A model generated the notes under the pieces. That model ran no database searches and was not told the DNA's origin. It saw only the letters and a list, made by a program, of their open reading frames with translations. Position numbers and translations under genes: made by a program. DNA of 64,000 bases from Nannocystis sp. RBIL2 (GTDB taxonomy: Bacteria; Myxococcota_A; Polyangia; Nannocystales; Nannocystaceae). The DNA is taken from positions 1,254,151-1,318,150 of the forward strand of contig NZ_JAPNJW010000002.1 in the NCBI RefSeq assembly GCF_026626745.1, in the 5' to 3' direction. Shown one piece after another: positions 1 through 64,000 of the stretch (positions are counted from its first letter, which is position 1; every line of letters begins with the position of its first letter).

Positions 1-421
1 GCGCCTTCTTGCCTGGCGCCGCGCCCGACGCGACCCAGTGCGCCGCCATCATCAGGCCGCCGGTGCCGCCGTAGCAGGCGTGCTTGGTCTCGAAGTTGCG
101 GCAGTTGGCGGTGAGCCCGCAGTAGCGCTGCACGTAGGTCGAGATCGGCTTGCCGAAGTCGACCGACGACTCGGTGCCGACGATCACGAGCTCGATGTCC
201 TGGCGGTCCTCGGGCCGGACGATCTGCAGCGCGGCGTTGACCGCCATCGTCACCGGATCTTCCCACGTCGGGTTGAGCGAGCGCTCGCTGACCCACAGCT
301 CCTCGAGCGGGTGGCGCGGGTCGTGGTCGCGCGCCTCCGCGAGCAGCTTCATGTCGAGCGAGAGCGTGCACGGGTACGCCGTGATCCGCTCGATGCCCAC
401 GCGCGGCCGGTGGTGCGCCAT
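1..421 (-). CDS. HMG-CoA synthase family protein (N-terminal part only; gene continues beyond window start)
   Basis: Reverse-complement translation from ATG at 421-419 gives MAHHRPRVGIERITAYPCTLSLDMKLLAEARDHDP...IVGTESSVDFGKPISTYVQRY...ACYGGTGGL, matching the conserved N-terminal and GTESxxD and CYGGTxxL motifs of the hydroxymethylglutaryl-CoA synthase family; not in ORF track because it runs off the edge. Confidence 0.7.
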   Translation of the reverse strand, partial: MAHHRPRVGIERITAYPCTLSLDMKLLAEARDHDPRHPLEELWVSERSLNPTWEDPVTMAVNAALQIVRPEDRQDIELVIVGTESSVDFGKPISTYVQRYCGLTANCRNFETKHACYGGTGGLMMAAHWVASGAAPGKKA

Positions 422-438
422 CGCCGTCCTCTCCCCTC

Positions 439-1182
439 TCAGTACGTCCAGTCGAGGCCGCCGGTGACCGGCACGACCTGACCGTTGATGAAGCTGCCGC
501 CCGTGGCCAGGAACAGGACCGTCGCCGCCAGCTCGGCCAGCGTGCCCATGCGCCCCTTCGGCATCGGGCAGTACTGCTGCCAGTAGTCCTTGGCCGCCTG
601 CGGCATGGTCTCGCGCGTCATGTCGGTGTCGAAGAAGCCCGGCACGACGACGTTGGCGGTGATGCCCTTGCGCCCGTACTCCTTGGCGAGCGCCTGGGTG
701 AAGCCGTGCAGGCCGGCCTTGCTGGCGGCGTAGTTGGCCTGGCCGGCCGCGCCGTTGTGCTGGATCGACGAGATGTTGACGATCCGCCCGAACCGCGCCG
801 CCAGCATCGCCGGCAGGAACGCGCGCACGACGTAGAACGGCCCGTGCAGGTTGGTGGCGAGCACGTCGTGCCACTCCTCGTCGGACATCGAGACCACGAG
901 GTTGGCGCGGTTGATGCCGGCGCAGTTGACGATCACCTCGACGCTGTCGAAGTCCTCGAGCACCGCGTCCGCGACCTCGCCGACGCGGTCGGAGCGGCTC
1001 ACGTCGAGCGCGTAGCCCTTGACCTTCGCGCCCGGGCGGATCGCCGCCGCCTCGGCCTCGATCTTGCGCGCCGCGTCGTCGTTGCTGCGGTACGCGAACG
1101 CGACGTCGTGGCCGGCGCGCACCGCCTCGAGCACGATGCCGGCGCCGATGCCCCGCGAGCCTCCGGTGACGAAGAAGTTCAT
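439..1182 (-). CDS. fabG: 3-oxoacyl-ACP reductase (short-chain dehydrogenase, FabG-like)
   Basis: ORF 439..1305 trimmed to internal ATG (MNFFVTGGSRGIGAGI Rossmann motif TGGSRGIG, NCAGI, YAASKAG active-site YxxxK); 8 nt after upstream KS gene. Confidence 0.8.
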   Translation of the reverse strand: MNFFVTGGSRGIGAGIVLEAVRAGHDVAFAYRSNDDAARKIEAEAAAIRPGAKVKGYALDVSRSDRVGEVADAVLEDFDSVEVIVNCAGINRANLVVSMSDEEWHDVLATNLHGPFYVVRAFLPAMLAARFGRIVNISSIQHNGAAGQANYAASKAGLHGFTQALAKEYGRKGITANVVVPGFFDTDMTRETMPQAAKDYWQQYCPMPKGRMGTLAELAATVLFLATGGSFINGQVVPVTGGLDWTY

Positions 1183-1190
1183 GGCGCGGC

Positions 1191-2501
1191 TCACAGGGTG
1201 TTCGGGTCCCACCGGCGGTACAGCGCGCAGCAATTGAGGCCGCCGAAGCCGAACGAGTTCTTGACCATCAGGTTGATGCGGTGCTCGACCGCCTTGTTGG
1301 CGCACACGTCGACGTCGACCTCGGGGTCGAGCTTGTCGATGTTGATCGACGGGTGCAGCACGCCGCCGCGCATCTGCAGCAGCGCAGCCACGGTCTCGAC
1401 CGCCGGCGCCGACCAGCAGGTGTGGCCGAGCATCGACTTCGGCGCGTTGATCTTGAGCCGCTTGGCGTGGTCACCGAAGACCTTGCGGATCGCGTTGAGC
1501 TCGGACAGGTCGCCGAGCGGCGTGCTGGTCGCGTGGGCGCAGACGAAATCGATCTCGTCGGGCCGCACCTGGGCGCGCCGCAGCAGCCGCTCGAGCGTGC
1601 GCGCCTGGCCCTCGGTCGACGGCGACGGCAGGTGGCAGCCGTCCGACGTCGAGGTGCAGCCGAGCACCTCGGCGTAGATCGTGGCGCCGCGCTTCAGCGC
1701 GTGGCCGAGCTCTTCGAGCACCAGCGCGCCGGCGCCGTGCGACGGCACGAAGCCCTCGCGCCGCGAGTCGTAGGGCCGGCTGGCCAGCTCGGGCGTGTCG
1801 TTGAAGCTCTCGAAGGTGATGGCGCCGAGCAGCGCCATCGCGTGCACGCCCATCTGCGAGAAGTCGAGCACCGCGCCGACCACCATCGCCATGTCGTGGT
1901 CGTGGTGGCGGATCTCGTCGATCGCGTTGCGCAGGGCCACGTTCGCGCTGGCGCACGCGCCCCCGAGCGTGTAGCAGGCGCCCTTCCAGCCGAGCATCTC
2001 GCTCACCGAGCCGGCGTGGTCGGTGTCGAGCATGTGCAGCGCCGCCATCGAGTCGATGTAGTCAGGGTCTTCCGTCTGGAAGGTGACGTAGTTGTCGGCG
2101 AAGTAGCGCTCGTTGAGGTTGTGGCCGCCGACCAGCACCGCGCAGCGGGTCGGGTCCGCGACCTCGACCATGCCGGCGTCGCGCCAGGCATCGGCCGCGC
2201 ACAGCACCGACAGCGACGTCGAGAACGGCGCCTTGTTGCACAGCTGGCGGGCCCGCTTGTGCACCTCGGCCGGCAGCACGTCGCGCAGACGCGCCAGCTT
2301 GGCCTTGACGTCGTACTCCGACAGATCGCCGCCGATCTTCGAGTACACGCCGTCGTTGTTGTGCCACTTCCAGCGCGAGATCGCCGACTTGCCGGCGACG
2401 AGGTTGGCGTAGAAGGTGTCGAGATCGTCGCCCAGCGGCGTGTTGATGCCGAGGCCGGTGACGACGACGCGGCGGGGCGATTGTGCCTGCGATGAGACCA
2501 T
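1191..2501 (-). CDS. beta-ketoacyl-ACP synthase (KAS I/II family, Cys-His-His triad present)
   Basis: 436-aa ORF; VVVTGLGINTPLG N-terminus, active-site GGACASAN cysteine, HATST and GHTCW histidine motifs typical of elongating FabB/FabF-type condensing enzymes. Confidence 0.85.
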   Translation of the reverse strand: MVSSQAQSPRRVVVTGLGINTPLGDDLDTFYANLVAGKSAISRWKWHNNDGVYSKIGGDLSEYDVKAKLARLRDVLPAEVHKRARQLCNKAPFSTSLSVLCAADAWRDAGMVEVADPTRCAVLVGGHNLNERYFADNYVTFQTEDPDYIDSMAALHMLDTDHAGSVSEMLGWKGACYTLGGACASANVALRNAIDEIRHHDHDMAMVVGAVLDFSQMGVHAMALLGAITFESFNDTPELASRPYDSRREGFVPSHGAGALVLEELGHALKRGATIYAEVLGCTSTSDGCHLPSPSTEGQARTLERLLRRAQVRPDEIDFVCAHATSTPLGDLSELNAIRKVFGDHAKRLKINAPKSMLGHTCWSAPAVETVAALLQMRGGVLHPSINIDKLDPEVDVDVCANKAVEHRINLMVKNSFGFGGLNCCALYRRWDPNTL

Positions 2502-2521
2502 GCGTGCTCTTCTGGGGGGAG

Positions 2522-3016
2522 TCAGTCCATCAAGTAGACCTCGAACACCGCGAGGGCCTGGACCTCCTCGCCGCGGAGGGCCTGGCCGACGCAGGTCGAG
2601 ACGTAGTCGCTGTGCTCGAGCGAGCGGGCGAGCAGCGTCAGCCGGTCACCCGGGCGGACGCCGCCCTGGAACAGGGCGTGGTGGACCTTGAGCAGCCGCA
2701 GGCGCGCGGGCGCGTCCGCGGCGTCGATGCTGGCTGTCCCTTTGGCCATGAGGTGCAAGAGACAGATCCCGAGCTGCCCGATCGCCTCGACCAGCAGCAC
2801 GCCCGGGTACACCGGGTCGCCGGGGAAGTGGCCGGCGAACACCGCGTCGCCGGCGTCGATGGTCCGCACGCCGCGGATCATGCCCGGGTCCTCGGGCGTG
2901 CGCGGCAGCTCGACCGCGTCGATCCCGTCGACGAACAGGAACGGATCGCGGTGCGGCAGCATGCGCTCGATCGCGGCGCGGCCGAACTCGACCCGCGTGC
3001 TGCCCTCTCCGGGCAC
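2522..3016 (-). CDS. FabA/FabZ-like hot-dog fold 3-hydroxyacyl-ACP dehydratase
   Basis: MLPHRDPFLFVD ... FAGHFPGDPVYPGVLLVEA motifs; start uncertain (ATG at 2962 gives core domain; GTG at 3016 or 3010 gives N-terminal extension comparable to E. coli FabZ); R-rich 5' part of ORF 2522..3205 judged noncoding. Confidence 0.65.
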   Translation of the reverse strand: MPGEGSTRVEFGRAAIERMLPHRDPFLFVDGIDAVELPRTPEDPGMIRGVRTIDAGDAVFAGHFPGDPVYPGVLLVEAIGQLGICLLHLMAKGTASIDAADAPARLRLLKVHHALFQGGVRPGDRLTLLARSLEHSDYVSTCVGQALRGEEVQALAVFEVYLMD

Positions 3017-3063
3017 GAACACGGGCCGCCGGCGGTGCTGCTTGATCAGCGCGTCGAGGCCGC

Positions 3064-4074
3064 TCAGCTCGTCCACGACGCCTCCTGAGCCACGTCCTTG
3101 CGCGGGGTCGGCGGCAGGTGCTGGCGCAGCGCCGCGAGCACGCCGGCCAGATGCCCGGCGGCGTCGTCGCGGTTGTCGGTGGCGTACTTCGGCCGCGACG
3201 ACCACTTACGGTCGAGCAGGTTGTGCAGCACCTGGCGCGGGCCGACCTCGATGAACACCGCGCCCGGGTGGCGCTCGGCGACGCGGTCGATCGACCGCCG
3301 CCACAGCACCGGCGTGTGCACGTGCTCCTCGAGCAGGTCGACGAATTCGGCGGCGGTCGGCGTCGGCACGAACTCGCCGCGGCGGTTCGGCAGGTACGGC
3401 AGCCGCGGGGCCTTGAAGCGCGCGCGCTGCAGGTGCGGGCGCAGGGCCGCGCCGACCGGCTCGAACAGCGACGAGTGCATCGGCACCTGGCGCTCGATGA
3501 TCGTCGGCACCACGTAGTGCTCGTCCTCCAGCAGCGCGACCGCGGCCTCGACCGCGGCGGCGTCGCCCGACAGCACGTGCTGCTTCGGCGAGTTGAGGTT
3601 GACGATCTCGAGCACTCCGAGGCCCTGGCCGCGGATCTGCTCGACCACCTCCTCGAGCGTCTCGAGGTCGAGCGGCTGGACCGAGGCCATCATCCCACGC
3701 GGGCCGGCGTCGTAGGCCTCGCCGCGGGCCTGGACCAGGCGCAGCGCCTCCGGCAGCTCGAGCGCGCCGATGTGGACGAGGTGGTTGTACTCGCCGAGCG
3801 ACAGCCCCAGCGACAGCTCGGCGTCGACGCCCTCGGCCTGCAGGATGCTGAGCATCATGTGGTTGGCGACGAACACGCCGACCTGGACGTCGACGTTGCG
3901 ATCGAACGCCGTCGGGTTGTCCTCGCTGGTGTGCGCGTCGAGGTCGCGGCCGAGCACGTCGTTGCAGCGCGCCAGCACCTCGGCGGCCCGGCGGTGCAGC
4001 CGGGCCAGCTTGCCGAGCATCCCCGGGTAGCGCGAGCTCTGCCCTGGGAACATGAACACCAGCGTCGTCTTCAT
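3064..4074 (-). CDS. malonyl-CoA:ACP transacylase family acyltransferase (FabD-like)
   Basis: MKTTLVFMFPGQSSRYPGM (GQGSQ-like oxyanion motif) and GLSLGEY nucleophile elbow (His of canonical GHSLG replaced by Leu); 336 aa. Confidence 0.8.
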   Translation of the reverse strand: MKTTLVFMFPGQSSRYPGMLGKLARLHRRAAEVLARCNDVLGRDLDAHTSEDNPTAFDRNVDVQVGVFVANHMMLSILQAEGVDAELSLGLSLGEYNHLVHIGALELPEALRLVQARGEAYDAGPRGMMASVQPLDLETLEEVVEQIRGQGLGVLEIVNLNSPKQHVLSGDAAAVEAAVALLEDEHYVVPTIIERQVPMHSSLFEPVGAALRPHLQRARFKAPRLPYLPNRRGEFVPTPTAAEFVDLLEEHVHTPVLWRRSIDRVAERHPGAVFIEVGPRQVLHNLLDRKWSSRPKYATDNRDDAAGHLAGVLAALRQHLPPTPRKDVAQEASWTS

Positions 4075-4096
4075 CGTGCCCCCTACCCTGTCCCGC

Positions 4097-5353
4097 TCAC
4101 TCGGCCGCCCCGTCGACGCGGCCGCGGATGATCGTGTCCTCGAGGATCTCGAGCGCGCGGTCGAGGTCGGCGCGCGTGTGCGCGGCCGTGATCGCGACGC
4201 GGAAGCGCAGCCCGTCCTCGGGCACCGAGGGGTAGTCGACCGGCGCGAGGAACAACCCGCGACGGTGGAGCGTGCGCGTCAACTCATACAGCCGGCGGCG
4301 ATCCGATCCGACCATGATCGGCACCACCTGACTCGAGCCGTGCCCGAGGTCGAGGCCGATCTGCTGCGCCTTCTCGCGGAAGTAGCGGGTGTTGGCCCAC
4401 AGCGTCTCGCGCAGCGAGTTGTCGCGGGTCGCCACCTCGAGCGCCTTGCGGAGCCCGGCCACCACCGCCGGCGGCAGCGCGCAGCTGAAGCCGTAGGCGT
4501 TGATGTAGTAGCGCATGTACTGCAGCAGCGCGCGCGGCCCGACGGTGAAGCCGCCGCAGCCGGCGAACGCCTTGCTGAAGGTCGCGAACTGCAGGCCGAT
4601 CGACTTCTCGGCCCCGTAGTGCTCGACCACGCCGCGGCCGTTGGCGCCGTACACGAGGATCGAGTGGGCCTCGTCGATCAGCACGCCCACGCCGTGCTTC
4701 TCGGCCACCGGCAGCAGCTTCGGCAGATCGGCGGTGTCGCCGTCCATCGAGTACACGCCCTCGACCACCACCAGCCGGCGCTGGCCCTCGCTGTCGGTCA
4801 ACGCCTGGTCGAGCGAGTCGGGGTCGTTGTGGTCGAAGAACACCAGCTTGGCGCGCGACAGCTTGGCGCCGTCGATCGAGCACAGGTGGGTCTTGGCGTC
4901 GAGGATCGCCACGTCGCCCTTGCGCAACACGCCGGCGAGCGTGCCCATTCCCCCGGCGAAGCCGCTGTTGAAGAGGATGCAGTCCTCTTGGCCGAGAAAC
5001 GCCGCCAGTTCCCGCTCGAGTCCGCGGTGCAGATCCGACAACCCCGACAGCAGCGGCGATCCGCAGGCCCCGGTGCCGTAGGTGCGCAGGGCCTCCTGCG
5101 CCGCCTCGACGACCTCCGGGTGCGTCGCTAGCCCGAGGTAGTTGTACGAGCTGAGGTTGATGACGTCGCTGCGTTCGCCGGCGCGTTCGATCGCCATGCG
5201 CGGTGCGACGGCCCCCAACATGTGGGGCTCGTACATCGACATCGCCCAGGAGCCAGCCTCGGCCCACTGCACGAAGCCCTCGGGCGGACAGAGCGGATCG
5301 TCGCTGTCCGAGAAGTAGAAGTCGGCCAAACTGTGCTCGGCTTCGCGGCCCAT
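4097..5353 (-). CDS. alpha-oxoamine synthase family PLP enzyme (serine palmitoyltransferase / 8-amino-7-oxononanoate synthase-like)
   Basis: INLSSYNYLGLA substrate-binding motif, SGFAGGMG, FSKAFAGCGG PLP-lysine motif; ATG at 5353 preferred over 5371 because of GGGAG 7 nt upstream; first gene of the minus-strand operon. Confidence 0.8.
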   Translation of the reverse strand: MGREAEHSLADFYFSDSDDPLCPPEGFVQWAEAGSWAMSMYEPHMLGAVAPRMAIERAGERSDVINLSSYNYLGLATHPEVVEAAQEALRTYGTGACGSPLLSGLSDLHRGLERELAAFLGQEDCILFNSGFAGGMGTLAGVLRKGDVAILDAKTHLCSIDGAKLSRAKLVFFDHNDPDSLDQALTDSEGQRRLVVVEGVYSMDGDTADLPKLLPVAEKHGVGVLIDEAHSILVYGANGRGVVEHYGAEKSIGLQFATFSKAFAGCGGFTVGPRALLQYMRYYINAYGFSCALPPAVVAGLRKALEVATRDNSLRETLWANTRYFREKAQQIGLDLGHGSSQVVPIMVGSDRRRLYELTRTLHRRGLFLAPVDYPSVPEDGLRFRVAITAAHTRADLDRALEILEDTIIRGRVDGAAE

Positions 5354-5371
5354 CACGGAACTCCCCGGCAT

Positions 5372-5798
5372 GTCGGGGCCCGGGCGTAGTTACAGCGAAA
5401 GTATCGCGGCTGTCACGGAAATTTTGTTCCTCAGCGCATGCGGATCCACGTGCAGCGCGCGCTGTCGCCTCGTTGCACATGTTGCAGATTGCGACGCGCT
5501 GGCCTTATCGGCGAACTATTTAAACCGGTGCATAAAATGATGCGCCTCGATACGGCCGCATGCGGCTGCTTCGGCCGCTGGTAGTTAATCTCGAGTGCAA
5601 CAATCTCCACGCCCTGCAGCGAACTCGACGGCCGAGTCGCGCTCGCGCTCGCGTGTGGACTGCGAAATGCGTCGCACACTGGCTGTATGTCACGCATGCT
5701 GCGGACAGGAGACCGCGATCGAAGCGTCGTGTGGTGAAGCTCTCGAGTCCTGTCACCGCCTTGACGTCGACGCATCACGGTAGGTAATCCCCCGCTTC
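5372..5798. promoter_or_regulatory. divergent intergenic region between the lipid operon and the epimerase-family gene; locally AT-richer (ctatttaaaccggtgcataaaatgatg)
   Basis: 427-bp gap between divergently transcribed CDSs; only short shadow ORFs; drop in GC at 5510-5545. Confidence 0.4.
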
Positions 5799-6893
5799 GT
5801 GCGCACGAAGGTCCTCGTCACCGGCGCGAACGGGTTCATCGGCAGTCACCTCGTCGATCGTCTGCTCGCGGGCGGCGACGCGGTGCGAGCGATGGTCCGC
5901 GCCAGCGCCAACCTCGACAACCTCGCCGACGCGCTCGCGCGGCCCGACGCGCAGCCCGAGCTCGTGCGCGCGTCGCTGTCCGACGTCGACGCGATGGCGG
6001 CCGCGTTCGACGGCGTCGACACCGTCTATCACGTGGCCGGCCTGACCGCCGCGTTCACCCGCGACGAGTTCGCGCGGGCCAACGCGGCCGGCGTCGCCAA
6101 CGTGCTCGCGGCGATCCGCCAGGCCCCGCGACGGCCGCGGCGGCTGGTCTACGTGTCGTCGTTGATGGCCGCCGGACCGTCGCACCCCGAGGTCGCGCGG
6201 CGCGAGCACCACGCCCCGCGCGTCGGCTTCACGCTCTACGGCGACAGCAAGCTCGACGGCGAGCGGCTGGTCTTCGCCGCCGCGCGCGCCGGCGACGTCG
6301 AGGCAGTGATCGTGCGTCCGCCCGCGGTCTACGGCCCGCGCGACCTCGACATGTTGCAGATGATCCGCTCGGCCAAGTTCGGGGTGATCGCCCAGCCCGG
6401 CCTGCGCCCCACGTGGATGTCCTTCATCCACGCCTTCGACCTCGTCGAGGGCATCGCCCGCGCCGGCGCTCGTGGCCGCCCGATCCCCCGCGACGGCGAG
6501 CACGTGCTCGCCGATCAAGGCAGCCCGTTCGACCATGTCCCCGAGGACATCTCGCACCCCGCCGGCGCCGGCATCTACTACTTGACCGACGGCCAGCGCA
6601 GCACCGTCGTCGAGTTCGGCCGGGCCGCCGCCGCCGCGCTCGGCCGGCGGGCGCTCGCGCTGCCGATGCCGCAGGCCGCGGTGTGGACCGTCGCCGGCAT
6701 CAACCACGCGATCGGCCGCCTGCGCGGCAAGGCCCCCGCGCTGACGCTCGACAAGGCCCGCGGCAGCATGGCGCCGGGCTGGTGGTGCGACGACAGCCGG
6801 GCCGTGCGCGAGCTCGAGTACGCCCCGCAGTGGCCGCTCGCGCGAGGGCTCGAGCACACCGTCGCGTGGGCCCGCTCCGTCGGTCGCCTGTGA
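5799..6893 (+). CDS. NAD-dependent epimerase/dehydratase family protein (extended SDR)
   Basis: VLVTGANGFIGSHLVDRLL glycine-rich NAD motif, YGDSK catalytic YxxxK; GTG start. Confidence 0.8.
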   Translation: MRTKVLVTGANGFIGSHLVDRLLAGGDAVRAMVRASANLDNLADALARPDAQPELVRASLSDVDAMAAAFDGVDTVYHVAGLTAAFTRDEFARANAAGVANVLAAIRQAPRRPRRLVYVSSLMAAGPSHPEVARREHHAPRVGFTLYGDSKLDGERLVFAAARAGDVEAVIVRPPAVYGPRDLDMLQMIRSAKFGVIAQPGLRPTWMSFIHAFDLVEGIARAGARGRPIPRDGEHVLADQGSPFDHVPEDISHPAGAGIYYLTDGQRSTVVEFGRAAAAALGRRALALPMPQAAVWTVAGINHAIGRLRGKAPALTLDKARGSMAPGWWCDDSRAVRELEYAPQWPLARGLEHTVAWARSVGRL

Positions 6894-7197
6894 CCCCTCG
6901 CGTCGACCTCGACGCGTGATGCAGAGCCGGCGCCCGCGGAACCGAGCTGCGACCTCGACGACGAGGGTTGTTCCGAGGGACGACGCCCGGTGCGACGGCG
7001 CCACTCCGACGTCGATCGCTACCTCGACCCGGACATCAGCTCCTCGCGCTCCGGAGGTTGCGATCTCGCGGTGAATCCGCAGTCGCCATCGGGGCGTCGC
7101 TAGCGTGCCGTCCGCACGTCACGCGCGGGCGCGTCCGGCGGGTCTTCGCGCCCTCGGGTTCGACCGCGCGGCCGACGTGGAGTAAGACCAGCGCGTC

Positions 7198-8322
7198 ATG
7201 CTCCGCCCTTCGGTCGCCGACATCGCCTTCGACGCCGCCCTCTTCGACTCTCTCCGCAGCGCCCTCGCCCGCGGCGAGCTCAGCCCCACGCGCGCCCGTC
7301 TGACCGCCCCGCCGCGGCCGCTCGGCGACGATGTCCTGCTCGACCTCGGCCGCGCCGACGCCCGGCCCGGCTGGCGCGCGCGCGGTCAGGACGCCCTCGC
7401 CGCGCGCAAGGTCGCCGCCCTGATCTTGAACGGAGGCATGGCCACGCGCTTCGGCGGCGTCGTCAAGGGCGTCGTCCCCGTCTTGCCCGATCGACCTGAC
7501 CTCTCGTTCCTGGCCGTCAAGCTCGCCGGCGTCCGTGCGGCCGGCGTCCCGGCCGTCGTCATGCACAGCTTCGCCACCCGGGCTGCCTCCGGCGATCACC
7601 TCGCCACCATCGGTTGGTCAGGCGTCCCTGCCGACGACCGCCACGAGTTCTTGCAGTCCTTGATGCCGCGCGTCTTGCCCGACGGCACCCCGCTCGTCAG
7701 TTTGCCCGGCGCCGACGTCTTGCCCGACACCACCGTCTACGCCGCCCCCGGCCACGGCGACACCCTCCGGCGCGTGCGCGACAGCGGCGTCGTCGCCGAG
7801 CTGCGCCGCCGCGGTGTCGAGCACCTCCTCGTCTCCAACGTCGACAACCTCGGCGCCTCCCTCGATCCCACCGTCCTCGGCGCCCACCTCGACGCAGTCG
7901 ACGGCGGCGCCGAGCTCAGCGTCGAGGTCGTCGCGCGGGCCCCCGACGACGCCGGCGGCTGCGTCGCCGAGGTCGAAGGCCGCGCCACCATCATCGAGTC
8001 CTTCCGTCTGCCCCCCGGCGTCTCCCTGGCCCAGTATCCGCACTTCAACACCAACACCCTGTGGATCTCCCTGGCCGCCCTCGAGCGCCCCTACCCGCTC
8101 ACCTGGTTCCCCGTCGAGCGCTCCGTCGAGTGGCCCGGCCGCGACGACCAGCCCGTCATCCAGTTCGAACAGCTCATCGGCCAGATCACCGAGTTCGCCA
8201 GGACCGCCTGCCTGCGGGTCGACCGCGCCCGCTTCCTCCCGATCAAGACCCGCGACGACCTCGCCGCCGCCCGCCCCGCGATGACCGAGATCGTCCGCAG
8301 CGTCGGCCTCGATCCCGGCTGA
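7198..8322 (+). CDS. UDP-sugar pyrophosphorylase (UTP-glucose-1-phosphate uridylyltransferase, UDPGP family)
   Basis: LNGGMATRFGG...KG nucleotide-binding signature of eukaryotic-type UDP-glucose/UDP-GlcNAc pyrophosphorylases; 374 aa. Confidence 0.7.
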   Translation: MLRPSVADIAFDAALFDSLRSALARGELSPTRARLTAPPRPLGDDVLLDLGRADARPGWRARGQDALAARKVAALILNGGMATRFGGVVKGVVPVLPDRPDLSFLAVKLAGVRAAGVPAVVMHSFATRAASGDHLATIGWSGVPADDRHEFLQSLMPRVLPDGTPLVSLPGADVLPDTTVYAAPGHGDTLRRVRDSGVVAELRRRGVEHLLVSNVDNLGASLDPTVLGAHLDAVDGGAELSVEVVARAPDDAGGCVAEVEGRATIIESFRLPPGVSLAQYPHFNTNTLWISLAALERPYPLTWFPVERSVEWPGRDDQPVIQFEQLIGQITEFARTACLRVDRARFLPIKTRDDLAAARPAMTEIVRSVGLDPG

Positions 8323-8348
8323 CACCGGCGCCCCCGCCGAGCAGATCG

Positions 8349-8430
8349 GCATGTCTGCACGGACATGCCCGAAGAGACATGCTCTTCTCACCATGTTCTT
8401 CGCAACATGCCGCGAAGGACATGTCCGCTC
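8349..8430. repeat. tandem array (about 6 units, 13-15 bp period) of GRCATGYCC palindromic elements directly after the UGPase stop
   Basis: catgtctgcac ggacatgcccgaag agacatgctcttc tcaccatgttcttc gcaacatgccgcgaag gacatgtccgctc; read directly. Confidence 0.8.
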
Positions 8431-8866
8431 GCGTCCGCCGCCGCCCCGGAGACGTCCGCCGCGCCGCCCATCGCCGCGCACCGACGAGCGCCGGATAAGT
8501 CTCCAGGAGGTCCGAGCGATGGGCGGCCGGCCCCGGCCGTCCATCGCTCGGAGAGCCCTCCCCGCCCCACGCCCTTCCCGACACCGGAGCCCACGACCGG
8601 CGCTCGGGCCACCCACGAGGCTGGCCGTGCAGCGGTCGGGGACGCGGGTCGGCGCCCATCCGCAGCGAGATGCGCCCGACGAAGGAAGGTGCATCCGCGA
8701 GGACTGGGCGCCGGCCCGCGTCCCCGACCGCCCGCGAGGCGGCCTCGGCAGTTCGCGAACCAGACCCCGAAGCAACCGCAACGAACCCCCGAAGCAAGGC
8801 CGCCCGCCCGAGGTCGAGCGTCCCCAGGCTCCCCGCGAGCGCCGACGCTGCTATAAAGCGCGCCAC

Positions 8867-10456
8867 ATGGCCGACGCACTCGACCACTATCTCACCTGGC
8901 GCCTTTACCGTGCCGAACTCGACATCGAGCTCGACTTCGCCGACGCCCAGCTCGACGAGCCCGCGCTGACCGCCAGCGCCCCGCGCCTCGAGGCCGCGCT
9001 GGACGCCCTCCACCGGATCGAGGGCGGCGCCGTCGCCAACGCCGACGAGGGCCGCATGGTCGGGCACTACTGGCTGCGCGACCCGGAGCGCGCCCCCGAT
9101 CCCGCGATCACCCAGGCCATCCACGACAGCTGGCGGCAGATCGAAGCCTTCGCCGCCGGCGTGCGCGGCGGCCAGATCCTCGCCGACGACGGCCGGCCGT
9201 TCACCGGCGCCATCCTCGTCGGGATCGGCGGCAGCGCTCTCGGCCCGCTGCTGCTCGAGGCCGCCCTGACCGCGCGAGACAGCGGCCCCGGCTTCAGCCT
9301 GCGCGTCCTCGACAACACCGACCCCGCCGGCATCGCCGACCTGCTCGCAGAGACAGGTACGCTCGCGCAGACCTTGATCCTCGTCGTCTCCAAGTCGGGC
9401 TCCACCGTCGAGACGCGCAACGGCATGCTCGAGCTGCGGGCCGCCTGTGCCCGTCAGGCGATCGAGTTCCCCAAGCGGGCGATCGCCATCACCCTCGAGG
9501 GCAGCACGCTCGATCAGCTGGCGCAGCGCGAGGGCTGGCTGGCGCGCTTCCCGATGTGGGACTGGGTCGGCGGGCGCACCAGCGTGCTCTCGCCGGTCGG
9601 CCTGTTGCCGGCCGCCCTGCTCGGCCACGACTGGCGCGGCCTCCTGCGCGGCGCCGCGGCGATGGACCAGTGGGGTCGCGTGCGGCCGGCGCGGCGCAAC
9701 CCGGCCGCCCTGCTCGCCTGGCTGTGGCACCAGCAGGGCTCGGGACATGGCCTTCGGGACATGGTCATTTTGCCATATAAGGATCGCCTGTCGCTGCTGT
9801 CGCGCTACCTGCAGCAGCTCGTGATGGAGTCGCTCGGCAAGCGGCTCGACCGCCAGGGCCGCGAGGTGTGGCAGGGGCTCGCGGTCTACGGCAACAAGGG
9901 CTCGACCGACCAGCACGCCTACGTGCAGCAGCTGCGCGACGGCCTGCACAACTTCTTCGCGGTGTTCGTGCGGGTGCTCCGCGACCTCGACGGCCAGGTC
10001 ACCGGCCCGGGCATGGTCGAGGTCGAGCCGCAGGTCAGCTCGGGCGACTGCCTCGACGGCTTCTACCAGGGCACCCGCGCCGCGCTCGCCGAGCGCGGAC
10101 GGGCCAGCGCGACGATCGTCCTGCGCCAGGTCGACGCCGCCGCCGTCGGCGCCCTGATCGCGCTGTTCGAGCGCGCCGTCGGGATCTACGCCGAGCTCAT
10201 CGACGTCAACGCCTACCACCAACCGGGCGTCGAGGCCGGCAAGCAGGCCGCGCAGGGCGTGCTCACGCTGCAGGCCGCGGTGCTCGCCGCGCTCCCGGGC
10301 GGCTCCGGAGGCAAGACCGCGCGCGAGCTCGCCGAGTCGCTCGGCGCCGACCCCGTGGCCGTGTGGCAGGTGCTGCGCCACCTCGCCAGCAACGGCCGCG
10401 TGAGCGTCGACAGCCTCGTCGATCCGGCGGCTGCACAGTTCGCGCGCGCGACTTGA
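8867..10456 (+). CDS. pgi: glucose-6-phosphate isomerase
   Basis: ORF 8351..10456 trimmed to in-frame ATG at 8867 (MADALDHYLTWRLY...); ILVGIGGSALGP, VVSKSGST motifs of PGI; upstream part is R/P-rich and overlaps the repeat array. Confidence 0.85.
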   Translation: MADALDHYLTWRLYRAELDIELDFADAQLDEPALTASAPRLEAALDALHRIEGGAVANADEGRMVGHYWLRDPERAPDPAITQAIHDSWRQIEAFAAGVRGGQILADDGRPFTGAILVGIGGSALGPLLLEAALTARDSGPGFSLRVLDNTDPAGIADLLAETGTLAQTLILVVSKSGSTVETRNGMLELRAACARQAIEFPKRAIAITLEGSTLDQLAQREGWLARFPMWDWVGGRTSVLSPVGLLPAALLGHDWRGLLRGAAAMDQWGRVRPARRNPAALLAWLWHQQGSGHGLRDMVILPYKDRLSLLSRYLQQLVMESLGKRLDRQGREVWQGLAVYGNKGSTDQHAYVQQLRDGLHNFFAVFVRVLRDLDGQVTGPGMVEVEPQVSSGDCLDGFYQGTRAALAERGRASATIVLRQVDAAAVGALIALFERAVGIYAELIDVNAYHQPGVEAGKQAAQGVLTLQAAVLAALPGGSGGKTARELAESLGADPVAVWQVLRHLASNGRVSVDSLVDPAAAQFARAT

Positions 10457-10500
10457 CGCGCGAGACGTCGCGGGCGAAGGGCGAGTATCCTGCCGCGCCC

Positions 10501-11916
10501 ATGGCCTCGGTCCCCGGACTCCGCGCGCTCATCACCCTCGCCTGGCCGATCGTGCTCGCACGCTCGGCGCAGTCGGTGATCAGCTTCAGCGACGCGGCGA
10601 TGGTCGCCCCGCTCGGCGACGACGCGCTCGCGGCCGCGACCACGGGCGCCATGAACGCGCTGGGGATCCTCGTGCTGCCGATGGGCATCACGTTCATCGT
10701 CCAGAGCTACGCGGCCCAGCTCGCCGGCCGGGGCGACCTCGCCAGCGCGCGCCGCTACGCCTGGTACGGCCTGTGCCTGTCCGCCCTGGCGTTGCTCGCC
10801 ACCATCGTCGCAATCCCGGCGATAGGCCCGCTGCTGTCGCTGACCGGCCACGAGCCGGCGGTGCGCGAGGTGATGGCCGAGTACATGGCGATCCGCATGC
10901 TCAGCACCGGCGTCGTCGTCGGCACCGAGGCGCTCGGCAACTGGTTCGCCGGCCTCGGCGACACCCGGGTGTCGATGCGCGCCAGCCTGGTCGCGATGGT
11001 CGTCAACATCGGCCTCAACTGGGTCCTGATCTACGGCAACCTCGGCGCCCCCGCGCTCGGCGTCCAGGGGGCCGCGTGGGCCAGCGTGTTCGCCAGCGTG
11101 GCCGGCTTCGCAGTGTGCTGCCACGCCTTCTGGCGCGCGCGCGGCCGGCGGGCGATCGACCCGGCGACGCTCGGCCCCGTCGAGCACCCGGTACCTGACC
11201 TTCCGGACAGCTCGGATGGCCGCCTCAACCTGCGCGAGTTCTCGCGGATGATGCGGTTCGGCCTGCCGAACGGCCTCAACTGGTTCCTCGAGTTCGCGGC
11301 CTTCCTGATCTTCATCAACCTCGTGGTCGCCGAGCTCGGGACCGTCGCGGTCGCGGCGCTGATGGCCGTGGTGGCCGTCAACTCCGTCTCGTTCATGCCC
11401 GCCTTCGGCCTCGGCTCGGCCGGCGCGGTCCTGGTCGGCCAGGCGATCGGCGCCGGCCGCCACGACCACGTGCCGCGGATCGTGGTGCGCACCTTCTCGG
11501 TCGCCGCCGTCTGGCAAGGCCTGGTCGGGCTGCTCTACTTCACGTTCCCGGTGCCGCTGATGATGATCTTCGCCCGCGACGAGATCGAGACGTCCGGCGA
11601 GGTCGTGAACCTCGGCGCCCAGCTGCTGGCGATCAGCGCGGTGTGGCAGCTGCTCGACGCCACCGTGATCACTATCAACGAGGCGCTGCGCGCCGCCGGC
11701 GACACCGCCTGGCCGCTGATCCTCCGGATCTCGCTCGCCTGGGTGATCTGGCTGCCCCTGGCCTGGCTGACCGTGTTCGTCTGGGACGGCGGCGCGGTCG
11801 CGGCGACGTGGAGCATGTGCGTGTACATGGTGTTCCTGGCCCTGGCGATGGTGCTCCGCTTCCGCACCGGCGCCTGGCGCCGCATCGACCTCACCGGCCG
11901 CGGCGCGACCGGCTGA
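10501..11916 (+). CDS. MATE family multidrug efflux transporter
   Basis: 12-TM-like hydrophobic profile, MATE-like N-terminus (LAWPIVLARSAQSVISFSDAAMVAPLG); ORF 9868..11916 trimmed to ATG 10501, upstream part is R-rich and overlaps pgi. Confidence 0.8.
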   Translation: MASVPGLRALITLAWPIVLARSAQSVISFSDAAMVAPLGDDALAAATTGAMNALGILVLPMGITFIVQSYAAQLAGRGDLASARRYAWYGLCLSALALLATIVAIPAIGPLLSLTGHEPAVREVMAEYMAIRMLSTGVVVGTEALGNWFAGLGDTRVSMRASLVAMVVNIGLNWVLIYGNLGAPALGVQGAAWASVFASVAGFAVCCHAFWRARGRRAIDPATLGPVEHPVPDLPDSSDGRLNLREFSRMMRFGLPNGLNWFLEFAAFLIFINLVVAELGTVAVAALMAVVAVNSVSFMPAFGLGSAGAVLVGQAIGAGRHDHVPRIVVRTFSVAAVWQGLVGLLYFTFPVPLMMIFARDEIETSGEVVNLGAQLLAISAVWQLLDATVITINEALRAAGDTAWPLILRISLAWVIWLPLAWLTVFVWDGGAVAATWSMCVYMVFLALAMVLRFRTGAWRRIDLTGRGATG

Positions 11917-11918
11917 TC

Positions 11919-11980
11919 GAGCATGCCCTCAAGGGCATGTCCTCGAGGGCATGCTCTTCAGGACATGTCCGTCAGTGGCA
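11919..11980. repeat. tandem array (4 units) of GRCATGYCC elements filling the convergent gap between the MATE gene and the DUF1963 gene
   Basis: gagcatgccctcaag ggcatgtcctcgag ggcatgctcttcag gacatgtccgtcag. Confidence 0.8.
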
Positions 11981-13381
11981 CTGCAGCGCCCCGCGCGCCT
12001 GCGACCAGTCGTGGACGGCCAGGGCGTCGGCGGGGATCCAGAAGTAGAAGAAGCCGCCGTCCTGGTTGAGCAGCAGCTCGCCGTCCTGCTGGGCGTCGAT
12101 CTGCAGCAGAAGCCGCCAGCGCAGCGATCGCCGACGGATCGCCAACGCCTCGGGGCTGCCGTCGTCCCAGCCGTCCCAGCCCTGGGGGCGAGTGTCGATC
12201 TCGACGTCGAGGTACGGATCGCCCTGGATCGAGGCCGGGTGGCCGAGCAGGCGGTGGTACGGCCGCTCGTAGTCGTCGAGCTCGCCGGAATCGGCGATGA
12301 AGCACTCGAGCGGGTTGAACGGGATCAGCTCGCCCCCCTTGCCCTGCTGACGCTGCCGATGGACCTCGAGGACGCGCGCCTCGGGCAGCAGCGACTCGTA
12401 GAAGAAGTAGCTGTCGACGCACGGGTACAGCCGTTCGTCGGCGACGTCGATGTCGTAGGCGCTCAGCCGCTCGACCCCCGGAGGCACCGGACGGCAGGCG
12501 AGCGCGTCGAGGTCGGTGAAGTGGAGCACCCGCACCGGATGGCCACGGACGCCGTCGGGCGGGATCGGGGCGTAGAAGAAGCTCAGGAGGCCATGCGCGG
12601 GCAGCTCGCGCGCGGCGGCGCGACCCGCCAGCTCGGCGAGATCGAACTGGGCGACGAAGGTCAGCTTGACGCCGTCGACCTCGGGCCACGGGAGGTCGGG
12701 CGGCAAGTCGGGAGCACCGCCCAGGCGCGTCTGGCCGGGATCATCAGTGACCTCCGCGTCGTCCCCGTCATCCTCGTCCCCGTCATCCTCGTCGACATCG
12801 GCATCGTCGTCTTCGTCCTCATCCTCGTCGAGCTCTTCGCTGCGAGAGAGGTGCAAGCGGATCGACGGGCGGGCCATGGCCCGCACCTCGGCGACGTGAT
12901 CGGCGAGGCCGAGCGGCTCCAGGCGCTCGCGCCACTCGGCCTCGCGCGCGGCCTCGTCCATGGCCGCGAGACGAACCGGATCGCGGAGCGCCGCGGCGAA
13001 GTCGTCGGGCCGCTGCAGCGCTTCGTCGGCGAGCACTGCCCCGTAGGCGAACAGGTCGCAGGGCATCATCGCGTCGGGTTCGCCGAAATGCGCGAGGATC
13101 GCCGGCATCGCCTGCAGGTGGCCCTCGACGTACGCCAGCCAGCGCCCGGGCGCGTGCTTGCGATCGTCGCCGATGAAGACCTCCTGCTCGCGGATATCGA
13201 GCGGGATGACGCCATCGACCGGATCGAAGGTCGTCAGCCGCAGGGCCACGAGGGGATAGCCCGCCTCGCTGCGCCACACCGGCGCGTCGTAGCCGGAGGC
13301 GAACGCGAGCTCGACGAACCCTTCGCGCAGCGGGAGGTGACGGCGGAACAACTCGAGCAACCGGTCGGGATCGACGCTCAC
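11972..13381 (-). CDS. DUF1963 (YwqG-like) domain protein with poly-acidic linker
   Basis: C-terminal LLLQIDAQQDGELLLNQDGGFFYFWIP matches DUF1963 family signature; long DEDEDEDDDADVDEDDGDEDDGDD stretch. Confidence 0.6.
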   Translation of the reverse strand: MSVDPDRLLELFRRHLPLREGFVELAFASGYDAPVWRSEAGYPLVALRLTTFDPVDGVIPLDIREQEVFIGDDRKHAPGRWLAYVEGHLQAMPAILAHFGEPDAMMPCDLFAYGAVLADEALQRPDDFAAALRDPVRLAAMDEAAREAEWRERLEPLGLADHVAEVRAMARPSIRLHLSRSEELDEDEDEDDDADVDEDDGDEDDGDDAEVTDDPGQTRLGGAPDLPPDLPWPEVDGVKLTFVAQFDLAELAGRAAARELPAHGLLSFFYAPIPPDGVRGHPVRVLHFTDLDALACRPVPPGVERLSAYDIDVADERLYPCVDSYFFYESLLPEARVLEVHRQRQQGKGGELIPFNPLECFIADSGELDDYERPYHRLLGHPASIQGDPYLDVEIDTRPQGWDGWDDGSPEALAIRRRSLRWRLLLQIDAQQDGELLLNQDGGFFYFWIPADALAVHDWSQARGALQCH

Positions 13382-13468
13382 GAGCGCATCATACCGACCT
13401 GCCGGATTCCCGCGCTCGCCCCGCGCGGCGCGTCGCGCCCGTACCGACGATGCGCGCGAGGAGCTGCC

Positions 13469-14494
13469 CTACCGCCCCGCCGGCCCGGCGAACGCGGCCA
13501 GCAGCTCGGCGGCCGCGTGGTCGGGGCTGAGCCGGCCGGTGCGGACGGCCGCCTCGAGCGCGGGTCGGCGCGCGAGCACCTCGGGATCGGCGGCGAAGCG
13601 GCGCATCAGCTCGGCCTCGATCGCCCGCCACAACCAGTACACATGCTGGGCCTCGCGCTGGGCCTGCCAGGCGGGCCCGGCCTGGAGGGCCTCGCGGTGG
13701 CGCTCGACGGTCTGCCACAGCGCGGGGAGGCCGGCGCCGGTGACGGAAGAAGTGGTGACGACGGGGACCGACCAGCCAGCGTGCTTGGGCCGGATGAGGC
13801 GCATCGCCAGGGCGTACTCGGCGCGAGCGCGCTCGGCAGCGGCGAGGTTGTCGCCGTCGGCCTTGGTGATGGCGAGGATGTCGGCGAGCTCGAGGATCCC
13901 GCGCTTGATGCCCTGCAGCTCGTCGCCGGCGCCGGCGAGCATGAGGACGAGGAAGCAGTCGACGAGCTGCGCGACCATCACCTCCGACTGGCCGACGCCG
14001 ACGGTCTCGACCAGGACGACGTCGAAGCCGGCGGCCTCGCACAGCAGCACTGTCTCGCGGGTGTGACGGGCGACGCCGCCGAGCTCGCCGAGCGACGGCG
14101 ACGGGCGGATGAAGGCGCGCGGCTCACGGGCCAGCTCCTGCATGCGGGTCTTGTCGCCGAGGATGCTGCCGCCGCTGCGCACCGAGCTCGGATCGACCGC
14201 GAGCACTGCTACGCGGCGACCGAGGTCCCGCACCAGATGGAGACCGAGCGCCTCGATCAGGGTGCTCTTGCCGGCCCCCGGGCTGCCGGTGATGCCGACG
14301 CGCAGCGCCCCGCCCGCCCGCGAATCGCCCGTCTGCAGCGCCGCCACCAGCTCGCGCGCCAGCGCCTGATCGTCAGCCCGCTGGCTCTCGACCAACGTGA
14401 TCGCCCGCGCCAGCACCGCCCGATCGCCGGCCTGCACCCCCGCTGCGTACGCCTCGACGCTGAGCCGCCCTCGTGCCATCGCCGGGCGCACCAT
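13469..14494 (-). CDS. meaB: methylmalonyl-CoA mutase-associated GTPase MeaB/ArgK family
   Basis: P-loop GITGSPGAGKST, LVETVGVGQSE, ITKADG motifs characteristic of MeaB. Confidence 0.85.
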   Translation of the reverse strand: MVRPAMARGRLSVEAYAAGVQAGDRAVLARAITLVESQRADDQALARELVAALQTGDSRAGGALRVGITGSPGAGKSTLIEALGLHLVRDLGRRVAVLAVDPSSVRSGGSILGDKTRMQELAREPRAFIRPSPSLGELGGVARHTRETVLLCEAAGFDVVLVETVGVGQSEVMVAQLVDCFLVLMLAGAGDELQGIKRGILELADILAITKADGDNLAAAERARAEYALAMRLIRPKHAGWSVPVVTTSSVTGAGLPALWQTVERHREALQAGPAWQAQREAQHVYWLWRAIEAELMRRFAADPEVLARRPALEAAVRTGRLSPDHAAAELLAAFAGPAGR

Positions 14495-14530
14495 ACCCGC
14501 TGGCCGGGCTGCGCGACAAGCGGCGCCACC

Positions 14531-14557
14531 GGATGTCCCGAGGGACCTGTCCCGAAG
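14531..14557. repeat. two-unit palindromic element (ggatgtcccgagg gacctgtcccgaag)
   Basis: same family as the other arrays; between meaB start and small gene stop. Confidence 0.6.
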
Positions 14558-14694
14558 TTCAGACGCGCATTACGCCGCGTCTGCCGCGCTCGCAGCGGGC
14601 ACGACGCGAGCCGCCGAGACAGCGCGCCTGCCGACGCGACAGGCGCCGGGACGCGAGGTGAAAAGCTCGATCGGACTGCGGGCCGCGACCGGCG

Positions 14695-14922
14695 TCAGGG
14701 CGCCACGGACGCCTGGGCGTGGGCACCACGGCTGGTCGGGCGGCTGTAGAACAGGGTGATGGTCAGGCAGTGAAACTCGCTGTCGGAGCTCTGGGTGACC
14801 ACCTTGTCGACGATCTCGACGCCGGGATTGGCCTCGAGCCACTCGTTGATGCGGTCGCTGATCTGCTCGCGCTCCCAAGCCTTGGTCGCCGAGAACACCT
14901 TGACTCCCGTAAATGCCACCAT
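14695..14922 (-). CDS. small hypothetical protein (75 aa)
   Basis: ATG at 14922 preceded by GGAGAG 5 nt upstream; non-biased composition (MVAFTGVKVFSATKAWEREQISDRINEWLEANPGVEIVDKVV...) unlike surrounding shadow ORFs. Confidence 0.55.
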   Translation of the reverse strand: MVAFTGVKVFSATKAWEREQISDRINEWLEANPGVEIVDKVVTQSSDSEFHCLTITLFYSRPTSRGAHAQASVAP

Positions 14923-15039
14923 GTGCCTCTCCCTCTTGCAGCGCCCGGGGGTGATGCGTCGCGGCCAACCCCTCATGGGTCGCCGTCGCCGGAGGCGCCG
15001 CCCAGATCTGGCCCTGAGGTATGGCAGAGGCAACGGGGC

Positions 15040-15165
15040 GAATAAAGTTAAAAAGTGCGCACGGGCCCGCGGGCCGCAGGTCACGGCCTGTTAGAGCCTT
15101 TTTTGTAATTGAGCATGCAATTTGATCCGTCGATATTGTGACGAACTCGCCTATATTGCCGCGCC
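15040..15165 (+). promoter_or_regulatory. AT-rich promoter-like region upstream of prmA (candidate TTGAGC-N17-GATATT)
   Basis: gaataaagttaaaaagtg ... ttttttgtaattgagcatgcaatttgatccgtcgatattgtgacg, strongly AT-enriched relative to window. Confidence 0.35.
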
Positions 15166-16134
15166 ATGCGTGAGACAGCAGAGACGACCGCCGAACCGTG
15201 GGCGACGCTTTTGGTCCAGCTCCGCGGCCGGTCCGACGACGACGGCCAGGGCCTCGACCTCGGCGAGCTGACCGAGGCGTCGGAGCGGCTCGAGGCGCTG
15301 GCGACGCTGATCGCCGAGGACCCGCGCGCTGCGGGCGTGGAGACGCGGGACACGTCGACCCTCGGCAGTCGGTGCGAGATCCCCGAGTTGACGATTTACA
15401 CCACCCCCGACGGCCTCGAAGGCCTCATTGCCGAGGTCGAGCGGCTCGGCGCCGACCTGCTTCTGCCGCTGCGGCTGACCCCGGCGGTGCGCACCGACGA
15501 CGACTGGCGCGACACGTGGAAGCAGTTCTACGCGCCGCTGGTGTTCTCGGCCGCGACGACCACGCTGCTGGTGCGGCCGAGCTGGATCGATCGCCGGCCC
15601 GGCGACCCGGAGCTCGAGCTGGTCCTCGACCCCGGCCGCGCCTTCGGCACCGGCCAGCACGAGACCACGCGGCTGTGCCTCGAGCTGCTGGTCGCCCTCG
15701 CCGAGGCCGGCGCGCGCCCCGACCGCGTGCTCGACCTCGGCTGCGGCTCCGGCATCCTGGCCCTCGCCGCGGCGCGGCTGTTCCCGCAGGCCGCGGTGGT
15801 CGCCGCCGACAATGATCCCGAGGCCGCCGACACCACCGCCGAGAACGCCGCTGCCAACAAGCTAGAAGACCGGCTCGAGATCCGGGCCGCGACCGTCTTG
15901 GAACTTTCGGACAGCTTCGATCTGATCCTCGCCAACATCCGCCCCGGCGTGCTGATCCCGATCGCCGGCGACCTCGCGCGCCGCCTCGCCCCCGGCGGCG
16001 CCGTCGTCCTCAGCGGCGTGCTCGGCGAGGAGGCCGAGGACGTGCTCGCCGCCTACACCGCGGCCGGGCTGGCGCTGGCCGACCGCCGCGACCTCGCCGA
16101 GTGGTGCGCGCTGGTCCTGCGAGCGGCCGGATGA
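15166..16134 (+). CDS. prmA: ribosomal protein L11 methyltransferase
   Basis: VLDLGCGSGILALAAARL SAM motif, PrmA-like length and N-domain; stop overlaps rsmE start (ATGA). Confidence 0.8.
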   Translation: MRETAETTAEPWATLLVQLRGRSDDDGQGLDLGELTEASERLEALATLIAEDPRAAGVETRDTSTLGSRCEIPELTIYTTPDGLEGLIAEVERLGADLLLPLRLTPAVRTDDDWRDTWKQFYAPLVFSAATTTLLVRPSWIDRRPGDPELELVLDPGRAFGTGQHETTRLCLELLVALAEAGARPDRVLDLGCGSGILALAAARLFPQAAVVAADNDPEAADTTAENAAANKLEDRLEIRAATVLELSDSFDLILANIRPGVLIPIAGDLARRLAPGGAVVLSGVLGEEAEDVLAAYTAAGLALADRRDLAEWCALVLRAAG

Positions 16135-16820
16135 GCACGCGGGTGTTCGTGGGCGCGCCGGCCGACCCGGCGCGTGTCGACCTGGACGCAGCCGAGTCGC
16201 ACTACCTCCGGCGGGTCCGCCGGGTCGGCGACGGCGCGCGCATCGAGGCGATCGACGACCACGGCGCCCTGTGGCTGGCCGAGGTCGTCGGCGGCGACGC
16301 GCGCGGCACCACCCTGAAGTTGCTCGAGCAACGAACGGTGCCGGCCCCCGCGCGCGAGGTCGTGGTCCTGCTCGGCATGCCCGAGCCGGCCACCGTGCTG
16401 GACGTGCTGCCGGCGCTGTGCGAGATCGGCGTCGCCGAGGTCGTGCTGGTCCGCTGCGCCCGCAGCCAGGGCGCGGCGCCCGGCGGCGAACGGATCGCGC
16501 GGGTGCTGCGAGCGGCGCAGCGTCAGTGCGGCAGGCCGCGCGCGCCTGCGATCTCGGGACCCGTCGATCTCCGCGAGGCCACGCACCGGCGCACCGACCT
16601 CCCCGGCTTGTTCGCGTGGGAGGAATTGCGCGCGACATCGAGCGACGCGCCGGCGGTCACGGCGGGTGCTCGTGTGTGCGTGGGGCCCGAAGGTGGGTTT
16701 ACCCCCGAGGAGGCGGCGCTGCTGCGCGCCGCGGGCTTCCGCGCGCTCGGCCTCGGGCCCTACACGCTGCGCACCGAGACGGCGGCGCTGGTCGCTGTCG
16801 CTCGCGTGATGTTCGCCTGA
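16131..16820 (+). CDS. rsmE: 16S rRNA (uracil1498-N3)-methyltransferase RsmE family
   Basis: MSTRVFVGAP...HYLRRVRRV...VLLGMPEPATVLDVLPALCEIGVAEVVLV...VCVGPEGGFTPEE, RsmE/SPOUT signatures. Confidence 0.8.
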   Translation: MSTRVFVGAPADPARVDLDAAESHYLRRVRRVGDGARIEAIDDHGALWLAEVVGGDARGTTLKLLEQRTVPAPAREVVVLLGMPEPATVLDVLPALCEIGVAEVVLVRCARSQGAAPGGERIARVLRAAQRQCGRPRAPAISGPVDLREATHRRTDLPGLFAWEELRATSSDAPAVTAGARVCVGPEGGFTPEEAALLRAAGFRALGLGPYTLRTETAALVAVARVMFA

Positions 16821-16874
16821 GCGCCGGCGGGGACCCGCCGCGCCGCGCGGGGACGGACCGGGAGGCCCGGGGCC

Positions 16875-17474
16875 GTGTTATGGTGCGCGCCGATGGCGTT
16901 TTGGTCCCGCAAGGAGCGACCCGCACCGTGTCCGAGCTGCGACGCGGCGCTGGACATCGGCCTCGTCAAGGACGGGCAACCGACGTGCCCGGCGTGCGGG
17001 CAAGCGCTGGTGCCGGTGCGCGTCGCCGGCTTCTGGCGTCGCCTCGCCGCCGCGGTGGTCGACGCCGCGATCCTGCTCGTCACCGCCGGGCCGCTGCATC
17101 TCGGGCTGCAGCGCGTGATCGGCGATGCCAGCCCGGTGCGCGGCGCCTTCTCGTGGGCCGGCCTGCTCCAGCTCTTGACCGTCGAGCCGCTCGAGATCCT
17201 GGTGTGGCTGGCGCCGCTCCTGGTGATGGTCGCGTTCTACTTCGTGCTCTTCATCGCCCTGTCCGGAAGGACACCCGGGCAGAAGCTCACCGGGATCCGC
17301 GTGGTCCACCGCGCCGGCGGCAAGGTCGGTCCGGTGCGCGCGACGGTGCGTTTCGCGGGCACCGCCGTCGGCCTGGTACCCGGCGGCCTCGGCTCGCTAT
17401 GGATGGCCTTCGACCGCGAGAAGCGGGCCTTCCACGACTACCTGACAGGCACCTACGTCGTGAGGGAACAGTGA
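16875..17474 (+). CDS. RDD family membrane protein with N-terminal zinc-ribbon (CPSC...CPAC)
   Basis: GTG 16875 with GGAGG 9 nt upstream (alt ATG 16893); RDD motif region RFAGTAVGLVPGGLGSLWMAFDREKRAFHDYLTGTYVV. Confidence 0.7.
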   Translation: MLWCAPMAFWSRKERPAPCPSCDAALDIGLVKDGQPTCPACGQALVPVRVAGFWRRLAAAVVDAAILLVTAGPLHLGLQRVIGDASPVRGAFSWAGLLQLLTVEPLEILVWLAPLLVMVAFYFVLFIALSGRTPGQKLTGIRVVHRAGGKVGPVRATVRFAGTAVGLVPGGLGSLWMAFDREKRAFHDYLTGTYVVREQ

Positions 17475-20400
17475 GCCTCCTCCTGCGCCACCTCGAAGCC
17501 AACGGCCCGCTCTCGCGCGCCGATCTCGAGGCCGCGACCCGGCGGCAGCAGCTGGCCGGCGGCAGCCTCGACACCGCGATCCTCGAGCTCGGGCTGATGA
17601 CCCCGCTGCAGCTCGACGCCCTGCTGCAGAGCGCCTGCGGCCTCCCCGGCGCGCCGGTGCGGCTGCTCGAGCGCGGGCCGACCCGTCCCTGGGAACATGT
17701 CCCGAGAGACCTGGTCGACATCGGCTGGGCCATGCCGCTCGCGCAGGAGGACGGCCGGCTGATCGTCGCCGTCCACCCCGACCTGCCCGACGCCAAGCTC
17801 GGCCAGCTCTACCGCATGGTCCGCGGCTTCTACCCGGTCGTCGCGCCCGAGTGCTGCCTGGCCAAGATCGCCGCCGAGCGCACCGGCTCGATCCTCGCCC
17901 CGCGCTACGCGCTGATCCTGCTCGACTACCTCGAGGCGCTGCGCACCGCCTCGATCACCATCAGCCTGATGCCGGGCGCCGCCGAGCCGCGTCCGAGCGA
18001 AGCGGCTGTCCCTGCGGACAGTCGGGCGGAAGACGCACCTGTCCCAACGGACAGGCAGACGACGGAGGTCCGCGCCGAGGCAGCTGTCCCTGGGGACAGG
18101 CCGACATCCGAGGCGCGCGAGGGGGCACCTGTCCCCGCGGACAGGCAACCGGCCGATGCCCGGGGCGCAGATGCAGCTGTCCCTGCGGACAGGTCGCACG
18201 CCGACGCGCGACCGGAGCCGTCCGGCGCAGACACGCCGGTCGACGCTCGCATCGCCGACGCGCCGAGCGCCGGCGATCGCCAGGCGACCAGCTCGGACCC
18301 GAGCCAGGGATCCGACACCCCGGCCCGTCGCACCGAGGCGCCCACCGCCACCCACGGGCTGGAGGTCGAGGCCGGAGGCCCTGCCCTCGATTCGTCGCGG
18401 ACCGGTGGGTCTGCGAGCGACCAGGTCGCCGCTGCTCATGTGGAAGCTCCTGTCCCTGCGGACAGGTCCGCCATCGACGCGAAGGTAGACGGCACCGAGG
18501 CCAGGCCTGCCGCCGCCCCGAGGGCCGACGCCGCGGACGCCACGCAGACCACCCCTGTCGCGGCGGACGGGACGACCGCGGGCGTGCGACCGGTGTCGCT
18601 GGCCGACGCGCTGCTGGCCGACGTACCTGTCCCCTCGGACAGGCAGATGGCCGGCCCGCGCCCGGCGGCGATGTCCGGGCCGAACACCGCGGCGCGCGCG
18701 ACGGGTTCGCCGTCCGGCGCGCCACCGCCGTCGGAGGCCGGCTCGCCGCGGACGGGCACGCCCGACGACGCCGCCGCGACGGCGCCTGTCCCCGGGGACA
18801 GGCCGGGCGACTCGCCCGCACCTGCCCTCAAGGACAGCCGCAACGAGGCGATTGACGCGGACCGAGCTCGCCCGGCGAACGGTTCGACGCTCACCGCGGG
18901 TTCCTCCCCCGCAGCGCCGACTCTCGCCGATTCGCCGACATCCGACTCCGACGCCCGCGCCCACGCGCCTCGCACCTCCGACGAGCTCGCCGCAGACCGT
19001 GCGGCCGCCGCGACCAGCAGTTCCGCGACGACCCCGGCCGCCACACCTGTCCCTCAGGACAGCCGGGCCGCAGCATCGACGCCGCCGAGCGTCAACGCCG
19101 CGCCCGCACCTGTCCCCGCGGACAGCTCCGCTTCAAACGCCTCGGCCCTGCCCTCCGGCCGCGAGCCCGCGCGTGACGCTGCACCTGTCTCTGAGACCAG
19201 GTCGCCCCAGCTCGACACCCCGAGCCACGCCGCTGCGGGGCGCCGGACCGAGACCGCCCCCACGCCTGCCGCCGCGGCGAGCCGCCAGACGGCGGCGTAC
19301 GACTCGCGGGCGCCCGAGCCCGACCCGGCACCCGCCGCCAATCGGCCGCCCTCGACGCGGCCCTCGCCCGTCCCCGTCGCCCCGGACGCCCCGCTCATCG
19401 ACCCCGGCGGCTTCGAGGACGAGAACGCCTCGCTGGCGGCGATGGCCATCGCCCCCGACACGCCGCTCATCATCCTGCCGCCGGCGACCACGCCGCGACC
19501 GGTGACCCCAGCCCTCGGGGTGCCGATCTATTCCGACACCTCGTCTGGCAATTGGGACAGGCGCACCCTCGTCGGCATCCCGGTAGGCGTGGCGCCCGCC
19601 CCCGCCCCCGCCCCCGACAAGCCCGCGGCCGCGCACGGCCCCAGCAACGGCGTCGCTCGCCCCACGGCCGCATCGAGTCCACCTGTCCCTTCGGCCAGCC
19701 CCGCCGAGCCCGCGCCGAGCCCGCCCGTCCCTTCGGCCAGCCCCGCCGAGCCCGCGCCGAGCCCGCCTGTCTCTTCGACCAGCTCCTCGGAGGCCGCGCC
19801 GAGCGCCCCCGAAGCCGCGTCTGACGAGGATCTGGTCGAGTCGTCGACGCGCAAGCCGCCGGCCCTGCCGCAGCCGATGGTCATGACTCTGGCGCAGCGC
19901 CTCGACGCCGCCCGCGCCACTCTGGCCACCGCGCGCGAGCGCGACCGGATCACCGAGGCCCTGGTGCGGGCCGCGAGCCTGATCGCCCCGCGCGTGGCCC
20001 TGTTCGGGGTCAAGCGCGAGGGTCTGCGCGTCCTGGCCGCGCCCGGCAGCGCGCTGCGGATGTCCGAGGGTCTCGTCATCCCGCTGCCCGAGGGCGGCCT
20101 GCTCGATCGCGCAGTGTCGGGCCAGGGTCCGCTGCACCTCCTGATCGAGCCGAGCCTGTCGTTCGCAGTCGGCCAGCCGCTGGGGATCCCCTGCATCTTC
20201 GAGCCCGTGCTCGCCGGCGGCCGCACCGTGCTGATGCTCTACCTCGACCGCTCCGGCGTCGCCTTCGATCCGCGCGAGCGGACCGTCCTGCGCGAGCTGT
20301 GCGACACGGCCCGGCAGAGCCTCGAGGCGCTGCTGCGGCTGCTCGGCTGGGTGGTGCCCGGCGGCACGCCCGGGGCCGGCCCCGCCGACCGCACGCGCCC

Positions 20401-22780
20401 GTCGATCCGGCCGGCGACCCCGATCGTCACCGTCGACGAGGCCGACGCGCCGGCCACGACGCCACCTGTCTCTGCGGACAGCTCCGAAACCGAGCCGCCG
20501 TCCGGCGAGACCTCGGCCGAACCCGACGATTCCGAGCCGCCGCCGACCGCGAGCGGGGCGGCGAGTGAACCTGGCTTCGGGGACAGCAACAGCCTCGCCA
20601 GCCGGCTGCGCAGCCGCGGCAACCGCGGGCGCGCCGTCATCACCCTGAAGAACCCGATCCGCCGCGACGACCCGGCGACCGTGACGCCGCTGCCGGTCCG
20701 CGCCGAGAGCTCCGCGCTCGTGCGGGCCCAGACGCTCGCCGACGAGCCGCCGCCCCCGCCCGTCGACGAGCCGGAGTACGAGGACCTCACCGACGACCCC
20801 GAGGAGCTCGACAGCCCGCCGCCGCGCCGTGACGGCCCCGGCCTCGGCCTCGCGCCGGTCCCGGTGCCTCTCGGCCCCGAGAACGGCCAGGACAGCCCGC
20901 TCGTGGCCCGCTTCGCCGCGATGTTCACCAAGCCGCCGCTGCCGGCGGTGACGATCGACCTGTCCGATCGGCCCAATACCTTCGGACATGCGCGATCGGA
21001 CAGCCCCGAGGCGCCGCCAGCGAGCCCGCAGCCGGAGATGCCGGGCTGGATCGCCACCGCCGAGCCGTCAGGCATCGAGGACCCGCTGCCCGTGGCCGCG
21101 GCGCTGCGCTCGGCCGCGACCGCCGCCGAGGCCCGCGTCGACCACGATCCGGCGGCGACGCTGCCGGGCGCGCCGCGGGTCATGCTCGAGGAGACCACGC
21201 GGGCATCGACGCGCGACGAGTTCGACGAGTGGCCGCGCGCCGCCTCCGACACCCCGACCATCCTCGACCTCTCGCCGCCGCCGACCCACGAGCCGCTGCT
21301 GGTCGAGACCCGCGCCGCGCCCGACGCCAAGACCGTCCTCGACCTCCCGCGGGTCGACTCCCCGGTCCCGCCCGAGACCCTGATCCCCAACCTCGTCGCC
21401 CCGCCCGGCACGCCCGGCGCGGGCCGCCGTCGCCGCGCGAACGAGGCGGCCGAGGACGAGCCGGTATTGGTGATCCCGAAGACGCTGCGGCGCTCGGGCG
21501 GCCTCACCGCCACGCCGCACCCGATGGCCCGTCGCAGCGACCCCGACGAGCTCGAGGGCGGTCCGACGCTGACGATGCCGACCACTCTGATCGGCCCGCG
21601 CAGCGGCCGGCGACGCGGCAAGCACGACCCGCGCCCTGACTCCTCGTCCAGCGCCCTGACCATGCCCCGGCTGGTACGCGAGGCGGAGGCCGACGACGCC
21701 GCGGCCCAGTCGACTGCGAATGGGATCGCTCCTTCGGAACATGCCCCTGAGGACATGTCCCCGGCGACCGGTTCCAAAGCGCAGGTCGACGCGAGCGCGT
21801 CGCCAGCCGGCGCCGCCGAGGCGAGCGGGTCCGTCGCGGCCCCGCCGGCCGACGAGCGCCCTGCGGCCGACGAGCTGTCGAGCGAGGAGCCGGCCGCGGC
21901 CGCCGACGCCGCCCCCGGCGCGGCGCTCGACGACCGCGAGATCGACGCGGTGATCGAGGGCTTTTTGCAGAACCCGGCCGAGTGGACCAGCGTGTCGCGG
22001 CTGCGCGCGCTCGACGAGCGCGGCCTGGCCCGCCTGGCGGCGCGCTTCCCGGGGCCCATCGACCTCGCCAACGCGACCAACTTCCCGCCGCCGAGCGCTC
22101 ACGGCCCGCTGCTGCGCGCGTGCGTCGAGCTCGGCCACGCGGTCAGCCCGCACGTGCTCGCCCTGTTCGCCAGCGCACGGCCGCAGATCCGCTTCTACGC
22201 CGCGTTCCTGTTCCAGGAGCTGCGCGACCCGAAGTGCCTGCGGCCGCTCGGCGAGCTGGCGTTCGACTCCGACCCCGACGTGCGGCTGATCGCCACCCGC
22301 GTGCTCGAGTCCTACAGCCGCGTGCCTGACTTCGCAACGGTGGCCGCGGAGATCCGCGGCGAGCTCGAGAGCTCGGACCGCGACCGCCAGCTGCTCGCCG
22401 TCGAGGCCGCCGGCACCCTGCGCGACACCCTCGCAGTGCCGCGTCTCATCGACTTGCTGGCGGTCCGCGACAAGCACGTCCGCGAGGCCGCGCTCGAGGC
22501 CCTGTGCTCGATCACCGCCAAGCACCACGGCTACCGCGCCCAGCGCTGGCGGGCCTGGTACGCCGAGCACGGCCAGGAGCCGCGCATCGAGTGGGTCATC
22601 GACGGCCTGCGCCACCGCGACGAGGCCGTGCGCCGCTGGGCCGCCGACGAGCTGGCGCGGATCACCGGCCAGCGGATCCCGTTCCCGGCGGAGGGCGACC
22701 GCCGCAGTCGCGAGCTGGCCCTGCGCGCCTGGCAAGCCTGGTGGGACAGCAACCGCGAGGACTTCACCGCCGGTAGCTGA
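17471..22780 (+). CDS. giant multidomain protein (1769 aa): MshEN/T2SSE_N-like N-terminal domain, disordered Pro/Ala/Asp repeat region, GAF-like segment, C-terminal HEAT repeats
   Basis: GTG at 17471 overlaps RDD stop (GTGA) with GAGGGA 4 nt upstream; N-term SLDTAILELGLMTPLQLDALLQ resembles MshEN/GspE-N motif; aa 170-770 low complexity with xxAPVPxDRxx repeats; ITEALVRAASLIAPRVALFGV...MLYLD GAF-like; C-term PRLIDLLAVRDKHVREAALEAL HEAT-type repeats; ORF 16271..22780 upstream portion judged noncoding (overlaps rsmE). Confidence 0.7.
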   Translation: MSLLLRHLEANGPLSRADLEAATRRQQLAGGSLDTAILELGLMTPLQLDALLQSACGLPGAPVRLLERGPTRPWEHVPRDLVDIGWAMPLAQEDGRLIVAVHPDLPDAKLGQLYRMVRGFYPVVAPECCLAKIAAERTGSILAPRYALILLDYLEALRTASITISLMPGAAEPRPSEAAVPADSRAEDAPVPTDRQTTEVRAEAAVPGDRPTSEAREGAPVPADRQPADARGADAAVPADRSHADARPEPSGADTPVDARIADAPSAGDRQATSSDPSQGSDTPARRTEAPTATHGLEVEAGGPALDSSRTGGSASDQVAAAHVEAPVPADRSAIDAKVDGTEARPAAAPRADAADATQTTPVAADGTTAGVRPVSLADALLADVPVPSDRQMAGPRPAAMSGPNTAARATGSPSGAPPPSEAGSPRTGTPDDAAATAPVPGDRPGDSPAPALKDSRNEAIDADRARPANGSTLTAGSSPAAPTLADSPTSDSDARAHAPRTSDELAADRAAAATSSSATTPAATPVPQDSRAAASTPPSVNAAPAPVPADSSASNASALPSGREPARDAAPVSETRSPQLDTPSHAAAGRRTETAPTPAAAASRQTAAYDSRAPEPDPAPAANRPPSTRPSPVPVAPDAPLIDPGGFEDENASLAAMAIAPDTPLIILPPATTPRPVTPALGVPIYSDTSSGNWDRRTLVGIPVGVAPAPAPAPDKPAAAHGPSNGVARPTAASSPPVPSASPAEPAPSPPVPSASPAEPAPSPPVSSTSSSEAAPSAPEAASDEDLVESSTRKPPALPQPMVMTLAQRLDAARATLATARERDRITEALVRAASLIAPRVALFGVKREGLRVLAAPGSALRMSEGLVIPLPEGGLLDRAVSGQGPLHLLIEPSLSFAVGQPLGIPCIFEPVLAGGRTVLMLYLDRSGVAFDPRERTVLRELCDTARQSLEALLRLLGWVVPGGTPGAGPADRTRPSIRPATPIVTVDEADAPATTPPVSADSSETEPPSGETSAEPDDSEPPPTASGAASEPGFGDSNSLASRLRSRGNRGRAVITLKNPIRRDDPATVTPLPVRAESSALVRAQTLADEPPPPPVDEPEYEDLTDDPEELDSPPPRRDGPGLGLAPVPVPLGPENGQDSPLVARFAAMFTKPPLPAVTIDLSDRPNTFGHARSDSPEAPPASPQPEMPGWIATAEPSGIEDPLPVAAALRSAATAAEARVDHDPAATLPGAPRVMLEETTRASTRDEFDEWPRAASDTPTILDLSPPPTHEPLLVETRAAPDAKTVLDLPRVDSPVPPETLIPNLVAPPGTPGAGRRRRANEAAEDEPVLVIPKTLRRSGGLTATPHPMARRSDPDELEGGPTLTMPTTLIGPRSGRRRGKHDPRPDSSSSALTMPRLVREAEADDAAAQSTANGIAPSEHAPEDMSPATGSKAQVDASASPAGAAEASGSVAAPPADERPAADELSSEEPAAAADAAPGAALDDREIDAVIEGFLQNPAEWTSVSRLRALDERGLARLAARFPGPIDLANATNFPPPSAHGPLLRACVELGHAVSPHVLALFASARPQIRFYAAFLFQELRDPKCLRPLGELAFDSDPDVRLIATRVLESYSRVPDFATVAAEIRGELESSDRDRQLLAVEAAGTLRDTLAVPRLIDLLAVRDKHVREAALEALCSITAKHHGYRAQRWRAWYAEHGQEPRIEWVIDGLRHRDEAVRRWAADELARITGQRIPFPAEGDRRSRELALRAWQAWWDSNREDFTAGS
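18006..19783. repeat. 14 or more in-frame copies of the CCTGTCC-N4-GGACAGG palindrome (first five as 39-47 bp tandem units) inside the giant ORF
   Basis: e.g. ctgtccctgcggacag 18006, cctgtcccaacggacagg 18038, ctgtccctggggacagg 18084, cctgtccccgcggacagg 18128, ctgtccctgcggacagg 18177, 18440, 18627, 18784, 19048, 19109, degenerate 19185, 19682, 19727, 19766; further copies 20464 and 21731. Confidence 0.85.
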
Positions 22781-22784
22781 GAGC

Positions 22785-22945
22785 CTGCCGCTTCGGGCAT
22801 GTCCTGGGAGACATGCCCGAAGCAGCATGGCGATTCGGGCATGTCCGCCCGGTCATGTCCTTGAGCTCCGCGGCCGACCTCCAGCCGCGCTCGCAGGACG
22901 CGTCAGCATGACCGCTCGGACATGTCTCTTCGACCATGCACGTCG
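22785..22945. repeat. two adjacent tandem arrays (about 8 units) of GRCATGYCC elements immediately after the giant ORF stop
   Basis: cttcgggcatgtcctggga gacatgcccgaag cagcatggcgattcgg gcatgtccgcccg gtcatgtccttgag ... gtcagcatgaccgctcg gacatgtctcttc gaccatgcacgtc. Confidence 0.8.
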
Positions 22946-23117
22946 CCGCGGCGACGCCTCTCCCATCGAACGAGACCAGCGGCCTTCGTCCTCCCACGAG
23001 GACGAAGGGCTTTGACGACGAGCCGCCCTGCCGACGCCGCTCAGGCGTTCACGTGGCTCGAGGACGGCTCGCTCGACGCCAACTTCCGGCGCGCAGCAGC
23101 TCGACCCGAACGCACCC

Positions 23118-23972
23118 TCAGAGGTCGCCGACGACCTTCACCTTGCCGGTCTTGGCCGGGGCGATCCGGCCCATCCGCACCGGCTCGGGCGGCGGCGGCG
23201 GCGGGATGTCGGCGACGACGTCGCCCATCAGCGGCACCGCCGGCGGCGGCTCGACCACCTTCAGCGGCACCTGGCCCATCTGCGGCGGCGGCGGCGGGGC
23301 GAAGCCGGGCTGCGGATCGCACGGCTCCTTCACCTCCGGCATCGCCTCGCCCATCTTCGCGTGCTCGACCGGCGCCACCTTGCCCATCAGCTCCTCGGTC
23401 ACCGGCGGCGGCGGCGGCGGGTCGGCGGCGATCGGCGCGGCGCCCATCGTCGGCACCGTCACCTCGGGGACCGGCGGGATCGGCGGCGGCTGGGGCGGAC
23501 GGATCTGGGCCCCGAGGTCGACCACGTTCCTGCAGACCTCGTGGCCCGCCGGGAAGTGCATGGTGGTGAAGGGCCCGGTCTGGACCTCGCAACCGCCCTC
23601 GGGCGAGGGCTTGGCGTCGCGGGCCATCGCCTCGATGGCGATGTCGCCGATGTCCTGGATCGGCGGGCCGTCGCCGTGCGGGGCGCAGGCGGCCAAGAGC
23701 ATCGCCGCGAAGGCGGTCCGCACCGGGCGGAGGCGAGACAGCGGGACGGTGTCGCGGAACGAGATCTGGCCGTCATCCTGGTTCGAGTAGCGGACGCACA
23801 GGTGCTCGCCCTTGTGCGCCTGCAGGAGATCGGTGGCCGCCTGCCGCGTCATCGCCGAGAGGTTGTGCACGTGTTTGGCGCAGACATCGCAGAAGCGGCG
23901 CTCCGCATCGCCGTGCATGGCGTCCCACGACTCGTGGCAGGGGCTCTTGATCTCGACGTTGCGGCTGTGCAT
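23118..23972 (-). CDS. hypothetical proline-rich protein with N-terminal Cys/His cluster (possible zinc-ribbon)
   Basis: MHSRNVEIKSPCHESWDAMHGDAERRFCDVCAKHVHNLS then poly-Pro tracts (PPQPPPIPPVP, PPPPPPV, PPPPPPEP); opposite-strand ORF 22936..23790 regarded as shadow. Confidence 0.5.
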   Translation of the reverse strand: MHSRNVEIKSPCHESWDAMHGDAERRFCDVCAKHVHNLSAMTRQAATDLLQAHKGEHLCVRYSNQDDGQISFRDTVPLSRLRPVRTAFAAMLLAACAPHGDGPPIQDIGDIAIEAMARDAKPSPEGGCEVQTGPFTTMHFPAGHEVCRNVVDLGAQIRPPQPPPIPPVPEVTVPTMGAAPIAADPPPPPPVTEELMGKVAPVEHAKMGEAMPEVKEPCDPQPGFAPPPPPQMGQVPLKVVEPPPAVPLMGDVVADIPPPPPPEPVRMGRIAPAKTGKVKVVGDL

Positions 23973-24034
23973 GGCGGCGGGACAACGCGCGTGGTGGGGG
24001 CCAGGTCTCGGGCGAGAGCTCGGCGCAGCGCGTC

Positions 24035-25078
24035 GTGAGGACCAGCGTATCCCCCGTGCGAGAAGCTTGGTATAGGGCCGGCGTGCCCCACGTCCCTGCC
24101 CTCCTCGCGCGACTGCGCGACGAGCCGCGCTACCTCGCCGCGCTGGCAGCGCTGCTGGTCGACGAGGTCCTCGCCGCGCCGGCGCGCCGCTTCATCGATC
24201 CCGTAAGGCTGACCCCGCTGATCGTCACCGGCCTGCAGGCCGTCGCCGCCGCGCCCGGCCACGCGGCGTGGCTCGAGCAGCGCCTCCGCGACGCGCTGGC
24301 ACGGATCCGGCCGCGGCAGGGCACGCTGCGCGCGCGGCTGCCCGGCGATCTGCTGCCGTTGCTGCGCACCGTGGTCCGCAGGCCCTACACGCCGAGCCGC
24401 ACGCTCGTGCGAGCCGTCGTCGATCAGGCGACCGTGCGCGACCTGTCGCGCACGATCCTCCACACCACGCTGCTCGACTTCGCCAAGAAGGTCGGCTCGA
24501 TCTTCCCGGACACCAGCAAGATCCCCGGCGCCGGCGTCACCTCGAAGCTGTTCGGCGTCGCCAAGGGTATGGCCTCCGTGGTCGGGCTCGACGCCTCGGT
24601 CGAGGACCGCGTGCGCGGCTTCGTCGACGGCGCCGTCGGCCGCGTGATCGACATGATCGTCGACCGCGTCAGCGACCCCAAGCACGCCGGCGAGGGCGCG
24701 GCCTTTCGCGCCGACGTGCTCGCCTCGCTGCTCGACCTACCCGAGTCGGCCGTCCACGCCGAGCTCGTCAAGCTCGACCCGGCCGTGGTCGCGGCCGACG
24801 TCCAGGCCGCGCTGGTCGCAGTCGCCGCCTGGGACCGCCTGCCCGCCGAGGTCGAGGCGGTGCTCACGGAGGCGGTCGCCAGCCTCGGCGACGCCACTAT
24901 CGGCGAGCTGCTGGCCGGCTCGGGCGAGGTCGAGGCGTGGCGCGGCGCGGTCGAGGCCGAGCTGCGCTACCACCTCGGCCACGGGCTCGCTGGCCCGCGC
25001 TTCGCCGCGTGGCTCGAGCACCTGGTCGCCGGGACATTGCCCGAAGAGCAGGTCTCTGCGGACAGCAGCGCGGAGTGA
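24035..25078 (+). CDS. hypothetical protein
   Basis: 347-aa ORF with balanced composition in mid/C-terminal part (TILHTTLLDFAKKVGSIFPDTSKIPGAGVTSKLFGVAKGMASVVG); no recognisable motif. Confidence 0.5.
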   Translation: MRTSVSPVREAWYRAGVPHVPALLARLRDEPRYLAALAALLVDEVLAAPARRFIDPVRLTPLIVTGLQAVAAAPGHAAWLEQRLRDALARIRPRQGTLRARLPGDLLPLLRTVVRRPYTPSRTLVRAVVDQATVRDLSRTILHTTLLDFAKKVGSIFPDTSKIPGAGVTSKLFGVAKGMASVVGLDASVEDRVRGFVDGAVGRVIDMIVDRVSDPKHAGEGAAFRADVLASLLDLPESAVHAELVKLDPAVVAADVQAALVAVAAWDRLPAEVEAVLTEAVASLGDATIGELLAGSGEVEAWRGAVEAELRYHLGHGLAGPRFAAWLEHLVAGTLPEEQVSADSSAE

Positions 25079-25089
25079 GCCGTTGCCTG

Positions 25090-25112
25090 CGCCTCAGGAC
25101 ATGTCCTGAAGC
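25090..25112. repeat. single GGACATGTCC palindromic element in convergent intergenic gap
   Basis: cctcaggacatgtcctgaag. Confidence 0.6.
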
Positions 25113-25223
25113 GCAGGTTCGATGCCACGCTTGCGGAGGCGATGCGTGCTCGCAACGGGCCGCCCCCGCGGGCTCACCTGGGCACGAGCCCGGCTGTGCC
25201 CCCTCAGCGCGCAGCGGGCACGT

Positions 25224-27623
25224 TCACACCCCTGCCGCCTGCGCGACCTCGCCGAGCGGGCGGGCGCGGCCGATCGCCGGGTCGGCGGCGGCAAGATCTT
25301 CGTAGGCCTCCGGGTTGGCCTGCTTGAGCGCCCCGCCGGGGGCCTCGGCCGTGCCGATGAGCTCGCGGATGCCGCGCGCCGACCCGTAGTAGTTGCCGTT
25401 GTCGTGGTCCTCGTCGCTGTTGCAGCGGCGGATCAGCGAGCGGGACAGCCGCGGCAGCTGCAGCATGTCGAGCGCCATCTCCCACAGGCCGTCGACGAGG
25501 TTCTGGTCGGCCGGGAACTCGAGCAGCCCGGCCAGCAACAGCAGCAGCCCGGCGCGCTGGCCGAGCGGCGTGTCGAGCGGCGGCGCGTCGACGAGGTAGC
25601 CGAGGTCGATCGCCCGCCACCACGCCTCCGCGGCGACCAGCAAGCGCTTGAGCTCCTGCGCGCTGTGGCTGAGGTGGCTGTGAAACAGCACGTCGGCGGT
25701 CAGCGCGTCACCGGCCGGATCGCGGACGTAGCGGACCACCGCGGGCAAGCGGCCGAGCTCCCCGCGCGGGCCCTTGCCGGCCGGCACGTCGCGCGGCGGC
25801 TCGGCGCCGCTGAAGAAGCCGCCGGCCCGGAACGCGTAGAGGATCTCGGCCTGGCCCGGCAAGCTGTCCCAAAGTTCAGAGTACTGCGTGACCCGGTTGA
25901 GGCTGCCGGCGGCCCAGCCGAGCCCGCGCGCGGCCTCGCCGCTGATCTGCGACGGCGACGCGCCGGGGTCGCGCGGCACCGCCGAGTCCTTGAGGCTCTC
26001 GGCGATCTCGACCAGGCGGAAGTCGAGGAAGCCGTCGTAGTAGTCGGCCTTGCCGTCGCGGTTGATGTCCTGGTAGCGCGCCACCACCAGCGGGTGGGCC
26101 GGGCCGATGAACTGCACGAAGTCGGGCGTGCGGCTCTGGCGGTGGTGCCACTGGGCCTTGCGGATCCGCTGGTCGATCGCCGCGAAGTCCTCCTCCTCGG
26201 CGAGGCCGCGCAGGATCGCCACGAAGCAGTCGATGCCCTCGGAGGCCACCACCTTGTCGCCCTCGCCGGTGCGGAAGTAGGTCGAGTCCCAGCTCGAGAA
26301 GATGTCGGCGTCGGGGAACATACGGGCGATGGCGAAGCGCGTGGTCAGCCCGGCGCACTGGCAGTTCATCATCAGCTTGTAGCCGACCTGCTGGGTCTGG
26401 ATCGCCGAGGCGCGCATGTCGTAGGCGCCGAGGTTGGCGTGGCGACTGACGAGCAAGCCGGTGAAGAACTCCTGCGACATCTCGAAGTTCTCGTCGCGCG
26501 GCGAGGCCGAGCGGGCGAACAGCAAGAACTCGCGCCCGCCCTTGCCGACGAACGGCGCCTGCAGCACCACGTAGCCCTCGCCCCACAGGTTCGGCGGCTT
26601 CGGCGTGCCCTCGGGCGCGGCGATCTTGGTGAAGCCGTACTTGGTCTGCAGCAGCTCGACCTCACCGGGGGAGAACTCGGACGCCGAGGCCAGGGCGAAC
26701 CGCCACGGCCCGGTCAGCGTGGCGTACGGCGGGGCCTGCCGCGACAGCGAGCGCAGCAGCGCCTGCGCGCGCGCCTGCTGCTCGGTTCGCAGGGCCGGGC
26801 CGCGCAGCGACAGCAGCGAGATGGCGTGCGCCCGCAGCTCGCTGCGCCCGCCGGGACCGGCCTCCTCGTCGACCAGTCGGAAGATGCGTCCGGCGGCTGC
26901 GTCGGCGGCGGCGCGGAACTCGGGATCCTTGAGCACCGTGGCGACCACGTGCGACAGCACGGTCAGCGCCGCCGAGCGCAGCTGCACCGCATCGTCGACC
27001 GCCCCGTGCGGGCCTGCGGGCGCCGCCGCGGTCAGCACCGCCTCGACCTGCTGCTGCAGCGCCCCCGCCTGCGCCGGCGTCAGCTGCTCGGTCCGCAGCG
27101 GTTCGTCGGGGAAGAACGCGCTCGGCGGGAACAGGCACTCGAAGCTCGACGTCCGCCGCGCGGAGATCCAGCGCGCCGCAGCGACGAACACCGGCAGCGC
27201 TGACATGTCCTTCGGGGCAGGTCCGGCCGCGTCGCCGGCCAGCTCGCCGGACGGCAGCAGGAACAGGGGAGCCGCGCCGTGGATGCCGGCGGTCAGGTCG
27301 AGCGCCGCCGCCTGCGGCTCCGGCCTGTCCCGAAGACCCTGTCCCGAGAGACCGGCGAGGCGCTGGCGGACGGCGCGGCGGCCGGGGAAGTCGAGCAGGA
27401 TCTTGTGCCCGACCGACGATCGCAGCAGCGCCTTGTCGGCCGCCGAGGGTTCGGCGACGAGGGCGACGTGGTAGCCGCGCTCGCCGGTGAGGTGGATCTG
27501 CACGCCCGGGCCGCTGCGAGCGCGCTCGAAGCTGCGGGTGGCCGTGCTGCCCGACTTGACCAGGACGGCGGCGAAACGCGTGGCCGCGGCGCCACGCCCG
27601 ATCCGAATCTCGATCTCCTTCAT
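25224..27623 (-). CDS. large hypothetical protein (799 aa)
   Basis: ATG at 27623 preceded by GGAGGG 4 nt upstream (ORF track extends to 27668); contains DINRDGKADYYDG Ca-binding-like loop; N-terminal 150 aa carries in-frame palindromic elements at 27199-27224 and 27324-27350. Confidence 0.6.
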   Translation of the reverse strand: MKEIEIRIGRGAAATRFAAVLVKSGSTATRSFERARSGPGVQIHLTGERGYHVALVAEPSAADKALLRSSVGHKILLDFPGRRAVRQRLAGLSGQGLRDRPEPQAAALDLTAGIHGAAPLFLLPSGELAGDAAGPAPKDMSALPVFVAAARWISARRTSSFECLFPPSAFFPDEPLRTEQLTPAQAGALQQQVEAVLTAAAPAGPHGAVDDAVQLRSAALTVLSHVVATVLKDPEFRAAADAAAGRIFRLVDEEAGPGGRSELRAHAISLLSLRGPALRTEQQARAQALLRSLSRQAPPYATLTGPWRFALASASEFSPGEVELLQTKYGFTKIAAPEGTPKPPNLWGEGYVVLQAPFVGKGGREFLLFARSASPRDENFEMSQEFFTGLLVSRHANLGAYDMRASAIQTQQVGYKLMMNCQCAGLTTRFAIARMFPDADIFSSWDSTYFRTGEGDKVVASEGIDCFVAILRGLAEEEDFAAIDQRIRKAQWHHRQSRTPDFVQFIGPAHPLVVARYQDINRDGKADYYDGFLDFRLVEIAESLKDSAVPRDPGASPSQISGEAARGLGWAAGSLNRVTQYSELWDSLPGQAEILYAFRAGGFFSGAEPPRDVPAGKGPRGELGRLPAVVRYVRDPAGDALTADVLFHSHLSHSAQELKRLLVAAEAWWRAIDLGYLVDAPPLDTPLGQRAGLLLLLAGLLEFPADQNLVDGLWEMALDMLQLPRLSRSLIRRCNSDEDHDNGNYYGSARGIRELIGTAEAPGGALKQANPEAYEDLAAADPAIGRARPLGEVAQAAGV

Positions 27624-27716
27624 CGCACCCTCCGAAGGCGCGAGCGTAACACGCTGCCCCGACGTCACCGGACGCGCGCTCCCACGCGCGCGAGCGCGGC
27701 GGCGCCGGAGAAACGC

Positions 27717-27737
27717 GACATGTCCTCAGGGACAGCC
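27717..27737. repeat. GACATGTCC-TCAG-GGACAGC composite palindromic element 3' of the sigma-54 activator gene
   Basis: gacatgtcctcagggacagcc. Confidence 0.6.
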
Positions 27738-27787
27738 AGTGAGCTCGGTGAACCGTGGTCACGCGCCGCGGTTCGATGTTCTGCGCC

Positions 27788-29206
27788 CTACTTCAGCGCG
27801 CCGCGGTGCGCGTGCGATTCGGGTGGCACGGGAGGCATCCCCGTCTGCGGAGCGACGCGGTATTCGTTGAGGCGGTACTGAATCTTGCGCGGCGAGATCC
27901 CGAGGATCTTCGCGGCCTTGCTCGTGCTGCCGCCGACGTGCTCGAGCGTCCGCAGGATCGCGTAGCGCTCGATCTCTCGCAGCGACGCGCCCGGGATCAC
28001 GGGCGCCGAGTCGTCGCCGCGCATCTTCGACATCAGCTCGCGCGGCAGGTCGCGCGGCTCGATCTCCGCCCCGCGCGCGAGCACCACCGCCCGCTCGACG
28101 CTGTTCTCGAGCTGACGGATGTTGCCCGGCCAGTCGCACCCGAGCAGCACGCCGAGCGCTCGCTCGCTGAAGCCGACCATCGGTCGGTGCGCCTGGGCGG
28201 CGAACTGCCGCAGGAAGTGCATCGCCAGCAGCGGGATGTCGTCCCGGCGCTCGCGCAGCGACGGCATGCGCAGGCTGACCACGTTGAGGCGGTAGTACAG
28301 GTCCTCGCGCAGCTTGCTGCCCTTGGCCGCGCCGAGGTCCTGGCTGGTCGCCGCGATCACGCGGACATCGGCCTGCAGCGGCTCGCTGTCGCCGACGCGG
28401 CAGAACGCCCGGTCCTGCAGGAACCGCAGCAGCGCCGCCTGTACGCCCGCCGGCAGCTCGTCGACGTCGGCGAGGAAGAGCGTGCCGCCGTCGGCCTCGA
28501 CGAGCCGGCCCTCGCGCAGCACCGCCTCGCCGTCGCGCACCCCGAACAGCTCGCGGGCGCACGCCTCGTCGGTGAAGCCGCTGCATTGCAGGCTGACGAA
28601 CGGGCCGCGGCGGCCGCTCCACTGGTGGATCAGGCGCGCCAGGTGTTGCTTGCCGGTGCCGCGTTCGCCGGTGACGAGCACCGACACCGGCGAGTCGGCG
28701 ACCTGGCGCGCGAGGCCGAGGAGGTCGCGGAACACCTTCGACTGGCCGATGATGCCGGCCCGCTGGTCGGCGCGCTGGCTCTCGAGCGCCGAGCGGAGGT
28801 GCCGGGCCTCGCGTTGCAGCGCGCGGTGTCGCAGGACCCGCTGCAGCACGATGAGCAGCTGCGGCAGGTCGACGGGTTTGCTGAGGTAATCGTCGGCGCC
28901 GAGGTGGAGCGCCTCGACGGCGCCCTCGACCGAGCCGAAGGCAGTCATCACAACGACCGCGACGTCAGGGTAGAGTTCACGAAGTTTGGATATGAGCTCG
29001 AGGCCGTTGAGGCCGGGCATCTTGACGTCGGTGATGACGACATCCGGCTCCCACTGGTCGATGCGTCCGAGCGCCTTGTATCCGTCGGCGGCGGACTGGA
29101 CTTCATAACTTTCCTCGCGCAGCAGCTCGCTGAGTGCAGAGCGTGCGCTTGACTCGTCATCGACCACCAAAATTCGGGTCGGCCTGGTCTCTTCAAATTT
29201 CGTCAT
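27788..29206 (-). CDS. sigma-54-dependent response regulator (NtrC family: REC + AAA+ + HTH)
   Basis: ILVVDDE...D..MPGLNG receiver, GESGTGK Walker A, GAFTGA sigma-54 contact motif variant ([11 protein letters not shown] region), C-terminal HTH; ATG 29206 with GGAGGT 7 nt upstream. Confidence 0.8.
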
Positions 29207-29248
29207 AGGCGGTACCTCCGCGGGGGCTTCGCCTACTCTGCGGGCGGA

Positions 29249-29266
29249 AGATGCGCGGGTGTAATG
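29249..29266. promoter_or_regulatory. near-perfect palindrome TTTGCGCG-N2-CGCGCAAA about 45 nt upstream of the activator gene start; two TGGCACG motifs lie 75-110 nt further (29339, 29357)
   Basis: read directly; candidate operator or terminator hairpin. Confidence 0.3.
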
Positions 29267-29369
29267 CATACTTTGCGCGCTCGCGCAAACCCGCGACCCC
29301 CGCCCACGACGTTTCTCCTATCGTTGCGAGATTTTCATGTCTGGCACGAAAGGCGCACTGGCACGGCGT

Positions 29370-30917
29370 TCAGCCAGTCGGCGCGTCATTCGGCGGCGGC
29401 GCCTCGCCCTCGCGAGGTGCCTCGGCCGGCGCCTGGCCGTCCGGCTGGCCTTCGGGCGGGACCTGACCGTCGCCCTGGCCTTGGCCCTGACCACCCTCGG
29501 GCTGCTGCACTTCCTCCATCGCCGGCGGCAGCGGTGGCGGCGGCAGTTGCTCGGCCGGGCGCTCGTCTTGCCGGGCCTCGGGCTCCGGCTCGGGCGGCGG
29601 CGGCTGGGTCGACGGCGTCGGCGGCGGCTCGGCCGGACGCATCTCGGAGTCAGGCGTCTTCGTCGGCTCGCGGTCCGTCCCGCCGGTCTCGCCGGCGCCG
29701 ACGCTCGGCTGCTCCGGCCCGTTGTTGCGCTCGAGCGCGTCCTTTTCCTCGGTCTTCTTCGTCGAACGCGACTTGGTGCGCGCCTTCTTGGCCGCCTCGC
29801 GCTCGGCGTTCTTCTGCCGCCGCTCGAGCATCCGCTCCTCGGTGGTCTTGGTCTTGACGCCCATGAAGCGCGGCTTGCCGACGGTGCCCCGCAGCTTGAA
29901 GCCGAGCCAGCCTTCGTCCGGCGGATCCATCCGCGACGACGGGCCAGCAGTCTGCACCGCGAAGCGCAGCGTCTCGCTCTTGTCTTGCAGCGCCTGCGTG
30001 ACCAGCAGCTTCATCTGGAACGCGAACTCGGACTTCGAGAACGGATCCTTGAGCGGCATGTCGCCGGTGACCTCGAGCTCGATGTCCGCGCTCTTGGTCT
30101 TGAAGTCCTCGACGGTGATCCGGCCCTCCGACACCTTCAGCTTGCCGACCAGGGTGCCGAGGTCGATCTCGGGGATGGTGATGCCCTTGGCGGTGATGCC
30201 CGACGAGCCGGGGATGAACAGCAGCTCCTGGCCGTCACCGATCAAGCACGAGGCACACTCGAGCGAGACCGACCCCTCGGCCTTCTCGAACAGGTTCTCC
30301 GGCATCGTCATGTCGACGTGGAGGGCGAACAGGCCGCGCAGCGGAGCGCCCAGCGCCTGCTGCAGCTTCGGCACCGAGCCGAGCGGCAGCTCGGTGACCT
30401 CGATCTTGATGCTCGACTCGCTGCTGCTGCGCGCGTACTCGGCGTGGATCGGCGCCTCGTCGAGCACCGTGTCGACCTCGACATCGATGTTGCCGAGCAG
30501 CAGGTAGCCCAGGATCGAGAAGTCGACGTCGACCGCGTCGAGCACCATCTGGTGCGGGATCTGGCCCGGGTGCGACGGCGCGTACGTCCACGTGACGTTG
30601 TAGAGCGTCGCGCTGCCCCACGGCCGCACCGACATGTCCTCGATGTCGATGAGGTAGCCGGCCTGGCGCGCCTGGTGGCCGATCCGCCACGCGAGCGCGC
30701 GGGTCGGCAGGCTGATCCAGATGAAGGCGAAGAACACGAACACGGCCAGGAACACCCAGCCGGCGGAGCTGCGGAGGCGCCGCGAGAACAGGCGCATGCG
30801 ATCGCCGAAGCCGCCGATCGGGGCGGCCGGCGCGACCATCGTGCCGCTCGCGGGCGGGGCCGCGGGCAGGTCGCCGCCGCGGCGGAGGTTGGCGAGGTTG
30901 GGCAGGCGGATCTTCAC
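29370..30917 (-). CDS. gspN: type II secretion system protein GspN-like
   Basis: last gene of gsp operon; GTG start with AGGAGGG upstream overlapping gspM stop; single N-terminal TM (WVFLAVFVFFAFIWISL), C-terminal low-complexity PEPE tail. Confidence 0.6.
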   Translation of the reverse strand: MKIRLPNLANLRRGGDLPAAPPASGTMVAPAAPIGGFGDRMRLFSRRLRSSAGWVFLAVFVFFAFIWISLPTRALAWRIGHQARQAGYLIDIEDMSVRPWGSATLYNVTWTYAPSHPGQIPHQMVLDAVDVDFSILGYLLLGNIDVEVDTVLDEAPIHAEYARSSSESSIKIEVTELPLGSVPKLQQALGAPLRGLFALHVDMTMPENLFEKAEGSVSLECASCLIGDGQELLFIPGSSGITAKGITIPEIDLGTLVGKLKVSEGRITVEDFKTKSADIELEVTGDMPLKDPFSKSEFAFQMKLLVTQALQDKSETLRFAVQTAGPSSRMDPPDEGWLGFKLRGTVGKPRFMGVKTKTTEERMLERRQKNAEREAAKKARTKSRSTKKTEEKDALERNNGPEQPSVGAGETGGTDREPTKTPDSEMRPAEPPPTPSTQPPPPEPEPEARQDERPAEQLPPPPLPPAMEEVQQPEGGQGQGQGDGQVPPEGQPDGQAPAEAPREGEAPPPNDAPTG

Positions 30918-31489
30918 GACTCACCCTCCTCGCCGCCGGGCACCGGCGCCGGCTCTTCGGGCTTCTGCAGCTGCCACGTGGCGAGCTCGACCTCGGCGTT
31001 GAGGCGGTCCTCGAGCGCCGAGGGCGAGCGCAGCATCAGGCGCTCGACGAACAGGATGTTGCCCGGCTGCCCCTCGAGCTTGGAGAGGAAGTTCAGCAGC
31101 TCCTCGAGCGCGACGTTGCGGACCTCGAACGCGACCACGCGCTTGGTCAGGCCCTTCTCCTCGTCGACCACCATCGCCTGCCGCTCCTCCTCGCCGCGCA
31201 GGGTGCCCGTGACGAGGTCCTTCTGCGCCTCCTCGAGGAGGATCGAGAACACGATCGGCTGGGCGCTGGCGATCCTGCCCTCGCGCGCCTCCTTCTCCTT
31301 CTTCTTGGTGTCGTACGCGGTGCCCTTGGTGCGCACGAGGACGAGGGCCTCGCGCAGCTCGGCGATCTCGGCGCGGGCCGTGTCGAACGAGCTCTTGCGC
31401 ATCATGTAGAGCACGCCGACCGCGGTGACGAAGAACACCAGCATCAGCACGCCGAGCAGCGCCCGCTCGCGCGGGTTGAAGCGGGACAT
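30914..31489 (-). CDS. gspM: type II secretion system protein GspM-like
   Basis: ATG 31489 (MSRFNPRERALLGVLMLVFFVTAVGVLYMM single TM), position between gspL and gspN; R-rich 5' extension of ORF rejected. Confidence 0.6.
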   Translation of the reverse strand: MSRFNPRERALLGVLMLVFFVTAVGVLYMMRKSSFDTARAEIAELREALVLVRTKGTAYDTKKKEKEAREGRIASAQPIVFSILLEEAQKDLVTGTLRGEEERQAMVVDEEKGLTKRVVAFEVRNVALEELLNFLSKLEGQPGNILFVERLMLRSPSALEDRLNAEVELATWQLQKPEEPAPVPGGEEGES

Positions 31490-31518
31490 GAACCCGAACA
31501 GGGTAGTTTCGATGGCGC

Positions 31519-33273
31519 TCACGACTCGGTCTCCGCGCTGCTGTAGCAGTCGTGCTCGATGTTGGGGTCGAACACCTTCTTGGTGCCCTCGTCGCGCACC
31601 TTGGCGACCTGGAACGGGATGACGCAGGGCAGCGTCTGCAGCAGCTTGTTCTTGAACCGCTCCTGCGCCGACGAGCGCGTGGCGGAGGCGCGGAACTGGA
31701 TCGCGCGCGGCCGGATCTCGATCAGCGACAGCACGAATTCGTCGTCCCACACGACGCCCGCCGAGCCTTCGACCGAGGGCAGCTGCACCGGCGACGTCGG
31801 CGTCGCCACCGACGAGCTCTCGGCGTCAGGGCTGGCGCCCTCCTCCGCGACCATCGGCGCCGGCGCCGGCGCCGGCTTCGGACCGGTCGGCGTGGCCGCC
31901 TTGACGAAGCCTGCGAGCACGTCGAGCGCGCCCCGCTGCGGGATGAGCTTGGTGATGTCGCGGCCGTCGACGGCGTTGAGGCGCTCCTCGATTTCGGCCT
32001 TCGAAATGAGCGCCTCGCCGAACACCTTGTGGCTGGCCTCGCCGAGCTCCTCCTCGTAGGCCGCGCGCTCCGCCTCGAGCGCGCTCGAGCCGATCACGGT
32101 GTCGACCACGCCGAACGCGAGGATCGCGAACCCGAGCGCGGCGACGGTGGCGATCCGCTCGGCGATCCAGCTGCCGTCGCCGCCGCGCTGGACGGCGGCG
32201 TCCTTGTGCAGCTGGATCAGCGGCCGGCGGGCGCAGCCGACGGCGCCGCCGAGCGCGGCCGACATGGCCGTCCAGTCATGTCCCGCGAGACCTTTGAGCC
32301 CGAGGCTCTCGCGCGGGCGGGCGCGCTCGGTCGGCAGCCCGAGCTGCTCGGCCAGGTAGGCGTCGAGGCCGCGGAGGTTGGCGCCGCCGCCGGACAGGCG
32401 CAGTTGCACCACCTCGGCCGAGAACTCGGCCCGCAGCCACATGCGCGTGTGCTCGATCTCCCGCACCACCGGCTCGAGCGCGCGGGCCACGAGCGTCGCC
32501 GACTCGAGCTGCTCCGCCGACAGGTCGCCCTGACCGCGGTGCGGCAGGAAGGCGTTGTCGCGCTTGGCCGCCTCAGCCTCGGCGTCGCTGAGCTGATAGC
32601 GCTGCTGCAGCGCGCGGGTGACGTGCACGCCGCCGCGGCGGAGCATGCGGGCCGCGAGCGGGCCCTTGGCGCCGAAGGCCACCAGGTCGGTGGTCGCGTG
32701 GCCGATGTCGAGGCCGAGCACCACCGGCGTGCGCGCCTCGGCCGGCGCGCCCTTGGCTGGCTCGGGCAGGTCGGCGGTGAGCACCTGCGCGGTCGCCAGG
32801 ACGTCGACCGTGATGAGCTTGACGTCGATCGTCGCCGCCTTGAACGCGGCCTGGACCTGGTCGATGGCGGAGCGGCGGACCGCGACCGCGAGCGCCTGGC
32901 CGCCGCCGCCGGAGACGGTCGCGGGCACGTGGTCGAGCTCGAGGTTCTCGAGCGGGACCGGGAACTGGCCCTCGGCCTCGAACGCGATCGCCTGGGCGAT
33001 CCGGCGCGGGTCGCTGAACGGGAACTTGAACACGCGATAGGCCGCGAAGCTGCCGGGCAGCACCACGCCGATCGGGTAGTGGTTCCAGCCGCGGCGGCGC
33101 AGCACGGCGATGCCGATGTCGAGCGCCGCGGCCAGCGAGGTGTCGCCCTGCGGGGTGAGCGTCACCGGCTCGACGACCGTCTCGAGCACCTGGATGGTGC
33201 GCAGGCCGGCGTTGATGAGCACGGCCTTGACTTCGGAGGTTCCGAGGTCGAGTCCTACGTACTTCTGAGCCAC
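31519..33273 (-). CDS. gspL: type II secretion system protein GspL-like (actin-like ATPase fold N-domain)
   Basis: MAQKYVGLDLGTSEVKAVL PilM/GspL-like start, position in operon. Confidence 0.65.
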   Translation of the reverse strand: MAQKYVGLDLGTSEVKAVLINAGLRTIQVLETVVEPVTLTPQGDTSLAAALDIGIAVLRRRGWNHYPIGVVLPGSFAAYRVFKFPFSDPRRIAQAIAFEAEGQFPVPLENLELDHVPATVSGGGGQALAVAVRRSAIDQVQAAFKAATIDVKLITVDVLATAQVLTADLPEPAKGAPAEARTPVVLGLDIGHATTDLVAFGAKGPLAARMLRRGGVHVTRALQQRYQLSDAEAEAAKRDNAFLPHRGQGDLSAEQLESATLVARALEPVVREIEHTRMWLRAEFSAEVVQLRLSGGGANLRGLDAYLAEQLGLPTERARPRESLGLKGLAGHDWTAMSAALGGAVGCARRPLIQLHKDAAVQRGGDGSWIAERIATVAALGFAILAFGVVDTVIGSSALEAERAAYEEELGEASHKVFGEALISKAEIEERLNAVDGRDITKLIPQRGALDVLAGFVKAATPTGPKPAPAPAPMVAEEGASPDAESSSVATPTSPVQLPSVEGSAGVVWDDEFVLSLIEIRPRAIQFRASATRSSAQERFKNKLLQTLPCVIPFQVAKVRDEGTKKVFDPNIEHDCYSSAETES

Positions 33274-33313
33274 GTGCGGCAGTCCTTGCGGTTGAAGATG
33301 GGAGCCATGGAGA

Positions 33314-34684
33314 TCAGTCCTCGCGCAGGTAGAGCCACGCGCCGGTGCCCTTCGCGCCCTCGCTGCGGACGAACTGCATGTCGTAGATGGCGGTGAGGCG
33401 CTTCTTGACCGCGCCGACCTCGGCGATGATCTCGATGCGATAGACCCGCTCGGGCGCGATGGTCGCGATGTCGCTGAGGCCGCCGAGCTGCTCGCCCGAG
33501 CTCTTGTCCTCCTCGCTGTTCTCGCGGATGTTCATGCCCTCGGGGATGCGCGGCAGGTTGGCCCGGTTGAGCGCCTGCCCGGCCGCCCCGCCGCCGCCGA
33601 GCGCGGCCATCGGGTTCATGAGCTTGTCGGGCTTCTCGACGAACTCCTTGAACGCCTTCATGTCGGTGAACAGGCTCATCGTCCGCGTGTCGACCACGTA
33701 GCGGGCCAGCGGCAGCGTCTTGATCAAGAAGTTCTCGCCCTCGGTCTTCCACTTGTCCTCTTCGGTGACCGAGTGACGCAGCACCAGGGCGATCTGGTCG
33801 GCGCTGGCGAAGTTGAGGTTGACCTTGCAGCCGCCGTAGACGGTGAGGTCGGCGGCGATCGCCGACATCAGATCGTCGTCGACGCCCTGGACCAGGTGCA
33901 GCTCCTCGACGCTGTCGATCCGGGCGTTGCGCGGCTGGTACGGGTCGAAGATCTCGGTGTAGCGGTAGCGCTCCTGCGTCGACGACGACGCCAGCTTGAC
34001 CATGTCCCAGGACTTGTTGTCCTCGTCGATGTAGTCGACGATCGCCTTGATGACGTCGGCCCGGGTGTAGCGCTGGCCGTCGCTCTTCTCCTCGTCGAAC
34101 AGCGGGTCGTAGAGCGTCGGCATCAGCATCGCCTCGAGCGTCTCGACGGTGCGCGCCTGCGAGTTGTCCTTGCCCTGCCCCGGCGACGCCAGGCAGTTGA
34201 CGTTGAGCTTGCCGCTCTCGGCCTCGACGCGGATCTCGAAGCCGCCGTGGTCGATGGCGAGATCCTTGAAGGTCGAGTTGTCGAGGCCGACGAGGCCCGA
34301 GATGGCCTCGTGGCCGTCCTTCGAGCCGAACGCCGACATCAGGTACGGCGCGACCTGGGTGATGTCCCAGGTGCCGAGCATCTGCCGGAACTGCTTCTGG
34401 TTGAACACCATGCGCTGCAGCTCGAACAGCAGCAGCGACAGGCGCATCCCGCCGCGGGTCAGGTTGCGCGCCGAGATCTCGTCGCGCAGGTTGATCGCGG
34501 CCTGCCAGTCGACGCGCGTGGTGTAGCTGAACGCGGCGGTGAACGGCAGCAGCACCGCGATGCAGGCCAGCACCATCAGCAGGGCGATGCCGTGCTCCTT
34601 GCCGCCGCCGCGCCGACGCGCCGCGCCGGACCTGGCCGGACGGACATGTCGCTTGGGCTTGGTGGTGGCGGCTTCGACGGTCAC
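33314..34684 (-). CDS. gspK: type II secretion minor pseudopilin GspK-like
   Basis: GIALLMVLACIAVLLPFTAAF N-terminal hydrophobic segment typical of GspK, operon position. Confidence 0.65.
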   Translation of the reverse strand: MTVEAATTKPKRHVRPARSGAARRRGGGKEHGIALLMVLACIAVLLPFTAAFSYTTRVDWQAAINLRDEISARNLTRGGMRLSLLLFELQRMVFNQKQFRQMLGTWDITQVAPYLMSAFGSKDGHEAISGLVGLDNSTFKDLAIDHGGFEIRVEAESGKLNVNCLASPGQGKDNSQARTVETLEAMLMPTLYDPLFDEEKSDGQRYTRADVIKAIVDYIDEDNKSWDMVKLASSSTQERYRYTEIFDPYQPRNARIDSVEELHLVQGVDDDLMSAIAADLTVYGGCKVNLNFASADQIALVLRHSVTEEDKWKTEGENFLIKTLPLARYVVDTRTMSLFTDMKAFKEFVEKPDKLMNPMAALGGGGAAGQALNRANLPRIPEGMNIRENSEEDKSSGEQLGGLSDIATIAPERVYRIEIIAEVGAVKKRLTAIYDMQFVRSEGAKGTGAWLYLRED

Positions 34685-34696
34685 GGCGTGAACCTT

Positions 34697-35422
34697 TCAG
34701 CGGGAGAAGTCGATGCGCTCCTGCATCGGGATGAGGGTCTGGGTCACGTACTTGACCTCCTTGCCGAGGTCCGCGTCCCACACGCCGAGGCTGATCTTCA
34801 CGCGCTCGGGCAGGCGGTTGGGCTGCATGTCCTGCTTCATCGTGCGCCACTCGTCGCGCCACTCGATGCGCTTGTTGTCCCAGAACTTGACGTCGAACGA
34901 CTTGATGTCCTCGCAGAACACGTAGGCCGGCCACCACTCCTCCATCTTCTCCGGCACGTCGGCCATCAGCCGCCGCGTCTCGCGCTTGAAGAGGTGGGTG
35001 CGGTTGGCGTCGTTCGGGTCCTTGGCGAGGAAGTACTGGACGACCGACTGGTCGCTCTCGTTGGCGTCCTTGCGCATGCGGATGTGGGCGAACGCCGAGA
35101 ACGTCAGGCTGTCGGAGTTGAACTGGTCGCGGCCCTCGAACAGCGTGTAGTGCCGGTCCTCGCCCGCCGGGCGGTTGTGCGACAGATAGGCCAGCGAGAT
35201 CTCGGTGCCCATGCGCGCCAGGCAGTTGCGCAGCACCGCGTACTTCTGCTGGGTCTTCTCCGCCGAACGCATGCTCTGCGCCGTGGTGCTGAAGCTGGCG
35301 TAGACCGAGGCGGTCATCATCGTCATCATCGCCACCGCGACGAGGATCTCGATCAGCGACAGGCCGCGCTGGCGGGCTGTCCTGGAGGACATGGTCGGAA
35401 CGACATGGCCGATGGTGCTCAT
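34697..35422 (-). CDS. gspJ: type II secretion pseudopilin GspJ-like
   Basis: prepilin-type N-terminus RGLSLIEILVAVAMMTMM; ATG 35422 with GGGAGGG 5 nt upstream, overlaps gspI stop; long G/R/H-rich 5' extension of ORF rejected. Confidence 0.7.
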   Translation of the reverse strand: MSTIGHVVPTMSSRTARQRGLSLIEILVAVAMMTMMTASVYASFSTTAQSMRSAEKTQQKYAVLRNCLARMGTEISLAYLSHNRPAGEDRHYTLFEGRDQFNSDSLTFSAFAHIRMRKDANESDQSVVQYFLAKDPNDANRTHLFKRETRRLMADVPEKMEEWWPAYVFCEDIKSFDVKFWDNKRIEWRDEWRTMKQDMQPNRLPERVKISLGVWDADLGKEVKYVTQTLIPMQERIDFSR

Positions 35423-36180
35423 CGCTTCCCTCCCATGCCCATGCTCGCCCCCGGGCCCGTGGCGCCCGTCTGGCGCCCGCCGGCCGGCTGCGCCCCGGCG
35501 CCCGTGCCCGTGCCCGTGCCCGCGCCGCCGCCCTCCTGCGCCTTCTCGTTGCCGAGGTCGCCCTCCTTCGCCTCGCCGCCGAGGCCGGGCAGCTGCTTGA
35601 GCTTCTCCGGGTCGGCCCAGAAGGTGTTGACGATGTACTCCTCGTCGAGGTTGCCGTTCTTCCACTTGACCGTGCACTTGACCTTGCGGATCGAGCGCTC
35701 GATCGCCTGCTTGACCGGGGTCCAGACCATACCGAGCGCCGTGAACGCCTGATCGGCGGCGCTGCGGTAGTACATGCTGCTCTCGCCGCGGTTGGCCCGG
35801 TCGGTGTCGTCCTTGGCCGCGCGCAGCTCGGTGAACTCCGGCAGCTTGAGGAAGTCGACGATGCACTTGTACTTGACGTCGGGCCAGCCCTGGTCGGCGA
35901 AGGTGCCCTCGTAGAACTTGTCCTCGAGCACCCAGCCGCCTTCCTTGCGGACGATGTACTCGGTCTCGATCAGCTGGTAGTCGGCGAGGAACGCCACCGA
36001 GGTGATGGTCTGGGCGTAGCGAGTGGCCCGCAGACTGGCCATCTGCGAGGTCAGCATCGACGTCAGCGACAGCGCCAGCACGGCCATGGCGATCATGACC
36101 TCGAGCAGGGTGAAGCCTGCCGCGGCGTAGCGCTGCTCGGGCGGCCGCAGCCGCGGGCGCTTGGTGTCGGGCGAGGTCAT
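35419..36180 (-). CDS. gspI: type II secretion pseudopilin GspI-like
   Basis: prepilin-type N-terminus AAGFTLLEVMIAMAVLAL. Confidence 0.7.
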   Translation of the reverse strand: MTSPDTKRPRLRPPEQRYAAAGFTLLEVMIAMAVLALSLTSMLTSQMASLRATRYAQTITSVAFLADYQLIETEYIVRKEGGWVLEDKFYEGTFADQGWPDVKYKCIVDFLKLPEFTELRAAKDDTDRANRGESSMYYRSAADQAFTALGMVWTPVKQAIERSIRKVKCTVKWKNGNLDEEYIVNTFWADPEKLKQLPGLGGEAKEGDLGNEKAQEGGGAGTGTGTGAGAQPAGGRQTGATGPGASMGMGGKR

Positions 36181-36181
36181 G

Positions 36182-37174
36182 TCAGAACGCCCTCCGGTTC
36201 ATCTTCTTGCCGAGGTCGTCGCGGATCGACGTCGGGTCCTCCTGCAGCGCCAGGTCGATGTGGCCCTCCTTGACCTCGACGCGGCCGGTCAGCGGCTTGA
36301 CGATGATGGTGAACTCGTTCTCCGGGTTGGCGACCTCTTGCACGTGGATGTGCGCCAGCTGGGTGTGGCCCTGCGGGAAGAAGTAGAGGCTCGCCTCGCC
36401 CTTGGTGATCGGCTTGAGGTCCTCGGCGGTGCGCACGGCGATGACCTTGACCTCGGCCGGGAACTTGAACGGCTTGCGCAGCTCCGACAGGCTGTTGTCG
36501 TCCTCGAAGGCGCCGAAGATCGGCGGCTTGCGCCGCGGGACCTTCTTCGGCGGCGTGATGTACTTGTCGAGCGACCCGGTCGACGACGGCGTGGTGCCCG
36601 GCTTGGCCGCGCCGGCCGCCGGCTGCCCCGGCGTAGCGGGCGCGCCCGGGGTGCCGGCCTTCGTCGGCTGTCCCGGAGTACCTGTCCCCTGGGCCACGCT
36701 CGCCATCGGCTGCCCGAGCGGGCCCATGGTCTGGCCCGGCTTGCCGACCGGCGCGCCCTTGACGGCGTCGAGGACGCGCGCCTGCAGCGACCGGTTGTAG
36801 TTCTCCTCGGCCCGCTTGTCCCGCTCCTCGCGCTCCTTCACCTTGCCCGGGTCGATGACGACGATCCGGCCGTAGCGGTCGGTCGCAGGCAAGTACATGC
36901 GGTCGTCGCCGCGCTGCATGGTGAAGGAGTTCTTGTCGATGTCGATGAGGAGGCGGTAGTAGGTGCCGGTGACGCGGGCCTTGTTGTAGGCGAAGCGGAT
37001 CGTGTTGGCGAGCTGGTTGGTGACGCGAGCCACCTGCGCCTGCTTGCTGGCGCCGAGGCCGGTGATCACCGAGCCGATCAGCAGCGCGAGGATCCCCATG
37101 ACGACGAGGACCTCGATCAGCGTGAAGCCGAGGCTCCCGCGCCGCGCTGCTGTATGTCGACTCCGCATGGCCAT
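36182..37174 (-). CDS. gspH: type II secretion pseudopilin GspH-like
   Basis: prepilin-type N-terminus RGSLGFTLIEVLVVMGILALL. Confidence 0.7.
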   Translation of the reverse strand: MAMRSRHTAARRGSLGFTLIEVLVVMGILALLIGSVITGLGASKQAQVARVTNQLANTIRFAYNKARVTGTYYRLLIDIDKNSFTMQRGDDRMYLPATDRYGRIVVIDPGKVKEREERDKRAEENYNRSLQARVLDAVKGAPVGKPGQTMGPLGQPMASVAQGTGTPGQPTKAGTPGAPATPGQPAAGAAKPGTTPSSTGSLDKYITPPKKVPRRKPPIFGAFEDDNSLSELRKPFKFPAEVKVIAVRTAEDLKPITKGEASLYFFPQGHTQLAHIHVQEVANPENEFTIIVKPLTGRVEVKEGHIDLALQEDPTSIRDDLGKKMNRRAF

Positions 37175-37215
37175 GACGATCCTCGCGGGAGAGAACGATC
37201 GGGGCTAGCGCCCGA

Positions 37216-37662
37216 TCACTTCTTCTCCTCCTTGGCGGCCTCGATCTCCTTCGGGTCCTCCCAGCTGTTGACGTCGTCGCCGCCTGACGGCTTCTTGTCG
37301 GGGCCGTTGGAGGTGACGTCGACCGGGCCGTGCTGACCGGGGCAGACGATGATGTACTCCTCGCCCCACGGGTCCTTCTTGACGCGCGCCGTGACACCGG
37401 CGGCCTTGAGGTCCGCCATGCTCTTCGGGCACTTGTCGTTCTTCTGCAGCATGTACTGCTCGCTGAGCTTCTGGATCTCGACCACCTCGTTGTAGGCGAC
37501 CTTGACCTTCGAGTCCGAGAGCGCGTTGAAGGCGACGACGCTGACGCCGCCGACGATGAGGCCGATGATCGCCAGCACGACGAGGATCTCGATCAGCGTC
37601 ATGCCGCGGCTCTGACGACGGCGGCGGACGGCCTGGCGGACGGTGTGAAGTTGCGGATTCAT
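37216..37662 (-). CDS. gspG: type II secretion major pseudopilin GspG
   Basis: ATG 37662 with AGGAGAG upstream; SRGMTLIEILVVLAIIGLIVG prepilin motif; 148 aa; rest of ORF 37216..39360 is shadow of gspF. Confidence 0.85.
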   Translation of the reverse strand: MNPQLHTVRQAVRRRRQSRGMTLIEILVVLAIIGLIVGGVSVVAFNALSDSKVKVAYNEVVEIQKLSEQYMLQKNDKCPKSMADLKAAGVTARVKKDPWGEEYIIVCPGQHGPVDVTSNGPDKKPSGGDDVNSWEDPKEIEAAKEEKK

Positions 37663-37688
37663 GGGTGGTCTCTCCTGAGGTACTCGGG

Positions 37689-38927
37689 CTACTGCGCGGC
37701 CATTTCGTTGAGCATCATGATCGGCTGCATGATCGAGAACACGATAAAGCCGACGCTGCCGCCCATGAACACGATCATGAGGGGCTCCAGCAGCGCGGTC
37801 ATGCGCGTGAGCGCGGTGTTGACCTCGCGGTCGTAGGCGTTGGCGACGTCGGTGAGCATCTGCTCGAGCTGGCCGGAGCGCTCGCCGACCGAGATCATGT
37901 GCGTCACCAGGGCCGGGAACTGGCCGCTGCGCTTGAGCGCCGGGGCGATGCCCTCGCCCTCGCGGATGTTGTCGCGGGCGGTGGCGACGACCTTCTCGAG
38001 CACCCAGTTGCCGAGCAGCGCCCGCACGATGTCGAGCGCCGCGAGCAGCTGCACGCCGCTGGCGAGCATGGTCGCAAGTGTACGGGCGAACCGCGCGATC
38101 GCCAGCTTGCGCGCGAGGTCGCCGATGATCGGCAGCTTGAGCAGGATGGTGTCGCCGGTCGCGCGGCCGACGTCGGTCTTGCGCCAGCGGCGGAACAGCC
38201 AGCCGAGGCCGAAGAAGCCGACGATGATCATGTACCACCAGACGGCGATGAAGTCGCTGAGCCAGATCAGGAACGCGGTGTTCCACGGCAGCTGAGCGTT
38301 CATGCCCTCGAACATCTCCGTGATCTGCGGGACCACGTTGAGCATCAGCATCGTGATGATGCCGCCCGACAGCACGGTCATGATCGCCGGGTAGATCATC
38401 GCCGAGGTGACCTTGCCCTTCAGCTCCTCCTGCTGATCCATGAAGTCGGCGATGCGCAGGAGCACGGTCTCGAGCGAGCCGGAAGCCTCGCCCGCGCGGA
38501 CCATGTTGATGAACAGCGGCTGGAACACGTCGGGGTAGCGGGCGCAGGCGTCGGCCAGCGAGCTGCCCTCGTTCACCTTGTTGGCGATGTCGCTGAGGAT
38601 GCCCTTGAGCCGCCGACTCTCGCTCTGCTCGGTGATCGCCGCCAGCGACTCGGGCAGCGTGACGCCGGCGCAAAGCAGCGTGGCCAGCAGCCGCGTGGTG
38701 CGCGAGATCGTTTTCTGCGAGACGCGGTCGAACAGCGCCCCGAGGTCGACCTCGCGGCCGCCTGCCCCGCCCGCGGCCGCCACCTGCGCCGTGGTCTCGC
38801 TGACCGCGGTGAGGAAGATGCCGGCGCGCTTGAGGTTGGCCTTGAGCGCGGCGACCGTGTCGGCCGACTCGACGCCCTTGACCGTCTTGCCGTCCTTGCG
38901 CAGGCCCGTATACGCGTACGCCGGCAT
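37689..38927 (-). CDS. gspF: type II secretion inner-membrane platform protein GspF
   Basis: 412 aa, duplicated GspF/PilC-type domains, 3 TM segments. Confidence 0.85.
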   Translation of the reverse strand: MPAYAYTGLRKDGKTVKGVESADTVAALKANLKRAGIFLTAVSETTAQVAAAGGAGGREVDLGALFDRVSQKTISRTTRLLATLLCAGVTLPESLAAITEQSESRRLKGILSDIANKVNEGSSLADACARYPDVFQPLFINMVRAGEASGSLETVLLRIADFMDQQEELKGKVTSAMIYPAIMTVLSGGIITMLMLNVVPQITEMFEGMNAQLPWNTAFLIWLSDFIAVWWYMIIVGFFGLGWLFRRWRKTDVGRATGDTILLKLPIIGDLARKLAIARFARTLATMLASGVQLLAALDIVRALLGNWVLEKVVATARDNIREGEGIAPALKRSGQFPALVTHMISVGERSGQLEQMLTDVANAYDREVNTALTRMTALLEPLMIVFMGGSVGFIVFSIMQPIMMLNEMAAQ

Positions 38928-38933
38928 GCTTCG

Positions 38934-40781
38934 TTACGACTCCACCGAGGTCGCGCGCAGGACCTCGTCGAGGGTGCTGATGCCGCAGACGACTTTGTGC
39001 GCGCCGTCGTCGCGGAGCGTGCGCAGGCCCTGAGCCAGCGCCGCCTGCTTGATCTGCATGGCGTCGGCGTTGCGGATCGCCAGGCGGCGGACCTCTTCGC
39101 TGACCATCAAGACCTCGTACACGCCGGTTCGCCCGGAGTAGCCGCTGCCCTGGCACTTGTCGCAGCCGACGGCGCGGTAGACGTGACCGCGCGGCGGCAA
39201 CCGCCGCGGCTCGGGCACCGACAGCGGGATGACCTCGCCGTTCTCGTCGCGCACCGGCACCTTGAGCGCCTGCTCGCCGGCGTAGAAGGCCGCGGGGATG
39301 ATGCCGATCTCCTCGAGCTCGGTCGCCAACGGCCGGTACGGCTCGCAGCAGTGGACGCACACGCGGCGGATCAGGCGCTGGGCCTGCAGCGCGACCAGCG
39401 ATGAGGCGACCAGGAACGGCTGCACGCCCATGTCGACCAGACGCGTGATGCCGGTCGCGGCGTCGTTGGTGTGGATGGTGCTGAGCACCAAGTGACCGGT
39501 GAGCGACGCCTGGATCGCGATCTCGGCGGTCTCGACGTCTCGGATCTCGCCGACCATGATCACGTCGGGGTCGTGGCGCAGGAAGGAGCGCAGGCCGGCC
39601 GCGAAGGTCAGGTTGATCTTGCTCTGCACCTGCACCTGCGAGATGCCGGCGAGCTGGTACTCGACTGGGTCCTCGACGGTGAGGATGTTGAGGTCCGGCG
39701 TGTTGATCTCGGTCAGCGCCGAGTACAGCGTGGTCGTCTTGCCCGAACCGGTCGGGCCGGTGACGAGGAAGATGCCGTGCGGCCGGTTGATGACGTCGCG
39801 GATCATACGCAGGTGGTCGGCCGCGATGCCGATGTTGTCGAGCTTGAGCGCGACGGCGGACTTGTCGAGGAGACGGACCGTGATACGCTCGCCGTGGGCC
39901 GTGGGCACGGTGGCGACGCGCATGTCGACCTCCTTGCCGGCGATTTTGCGGCGGATGCGGCCGTCCTGCGGCAGCCGCTTCTCGGCGATGTTGAGGCCCG
40001 CCATGATCTTGACGCGGGCGATGACGCTAGGAAGGTGGGCCTTGGGCGCCCGCTTGACCTCGTGCAGCACGCCGTCGACGCGGTTGCGGACGATGATCTC
40101 CTTGTCACCCGGCTCGATGTGGATGTCGCTGGCCTTCTCCTTCGAGGCGTTGAAGATCAGGCTGTTGACGAAGCGGATGATCGGCGCGTCCTCGGCCGAG
40201 GCGTGCAGGATGTCCTCGTCCTCCTCCTCGTACTCCTCTTCCTTCTTCTCGAGGTCGACGTCCTTGGTGCGCCGCGCGTAGGTGCGGTTGATGAGGTCGA
40301 GGACGTTCGACTCCGGCATCAGCGTGACGTCGACGTCGGCGTCGTAGAGGGTGCCGAGGTCGTCGAGGTCGAGGAGTCGCAGCGGGTCGGCGGCGTAGAC
40401 GCTGAGCACGCTGCGCTCGCGGTCGAGGCGGTATGGCAGGACCTTGTTGGCGCGCGCGTACTGGATCGGCAGCTGCTCGACCAGCTCGTCCTGGATGTCG
40501 CCGATCTCGGTGTTCTCGCGGGCGGGCAGGCCGAACTGCCGCGCCAGCCCGCGCGCGAGGTCCCACTCGGAGCAGTGCTTGAGCCGCACCAGCGTCTCGC
40601 CGATCTTCTCGCCCTCGAGGTGCTGCGCCTGCAAACCCTCGGCGAGCGCCTCGGCGGTGGTGCAGCCCATCTCGATCAAGATCTCGCCGAGCGGGCGCGC
40701 GAGCGGACGGACCCCGAGCGGCGCGAAGGTCGGGCCGGCGTTGCGTTCTGCGGTGGTCTTGAGGGCGGTGTCCATGGGCAT
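38934..40781 (-). CDS. gspE: type II secretion ATPase GspE
   Basis: N-terminal GspE-N/MshEN motif RPLGEILIEMGCTTAEALAEGLQAQ, Walker A GPTGSGKTT, tetracysteine CVHCCEPY...CDKCQGSGYSGR; start ATG 40781 or TTG 40790. Confidence 0.9.
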   Translation of the reverse strand: MPMDTALKTTAERNAGPTFAPLGVRPLARPLGEILIEMGCTTAEALAEGLQAQHLEGEKIGETLVRLKHCSEWDLARGLARQFGLPARENTEIGDIQDELVEQLPIQYARANKVLPYRLDRERSVLSVYAADPLRLLDLDDLGTLYDADVDVTLMPESNVLDLINRTYARRTKDVDLEKKEEEYEEEDEDILHASAEDAPIIRFVNSLIFNASKEKASDIHIEPGDKEIIVRNRVDGVLHEVKRAPKAHLPSVIARVKIMAGLNIAEKRLPQDGRIRRKIAGKEVDMRVATVPTAHGERITVRLLDKSAVALKLDNIGIAADHLRMIRDVINRPHGIFLVTGPTGSGKTTTLYSALTEINTPDLNILTVEDPVEYQLAGISQVQVQSKINLTFAAGLRSFLRHDPDVIMVGEIRDVETAEIAIQASLTGHLVLSTIHTNDAATGITRLVDMGVQPFLVASSLVALQAQRLIRRVCVHCCEPYRPLATELEEIGIIPAAFYAGEQALKVPVRDENGEVIPLSVPEPRRLPPRGHVYRAVGCDKCQGSGYSGRTGVYEVLMVSEEVRRLAIRNADAMQIKQAALAQGLRTLRDDGAHKVVCGISTLDEVLRATSVES

Positions 40782-40800
40782 CTCAGACAACAGGATAGCT

Positions 40801-43215
40801 TCAGGGCTCGCGCCGGATCACCGGCGCGGGGTTCACCGTCGCGGGCGGCGCGCCGCCGCCCCCGCCCTCGCCGCCGACGTTGTCGTCGACGGCCGAACGC
40901 GGGCTGAGGCCGAGCTCGCCGGTGATGATCTCGCGCCGCATCTCCTCCTCGGCGCGACGCAGCAGCAGCTCCTCCTGCTCCATGCGCCGGGCCTCCTTGT
41001 CGATCGCGGCCAAGATGCCGGACTTCTTGCGGTAGTTGATGTTGCTCTTGAGCTCGCGCTTGCGGAAGTTGGTCTCGCGCTCGATGAACTCGAGCCGCTC
41101 CTTGTCGCGCCGCTCGTGGATCCGGCGCACGTCGTCGGGGCTGTCGATGATGTGCGGGACCATGATGAGGAGGAGGTTGATCTTCTCCTTCTCCTTGACG
41201 CGGTTCTTGAACAGCCAGCCGAGGAGCGGGATCGAGCCGAGGCCGGGGACCTGCTTGACGTTCTCGCTCTCGCGGTCGCGGATGAGGCCGCCGAGCACGA
41301 CCGGCTGACCGTCGCGGCCGACGATCTTGTCGAGCTTGATGCGCCGCTTGGTGGTGGTGACGCCGAGCACCGGGTCCTTCTCGGTGATGTCGCGGTCCTC
41401 GACCTCGACGTCCATCGTCACGTTGCGCTCGTCGTTGATGTAGGGCTTGACCTTGATGCGCAGCGTGACGTCCTGGCGCTCGACCGACTGCAGCGGGACC
41501 AGGCCGGTGCCGCCGCCGCCACCTGCCCCGAAGGACAGGGCGCCCGGGGTCGGGACGTTGCGGCCGACCTCGATGGTGGCCTCCTGGTTGTCGGCCGCGT
41601 ACATGTGCGGCTCGCTGACGACGTTGACGTCGCTGTTGCTCTGCAGCGCCTGGATGACGGCGCCGAAGGCCGGGACGTCGCGGCCGGTGCCGAGGATCGT
41701 GCCCGAGTTGATCAGCGGGGGACCGATGATGCCGAGGGTGAAGTTCTTCAGCGAGTCGGGCGAGAGCAGCAGCGAGTTGAGCGCAGGCGTCGGAGAGCTA
41801 CTGACCAGGCCGATCGCGGTGGCAGAGGTGCCGCCGAGCTGGGTGGTGATCGGGTAGCCGAAGTGGCCGCCGGCGCCGGCGTCGGTGCTGTGCTTGATGC
41901 TCACCTCGAGCATGTAGATCTCGATGTAGAGCTGGCGCCGCTCGCGGTCGAGCTTCTCGATCACCGGCTCCAAGTTCTTGTAGTCGGCCGCCGAGGCGAT
42001 GATGACCAGCGAGCGCGTCGCCGGGTCGGGCGTGACCTTGACGTCGCCGGAGAATAGGTCGGCGCTGACCGGGTTGCCCGCGGGCGGCTTCTGCCCGCCC
42101 TGCTGCGAGGCCTGGGCGGCCTGCTTGGCGCCGGTGGCCAGCTGCGACAGCACCTGCGCGACCTCGGTGGCGTCGGCGTTCTTGAGCTTGTAGACGTGGA
42201 TCCGGCCGCCGCCGCCGGGCAGCTTGACGTCGAGGCGCTCGATCAGCTTGCGGATGACGATGTAGTCGGACTCGGTGGTGACGATGATGAGGGTGCTGCT
42301 GCGCTCGTCGACGATCACGCGGCTGATCGCCGAGTCGGTCTGACCGCCGCCGCCGCCGCCGCCGCCGGCCCGTCGACCGGCACGGCCGCCCGTGGCTCCG
42401 CCGCCGCCGCCACCGCCGCCGCCGCTGGCCTTGGCCTCGCCGAAGATGTCACGAATGATCTGCGCGACCTCCTCGGCGTTGGCGTACTGCAGCTGGTAGA
42501 AGAAGATCTTCTCGCTGCCCATCGGCTGATCGAGCTCGGCGGCGAAGGTCTCGAGCCGCCGCACCATCGAGCCCTTGTCGGTGATGATGAGGAGGTTGCC
42601 GACCAGGTCGACGCTGCCCGACTTGCTCTTGAGCTGGCCGAGGACGTCGCTGATCTCCTTGCTGTTACCGTGCTTGACGCGCATCAGCTTGGTGACGAAG
42701 CGGTCGCTGTTGGGCGCGTCGGCGTCGTCGCCGTAGGTCGGCAGCGTGCGGTTCTTGGCGTCGGTGGTCTCGACGATCTTGAAGTAGCGACCCGAGGGCT
42801 CCACCGTCAGGCCCATCGTCTCGAGCGCGGCGTAGAAGGCCGCGTAGGCCTCCTCGGCCGTGACCGGCTCGGGCGACAGGATCGTCACCTTGCCGGACCG
42901 CACCTTGCGGTCCCAGATGAACTTCTGACACGTGATCGACATGATCCAGTTGACGAGGTCCTCGAGCTCGGTCTCCTTCGGCAACGTGATCGTGAACTTG
43001 GCCCCGCGCGGGGTCTTCTTGCACGTGTTGAACGGGATCGGGCCGCCGCCGGGCGTGCCGCCGCCCTCGTCGCCGATCAGCTCGCCACCACGGCTGCCGG
43101 TGGTCGGATCCTGCGCGGACGCGGAGACGGTGGTCGGGCCGAGCGTCAGAGCGGCCAGACCGAGAGAGACGAGGCCCAGTGCAGTCGGGCGGACGGGGTT
43201 GCTACGCGCAATCAT
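40801..43215 (-). CDS. gspD: type II secretion outer-membrane secretin GspD
   Basis: signal peptide, N0-N3 domains, secretin core (VPLLGWLFKNRVKEKEKINLLLIM), Gly-rich insert. Confidence 0.85.
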   Translation of the reverse strand: MIARSNPVRPTALGLVSLGLAALTLGPTTVSASAQDPTTGSRGGELIGDEGGGTPGGGPIPFNTCKKTPRGAKFTITLPKETELEDLVNWIMSITCQKFIWDRKVRSGKVTILSPEPVTAEEAYAAFYAALETMGLTVEPSGRYFKIVETTDAKNRTLPTYGDDADAPNSDRFVTKLMRVKHGNSKEISDVLGQLKSKSGSVDLVGNLLIITDKGSMVRRLETFAAELDQPMGSEKIFFYQLQYANAEEVAQIIRDIFGEAKASGGGGGGGGGATGGRAGRRAGGGGGGGGQTDSAISRVIVDERSSTLIIVTTESDYIVIRKLIERLDVKLPGGGGRIHVYKLKNADATEVAQVLSQLATGAKQAAQASQQGGQKPPAGNPVSADLFSGDVKVTPDPATRSLVIIASAADYKNLEPVIEKLDRERRQLYIEIYMLEVSIKHSTDAGAGGHFGYPITTQLGGTSATAIGLVSSSPTPALNSLLLSPDSLKNFTLGIIGPPLINSGTILGTGRDVPAFGAVIQALQSNSDVNVVSEPHMYAADNQEATIEVGRNVPTPGALSFGAGGGGGTGLVPLQSVERQDVTLRIKVKPYINDERNVTMDVEVEDRDITEKDPVLGVTTTKRRIKLDKIVGRDGQPVVLGGLIRDRESENVKQVPGLGSIPLLGWLFKNRVKEKEKINLLLIMVPHIIDSPDDVRRIHERRDKERLEFIERETNFRKRELKSNINYRKKSGILAAIDKEARRMEQEELLLRRAEEEMRREIITGELGLSPRSAVDDNVGGEGGGGGAPPATVNPAPVIRREP

Positions 43216-44267
43216 TGGATCGTGATGTCCTTGGTGATCGACTCGCCCTTGCGCTCAATCGTGACCTGAAGGTTGCTGGCGCTGCGCATCTTGGTCAAAA
43301 GGCCCATGACCTGGTCGACCGACTTCAGCTCGATGCCGTTGACCGAGGTGAGGAGGTCGCCGTTCTTCATGCCGAGCAGCTTGGGCAGGCTGCCCGGGCG
43401 GATCCCGTAGAACTTGAAGCCCTTGGTCTCGCCGTCCTTGATCGACGGCATCACCCGCGCCTGCTTGGTCAGCGCGGCCGGGTTGGCGAACAGGCTGTCG
43501 ATGAACATGCGATCGACGGTGCACGAGTTCTCGCTCTCGCACTTGATCGCGTCCTCGGCCCCGGGGATGGCGCCCGCCGCCGGCGGCGCGTCTTCCTTCT
43601 TCTCGGCCACCTGGACGGGCTTGGCCGAGGGCTTCGGTGGCTCGACGCCGAGCTCGATGTACTCGAGCGCGCCGCCGTTCTTGACGTGGACGAGGCTGCG
43701 CTCGACGCTGACGAGGTAGACTCCGGAGCGGATGCGGTCGCCGGGCCAATACGGACCGACGCTGCCGTCTTCCTCGTCACGGATGGTCGCCCACGAGTAC
43801 TCGGGCATGTTGGTCTCCATCGTGGCGATGAGCCGCAGCGGCTGCGTGCACGGGCCCTCGCCGGGCTGCTTGCCGCCGGCGACCTGCGGCAGCTCGCCGG
43901 GCCCGAGGTCGGGCGCGACCGCGGGGCCGCCGGGGCCGGTCTCGGGCGTGATGACCTTGGTGCAGGTCGGGCAGAACAGGTTGAGCGAGAGGATGGTCTG
44001 CGTGACCTTGTTGCGGTCGGCCGCGGAGGGTCCGCGCGAGGGGCTCGACATCAGCCGCGGGTTGATGATGGGCTTGTCCTCCTCGTCCTCTTCCTCTTCC
44101 TTGGCGCCGTCGGTGTCGGTGCCGGTCGCCTCGGCCTCGTCGGTCGGGGTCTCGTAGATGTACGAGGTGCCGAGCCAGGTGGTGAACGCCGAGGCGGCGA
44201 ACGCAGCGGCGACGCTGAGGCCCAGCGCCTTGACGACCCAGAAGTGCTGCTTGAAGACGGCTTCCAT
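43212..44267 (-). CDS. gspC: type II secretion protein GspC-like (N-terminal TM, C-terminal PDZ)
   Basis: operon position upstream of gspD (overlap ATGA), TM near N-terminus, PDZ-like LLGMKNGDLLTSVNGIELKS. Confidence 0.65.
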   Translation of the reverse strand: MEAVFKQHFWVVKALGLSVAAAFAASAFTTWLGTSYIYETPTDEAEATGTDTDGAKEEEEDEEDKPIINPRLMSSPSRGPSAADRNKVTQTILSLNLFCPTCTKVITPETGPGGPAVAPDLGPGELPQVAGGKQPGEGPCTQPLRLIATMETNMPEYSWATIRDEEDGSVGPYWPGDRIRSGVYLVSVERSLVHVKNGGALEYIELGVEPPKPSAKPVQVAEKKEDAPPAAGAIPGAEDAIKCESENSCTVDRMFIDSLFANPAALTKQARVMPSIKDGETKGFKFYGIRPGSLPKLLGMKNGDLLTSVNGIELKSVDQVMGLLTKMRSASNLQVTIERKGESITKDITIQ

Positions 44268-44276
44268 CGCTCTCCG

Positions 44277-45686
<1,410 letters not shown>

Positions 45687-45855
45687 GGGCGCTCGAGTCG
45701 AACCCGCGGTGTGCAAGCCGGGGTCCTCGGTGAAAAGCGAATGATTCTAAGGCAACTCCTGGAGCCAGAACGAGGCTGTCACGCGCAATTGTCAGGCCGT
45801 CCGAGGCGGGATGCCAAAATGGCAATCGCGGCCCTCGCGCCCAACTCCCGGCGCC

Positions 45856-47469
45856 TCAACCGCCACCCCCCTGCCCCGCCTTGGCGGCGCGGCGGCGAGG
45901 TCGGCCAGCGGGGGATTCGGGGGCTGGCGCTTGGGACAGGTCGAGGAGCGGCAGCTGGGACGAAGGCGAGGCCGATGAGGTGCGGGGGGATGTCTCGCGG
46001 GACAGGTCACCGGTGACAGCTCGCGTCGTCGGTGTGCTCGGTGGTCGCTCGGCCTGGTGCGCGCCTGTCTCGACGGACATGTGAGGGTTGTCGGGCTGCG
46101 GCTCGCTCGGCTCGCTGCGTAGGGTCGCGGGTGCCGGTGCACCTGTTTTTTGGGACATCTCCGCTTCGGCGGGCTTCGCGGTCGCTCGGGTGCTCGTAGT
46201 CCTGGCTTGCGCGACCGTCTTCGCCGCGGGCTCGGTCGGCGCCTCTGACTTCGACGGCCCTGTCCCGGAAGACAGGCCATCCTCGGTAGCGCGCTTGGTG
46301 GCTGCTTTGCGCTGTTTCTTGCTCGGGTCCGCGCCTGTCTCTTCGGTCAGCTTCCCAGGGACGGCCGCAGCTGTCCTTGCGGACGTGTCGGCGCCGGCCG
46401 CGAAGTCGCGGACGCTGCGGATCGCCACGCGCCGCTTCTCGAACACGAGGAAGTAGGAGTGGTTCTTGCGCGCGTGGACCTGGGCCTTGAGCCGGCTGAC
46501 CCCGGGGCTGTTGGGGCGCACGAGCACGAACAGGTCCTTGCAGTAGAGGCCGAGCGACTCGCCGCCCGTGATCAGCTCGACATGAGTAAGCCGCTGCTTG
46601 TTGGCGCTGACCTCGTCCTGGCACTTGACGATCAGGACGCCGCCCGGCACGAGCACGCGCGCGGCCTCGCGGCAGGCCTTTTCGTAGAGGTCGACGACCG
46701 CGTCGTGCCACTTGGGGCCGGACTCGGTGACGGCGGCGGCCGAATAGGCGCGGCGGAAGGCGGCGTGGGTGCCGGAGCCGGCCATGTGGTCGACGCTGCG
46801 GCGGTACATGCCCTCCATGTACGGGGGGTCGAGGACGACGCAGTCGAGGCTCGCGTCGGCGTACGGCAAGGCGCGGCAGTCGACGCCGCTCGTCAGCTTC
46901 GCGCCGGCGCGCGCGGGGACATCCGGCTTGAGGGCGATGTCGCTGGCGAGCAGGGTGTAGACGCCGTCGGGGACGCGGCGCCAGAACACGCCGAGGCCGT
47001 AGGTCACGTCGGCGACGGTGCTGCCCTTCGGGACATGTAACTCGAGGATCTGGGCGAACAACTCGGCGTTGTCGCCGACCCGCGCGGAAACGACGACGTC
47101 GGCGGTGGCCACCCCACCCTGCACGCGCCGGGCAGGTCGCGACTCGGTGGGCGCGACCTCGGGGGTATGTTCTTTCGGCGCGGCAGGATGCGATTTGGCG
47201 GGCGCGGCTTCACGCACGCTGGACCGCGCGGCTCGGCGTGGCTCGGCGCCTGAGGTCCCGCGGGCCCGCATGCGCCGGGTGGTTGCAGGCTGCGGCTCGT
47301 CCCCGGTGGTCTCCCGGGTCCGCTCGCTACCAGTGGTCGCACGGGGCCGCGCCGAGGCTCGGCGCGACTCGGCGGGTGCGCCCGGCTCGTCCGTGGCGGC
47401 CTTGCGCGCCCGTCCGCGTCGGGCGGTCGCGGAGCGCGGCTCGGCGGCGGATCGGGAGCGGGCGGCCAT
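45856..47469 (-). CDS. putative N6-adenine/N4-cytosine-type amino-methyltransferase (DPPY motif) with long disordered N- and C-terminal tails
   Basis: central domain ...[10 protein letters not shown]...[13 protein letters not shown]...GVLIVKCQD; about 110 N-terminal and 180 C-terminal residues are R/S/T/A/P-rich; substrate (DNA vs RNA) not determinable. Confidence 0.55.
46064..46389. repeat. five dispersed CCTGTC-N4-GACAGG-type palindromic elements embedded in the coding region of the methyltransferase C-terminal tail
   Basis: cctgtctcgacggacatg 46064, cctgttttttgggacatc 46142, cctgtcccggaagacagg 46259, cctgtctcttcggtcag 46334, ctgtccttgcggacgtgtc 46371. Confidence 0.7.
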
Positions 47470-47572
47470 GGGGGCCGGACGGTACCCGATCTCGCGGCCG
47501 CTGGCCCGAAATGCGCGCGCCGGCGCGGCCCGCTCGCGGCAGGCCGGCCGGCGCCGGCAGGGAGCGCGGGGC

Positions 47573-49480
47573 TCAGCGGTCCGAGGCGGCCTCGTCCTCC
47601 TGCTGGTCGCGCAGCTGGGCCAGCAGGCGGTCGCCGCGGGTCGTGATCTCCTCGTAGAGGGCGTTGCAGCGCGGTTCGGCGCGCTCGAGCCAGCGCTCGA
47701 GGATGCTGCGGCGCTCCGGGTGCTTGCGCGACTGCTCGAGGAGGATCTCGACGATCGCGGTGTCAGCCATCAGGCGCGTCAGCCGCTCGGCGTGCAGCAT
47801 CGCGTAGGAGAAGTCGCGCTTGGGGTCCCAGTTCTGGAAGAACTCCTTGGACCACTCGGTGATCTTGTGCTTGCCGAGGCCGCGCAGCTTGTCGGCGGCG
47901 GTGCGCTGGATCAGGTGCTGCTGGGCGGCGAGCGTCAGCGAGGTGAGGCGAGCGACGCGGCGCTCGAGCGCGTCGAGGGCCGAAAGGCTGCGCCAGCGGG
48001 CCTGCGCCACCCGGGTGAGGAAGCGCTGCGGGTTGCGCATGATGCCGCTCATCGCGTCCTTCATCGCCATGAGCGACTGGATCTGGCTGGTGCCCTCGTA
48101 GATCGGCAGGACCATGGCGTCGCGCAGCAGCTTCTCGGCCCCGTACTCGCGGACGTAGCCGGCGCCGCCGAGGATCTGGATGCACTTGCGCGACATCTCG
48201 ACGGCCTTCTCGCTGGCGATGTACTTGAGCAGCGGGGTGAGCCGGCGGGCCCGGTTGCCGTGGCGCTTGGCCTGCTTGAGCACGCGCGCCCGCTCGATGC
48301 TGTCGGGGTCGGTGTCGAGCACGCCCTGCATCTTGGTCCGCTGGTGCAGCTCCTCGTGGTAGGCGCACTGCATGGCGAGCGCGCGCAGGCCGAGGATCTC
48401 GGTCTGCATCTCGTCGAGGAAGTCGGCGATCATCTCGTGGCGATCGATCGACTTGCCCATGCTGCGGCGCTCGGCGGCGTAGGCCTTGGCCTTGCGGTAG
48501 GCGGCCTCGCAGGCGCCGATCGACTCGAAGCCGACGCCGACGCGGGCGTTGTTCATCAGCAGCAGCATGAGCTGGAAGCCCTCGCCGCGCTTGCCGATCA
48601 GGCGGCCCGGGGCGCGCTCGAAGCTGACCGCGGCGGTGGCCGAGCCGTGGTGGCCGAGCTTCTCCTCGAGGCGGTCGATCACGGCGATCCGGCGCCGCGA
48701 GCCGTCGGGCATGTCCTCGTAGGCCGGGACGTGGAACAGCGACAGGCCGCCGAGGCCGGGCTTGTCGGGCTCGGTGCGGGCGATGACGATGTGGTGCTTG
48801 CCGTGGCCGGAGGTCAAGAAGATCTTCTGGCCGGTGATGTACCAGTTGCCCTCTTCGTCCTGCTCGGCGCGGGCCTTGAGCGCGGCCATGTCGCTGCCGG
48901 CGTCGGGCTCGGTGATGTCCATGCTGCCCCACGCCTCGCCGCGCAGGATCTCGGCGATCTCGGGCTGGAAGCGCGTGCCAGTGATGACCCGCTGCTCGCG
49001 GTCGAAGGTGGTGGAGCCCTCGTGCACCGAGTACAGCAGGAGCATCAGGGCGATGCCGCTGTAGAAGTTGTAGTGCGTCATGACGACGTTGTCGGCCCGC
49101 GCCATCAGCTCGCACACCATGAAGTGGACGACCGCGGGGCAGCCGATACCGCCGAGCTCACGCGGCAGGGCCAGACCGTGGAGGTCGAGGCCCTTGATCT
49201 GCTCGAACAGGGCGTCGGTCTCGGGCGCGAGGTGGCCCTCGCCGTCCTTCAGGTGGACGCCCTTCGCGTCGATGGCCATCGACTTCGGCGCAATCTGCTC
49301 GGCGGCGAACTCACCGACCATGCCGAGGATGTCGCGGTAGGCGGCCCGCGCCTCGTCCAGCGAGGCATAACCGCCGGGGATGCGGAAGTCCTGCTCGACG
49401 AGCCCGACGATCGGCGCCCAGTCGAGGCCGCGATCCATGTAGAACTGGAGGTCTTCGTTGTCGTCGAAGTAGTTGGCCAC
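47573..49480 (-). CDS. acyl-CoA dehydrogenase family protein (long form)
   Basis: 635 aa; ACAD middle and C-terminal domains (YEGTSQIQ catalytic-region motif); GTG start. Confidence 0.8.
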
Positions 49481-49646
49481 GAGACGACACTAGCCGAGGC
49501 CGATATGCTGAGCAAGCTCAGGAAAAGTCCGTGCAGGCAGCGGGCTGGAGGCAGTTTGAGCCGTTCGAGGGCCTGCGCGAGCGGCGCTAGGCGGTCGAAT
49601 GTCCGCACCGCGGAGTGCCGCATGGTGGCGTGATAAAAGGAGGACC

Positions 49647-50375
49647 GTGAGCCGAGGCAAGGGGATGCGGAGCCGTGAGCACGAGTCGTTCCGCCGCGAG
49701 GCGACGTTCCACGCGGCGGCTCACGCGCTGACGGAGACCGTGCTCGAGGCAGACCGCGAGGCGACCGCCCGCCGCGAAGAGGTGGCGCCAGGGGTGCATG
49801 TGCTCCACGGGGTGATGTCGCCGAAGGAGTGCAAGCGATTGATCGCGGCGGCGGAGGCGATCGGCTTCACTCACGCGGGCCTGGCGATCGGCGACGACAC
49901 GTACCGGGTCAACCTGGCGGCCCGCAACAACCTGCGGGTGGTGTTCGACGCGCCGGAGCTGGCCGAGGGGCTGTGGCAGCGGATCCGCGGGATCGCCGAT
50001 CCACAGCACGAGGGCGCGCCGCTGCGCGGGCTCAACTTCCGCTTCCGCGTGTACCGCTACGAGGTCGGGATGCGCTTCTCGCCTCACGTCGACGTCCGCA
50101 CTGCGGTGCCGCTCGGCGAGACGCGCGAGTCGCTGGTCATCTTTCTCAACGCCGAGTTCGAGGGCGGCGCGACCCGCTTTTTCGAGGAGAAAGACAAGTC
50201 GCAGCGCCGCGGCCAGGGTCGCGGGCGCAAGTTCGACAACAAGGTGAGGTTCGCGCTGAAGCCCCCCGTCGGCGGCGCGGTGGTGTTCGACCACCTGCTG
50301 CTCCACGAGGGCGCAGAGGTGACGGCGGGCGTGAAGTATGCGGTGCGCACCGACGTGATCTACGGGCCGCGCTGA
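49647..50375 (+). CDS. 2OG-Fe(II) oxygenase superfamily protein (prolyl-4-hydroxylase-like)
   Basis: GTG 49647 with AAGGAGG 4 nt upstream; HxD...H triad (SPHVDVRT ... LLLHEGAEV). Confidence 0.7.
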   Translation: MSRGKGMRSREHESFRREATFHAAAHALTETVLEADREATARREEVAPGVHVLHGVMSPKECKRLIAAAEAIGFTHAGLAIGDDTYRVNLAARNNLRVVFDAPELAEGLWQRIRGIADPQHEGAPLRGLNFRFRVYRYEVGMRFSPHVDVRTAVPLGETRESLVIFLNAEFEGGATRFFEEKDKSQRRGQGRGRKFDNKVRFALKPPVGGAVVFDHLLLHEGAEVTAGVKYAVRTDVIYGPR

Positions 50376-50400
50376 CTGGCGCGGAGGTGGCGAGGAAGAT

Positions 50401-50510
50401 CGCCTGTCTTTGAGGACAGGCGATTCCGCAACGCCGGTCGAACAGTGACCTGTCCCCGGGGACATCCACGCCGATCGAGATCGTGGATGTCCGCAAGGAC
50501 AGGTGCCCGC
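50401..50510. repeat. composite inverted-repeat structure between convergent genes: hairpin cgcctgtc-tttgag-gacaggcg plus about 60-bp nested palindrome acctgtccccggggacatccacgccgatcgagatcgtggatgtccgcaaggacaggt
   Basis: read directly; built from the same TGTCC/GGACA half-sites as the repeat family. Confidence 0.75.
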
Positions 50511-51959
50511 TCAGGGCGTGTAGCTCGGCAGTTCGACCACGTAGGCGTCGACGGTCTCGCCGCCGCCCCAGTCGCTGCCGAACAGGATCCGCGTGCCGCT
50601 CGGGCTCGGGACGGCGGTCGGCGCGGCCCAGTACGGCTCGCCGAGGTTGGTGTTGTTCTGCCCCCAGCTGCGATGCCGGCCCACGCGGCACACCTGGCCG
50701 GTGTTGGTGTCGGCCAGCAGCAGCTCTTGGTCGAGGAGCCCCTGCCCGGAGGGATCGCCGATGGTCGACACGACGACCCAGCCGGGCCGGTGAATCGCCA
50801 GCGCCGAGATGTGGCCCGCCGGCGGATACGGATAGCCCGTCTTCGGGCCGATGATCACTCGCGAGGTCGCGTCGGTGAGGTCCCAGGTCACGAGGGCGCC
50901 GATGTCGTCGTTGCCGCCGGGGCCCGGGTCGTAGACGAAGCCGTTCCAGGTGTCGTGGCCGTTCGCCAGCATGCCGAGCGAGGCGTGACCCCAAGGCTCG
51001 AGCAGATCGAGGGTGTGCAGCACGTCGAGCGCAGGATCGACGACCCGGCCGGTGTCGCTCAAATACGCCAGCGAGCCGCTGGGCCCGATCTGGGCCGGGT
51101 TCTCGTCGAGCGTGACCTGCCCGAGCACCGCGTCGGTGGCGACGTCGTAGACGAACACCTGATCGTCGCAGACGAGGCCGAAGCGGTTCGAATCCCACGA
51201 CGAGAACATCGGGTCGCTGCCGCCGCTGACCGGACCGCCGCAGAAGTCGAAAGTGTGCACGGGCTCCTCGACCTCGGTGTCGACGTCGAAGCGCACCAGC
51301 GTCTTGCCGTGCATGAACATCACGATGCTCGGGTCGGCTCCGTGCCAGTAGAACTGCTCGAGGTCCGGCGGATCGATCGGCAGTTTTTTCAGAAATTCGT
51401 AGGTCTTGCCGTCGTAGAGCAGGTGGCCCTCCGTCACGTCGTAGAGGATGAGGCGCGTCTCGTCCGTGTTCCACGCGGCGATCGTGCTGTAGGCGGGCTT
51501 GATCACCGGATTTGCGCCCATCGCAGTGACGCCGCTGATCCGCCGGATCGTGGTGCCGAACTCCGCGTCGACCACGGTCGCGCCCACCTCGGGCTTGGCG
51601 AGCGGGGTCATCGGCCGGTCCATCAGATCCTGCACCAGCCCGGCGCACAGGTCGGGCGGGTCGACCGGTTCGCCGGTGGTGTCGCCCTCGGTCGTCGTCG
51701 CCGCAGTCGGGTCGCTGGTGGCCTCGGTCGTCGTCCCCGGTCCGGCGGTCGTCGGCGTGGGATCGTCGGTGCCGACAGACGAGCTCGCTGTCGTCGAGGT
51801 GGTCGTGAGGCCGCTGTCGTCGGTGGTCGAGGCTGTCGTCGAGGTGGTGGTCGTCTGCGGCCCGTCGGTCGTCGAGCCGGCGTCGTCGTTGCTGCCGCCG
51901 CCGCCGCAACCGCAGGCGACGAGGAACGCGAAGGTCCATCGATGCGAAGCGAATGTCAT
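50511..51959 (-). CDS. secreted lipoprotein with Thr-rich linker (hypothetical)
   Basis: signal peptide with lipobox FLVACGC, TTTTSTTASTTDD low-complexity linker, globular C-domain. Confidence 0.65.
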   Translation of the reverse strand: MTFASHRWTFAFLVACGCGGGGSNDDAGSTTDGPQTTTTSTTASTTDDSGLTTTSTTASSSVGTDDPTPTTAGPGTTTEATSDPTAATTTEGDTTGEPVDPPDLCAGLVQDLMDRPMTPLAKPEVGATVVDAEFGTTIRRISGVTAMGANPVIKPAYSTIAAWNTDETRLILYDVTEGHLLYDGKTYEFLKKLPIDPPDLEQFYWHGADPSIVMFMHGKTLVRFDVDTEVEEPVHTFDFCGGPVSGGSDPMFSSWDSNRFGLVCDDQVFVYDVATDAVLGQVTLDENPAQIGPSGSLAYLSDTGRVVDPALDVLHTLDLLEPWGHASLGMLANGHDTWNGFVYDPGPGGNDDIGALVTWDLTDATSRVIIGPKTGYPYPPAGHISALAIHRPGWVVVSTIGDPSGQGLLDQELLLADTNTGQVCRVGRHRSWGQNNTNLGEPYWAAPTAVPSPSGTRILFGSDWGGGETVDAYVVELPSYTP

Positions 51960-52281
51960 GGGTCGACGCTAACACGCCGATCGGCCGCGGGAGCACAGGC
52001 GAATGCGCGCCCTGCGGCCCGTAGTCGCCGTTCTGCAGCGGTTTACGGGGTCCGCGAGCCTCACGTCGCGGGCGATCAGGCGCAGTCGAACATGGCTTGA
52101 AGGACAGATGCTGAGAATCGCAGCGCGCGGGTCATCGATGGCAGAGCAATGTCTCGATAGACATGTCGTAATGGCCAGCCGTGAGCGGGCGCGCTCGCTC
52201 GCGGCGGCACGGCCCTCCCGGGAGGCGCGTCCGCGTCTGCGCTGGTTGCCGAGGTCGCCCTGCCGCGTGTACGATCGCGCG

Positions 52282-52842
52282 ATGACCTTGTCCCGCTCCT
52301 TAACAGTCTCCGCCGCGCGGTGGTCCGCGGCCCTGTTGTTCCTGCTCGCCCCGGCCGCGAGCCGCACCGCCCGCGCCGACGCAGTGTCCGAGCCGCCGAG
52401 CTGCCCCGACGGCTCGAGCCCCGACGGCTGTCACGGGGGCGAGTACTGCGAGCCCAACGAGTGCACCGACACCTGTCCTTCGGGCAAGGTGTGCAAAGAA
52501 GTCGAGCGCTGCGCGGGCACGATCACGTGCGGCGGCGGGTGGACCAGCACCGGCGGCGACTTCTCGGTCGACAACATCCTCGGAGACTGCGGCGAAGGGG
52601 GTGCGTGCGCTGCGGGGATGTGCAAGTCGTTCAAGCTGTGCGTGTCGGACACGACCGGCTCGACGTCGACGAGCGACGGCTCCGGCACCTCTCAGGGCTC
52701 CGAGTCCGACGGCGCGAGCGACGGCACGCCGCCGAAGAAAGAGGGCTGCGAAGGGTGCCGGACGAGCGACGACGCCGCGCCGGCGCTGCTGGCCCTGGGC
52801 GTCCTCGGCCTGGCGATCGGCCGGCGCTCGCGACGACGCTGA
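52282..52842 (+). CDS. Cys-rich secreted protein with MYXO-CTERM sorting signal
   Basis: ATG 52282 (MTLSRSLTVSAARWSAALLFLLAPAASRTARA signal peptide); 20+ cysteines; C-terminal GCEGCRTSDDAAPALLALGVLGLAIGRRSRRR matches MYXO-CTERM (Cys-containing segment, TM helix, Arg cluster). Confidence 0.7.
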   Translation: MTLSRSLTVSAARWSAALLFLLAPAASRTARADAVSEPPSCPDGSSPDGCHGGEYCEPNECTDTCPSGKVCKEVERCAGTITCGGGWTSTGGDFSVDNILGDCGEGGACAAGMCKSFKLCVSDTTGSTSTSDGSGTSQGSESDGASDGTPPKKEGCEGCRTSDDAAPALLALGVLGLAIGRRSRRR

Positions 52843-53195
52843 CGGCGGCACGACGCGAGCCGGCGAACGCTCCTCGGGTCCGACCCGAAACGCAGGGGCA
52901 GACCGGCGCGTGGTGCCGTTGCGGCGCTCGGTCGGCGAAGACCGGGCGCCCGGCGCTCTGCGTGCACCCTGCCCTGCGCGCCCAGGCTCCGCGCGGCGGG
53001 TTCGGCCGCAGAGCGCCGATCGATGCGTGCGCCCTGCCCTGCGCGCCCGGAGTCCGCGCCATGCGTGGGCCTCGCGCTGCCATCGACCACCGACTGACCT
53101 GTCCCTTACGCCAGGTACCGCCCTCGGCGCGAAATCGAGCATCACTGCTCGCATCGACAAGTGCGGGGCCATTTGCGACTCTGCATGCTGCCGAC

Positions 53196-54248
53196 ATGCC
53201 GATCGAACAGCAGCTCGTCCCCACCTCGCGTCTCCGCGTCCACACCCGCATCGCCGGTCCGGCAGGGGCCCCGCTCGTCGTCCTCGTCCACGGCAACGCC
53301 TCGAGCGGCGGGTTCTTCGAGCCGCTGATGCTGGCGCTCTCCGATCGCTTCCGCGTGATCGCGCCCGACATGCGCGGCTTCGGCGACACCGAGCCGGCGC
53401 CGATCGACGCGACCCGTGGCGTGCGCGACTTCGCCGACGATCTGCACGCGCTGCTGGTCGCGCTCGACCTGTCCTCGCGGCCAGCCGTGTTCGTCGGCTG
53501 GTCGGCGGGCGGCGGCGTGATCATGCAGTACGCGATCGACCACGCCAGCAATGTCGCCGGGCTGGTGCTCGAGAACCCGATGTCGCCGTACGGCTTCGGC
53601 GGCACCCGCGACGCCCGCGGCACCGCGACGACCGCCGACTTCGCCGGCTCGGGCGGCGGCACTGCCAACCCCGAGTTCGCGCGCCTGATCAAGGCCGGCG
53701 ACCGCAGCGGCGACAACCAGGTGTCGCCGCGCAACGTGATGAACACTTTCTACTTCAAGCCGCCGTTCCGGGTCGAGCCGGCCCTCGAGGACGTGTTCGT
53801 CGAGGCGGTGGTGAAGACCAAGATCGGCGACGACCACTACCCCGGCGACATGACTGCCTCGTCGAACTGGCCGGGAGTCGCGCCCGGCACGCGCGGGATG
53901 AACAACGCGATCTCGCCGAAGTACGTCGACCTGTCGCCGTTCGCCGGCATCGAGCCGCGGCCGCCGGTGCTGTGGATCCGCGGGGCCGACGACCAGATCG
54001 TCAGCGACACGTCGGTGTTCGACTTCGGGTTCCTCGGCAAGCTGGGCGCGGTGCCGGGCTGGCCGGGCGACGAGGTCGCGCCGCCGCAGCCGATGGTCGG
54101 GCAGATGCGCGCGGTCCTCGACGTCTACGCCGGCAACGGCGGACGCTACGAGGAGGTGGTGTTCTCCGACTGCGGACACTCCCCGCACATCGAGCAGCAC
54201 GAGCGCTTTCTTGCGGCGCTGCGAAATTTGGCCGAGTCGGTGTTTTAG
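53196..54248 (+). CDS. alpha/beta hydrolase
   Basis: ORF 52320..54248 trimmed to ATG 53196; VVLVHGNASSGGFFEPL and GWSAGGG nucleophile elbow. Confidence 0.7.
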   Translation: MPIEQQLVPTSRLRVHTRIAGPAGAPLVVLVHGNASSGGFFEPLMLALSDRFRVIAPDMRGFGDTEPAPIDATRGVRDFADDLHALLVALDLSSRPAVFVGWSAGGGVIMQYAIDHASNVAGLVLENPMSPYGFGGTRDARGTATTADFAGSGGGTANPEFARLIKAGDRSGDNQVSPRNVMNTFYFKPPFRVEPALEDVFVEAVVKTKIGDDHYPGDMTASSNWPGVAPGTRGMNNAISPKYVDLSPFAGIEPRPPVLWIRGADDQIVSDTSVFDFGFLGKLGAVPGWPGDEVAPPQPMVGQMRAVLDVYAGNGGRYEEVVFSDCGHSPHIEQHERFLAALRNLAESVF

Positions 54249-54308
54249 CCGCAACAGCGGGCTTCTGTGCACTTTTGCGCCGGCGATGAATGGGCTAAAT
54301 TGCTGCAC

Positions 54309-55817
54309 ATGCGAACAAGCCGTCCCTGGGCCGTCCTCACCCTCCTCCTCGCCTGCACGCCGCAAGGTGGCGGCGACACCGACGCGACGACCGCGGCGGT
54401 GACCGACTCCACGCCGGGCACCGATTCGACCGACTCGAGCGACGCGACCAGCACTGCGACGACGGGGCCGACGTCGACCGGCGACGAGCCGCCGACGGGG
54501 ACGACGACCGAGCCGTCGGCGACCACCTCGACGACGGAGGACCCGACCGCGCCGACGAGCACGACCACCGAGACCGGCGGCGATCTACTGCATGGGCTCG
54601 TCCTCGAGGACACGTTCGAGGACGGGATCTTGAACGGCTGGGTCCGCGTCGAGCGGTGGTTCGACCCCGATCCGTTCTTCATTCAGGAGGATCGGTTCGA
54701 CCTCGATCAGCGGGCCCACCAGACCGGGCAGCGGCTCGAGTTCTTCGGCAACGACCCGGTGCCGCACAGCGGGCGCTTCTTGCTGTACTACGCGCCCGGC
54801 TGGAACAACGGCGCCAAGTCGACGGTGCTGCTGGCGCACGGCGCCAACGACCAGGCCGACCGCGCGTGGGCCAACCCCGGCGAGAGCGGCGACTTCGGCT
54901 GCGGTCAGTCGACCTGCCCCGACATCGGCCTGATGCAGGAGCTGGCGGCGGCGGGCCACCGCGTGTTCGCGGTGTCGCACGCGCACAGCCAGGGCGACAA
55001 CGTGTTCTGGGCCCTGCAGATCGCGTGGGCCATCGACATCATCCGCGAGCGCACCGGGGTCGACAAGGTCGACGTGATCGGGTGGAGCAAGGGCGTGATG
55101 TCGTCGCGCATGTACGCGTCGGGCCTCACCGGCGGTCACCTCGAGTACCGCAACGACATCGGCAAGCTGATCCTGATCGGCGGGCCGAACCTCGGCTTCG
55201 ACTACATCTTCCGCTACGGCACGGCCCACAACGCCGGCGTCTACGCCGACTTCGGCGGCAAGATCCACGCGCCCGGGCCGCACGACGAGCTGCTGATCTT
55301 CGGCCTGTGGGAGGACCGCTCGGAGTACGCGATCTACAAGTCGGCCGCCGGCGACAACTATCGCGGGCAGCTGCAGATGCTCGCGGCGTGGGACGACGTC
55401 TATCCGCTGACCGGCACGGCCAACAACGGGCTGATGCAGTGGATCGTCGGCGACAGCGAGTCGACCTACTACGGCGAGGGCCAGTACAAGGGCGTGTACG
55501 CCCGCGGCAAGGGCATCGACTACGCGATCCAGCAGGGCTCGGTGATCGCCGACATGATCGACGCCGGCATCCCGGCCTCGATCTCGACCCACCTGCTGTG
55601 CGGCGACCTGAACCTGGGCGACAACAGCGTGCTGATCCCGGGGATCCCCAACGAGATCGCCGGGCCGAGCGACGGCGTGGTGTTCGTCGACAGCTGCGCG
55701 GCGACCGACGGGATCGGGACGCTCACCGACTCAGCTGTCCTGAAGGACATCAACCACCTCAAGCTGGGCTGGCACCCGACGGCGGCCGCCCAGATCTCGA
55801 CGTGGCTCGGACAGTGA
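54309..55817 (+). CDS. lipoprotein, putative secreted lipase/esterase (alpha/beta hydrolase fold)
   Basis: MRTSRPWAVLTLLLACT lipobox, T/S/D-rich linker, VIGWSKG GxSxG motif. Confidence 0.65.
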   Translation: MRTSRPWAVLTLLLACTPQGGGDTDATTAAVTDSTPGTDSTDSSDATSTATTGPTSTGDEPPTGTTTEPSATTSTTEDPTAPTSTTTETGGDLLHGLVLEDTFEDGILNGWVRVERWFDPDPFFIQEDRFDLDQRAHQTGQRLEFFGNDPVPHSGRFLLYYAPGWNNGAKSTVLLAHGANDQADRAWANPGESGDFGCGQSTCPDIGLMQELAAAGHRVFAVSHAHSQGDNVFWALQIAWAIDIIRERTGVDKVDVIGWSKGVMSSRMYASGLTGGHLEYRNDIGKLILIGGPNLGFDYIFRYGTAHNAGVYADFGGKIHAPGPHDELLIFGLWEDRSEYAIYKSAAGDNYRGQLQMLAAWDDVYPLTGTANNGLMQWIVGDSESTYYGEGQYKGVYARGKGIDYAIQQGSVIADMIDAGIPASISTHLLCGDLNLGDNSVLIPGIPNEIAGPSDGVVFVDSCAATDGIGTLTDSAVLKDINHLKLGWHPTAAAQISTWLGQ

Positions 55818-55838
55818 GGCGAAGGCCCGCCCGGGGCC

Positions 55839-56990
55839 TCACCCGGGCGGCAGCGGCTCGCTGTGCTCGGCGAGCCAGCCGGCGATCTTCGGCCAGATGA
55901 CCCTGGGGCCCTTGCTCGAGGTCGACAGGCCGATGTGCCCGACCGGGAACCGCAGCAGGGTCTTGTCGGTCGAGCTCACCGCGCCGAGCAGCGCCTCCGA
56001 CGAGGGCGGCGGGGCGATGGTGTCGTTGTCGGCGACGAGGACGAGCAGCGGGCCGTGGATCTGGCGCAGGTCGACGCGCCGGCCGCCGACGATCATGCGG
56101 CCCTCGAAGAAGTTGTTCTCCTGGTAGCAATCGCGGACGTACTGCCGGTACACCTCGCCGGGGAACGGCACGTTGTCGGCGGCCCAGTGCTCCATGGCGA
56201 GGAAGTTGGTGACGAAGTCGCGGTCGTCGAGGCGGCGAAACACCTCGAACCACTTCGAGATCCGCTGCACCGGGGCCATCATCGAGAAGCCCGACTCCAT
56301 CAGGTCGATCGGGACGTTGCCGTAGGCGTCGACCATGCTGTCGACGTCGAAGAACTCGGGGTCGGTCCAGGTGGTGAAGATGCCGCCGTGCTTGAAATCG
56401 ACCGGGGTGGCCTGGGCGACGAAGTTGCGCACGCCATTTGGGTGGAGCGCGGCGGCGGCCAGGGCCATCGTGCCGCCCATGCAGTAGCCGTACATCGTCA
56501 GGTCGTCGGCGCCGGACAGCTTGAAGACCCACCGCTTGGCGGCCTCGACGAAGCCGCCGAGCAGGTCGTCCCAGGTCATGTCCTGCTCGACCGCGCCGGG
56601 CGTGCCCCAGTCGATGGCGTAGACGTCGAAGCCCTGCTGGGTCATGAACTCGATCAGGCTGCGACCCGGCAGGAAGTCGAGGATGTAGTAGCGGTTGATC
56701 AGCGAGTAGACGAACAGGATCGGGGTGCGGAAGCGACGCACGGCCGGCTCGAAGCGGATCAGCTTCATGCCGCCGCGCGCGTACACGACCCGCTTCGGGG
56801 TCGAGTTGACCGGCGGATCGCCGAGCCCGGTGGCGCGCTTGACCAGCGGCGCCAGGTAACGCGTCGGGCTGATCGCGCGGTCGCGCAGCGCTCGCTGCCA
56901 GGCGGCGCCGATCGTGGCTGTCCCTTCGGCCATGTCCGCGAGCTTGCGCGCGGCGCCCTTGACCCGCGAGAACGGTCCGCCGTCGCCCAT
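55839..56990 (-). CDS. phaC: poly(3-hydroxyalkanoate) synthase, class III/IV-type PhaC
   Basis: GYCMGG lipase-box with catalytic Cys, about 383 aa from ATG 56990; upstream R-rich extension of ORF rejected. Confidence 0.75.
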   Translation of the reverse strand: MGDGGPFSRVKGAARKLADMAEGTATIGAAWQRALRDRAISPTRYLAPLVKRATGLGDPPVNSTPKRVVYARGGMKLIRFEPAVRRFRTPILFVYSLINRYYILDFLPGRSLIEFMTQQGFDVYAIDWGTPGAVEQDMTWDDLLGGFVEAAKRWVFKLSGADDLTMYGYCMGGTMALAAAALHPNGVRNFVAQATPVDFKHGGIFTTWTDPEFFDVDSMVDAYGNVPIDLMESGFSMMAPVQRISKWFEVFRRLDDRDFVTNFLAMEHWAADNVPFPGEVYRQYVRDCYQENNFFEGRMIVGGRRVDLRQIHGPLLVLVADNDTIAPPPSSEALLGAVSSTDKTLLRFPVGHIGLSTSSKGPRVIWPKIAGWLAEHSEPLPPG

Positions 56991-56992
56991 CG

Positions 56993-57391
56993 TCACGCGG
57001 CCCCCCGGACCGAGCGGGCCAGCTCGGCCTGCAGCTTCTCCAGCAGCTGGAGCGCGAGCTCGAGCTGGGTGGTGGTGATCTCGAGCCGGTCCTCGGCCCG
57101 CCGCAGCTGCGCCCGCACCTCGTTGAAGTCGCCGAGGGTCGGCACGCGCCAGAAGTGCAGGACCTCCTCGGTGAGGTCGACGACGTCGCGGTGGAGGTGG
57201 AACATCTTCTGCAACCCGCGGCCCGCGAACTTGAGGTAGCGCGGGCTCGTGGCCAGGCGCGTCATGACGCCGGTCGAGGCGCCCTCGAAGCGCATCCACC
57301 ACTTGCCCGGGCCGCTCCTGGGGTCGGTGAGGTAGCCGACGAGCCGGAGGATCCGGGCGGTGAGGTTCTTGGGGGCTGTCTCTTGGGACAT
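56993..57391 (-). CDS. small coiled-coil protein, candidate PHA synthase partner subunit (PhaE/PhaR-class-IV-like) or phasin
   Basis: ATG 57391 embedded in a palindromic repeat element; 132 aa; C-terminal heptad-like EDRLEITTTQLELALQLLEKLQAELA; 2 nt before phaC. Confidence 0.45.
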   Translation of the reverse strand: MSQETAPKNLTARILRLVGYLTDPRSGPGKWWMRFEGASTGVMTRLATSPRYLKFAGRGLQKMFHLHRDVVDLTEEVLHFWRVPTLGDFNEVRAQLRRAEDRLEITTTQLELALQLLEKLQAELARSVRGAA

Positions 57392-57404
57392 GGCGAATAG
57401 AGTC

Positions 57405-58928
<1,524 letters not shown>

Positions 58929-59066
58929 GCGAAGATCCTCCGCTCCCGAGGCTACCCGAAGGCCCGGCCGTGCTGCACCTGCGAAACGGCCTGCCGGGGT
59001 CTGCCGGCCGAGGATAGGCCGACGCGGCGGGAGATCAAGGCGTGAATTGTGCAGCGCACAAACGGC

Positions 59067-59678
59067 TCAGGAGGCGGGCCGCCTGCCCTTGCGGGGGGGC
59101 CGGCCGTCCTCGACGGTGCGCCGCAGCTCGGCGAGCTCGCGCCGCAACGCGGCCAGCTCGTCGGACATGCCGCCAGGCTCGGGCGGAGGCGGCTCGTCGG
59201 GGAACGGCGGCGGCGCCGGCTCGCCGGCCGCGGGCCCGCTCCCGCCGAACCATCGCTTGAGGATCCCCGGCATCGCCAGGTCGGCCAGCGGGTTCCACGG
59301 GACGACGGCGCGCGCGCCCCCCTTGAGCTGCAGGTAGACCTCGAGGGCCCAGGCGATGTAGCGGCCGAAGAACTCGGCGAGCGCGTCGTCCCGCATGCGC
59401 ACGAGCTGCTTGAGCAGGGACACCGGGAGCAGGCGCGCGGCCCCACGGCTCTCGAGGATGATCTGCGCGAGCGTGACCTGGGTGAGGTCCTGCCCGCTCT
59501 TGGCGTCGACGACCTTGAGGTCCTCGCCCATGCGCACGCGCTCGGCGATCTCCTCGAGGGTGACGTACCTGCTCCCCTCGGTGTCGTAGAGCCGACGGTT
59601 GCCGTACTTCTTGACCTGCAACACGGCGAGAACGGTAGCCGAGGTCGTGCTGCAGGTGCGAGGGGCGATTTCGCGCAA
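59067..59678 (-). CDS. phaR: polyhydroxyalkanoate synthesis repressor PhaR
   Basis: VKKYGNRRLYDTEGSRYVTLEEI matches PhaR N-terminal DNA-binding signature; start uncertain (TTG 59678 or GTG 59624). Confidence 0.7.
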   Translation of the reverse strand: MREIAPRTCSTTSATVLAVLQVKKYGNRRLYDTEGSRYVTLEEIAERVRMGEDLKVVDAKSGQDLTQVTLAQIILESRGAARLLPVSLLKQLVRMRDDALAEFFGRYIAWALEVYLQLKGGARAVVPWNPLADLAMPGILKRWFGGSGPAAGEPAPPPFPDEPPPPEPGGMSDELAALRRELAELRRTVEDGRPPRKGRRPAS

Positions 59679-59913
59679 ACGAGGGCGAGGGCCGTGAACG
59701 GGCGAAAAGACGGGCTTCGTCGCCTTCTACAGGTGTTCGGCCCCTGGTGCCGGGCGGCGAATCATCGGCCGGTCGAGCTCGGCGCGGGGCACGGTCGGCC
59801 GCGCCGCGGAAGGTTCGCGCCTGGAGGTGCGGCGGCCAGCGGACGGTGAGACGCGAGCTGGCCGAGGGGACAGGTCGCCTAGGACATTCGCAGCCCGCAC
59901 CCTCCCGCTGTCC

Positions 59914-60888
59914 TCACGGACATGTCGCGGGGGCCAGCTTGCAATCGGAGAACCAGGCGGCCACGTCGCGGCACTGCGGGTCGGCCGGGTCGGCGGCGGC
60001 GCAGGCGAGGAAGCCGGCGCGGTCGCGCAGGGAGCACAGGCGCGGCAGCTCCCACTTGCGGTCGCGGCAGCTGGTGTCGCGCGGGTCGCAGGTGCTGCGC
60101 ATCCAGGTAGCGGTGCCGTCGCCGCGGAGGAACACGCGGTCGTCGATGTTGCGGTTGCCGACGAGGCTCTCGACGCGGAGGCTGGCGGCGGCCTCGGCGG
60201 CCAGGGCCCGGTAGAGACAGGCGTCGCCGGCGACCTCGTCGTCGCACGGGCGCGGCGAGGCGCAGGCGTCGAGCAGCGCGAGGGCGATGTCACCCGGGCA
60301 GCGGCCAGCCGCGCACACGCAGGCGCACTCCTCGGGATCCTGCGGTCCGAGGCCGCACTCGGTCCAGCCTGCAGGATGCTCGGGGCCGGGGAAGTCGCCG
60401 GCCTTGCGACCGACGCGGCGGACGTGGAAGACGTCGCCGACCCGCTTGTAGAAGGTGGAGTCGTAGTCCTCGTCGCCGGTCGAGGCGCTGGCGGTGGCGC
60501 AGAAACCCGCGGCCTCGAAGGCGCAGCTCGAGCGATCGGCGAGGCGCTCGGTGGCGAACCAGATGCAACCGGCGGCGTCGCAGTCGGCCTCGACCGCGTG
60601 CGACTCGCACGGCTCGACGGGCGCGGGCGGGAGCTCGGGCGCGAGGTCGGGCAACGGCGTGACGAGAGCGCCCGTGCCGGTGACCGGCATGCTGGTGGCG
60701 GCGTCGCCGGTGCTCGTGCTGCCGGCGGTACCGGTGGTGCTCCCCTCGCCGGCGGTCGCCACGGTGCTGCCCTCGCTGTCGGTGCCGCGCGAAGCCGCGT
60801 CGGACCGCCCGGGGCTACACCCAGTCGCAACCAGCCACAAGAAGAGAGAGGCGACGCCTGCCAGGCGCGCGCCAAGACCTAACCGCAC
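59914..60888 (-). CDS. secreted lipoprotein, Cys-rich C-terminal domain (hypothetical)
   Basis: GTG 60888 giving VRLGLGARLAGVASLFLWLVATGCS lipoprotein signal; S/T/G-rich linker; 20+ cysteines in C-domain; upstream 190 aa of ORF 59914..61476 is R-rich and judged noncoding. Confidence 0.55.
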   Translation of the reverse strand: MRLGLGARLAGVASLFLWLVATGCSPGRSDAASRGTDSEGSTVATAGEGSTTGTAGSTSTGDAATSMPVTGTGALVTPLPDLAPELPPAPVEPCESHAVEADCDAAGCIWFATERLADRSSCAFEAAGFCATASASTGDEDYDSTFYKRVGDVFHVRRVGRKAGDFPGPEHPAGWTECGLGPQDPEECACVCAAGRCPGDIALALLDACASPRPCDDEVAGDACLYRALAAEAAASLRVESLVGNRNIDDRVFLRGDGTATWMRSTCDPRDTSCRDRKWELPRLCSLRDRAGFLACAAADPADPQCRDVAAWFSDCKLAPATCP

Positions 60889-61770
60889 GGTCTCATGTTG
60901 CCAGAGCACGCCGAGGAGATCAAGGAATCGCCGCGCTGGCGGACCTGGCGCGACGCGACGATCGCAACTTTGGGCTGCCCGGTGATGTGGGCGAGCATCG
61001 CCGGTGTAAGAAGGTCGCTGCGACGAATGGGTGATGCGCGACACAGGCCCGGCGCGATGAAGGATGAAGAAGGAGTGCCGGCCTGAAGTCGGCGCACCGA
61101 TCGCTCCCCTGCCGTCGCGGGGGAGAGGCCCACGCCGAGGCGCTTTCGCGGGCCCGCGGCGCCCGGGCGCTGGAGGTGCGAGTCGATGCTCGGCTCGTCG
61201 GAGCGCGAGTCGTCGGTCGCGAGGATGACCCGCGCTCGCGGCTGCACGGTCGATGACGTCGGTCGGCGCGCCGCCTGCCCTTCCGGCTCGGTCGTCGCGC
61301 GCCCGTTCCTGGCGCTCGCGCGGGTCGATCCTTGCGGTGACATCGGTGTCCGTTTCGGGGACGCGCCTCGATGGTGAGGCGAACTGAAACGCGTTGTTCA
61401 ATCGCGCGGCGGCGCAGGCGACGTCGCCCGGTCCGCGCTGGAGCCGATGGGCGAAGCGCAGTGCGTCGATCGGCATGACAGTGGGGTGCTGCGGCGGGAG
61501 TACGACTGTCCGGTCCAGGGGGGCTGGAGCCGGAGCGCGACCGTCGATGCGACGCGCGAGTCAGCGCCCGGCACGACAGCGTCGCCGCAGGGTCGGGATC
61601 GGCTGGCGTGGGCCGAGGTCGGGGCGCGGTCCCTGCCCCGTTCGCGTCGAAACGCCGCGCGGCCGAGCCAAGCCCTGGTCCGCGCCGCGCGAGGGCACTC
61701 CCGAGGCACGCGGCCTCCTGCTCGCCCAGCCCGCTGGCGGCTGCGGCGGGGAGTTCGGCGCGCAATCACA

Positions 61771-61870
61771 TGTCCGAAAGAACATATCTCCTGCGACATG
61801 TCTTATCGACAATGCTCCATGGAGCATGTCTTTTCGCCAATGCCCGAAAGAGCATGTCTCTTCGCACACG
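61771..61870. repeat. tandem array (7 units, 13-15 bp period) of GRCATGYCY elements 70 nt downstream of the hydrolase gene
   Basis: cacatgtccgaaag aacatatctcctgc gacatgtcttatc gacaatgctccatg gagcatgtcttttc gccaatgcccgaaag agcatgtctcttc. Confidence 0.8.
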
Positions 61871-61939
61871 GCGCCCTCGCTACCGAGGACACGCCAGCCC
61901 TTCGGGCCTCGGACGCGCCCTCGCGGGGCCTGCTGCGCC

Positions 61940-63022
61940 TCAGCGCGGCCCGGGGATGATGCGGAGGTCGGTGAGGAAGCGGGCGAGCTCGCGGATGTAG
62001 TCGCGGCGGCCGAGCTGCAGGAAGTGGCCGCCGGTGAAGCGGAAGCGGCGCGGGCGCTGCCAGTGGTTCCACAGCACGTCGGCGTGGGCCTCGGTGACGA
62101 GGGCGTCGCCGCGGGCGGTGACGACGAGCCGGCGCTCCCACGGGACCTTGGGCTCGTACGAGAGCGGGCTGTGCAGCGCCCACGAGCTGTGGAAGCGCTC
62201 GCGGGTCATGCCGAGCGCCTCGGCCTGGCGGCGGAACGAGTCGCCCTCGCCGTGATCCCAGAAGAGGTGCGCGAACGAGGCGGGGGCCATGATCGGGACG
62301 ACGAAGGACAGCCGCGGATCGATCGAGGCGACCAGGGCCGAGGTGTAGCCGCCGAGGCTCGAGCCCATCATGCCGAGCGGCGCCGGGCTGTGGCGCAGGA
62401 TGGCAGTGATGGCGGCGCGCACGTCCTGGACGGTCTGGATGAAGGCCTCGTTGGTGCGCACCAGATCGGTCGAGGGGAACAGCTCGCCCGAGAAGCGCGC
62501 GGCGGTCGGCTTGCGCAGGCTGTGGAACGGCTGGACGTAGAGGTAGACGTCGAGGCCGAGGTCCCGGTAGAGGGTGGAGATGCTGAACTCGATCTCGTGC
62601 AGGCGGCGGTTGCCGACGCACCAGCCGTGCGCGAGCAAGATCGAGGCGGGCGCGGGCCGGTCGTGCTGCCAGGCGTGCAGGTGGACGGTGTCGACGCGAT
62701 CGTAGGTGGCGTACTCGCGAGCGTAGCCAGGGTCGCGCGGGCGGTACGGCGAGGCGAAGCTGAAGTGCGTGGCGCGGCCGTCGACGAGCGGCCGCACGGC
62801 GAGCGGGACGAGCGGCGGCGGGGCCGGCGGCGGCGCGAGCAGGCGATCGGGCTCGGCGAGCACGGCGGGGTCGGTGTACTGCGCGACGACCTCGAGGCGG
62901 CGCTCGTGCTCGGCCCGCGCGAGCCGGTCGAGCTCGTTGCGCTGCATGAGGACGCGGCGGAGTCCGTGCCGCATGACGCGGTCGAAGCGGGCGCAGGCGT
63001 GATCGGCGAGGGCGCTGAACAT
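61940..63022 (-). CDS. alpha/beta hydrolase
   Basis: GSSLGG nucleophile elbow, HGWCVGN; 360 aa. Confidence 0.7.
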   Translation of the reverse strand: MFSALADHACARFDRVMRHGLRRVLMQRNELDRLARAEHERRLEVVAQYTDPAVLAEPDRLLAPPPAPPPLVPLAVRPLVDGRATHFSFASPYRPRDPGYAREYATYDRVDTVHLHAWQHDRPAPASILLAHGWCVGNRRLHEIEFSISTLYRDLGLDVYLYVQPFHSLRKPTAARFSGELFPSTDLVRTNEAFIQTVQDVRAAITAILRHSPAPLGMMGSSLGGYTSALVASIDPRLSFVVPIMAPASFAHLFWDHGEGDSFRRQAEALGMTRERFHSSWALHSPLSYEPKVPWERRLVVTARGDALVTEAHADVLWNHWQRPRRFRFTGGHFLQLGRRDYIRELARFLTDLRIIPGPR

Positions 63023-63117
63023 GCGGGTCTGATTTTTGTTTTAGGCGCGCGGACGGCGTTTGAGAAGCAAAATCCCGCCTTGCGCCGCGGGCCCGGCGGG
63101 TGCGAGGCTGGTTGCGC

Positions 63118-64000
63118 ATGCAGGTCGCCGTGGCCGGAGCGAGCGGGTTCATCGGACAGGCGACCGTCCACGCGCTGCTGCAGGCCGGTCACGCGGTGGT
63201 CGGGCTGTCGCGGGGCCGTCGCGGCCGCTCCGACCGGCCGGGGCTGGTGTGGCGAGAAGTGGACGTGAGCCGCGGGGGCCCCGAGCTGGTGGCCGCATTG
63301 GCGGGCTGCGAGGCGGTGGTCAACCTGGTGGGGATCAAGCGGCCCGAGCCGGGGCAGTCGTTCGACTCGGCCCACGTGGCGACAGTGGCGGCGCTGACGA
63401 CCGCGATGCAGGCGGCGGCGATCCGGCGGCTCGTCCACGTCAGCGTGGCGGGACCGCGAGCGGAGCCGCCGCGGCCGACCCAGTACATGGCGACGAAGCG
63501 AGAGGCTGAACGTTCGGTCATGTCCTCGGAGACAGACTGGACGATCCTCCGTCCGGGGCCGGTGGCCGGGCCGGGCGACGACTTCGTGCGCAACCTGGCG
63601 GCGACGCTGCGCCACGCGGGGGTGTTCCCGGCCCCCGACGGCGGCCACGCGCCGCTGCAGCCGGTGCTGGTCGAGGACGTGGCGCTGGCGATCGCGGCGG
63701 CGCTGGAGCGACCGGCGGCGATCGGGCGCTGCTACGACGTGGTCGGGCCGGAGGTGCTGACGCTGCGCGAAGTGGTGACGCGGGTGGCCGACGCGCTGGC
63801 GCTGCCGGTGACTCTGGTGCCCTGCCCCGCCCCGCTGCTGGCGGTCGCGGTCGCGGGGCTCGAGAAGCAGCCCGAGCCGCTGCTGACGCGGGCGCAGCTC
63901 GGGCTGCTCAGCCACGGTCTGGTCGGCGATCCGGGGCCGGCAGCCTCCGAGCTCGGGCTGGTGACTCAGCCGCTGACCGCGGCCAAGATCGTGGCGCTGT
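63118..64000 (+). CDS. NAD(P)-dependent oxidoreductase, atypical SDR (NmrA/NDUFA9-like); 3' end beyond window
   Basis: MQVAVAGASGFIGQATVHALLQAGHAVVGLSR Rossmann motif; runs to window end. Confidence 0.75.
   Translation, partial: MQVAVAGASGFIGQATVHALLQAGHAVVGLSRGRRGRSDRPGLVWREVDVSRGGPELVAALAGCEAVVNLVGIKRPEPGQSFDSAHVATVAALTTAMQAAAIRRLVHVSVAGPRAEPPRPTQYMATKREAERSVMSSETDWTILRPGPVAGPGDDFVRNLAATLRHAGVFPAPDGGHAPLQPVLVEDVALAIAAALERPAAIGRCYDVVGPEVLTLREVVTRVADALALPVTLVPCPAPLLAVAVAGLEKQPEPLLTRAQLGLLSHGLVGDPGPAASELGLVTQPLTAAKIVAL

Follow-up and report, generated by a model that had tools for sequence, protein, structure and literature searches.

In-frame palindromes in a giant Nannocystis gene are probably copies of a lineage-specific iterated DNA palindrome

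Introduction

Several bacterial groups carry short sequences that are repeated both between and within genes. The USS and DUS of the Pasteurellaceae and Neisseriaceae occur in thousands of copies, many of them within ORFs, in frames that are tolerated and where the protein is under little constraint, and inverted pairs of DUS can form terminator hairpins. Rickettsia palindromic elements (RPE), which Ogata et al. are said to have described in 2000, are reportedly about 100-150 bp long and regarded as insertions.

Palindromic elements lying in-frame within genes are known in Rickettsia and in other bacteria (PMC3733652). REP/BIME sequences are short palindromes of high copy number that occur singly, in pairs or in clusters, some copies being intragenic and translated; one end of a REP carries a conserved tetranucleotide, GTAG or CGTC, and intergenic REPs have been reported after ORFs and between convergent or same-direction genes (PMC3733652). 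HIP1 (GCGATCGC) is the highly iterated palindrome of cyanobacteria (PMC5861425; PMC4390886); its conservation at orthologous sites in ORFs has been taken as DNA-level selection (PMC5861425). The kind of element described below is thus already known, from intragenic REPs, Rickettsia RPEs and HIP1. We found no paper in the literature describing the Nannocystis dyad itself.

Results

Palindromes in a giant gene

We analyzed a 64-kb stretch of DNA from Nannocystis, a soil bacterium (the window), for which an earlier note had claimed that palindromes sit in-frame in a 1769-aa ORF and are kept with rare codons. The length stands for a reading that begins with the ATG, 17471; the annotated orthologues begin at an internal GTG (17546), giving 1745 codons. 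The giant protein, which has orthologues of 60-99% identity in Nannocystis spp. (the 99% match being strain ILAH1), consists of a GspE_N-like N-domain, disordered linker 1, a middle domain, disordered linker 2 and C-terminal HEAT repeats (Pfam HEAT_2/HEAT). The three folded blocks are conserved in a 778-aa outgroup orthologue, where linker 1 has about 15 residues vs. about 600 here. The features of the gene are:

17471..22780, + strand: giant gene, 1769 codons from ATG 17471 (ORF and third-position GC)
17990..19880, + strand: disordered linker 1, ~600 residues, with 13 palindromes plus degenerate ones
18005..18193, + strand: 45-bp tandem array of five palindromes (18005, 18038, 18083, 18128, 18176; 18 nt each)
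18449..18466, + strand: exact copy CCTGTCCCTGCGGACAGG, encoding APVPADRS
18554..18571, + strand: decayed copy CCTGTCGCGGCGGACGGG, encoding TPVAADG; perfect at the aligned position in L003 and L004
18626..18643, + strand: positionally conserved copy, V-P-V-P-S-D-R-Q-M-A-G-P-R-P-A-A-M-S-G-P
18785..18838, + strand: copy pair 18785 (exact) and 18821 (2 mismatches), 36 bp apart
19046..19126, + strand: copy pair 19046 and 19109 of the CCT...AGC type, P-V-P-x-D-S
19184..19201, + strand: degenerate copy CCTGTCTCTGAGACCAGG, encoding APVSETR by direct reading
19674..19811, + strand: 42-bp tandem array of 3.3 copies with decayed palindrome CCTGTCCCTTCGGCCAGC, encoding PPVPSASPAEPAPS
20465..20482, + strand: linker 2 copy CCTGTCTCTGCGGACAGC, encoding PPVSADS; unchanged in L001 and L002, altered in L003 and L004
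21740..21775, + strand: decayed double unit CATGCCCCTGAGGACATG + ATGTCCCCGGCGACCGG, encoding HAPEDMSPATG

The repeated in-frame palindromes claimed for this ORF were recovered. There are 14 copies with at most two mismatches, 13 in 18005-19699 and one at 20465, and more degenerate copies at 19184, 19724, 19766 and 21740; orthologues at the 21740 site read HV(L/P/V)EDM, written CATGTCC-N4-GGACATG. All copies in the gene share one frame, x-V-x-x-D-x. The first five had rightly been described as tandem units encoding repeats of about 15 aa: their spacings are 33, 45, 45 and 48 bp, and TRF gives a period of 45 bp (18035-18193, 3.5 copies), encoding 15-aa repeats A-(A/P)-V-P-x-D-R. The number of array copies varies between species, with 7.5 copies of the 45-bp array in L002. 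The constant frame within the gene is best explained by tandem duplication, as in the 45- and 42-bp arrays, rather than by many independent events. This tandem multiplication contributes to the ~600-residue linker that is absent from the outgroup orthologue.

Sequence and distribution of the dyad

The consensus is a dyad, R-CCTGTCC-N4-GGACAGG-Y, with fixed arms, a free 4-nt centre and unconserved flanks, as in the CTGC-centred example ACCTGTCC-CTGC-GGACAGGT. A position-frequency table of 45 independent copies had R and Y beside the arms and nothing conserved beyond +/-2 nt; no terminal tag, target duplication or conserved flank was seen in it. The spacer between the arms was 4 nt in every copy. 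At 18 nt (18-20 nt as a dyad) the element spans 6 codons, and its fixed positions contain no stop codon in any frame, so that it fits into disordered segments with the reading frame intact.

Exact CCTGTCC-N4-GGACAGG matched 5 times in the window vs. 0.01 expected from dinucleotide shuffles, always within 18038-18802. Dyads with at most two mismatches numbered 34 (vs. 0.42 in the shuffles), and the dyad count in the 64 kb was 27 (vs. 0.23). A short imperfect palindrome at high copy number, one of the marks of a REP, is therefore what this 18-20-nt dyad amounts to. The CCTGTCC and GGACAGG 7-mers were paired as dyads with the exact 4-nt spacer in 31 of 39 cases; half-sites thus rarely stand alone, which argues against a Chi-like or uptake-like single site. 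We also rejected a CRISPR-like array (the period is too short and there are no unique spacers), a restriction site (such sites are avoided and the dyad is enriched) and a retron or attC-like site (the supporting anatomy is absent).

Dyad density was about 1 per 4 kb in sampled Nannocystis/Nannocystaceae DNA, independent Nannocystis loci included (figures from ~170 kb, not a whole genome). The 118 genome matches listed include at least 13 Nannocystis/Nannocystaceae loci. Leaving out, for each locus, the match that had brought it in, the Nannocystis/Nannocystaceae loci among the matches listed held 25 copies in 102.6 kb (38 including locus-finding matches), vs. about 3 copies in 184 kb (26 including them) in the other high-GC loci listed. 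Outgroup locus L127 had 0 copies in 20.6 kb. A metagenome scan gave mostly chance single matches, only about 10 loci belonging to the dyad family; one metagenomic ORF, L222, has dyad arrays in different frames. The dyad array in L037 lies where no confident ORF could be assigned. In a viral collection, all but one of 96 stretches had a single match, apparently by chance, giving no link to phages.

Dyads occupy spacers between convergent or same-direction genes, some gene starts, and ORFs, in which all three frames are used to encode PVPxDR, LSxGTG or CPxGQ. ORFs contain about half of the copies seen. The 64-kb window contains no transposase gene. Copies outside the giant gene include:

11194..11211, + strand: copy in a MatE-like gene, same place in 7/7 genomes
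17258..17275, + strand: RDD-domain copy in the upstream gene, C CTG TCC GGA AGG ACA CC, L-S-G-R-T
27719..27736, no strand: intergenic copy between a sigma-54 activator stop and the start of a 799-aa gene
35376..35393, - strand: copy over the inferred start codon of a pseudopilin-like gene, ATG TCC TCC AGG ACA GCC
45577..45594, - strand: receiver-domain copy in a sigma-54 activator, codon 41, N-M-S-V-R-T-A
45923..46387, - strand: N6_N4 DNA methylase-like ORF (45856-47469), six copies in its disordered C-terminal tail
50403..50503, no strand: three copies in a 135-bp spacer between convergent genes

Copies had been said to occur in the coding tails of five other genes. Palindromes are indeed present in all five, and the placement holds for the methyltransferase only, whose copies are C-terminal and in a different frame, (L/M)-S-x-x-T-(G/A). 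In the second activator the palindrome falls within the receiver domain, where it brings rare GTT and ACA codons and no change in protein length. The remaining three genes have theirs in the N-terminal part, at codons 90-140 (799-aa protein), 13 (gspK) and 123 (phaC). The copy at 35376 reads M-S-S-R-T-A-R-Q-R-G-L-S-L-I-E-I-L-V. Intergenic copies following stop codons, between convergent or same-direction genes, were found at 27719, 50403-50503, 57375 and 59857/59907; the first of the three at 50403 has an 11-12-bp stem (-18.9 kcal/mol).

Codon choice

The supposed rarity of CCT and AGG outside the elements was borne out: across the 12,990 codons of 32 other ORFs in the window, 2.6% of prolines are written CCT and 1.7% of arginines AGG. 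Inside the elements, CCT accounts for 17 of 22 Pro codons and AGG for 7 of 7 Arg codons, a partly circular count, since both codons are part of the pattern. A non-circular test gave the same picture: PV..DR motifs in the seven orthologues are written with CCT plus AGG/AGA in 23 of 23 cases, while other D-R dipeptides in this comparison use CGC/CGG in 70 of 87. Fifty-eight of 61 motif instances are palindromic. Synonymous re-coding of the giant protein led us to expect 0.65 copies vs. the 14 observed. The base preceding the element is usually A, giving rare GCA, ACA, GTA or CCA codons. CCT, AGG and GCA, all rare, are simply the dyad's own sequence.

The RDD-domain copy provides an independent illustration. 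It has GGA-AGG-ACA in all seven species, 7/7 Nannocystis genomes being the same except for one loop base in L004 (GGA -> GGG), and contains no insertion relative to distant homologues. The peptide ALSGRTPGQK is written with the palindrome and rare codons in the 7 Nannocystis genomes, and with common codons in the related L125 and L126. Since copies in folded domains equal their homologues in length, they differ from them by synonymous substitutions only. The direction of the change at the RDD site is not polarised, because outgroup L127 already has CGG ACA there.

Conservation between species

In cross-species comparison, the arms outlast the loops, the flanks and the encoded residues. Arm conservation was 94.0 vs. 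88.0% in L001 (p=0.02) and 93.5 vs. 83.7% in L002 (p=4e-4), with no elevation in the loops; more distant linker alignments are anchored by the palindromes themselves, so that clean rates come from the two closest species only. Of the rare codons within arms, 5 of only 6 are kept by all six orthologues, vs. 47 of 188 elsewhere. Sites are thus more conserved than their neighbours, as for HIP1-type motifs, in small samples (two close species and 6 in-arm rare codons). The intergenic copy at 27719 has arms conserved in 7 genomes, with diverging loop and flanks.

In the seven orthologues of the giant gene, 65 of 65 copies are in frame 0. The residues change where the dyad is retained, with P/A/H/T/S at position 1 and R/S/M at position 6 (P..R, A..S, H..M). 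According to the earlier note, orthologues keeping the peptide with ordinary codons and no palindrome would tell against its reading. We saw this once: at the 18626 site, 6 of 7 species retain the palindrome with a varying loop, and N. punicea has P-I-P-A-D-R as CCG ATC CCC GCC GAC CGG, the palindrome lost and the codons common. This is apparently a single derived loss among the seven, and the return to common codons fits with the palindrome having held the rare ones.

The broader claim of a DNA- or RNA-level constraint is upheld by the copies in other frames and in non-coding DNA, the re-coding test, arm conservation and the synonymous contrast at the RDD site. A palindrome shared with non-coding DNA, its rare codons kept, indicates that such a constraint, and not the protein, shapes the coding sequence. 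The palindromes of the giant ORF are thus probably in-frame copies of a lineage-specific, REP/HIP1-like iterated DNA palindrome under nucleotide-level constraint. We infer that a reader of the dyad keeps the arms intact, either through purifying selection or through sequence-specific drive.

Hairpin, duplex motif or mobile repeat

As a best guess, the dyad would be read in REP-like fashion as a stem-loop of about -12 kcal/mol, the energy predicted for its hairpin, in the transcript or in single-stranded DNA. Between genes it may act as a 3'-end or intercistronic hairpin; inside genes it may be carried along, with the constraint persisting. Base-pair covariation was not detected at outer arm positions in 97, then 139 unique copies (a weak signal lay beside the core, p=0.06), and the sense-strand mismatches (35 G-U vs. 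26 A-C) showed no excess of G-U. The lack of covariation means that hairpin and duplex readings are not separated. At the centre, T...A is preferred and A...T avoided, a bias that resembles sequence recognition more than a loop; a few copies elsewhere (L107) have UUCG loops and T-rich tails. Rfam gave no match in the whole window at gathering thresholds. A terminator scan of 45000-64000 found ten terminator-like sites vs. 5.3 in shuffles, among them one dyad copy (45579-45592, in receiver-domain coding sequence) and one adjoining copy 50403. We rejected the intrinsic terminator class for the dyad, given its fixed stem sequence and the single dyad copy among the ten sites.

The strongest competitor is a duplex-DNA motif of the HIP1 type, read by an abundant dimeric DNA-binding or -modifying protein, for instance one serving nucleoid organisation or methylation, with copies arising mostly in situ, by point mutation under selection, whether the DNA is coding or not. 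We consider this possible, at something like one chance in a few. It would account for the fixed arms with strict 4-bp spacing and free centre, for 7-mer arm centres 11 bp apart, presumably about one helical turn, for the independent variation of the arms and for the T...A preference. The RDD and receiver-domain copies that leave protein length unchanged are also consistent with it, as are conserved sites in ORFs like those reported for HIP1 (PMC5861425). However, there is no candidate protein, 18-45 bp tandem arrays are unexpected for a spaced chromosomal motif, and the intergenic copies, which follow stops and in many cases have extended stems, U-rich tails and UUCG loops, suggest RNA hairpins.

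A selfish or neutral mobile repeat of the REP/MITE type, inserted at tolerant sites and expanded by slippage, would make the rare codons a footprint of copies that are not maintained. This seems improbable to us. Array copy numbers that differ among species, big lineage-specific linkers and inserts, and the precedent of in-frame palindromic elements in Rickettsia and others (PMC3733652) are in keeping with it, as is lineage-specific decay by point mutation (at 18554, in 19674-19811, and at 11194, where different arm positions decay by lineage). However, copies that could be aligned across 7 genomes occupy matching positions in most or all of these, with no clean presence/absence indel of one unit among them. 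The arms are more conserved than their neighbours, rare codons persist against strong bias, folded-domain copies are not insertions, and the copies have no terminal tag, target duplication or conserved flank.

A short linear motif, PVPxDR, selected in the protein and sharing codons through recent duplication of one ancestral unit, is very unlikely. The single frame of all 65 copies in the seven orthologues would fit, and the survival of P-I-P-A-D-R-Q after palindrome loss suggests that this segment may also matter as protein. On the other hand, the same dyad encodes LSxGTG and CPxGQ elsewhere and also occurs in non-coding DNA, dispersed copies share only the 18 nt and not their flanks, and the encoded residues change while the dyad persists, 58 of the 61 motif instances being palindromic. 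Chance or the composition of GC-rich, Pro/Ala-rich coding sequence, for which only the low complexity of the linker speaks, can be dismissed almost entirely in view of the shuffles (0.01, 0.23 and 0.42 vs. 5, 27 and 34), the codon-aware resampling (0.65 vs. 14) and the ~3 copies in 184 kb of other high-GC loci among the matches listed.

Discussion

Returning to the lineage-specific iterated palindrome, these data make a clear case of a nucleic-acid constraint, not a protein one, fixing codon choice in coding DNA: the same peptide has rare codons with the palindrome and common codons without it. Extrapolation from ~170 kb gives roughly 3,000 dyads per 12-13-Mb myxobacterial genome. The repeat is also linked to the growth of an intrinsically disordered linker, which has ~15 residues in the outgroup vs. 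~600 here. More tentatively, and with the odds somewhat against it, a sequence-specific system of the Nannocystaceae may read CTGTCC-N4-GGACAG, with genome-wide selection overriding codon bias even in folded domains, and the arrays may serve as raw material for new disordered segments of hundreds of residues, in any of three frames, within proteins that are conserved elsewhere along their length. If there are such a reader and such a use of arrays, a nucleic-acid signal would drive the birth of coding sequence. Nannocystis is mined for natural products, and in practice the dyads confound the calling of its genes, models of its codon usage and the annotation of its repeat proteins; recoding or heterologous expression of its genes would remove them.

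How does the dyad compare with described systems? With USS and DUS it shares many ORF copies at tolerant protein positions, but those are asymmetric single sites and the dyad is paired; we know of no link of the dyad to competence. Like RPEs, it is a palindromic repeat lying in-frame in genes, adding peptide without destroying the protein. In contrast to them, it is 18 nt long, is found in every frame, gives repeats of 6 to 15 residues by tandem amplification and has no sequence relationship to RPEs. We rejected RPE membership on the 18-nt unit, on RDD and receiver copies without length change, and on linker arrays that are expansions. Like REPs, the dyad is of high copy number, single, paired or clustered, its intergenic copies following ORFs and some copies lying within genes. 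It differs from them in having 18-20 nt with no GTAG/CGTC tag, in lying inside ORFs about half of the time, and in that its aligned copies occupy the same positions across the genus, some differing from homologues only synonymously. Finally, like HIP1 it exceeds expectation by orders of magnitude across a clade, both inside and outside coding DNA; its sequence and architecture differ from GCGATCGC, and it is not HIP1 itself. Whereas HIP1, a contiguous 8-mer, is linked with methyltransferases for GATC and CGATCG, the Nannocystis dyad has two 6-8-nt arms around a free 4-nt centre, with a -12 kcal/mol hairpin possible, and forms tandem arrays that build disordered protein segments.

The dyad is iterated in the window and across the genus

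The palindrome CCTGTCC-N4-GGACAGG, two arms around a free 4-nt centre (the loop), occurs five times without mismatch in the window (67-77% GC per 2 kb), all within 18038-18802, vs. 0.01 copies expected from dinucleotide shuffles. With up to two mismatches there are 34 copies vs. 0.42 expected, and the 12-nt core CTGTCC-N4-GGACAG is found 27 times with at most one mismatch (0.23 expected). The spacer is 4 nt in every copy, and 31 of 39 seven-nt half-sites belong to dyads. Base frequencies tabulated over 45 independent copies gave the consensus R-CCTGTCC-N4-GGACAGG-Y, with T/C...A/G preferred and A...T avoided in the centre; the same table revealed neither conservation outside the R/Y-flanked arms nor a GTAG or CGTC tag. 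The giant gene (17471-22780, plus strand) holds 14 copies at up to two mismatches, all in the single frame CCT GTC CNN NNG GAC AGG (x-V-x-x-D-x), which bears out the in-frame palindromes described in the earlier note.

Further dyad copies and tandem arrays in the window
17258, copy inside an RDD domain, read L-S-G-R-T
18035-18193, 45-bp tandem array, 3.5 copies (TRF)
19184, 19724, 19766 and 21740, further decayed copies in the giant ORF
19674-19811, 42-bp tandem array, 3.3 copies (TRF)
27719, non-coding copy between two same-direction genes
45577, copy within a sigma-54 activator's receiver domain, read N-M-S-V-R-T-A
45856-47469, minus strand, N6_N4 methylase-like ORF with six copies in its C-terminal tail, all read (L/M)-S-x-x-T-(G/A)
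50403-50503, three non-coding copies in a 135-bp spacer between convergent genes

Across 185,579 species, each represented by one genome, at least 118 stretches matched the dyad; among the matches listed, 13 came from Nannocystis or Nannocystaceae and the non-Nannocystaceae stretches were scattered single matches. Those 13 loci (102.6 kb) carry 38 copies, 25 of them beyond the matches that brought the loci in, or about 1 per 4 kb, a density equal to that of the window once the giant gene is set aside (14 copies in 58.7 kb). The other high-GC loci listed carry 26 copies in 184 kb, about 23 being the ascertaining matches. Extrapolation from about 170 kb would put roughly 3,000 copies in a 12-Mb genome. 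The outgroup locus L127 had no copy in 20.6 kb, and a viral collection yielded chance-level matches only. The dyad is clade-specific and iterated, and it expands in tandem.

The dyad is read in several frames

The dyad is not a peptide motif. The readings PVPxD[RS], LSxxTG and CPxGQ are all found in independent Nannocystis loci. In the metagenomic relative L222, one 2205-codon ORF contains WPEGQV, about 20 GLS(E/G)GTG units, GDMSxGTG and eight AVPEDRS units, the frames differing between arrays; in another relative, L144, GELSAGTG arrays lie within an ORF of 1791 codons. The dyad tolerates translation, its 18 nt making six codons and its fixed positions being stop-free in all frames. Copies in other genes had been assigned to coding tails in the earlier note; this is right for the methylase, where they are C-terminal, and wrong for the 799-aa protein, gspK and phaC, where they are N-terminal, and for one copy in a folded domain.

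Several variants were seen alongside. The L222 ORF (329-6943, minus strand, metagenome contig) is TPR-like and has 30 palindromes, with back-to-back 18-bp units giving hexapeptide repeats (GLSGGT) and also 27-bp units (AVPEDRSxx). A Nannocystis MAG (L037:324-490) has an array of seven dyads whose spacing alternates between 27 and 21 bp, the minus strand reading N-P-V-P-A-D-S repeats. The methylase-like ORF has long disordered N- and C-terminal extensions, and its C-terminal tail (about 170 residues) may have originated by read-through into a 3' repeat cluster. At 35376-35393 (minus strand) and L118:6181, variants with ATG in one arm (CATGTCC) lie at likely start codons (M-S-S-x-T-...), one example being the pseudopilin-like leader MSSRTARQRG/LSLIEILV; any hairpin forming at such a site would have the start codon inside it. 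At 25086-25117, in a convergent spacer directly past the stop of the 331-aa gene, a near-perfect palindrome of 32 bp (CCTGCGCCTCAGGACAT/ATGTCCTGAAGCGCAGG) has its half-sites in reverse arrangement with GGACA-TGTCC at the centre; orthologous spacers hold variants combining this arrangement with ordinary dyads. Partly overlapping unit pairs 21 bp apart lie at 14525-14563 (ATGTCCCGAGGGACCTGTCCCGAAG) and 27317-27355 (CCTGTCCCGAAGACCCTGTCCCGAGAGACC), and are kept in orthologous loci.

Rare codons accompany the arms

Elsewhere in the window, 32 ORFs totalling 12,990 codons use CCT for 2.6% of Pro, AGG for 1.7% of Arg, GCA for 2.0% of Ala and ACA for 1.9% of Thr. Within the elements, CCT accounts for 17 of 22 Pro and AGG for 7 of 7 Arg codons; because this count is partly circular, two non-circular tests were run. 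When the giant protein was re-coded 300 times with the codon usage of the window, 0.65 copies arose on average (maximum 3) vs. 14 observed, and at up to one mismatch 0.017 were expected vs. 9 observed. In the seven orthologous genes, PV..DR motifs all use CCT, paired with AGG (21) or AGA (2), vs. CGC or CGG in 70 of 87 D-R dipeptides elsewhere. The element is usually preceded by A, which brings in the additional rare codons GCA, ACA, GTA and CCA. The rare-codon argument first made from CCT and AGG holds.

The arms are conserved among orthologues

OV203_34725 of Nannocystis sp. ILAH1 matches the giant protein at 99% identity, and the orthologues from N. pusilla, N. punicea, N. bainbridge and N. 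radixulma match it at 60-87%. The gene with 10-kb flanks was compared in six other Nannocystis genomes (L001-L006), gene boundaries beyond the syntenic block being GC3-based ORF calls. Together with the window these have 65 copies with a TGTC[CT]-N4-[GA]GACA core, all 65 in frame 0. The outer encoded residues vary with the DNA dyad preserved: P..R (CCT/AGG), A..S (GCT/AGC) or H..M (CAT/ATG).

The best conserved part of the linker is the peptide V-P-V-P-x-D-R-Q-x-A-G-P-R-P-A-A-M-S-G-P at site 18626, where six genomes keep the palindrome with different loops (CCTC, CATC, CAGC, CCGC, CGGC, CGGG). The earlier note, which proposed DNA- or RNA-level selection, had named as contrary evidence a peptide kept with ordinary codons and no palindrome; this is seen once, at the same site in N. 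punicea (CCG ATC CCC GCC GAC CGG), and we read it as a derived loss. At the non-coding site 27719, the arms are kept in 7/7 genomes and the loop and flanks have diverged. Site 11194, in a MatE-like gene, is also found in 7/7 genomes, its decayed arm positions differing by lineage.

The clean rate comparison is that with the two closest species, since comparisons with more distant ones are biased by anchoring of the aligner on palindromes. In linker 1, arm identity was 94.0% vs. 88.0% at other linker positions against L001 (p=0.02), and 93.5% vs. 83.7% against L002 (p=4e-4); loop identity in this linker was not elevated in the two closest species. At amino-acid-conserved positions of 15 syntenic genes, rare codons were identical in all six orthologues in 47/188 cases outside the arms vs. 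5/6 within them, a small sample of six codons.

Copies in folded domains

The copy at 17258 reads CTG TCC GGA AGG ACA CCC, with three rare codons in succession, and is identical in seven genomes except for one loop base in L004, flanking synonymous sites being variable. Its peptide, ALSGRTPGQK, belongs to a conserved RDD motif; homologues as distant as 32% identity have it at unchanged length, and its G, T and G never vary. Two related metagenomic genomes, whose protein is 69% identical, also bear the palindrome family; at this site they spell the same peptide CTG TCC GGC CGC ACG CC(C/G), in common codons that form no palindrome. The two states here differ by synonymous changes only, and throughout the genus the fixed state is the palindromic one, which uses disfavoured codons. 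Because L127 has CGG ACA, the change has no certain polarity; in either direction, insertion as the origin of this copy is excluded. The receiver-domain copy (45577) is likewise free of length change, 111 residues covering the 111 positions of the Pfam model.

Probable growth of the linker

The L127 orthologue (778 aa) contains the three folded blocks, 45% (N-domain), 51% (middle domain) and 52% (HEAT domain) identical to ours. Its first two blocks are separated by about 15 residues vs. about 600 in the window protein, and its second linker has about 130 vs. about 515. The array at 18035-18193 has 3.5 units in the window and 7.5 in L002; the more distant homologues L125 and L126 contain 13 and 18 in-frame copies, with array unit spacings of 27 to 45 bp. 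All orthologues maintain one open frame across linkers of widely differing length (1673-1936 aa). Since array unit numbers differ and one frame is always open, the constant frame is best explained by tandem duplication of a palindrome-bearing unit, and such duplication appears to account for the growth of part of the linker.

Neighbourhood of the giant gene

At about 24000-30000, cumulative GC skew reaches a minimum and rises thereafter, and genes that were mixed in orientation become mostly minus-strand; either a replication-related switch or a local effect of gene strand could account for this. A long minus-strand gene run (29370-44276) includes GspK-like and pseudopilin-like genes and two sigma-54 activators, with PilM/FtsA-like genes directly downstream of its counterpart in orthologous loci. 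The run resembles a type II secretion or type IV pilus-like cluster, adjoining the giant protein with its GspE_N-like N-domain. In the N. pusilla complete genome (L001:8479-8664), PrmA is called at 61 residues only and the RsmE-like gene between PrmA and the RDD gene is uncalled, vs. 321-324 and 229 residues in the other genomes; a frameshift, pseudogene or assembly error may be responsible. An extra 103-108-residue gene containing a perfect dyad, [AG]CTGTCC-TC[CG]G-GGACAGG, lies between the 331-aa and 799-aa genes (L002:17869-18195, L004:17706-18017, L005:17285-17599); it is uncalled in L001, L003 and L006 and has no match in the window.

Nature of the dyad

Evolution is slower in the arms than around them, and rare codons are retained there; we infer that the arms would be held by purifying selection or by sequence-specific drive. 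We rank first a REP-like stem-loop. Folding energies are about -12 kcal/mol (-18.9 for an extended hairpin at 50403), intergenic copies lie past stop codons of convergent or same-direction genes, as REPs do (PMC3733652), and UUCG loops and U-rich tails occur in some copies. However, 139 unique copies lack covariation at outer positions, there is no sense-strand G-U excess, the centre has a sequence preference, and the 7-mer arm centres are 11 bp apart, which would be about one helical turn. These four points speak against a stem-loop or for recognition of the duplex, and a HIP1-like duplex motif is ranked second, behind the stem-loop. Neutral selfish DNA comes third.

We found no account of the Nannocystis dyad in the literature searched. 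Palindromic repeats translatable in-frame are known as intragenic REPs and Rickettsia RPEs (PMC3733652), and HIP1 is a clade-specific palindrome of unknown function, conserved inside ORFs by DNA-level selection (PMC5861425). Unlike REPs, the dyad has no GTAG/CGTC tag; it is far shorter than the RPEs and unrelated in sequence to HIP1. What distinguishes it is a 6-8 + 4 + 6-8 architecture, tandem arrays from which disordered segments are built in any frame, and copies in folded domains that differ from their homologues by synonymous changes only.
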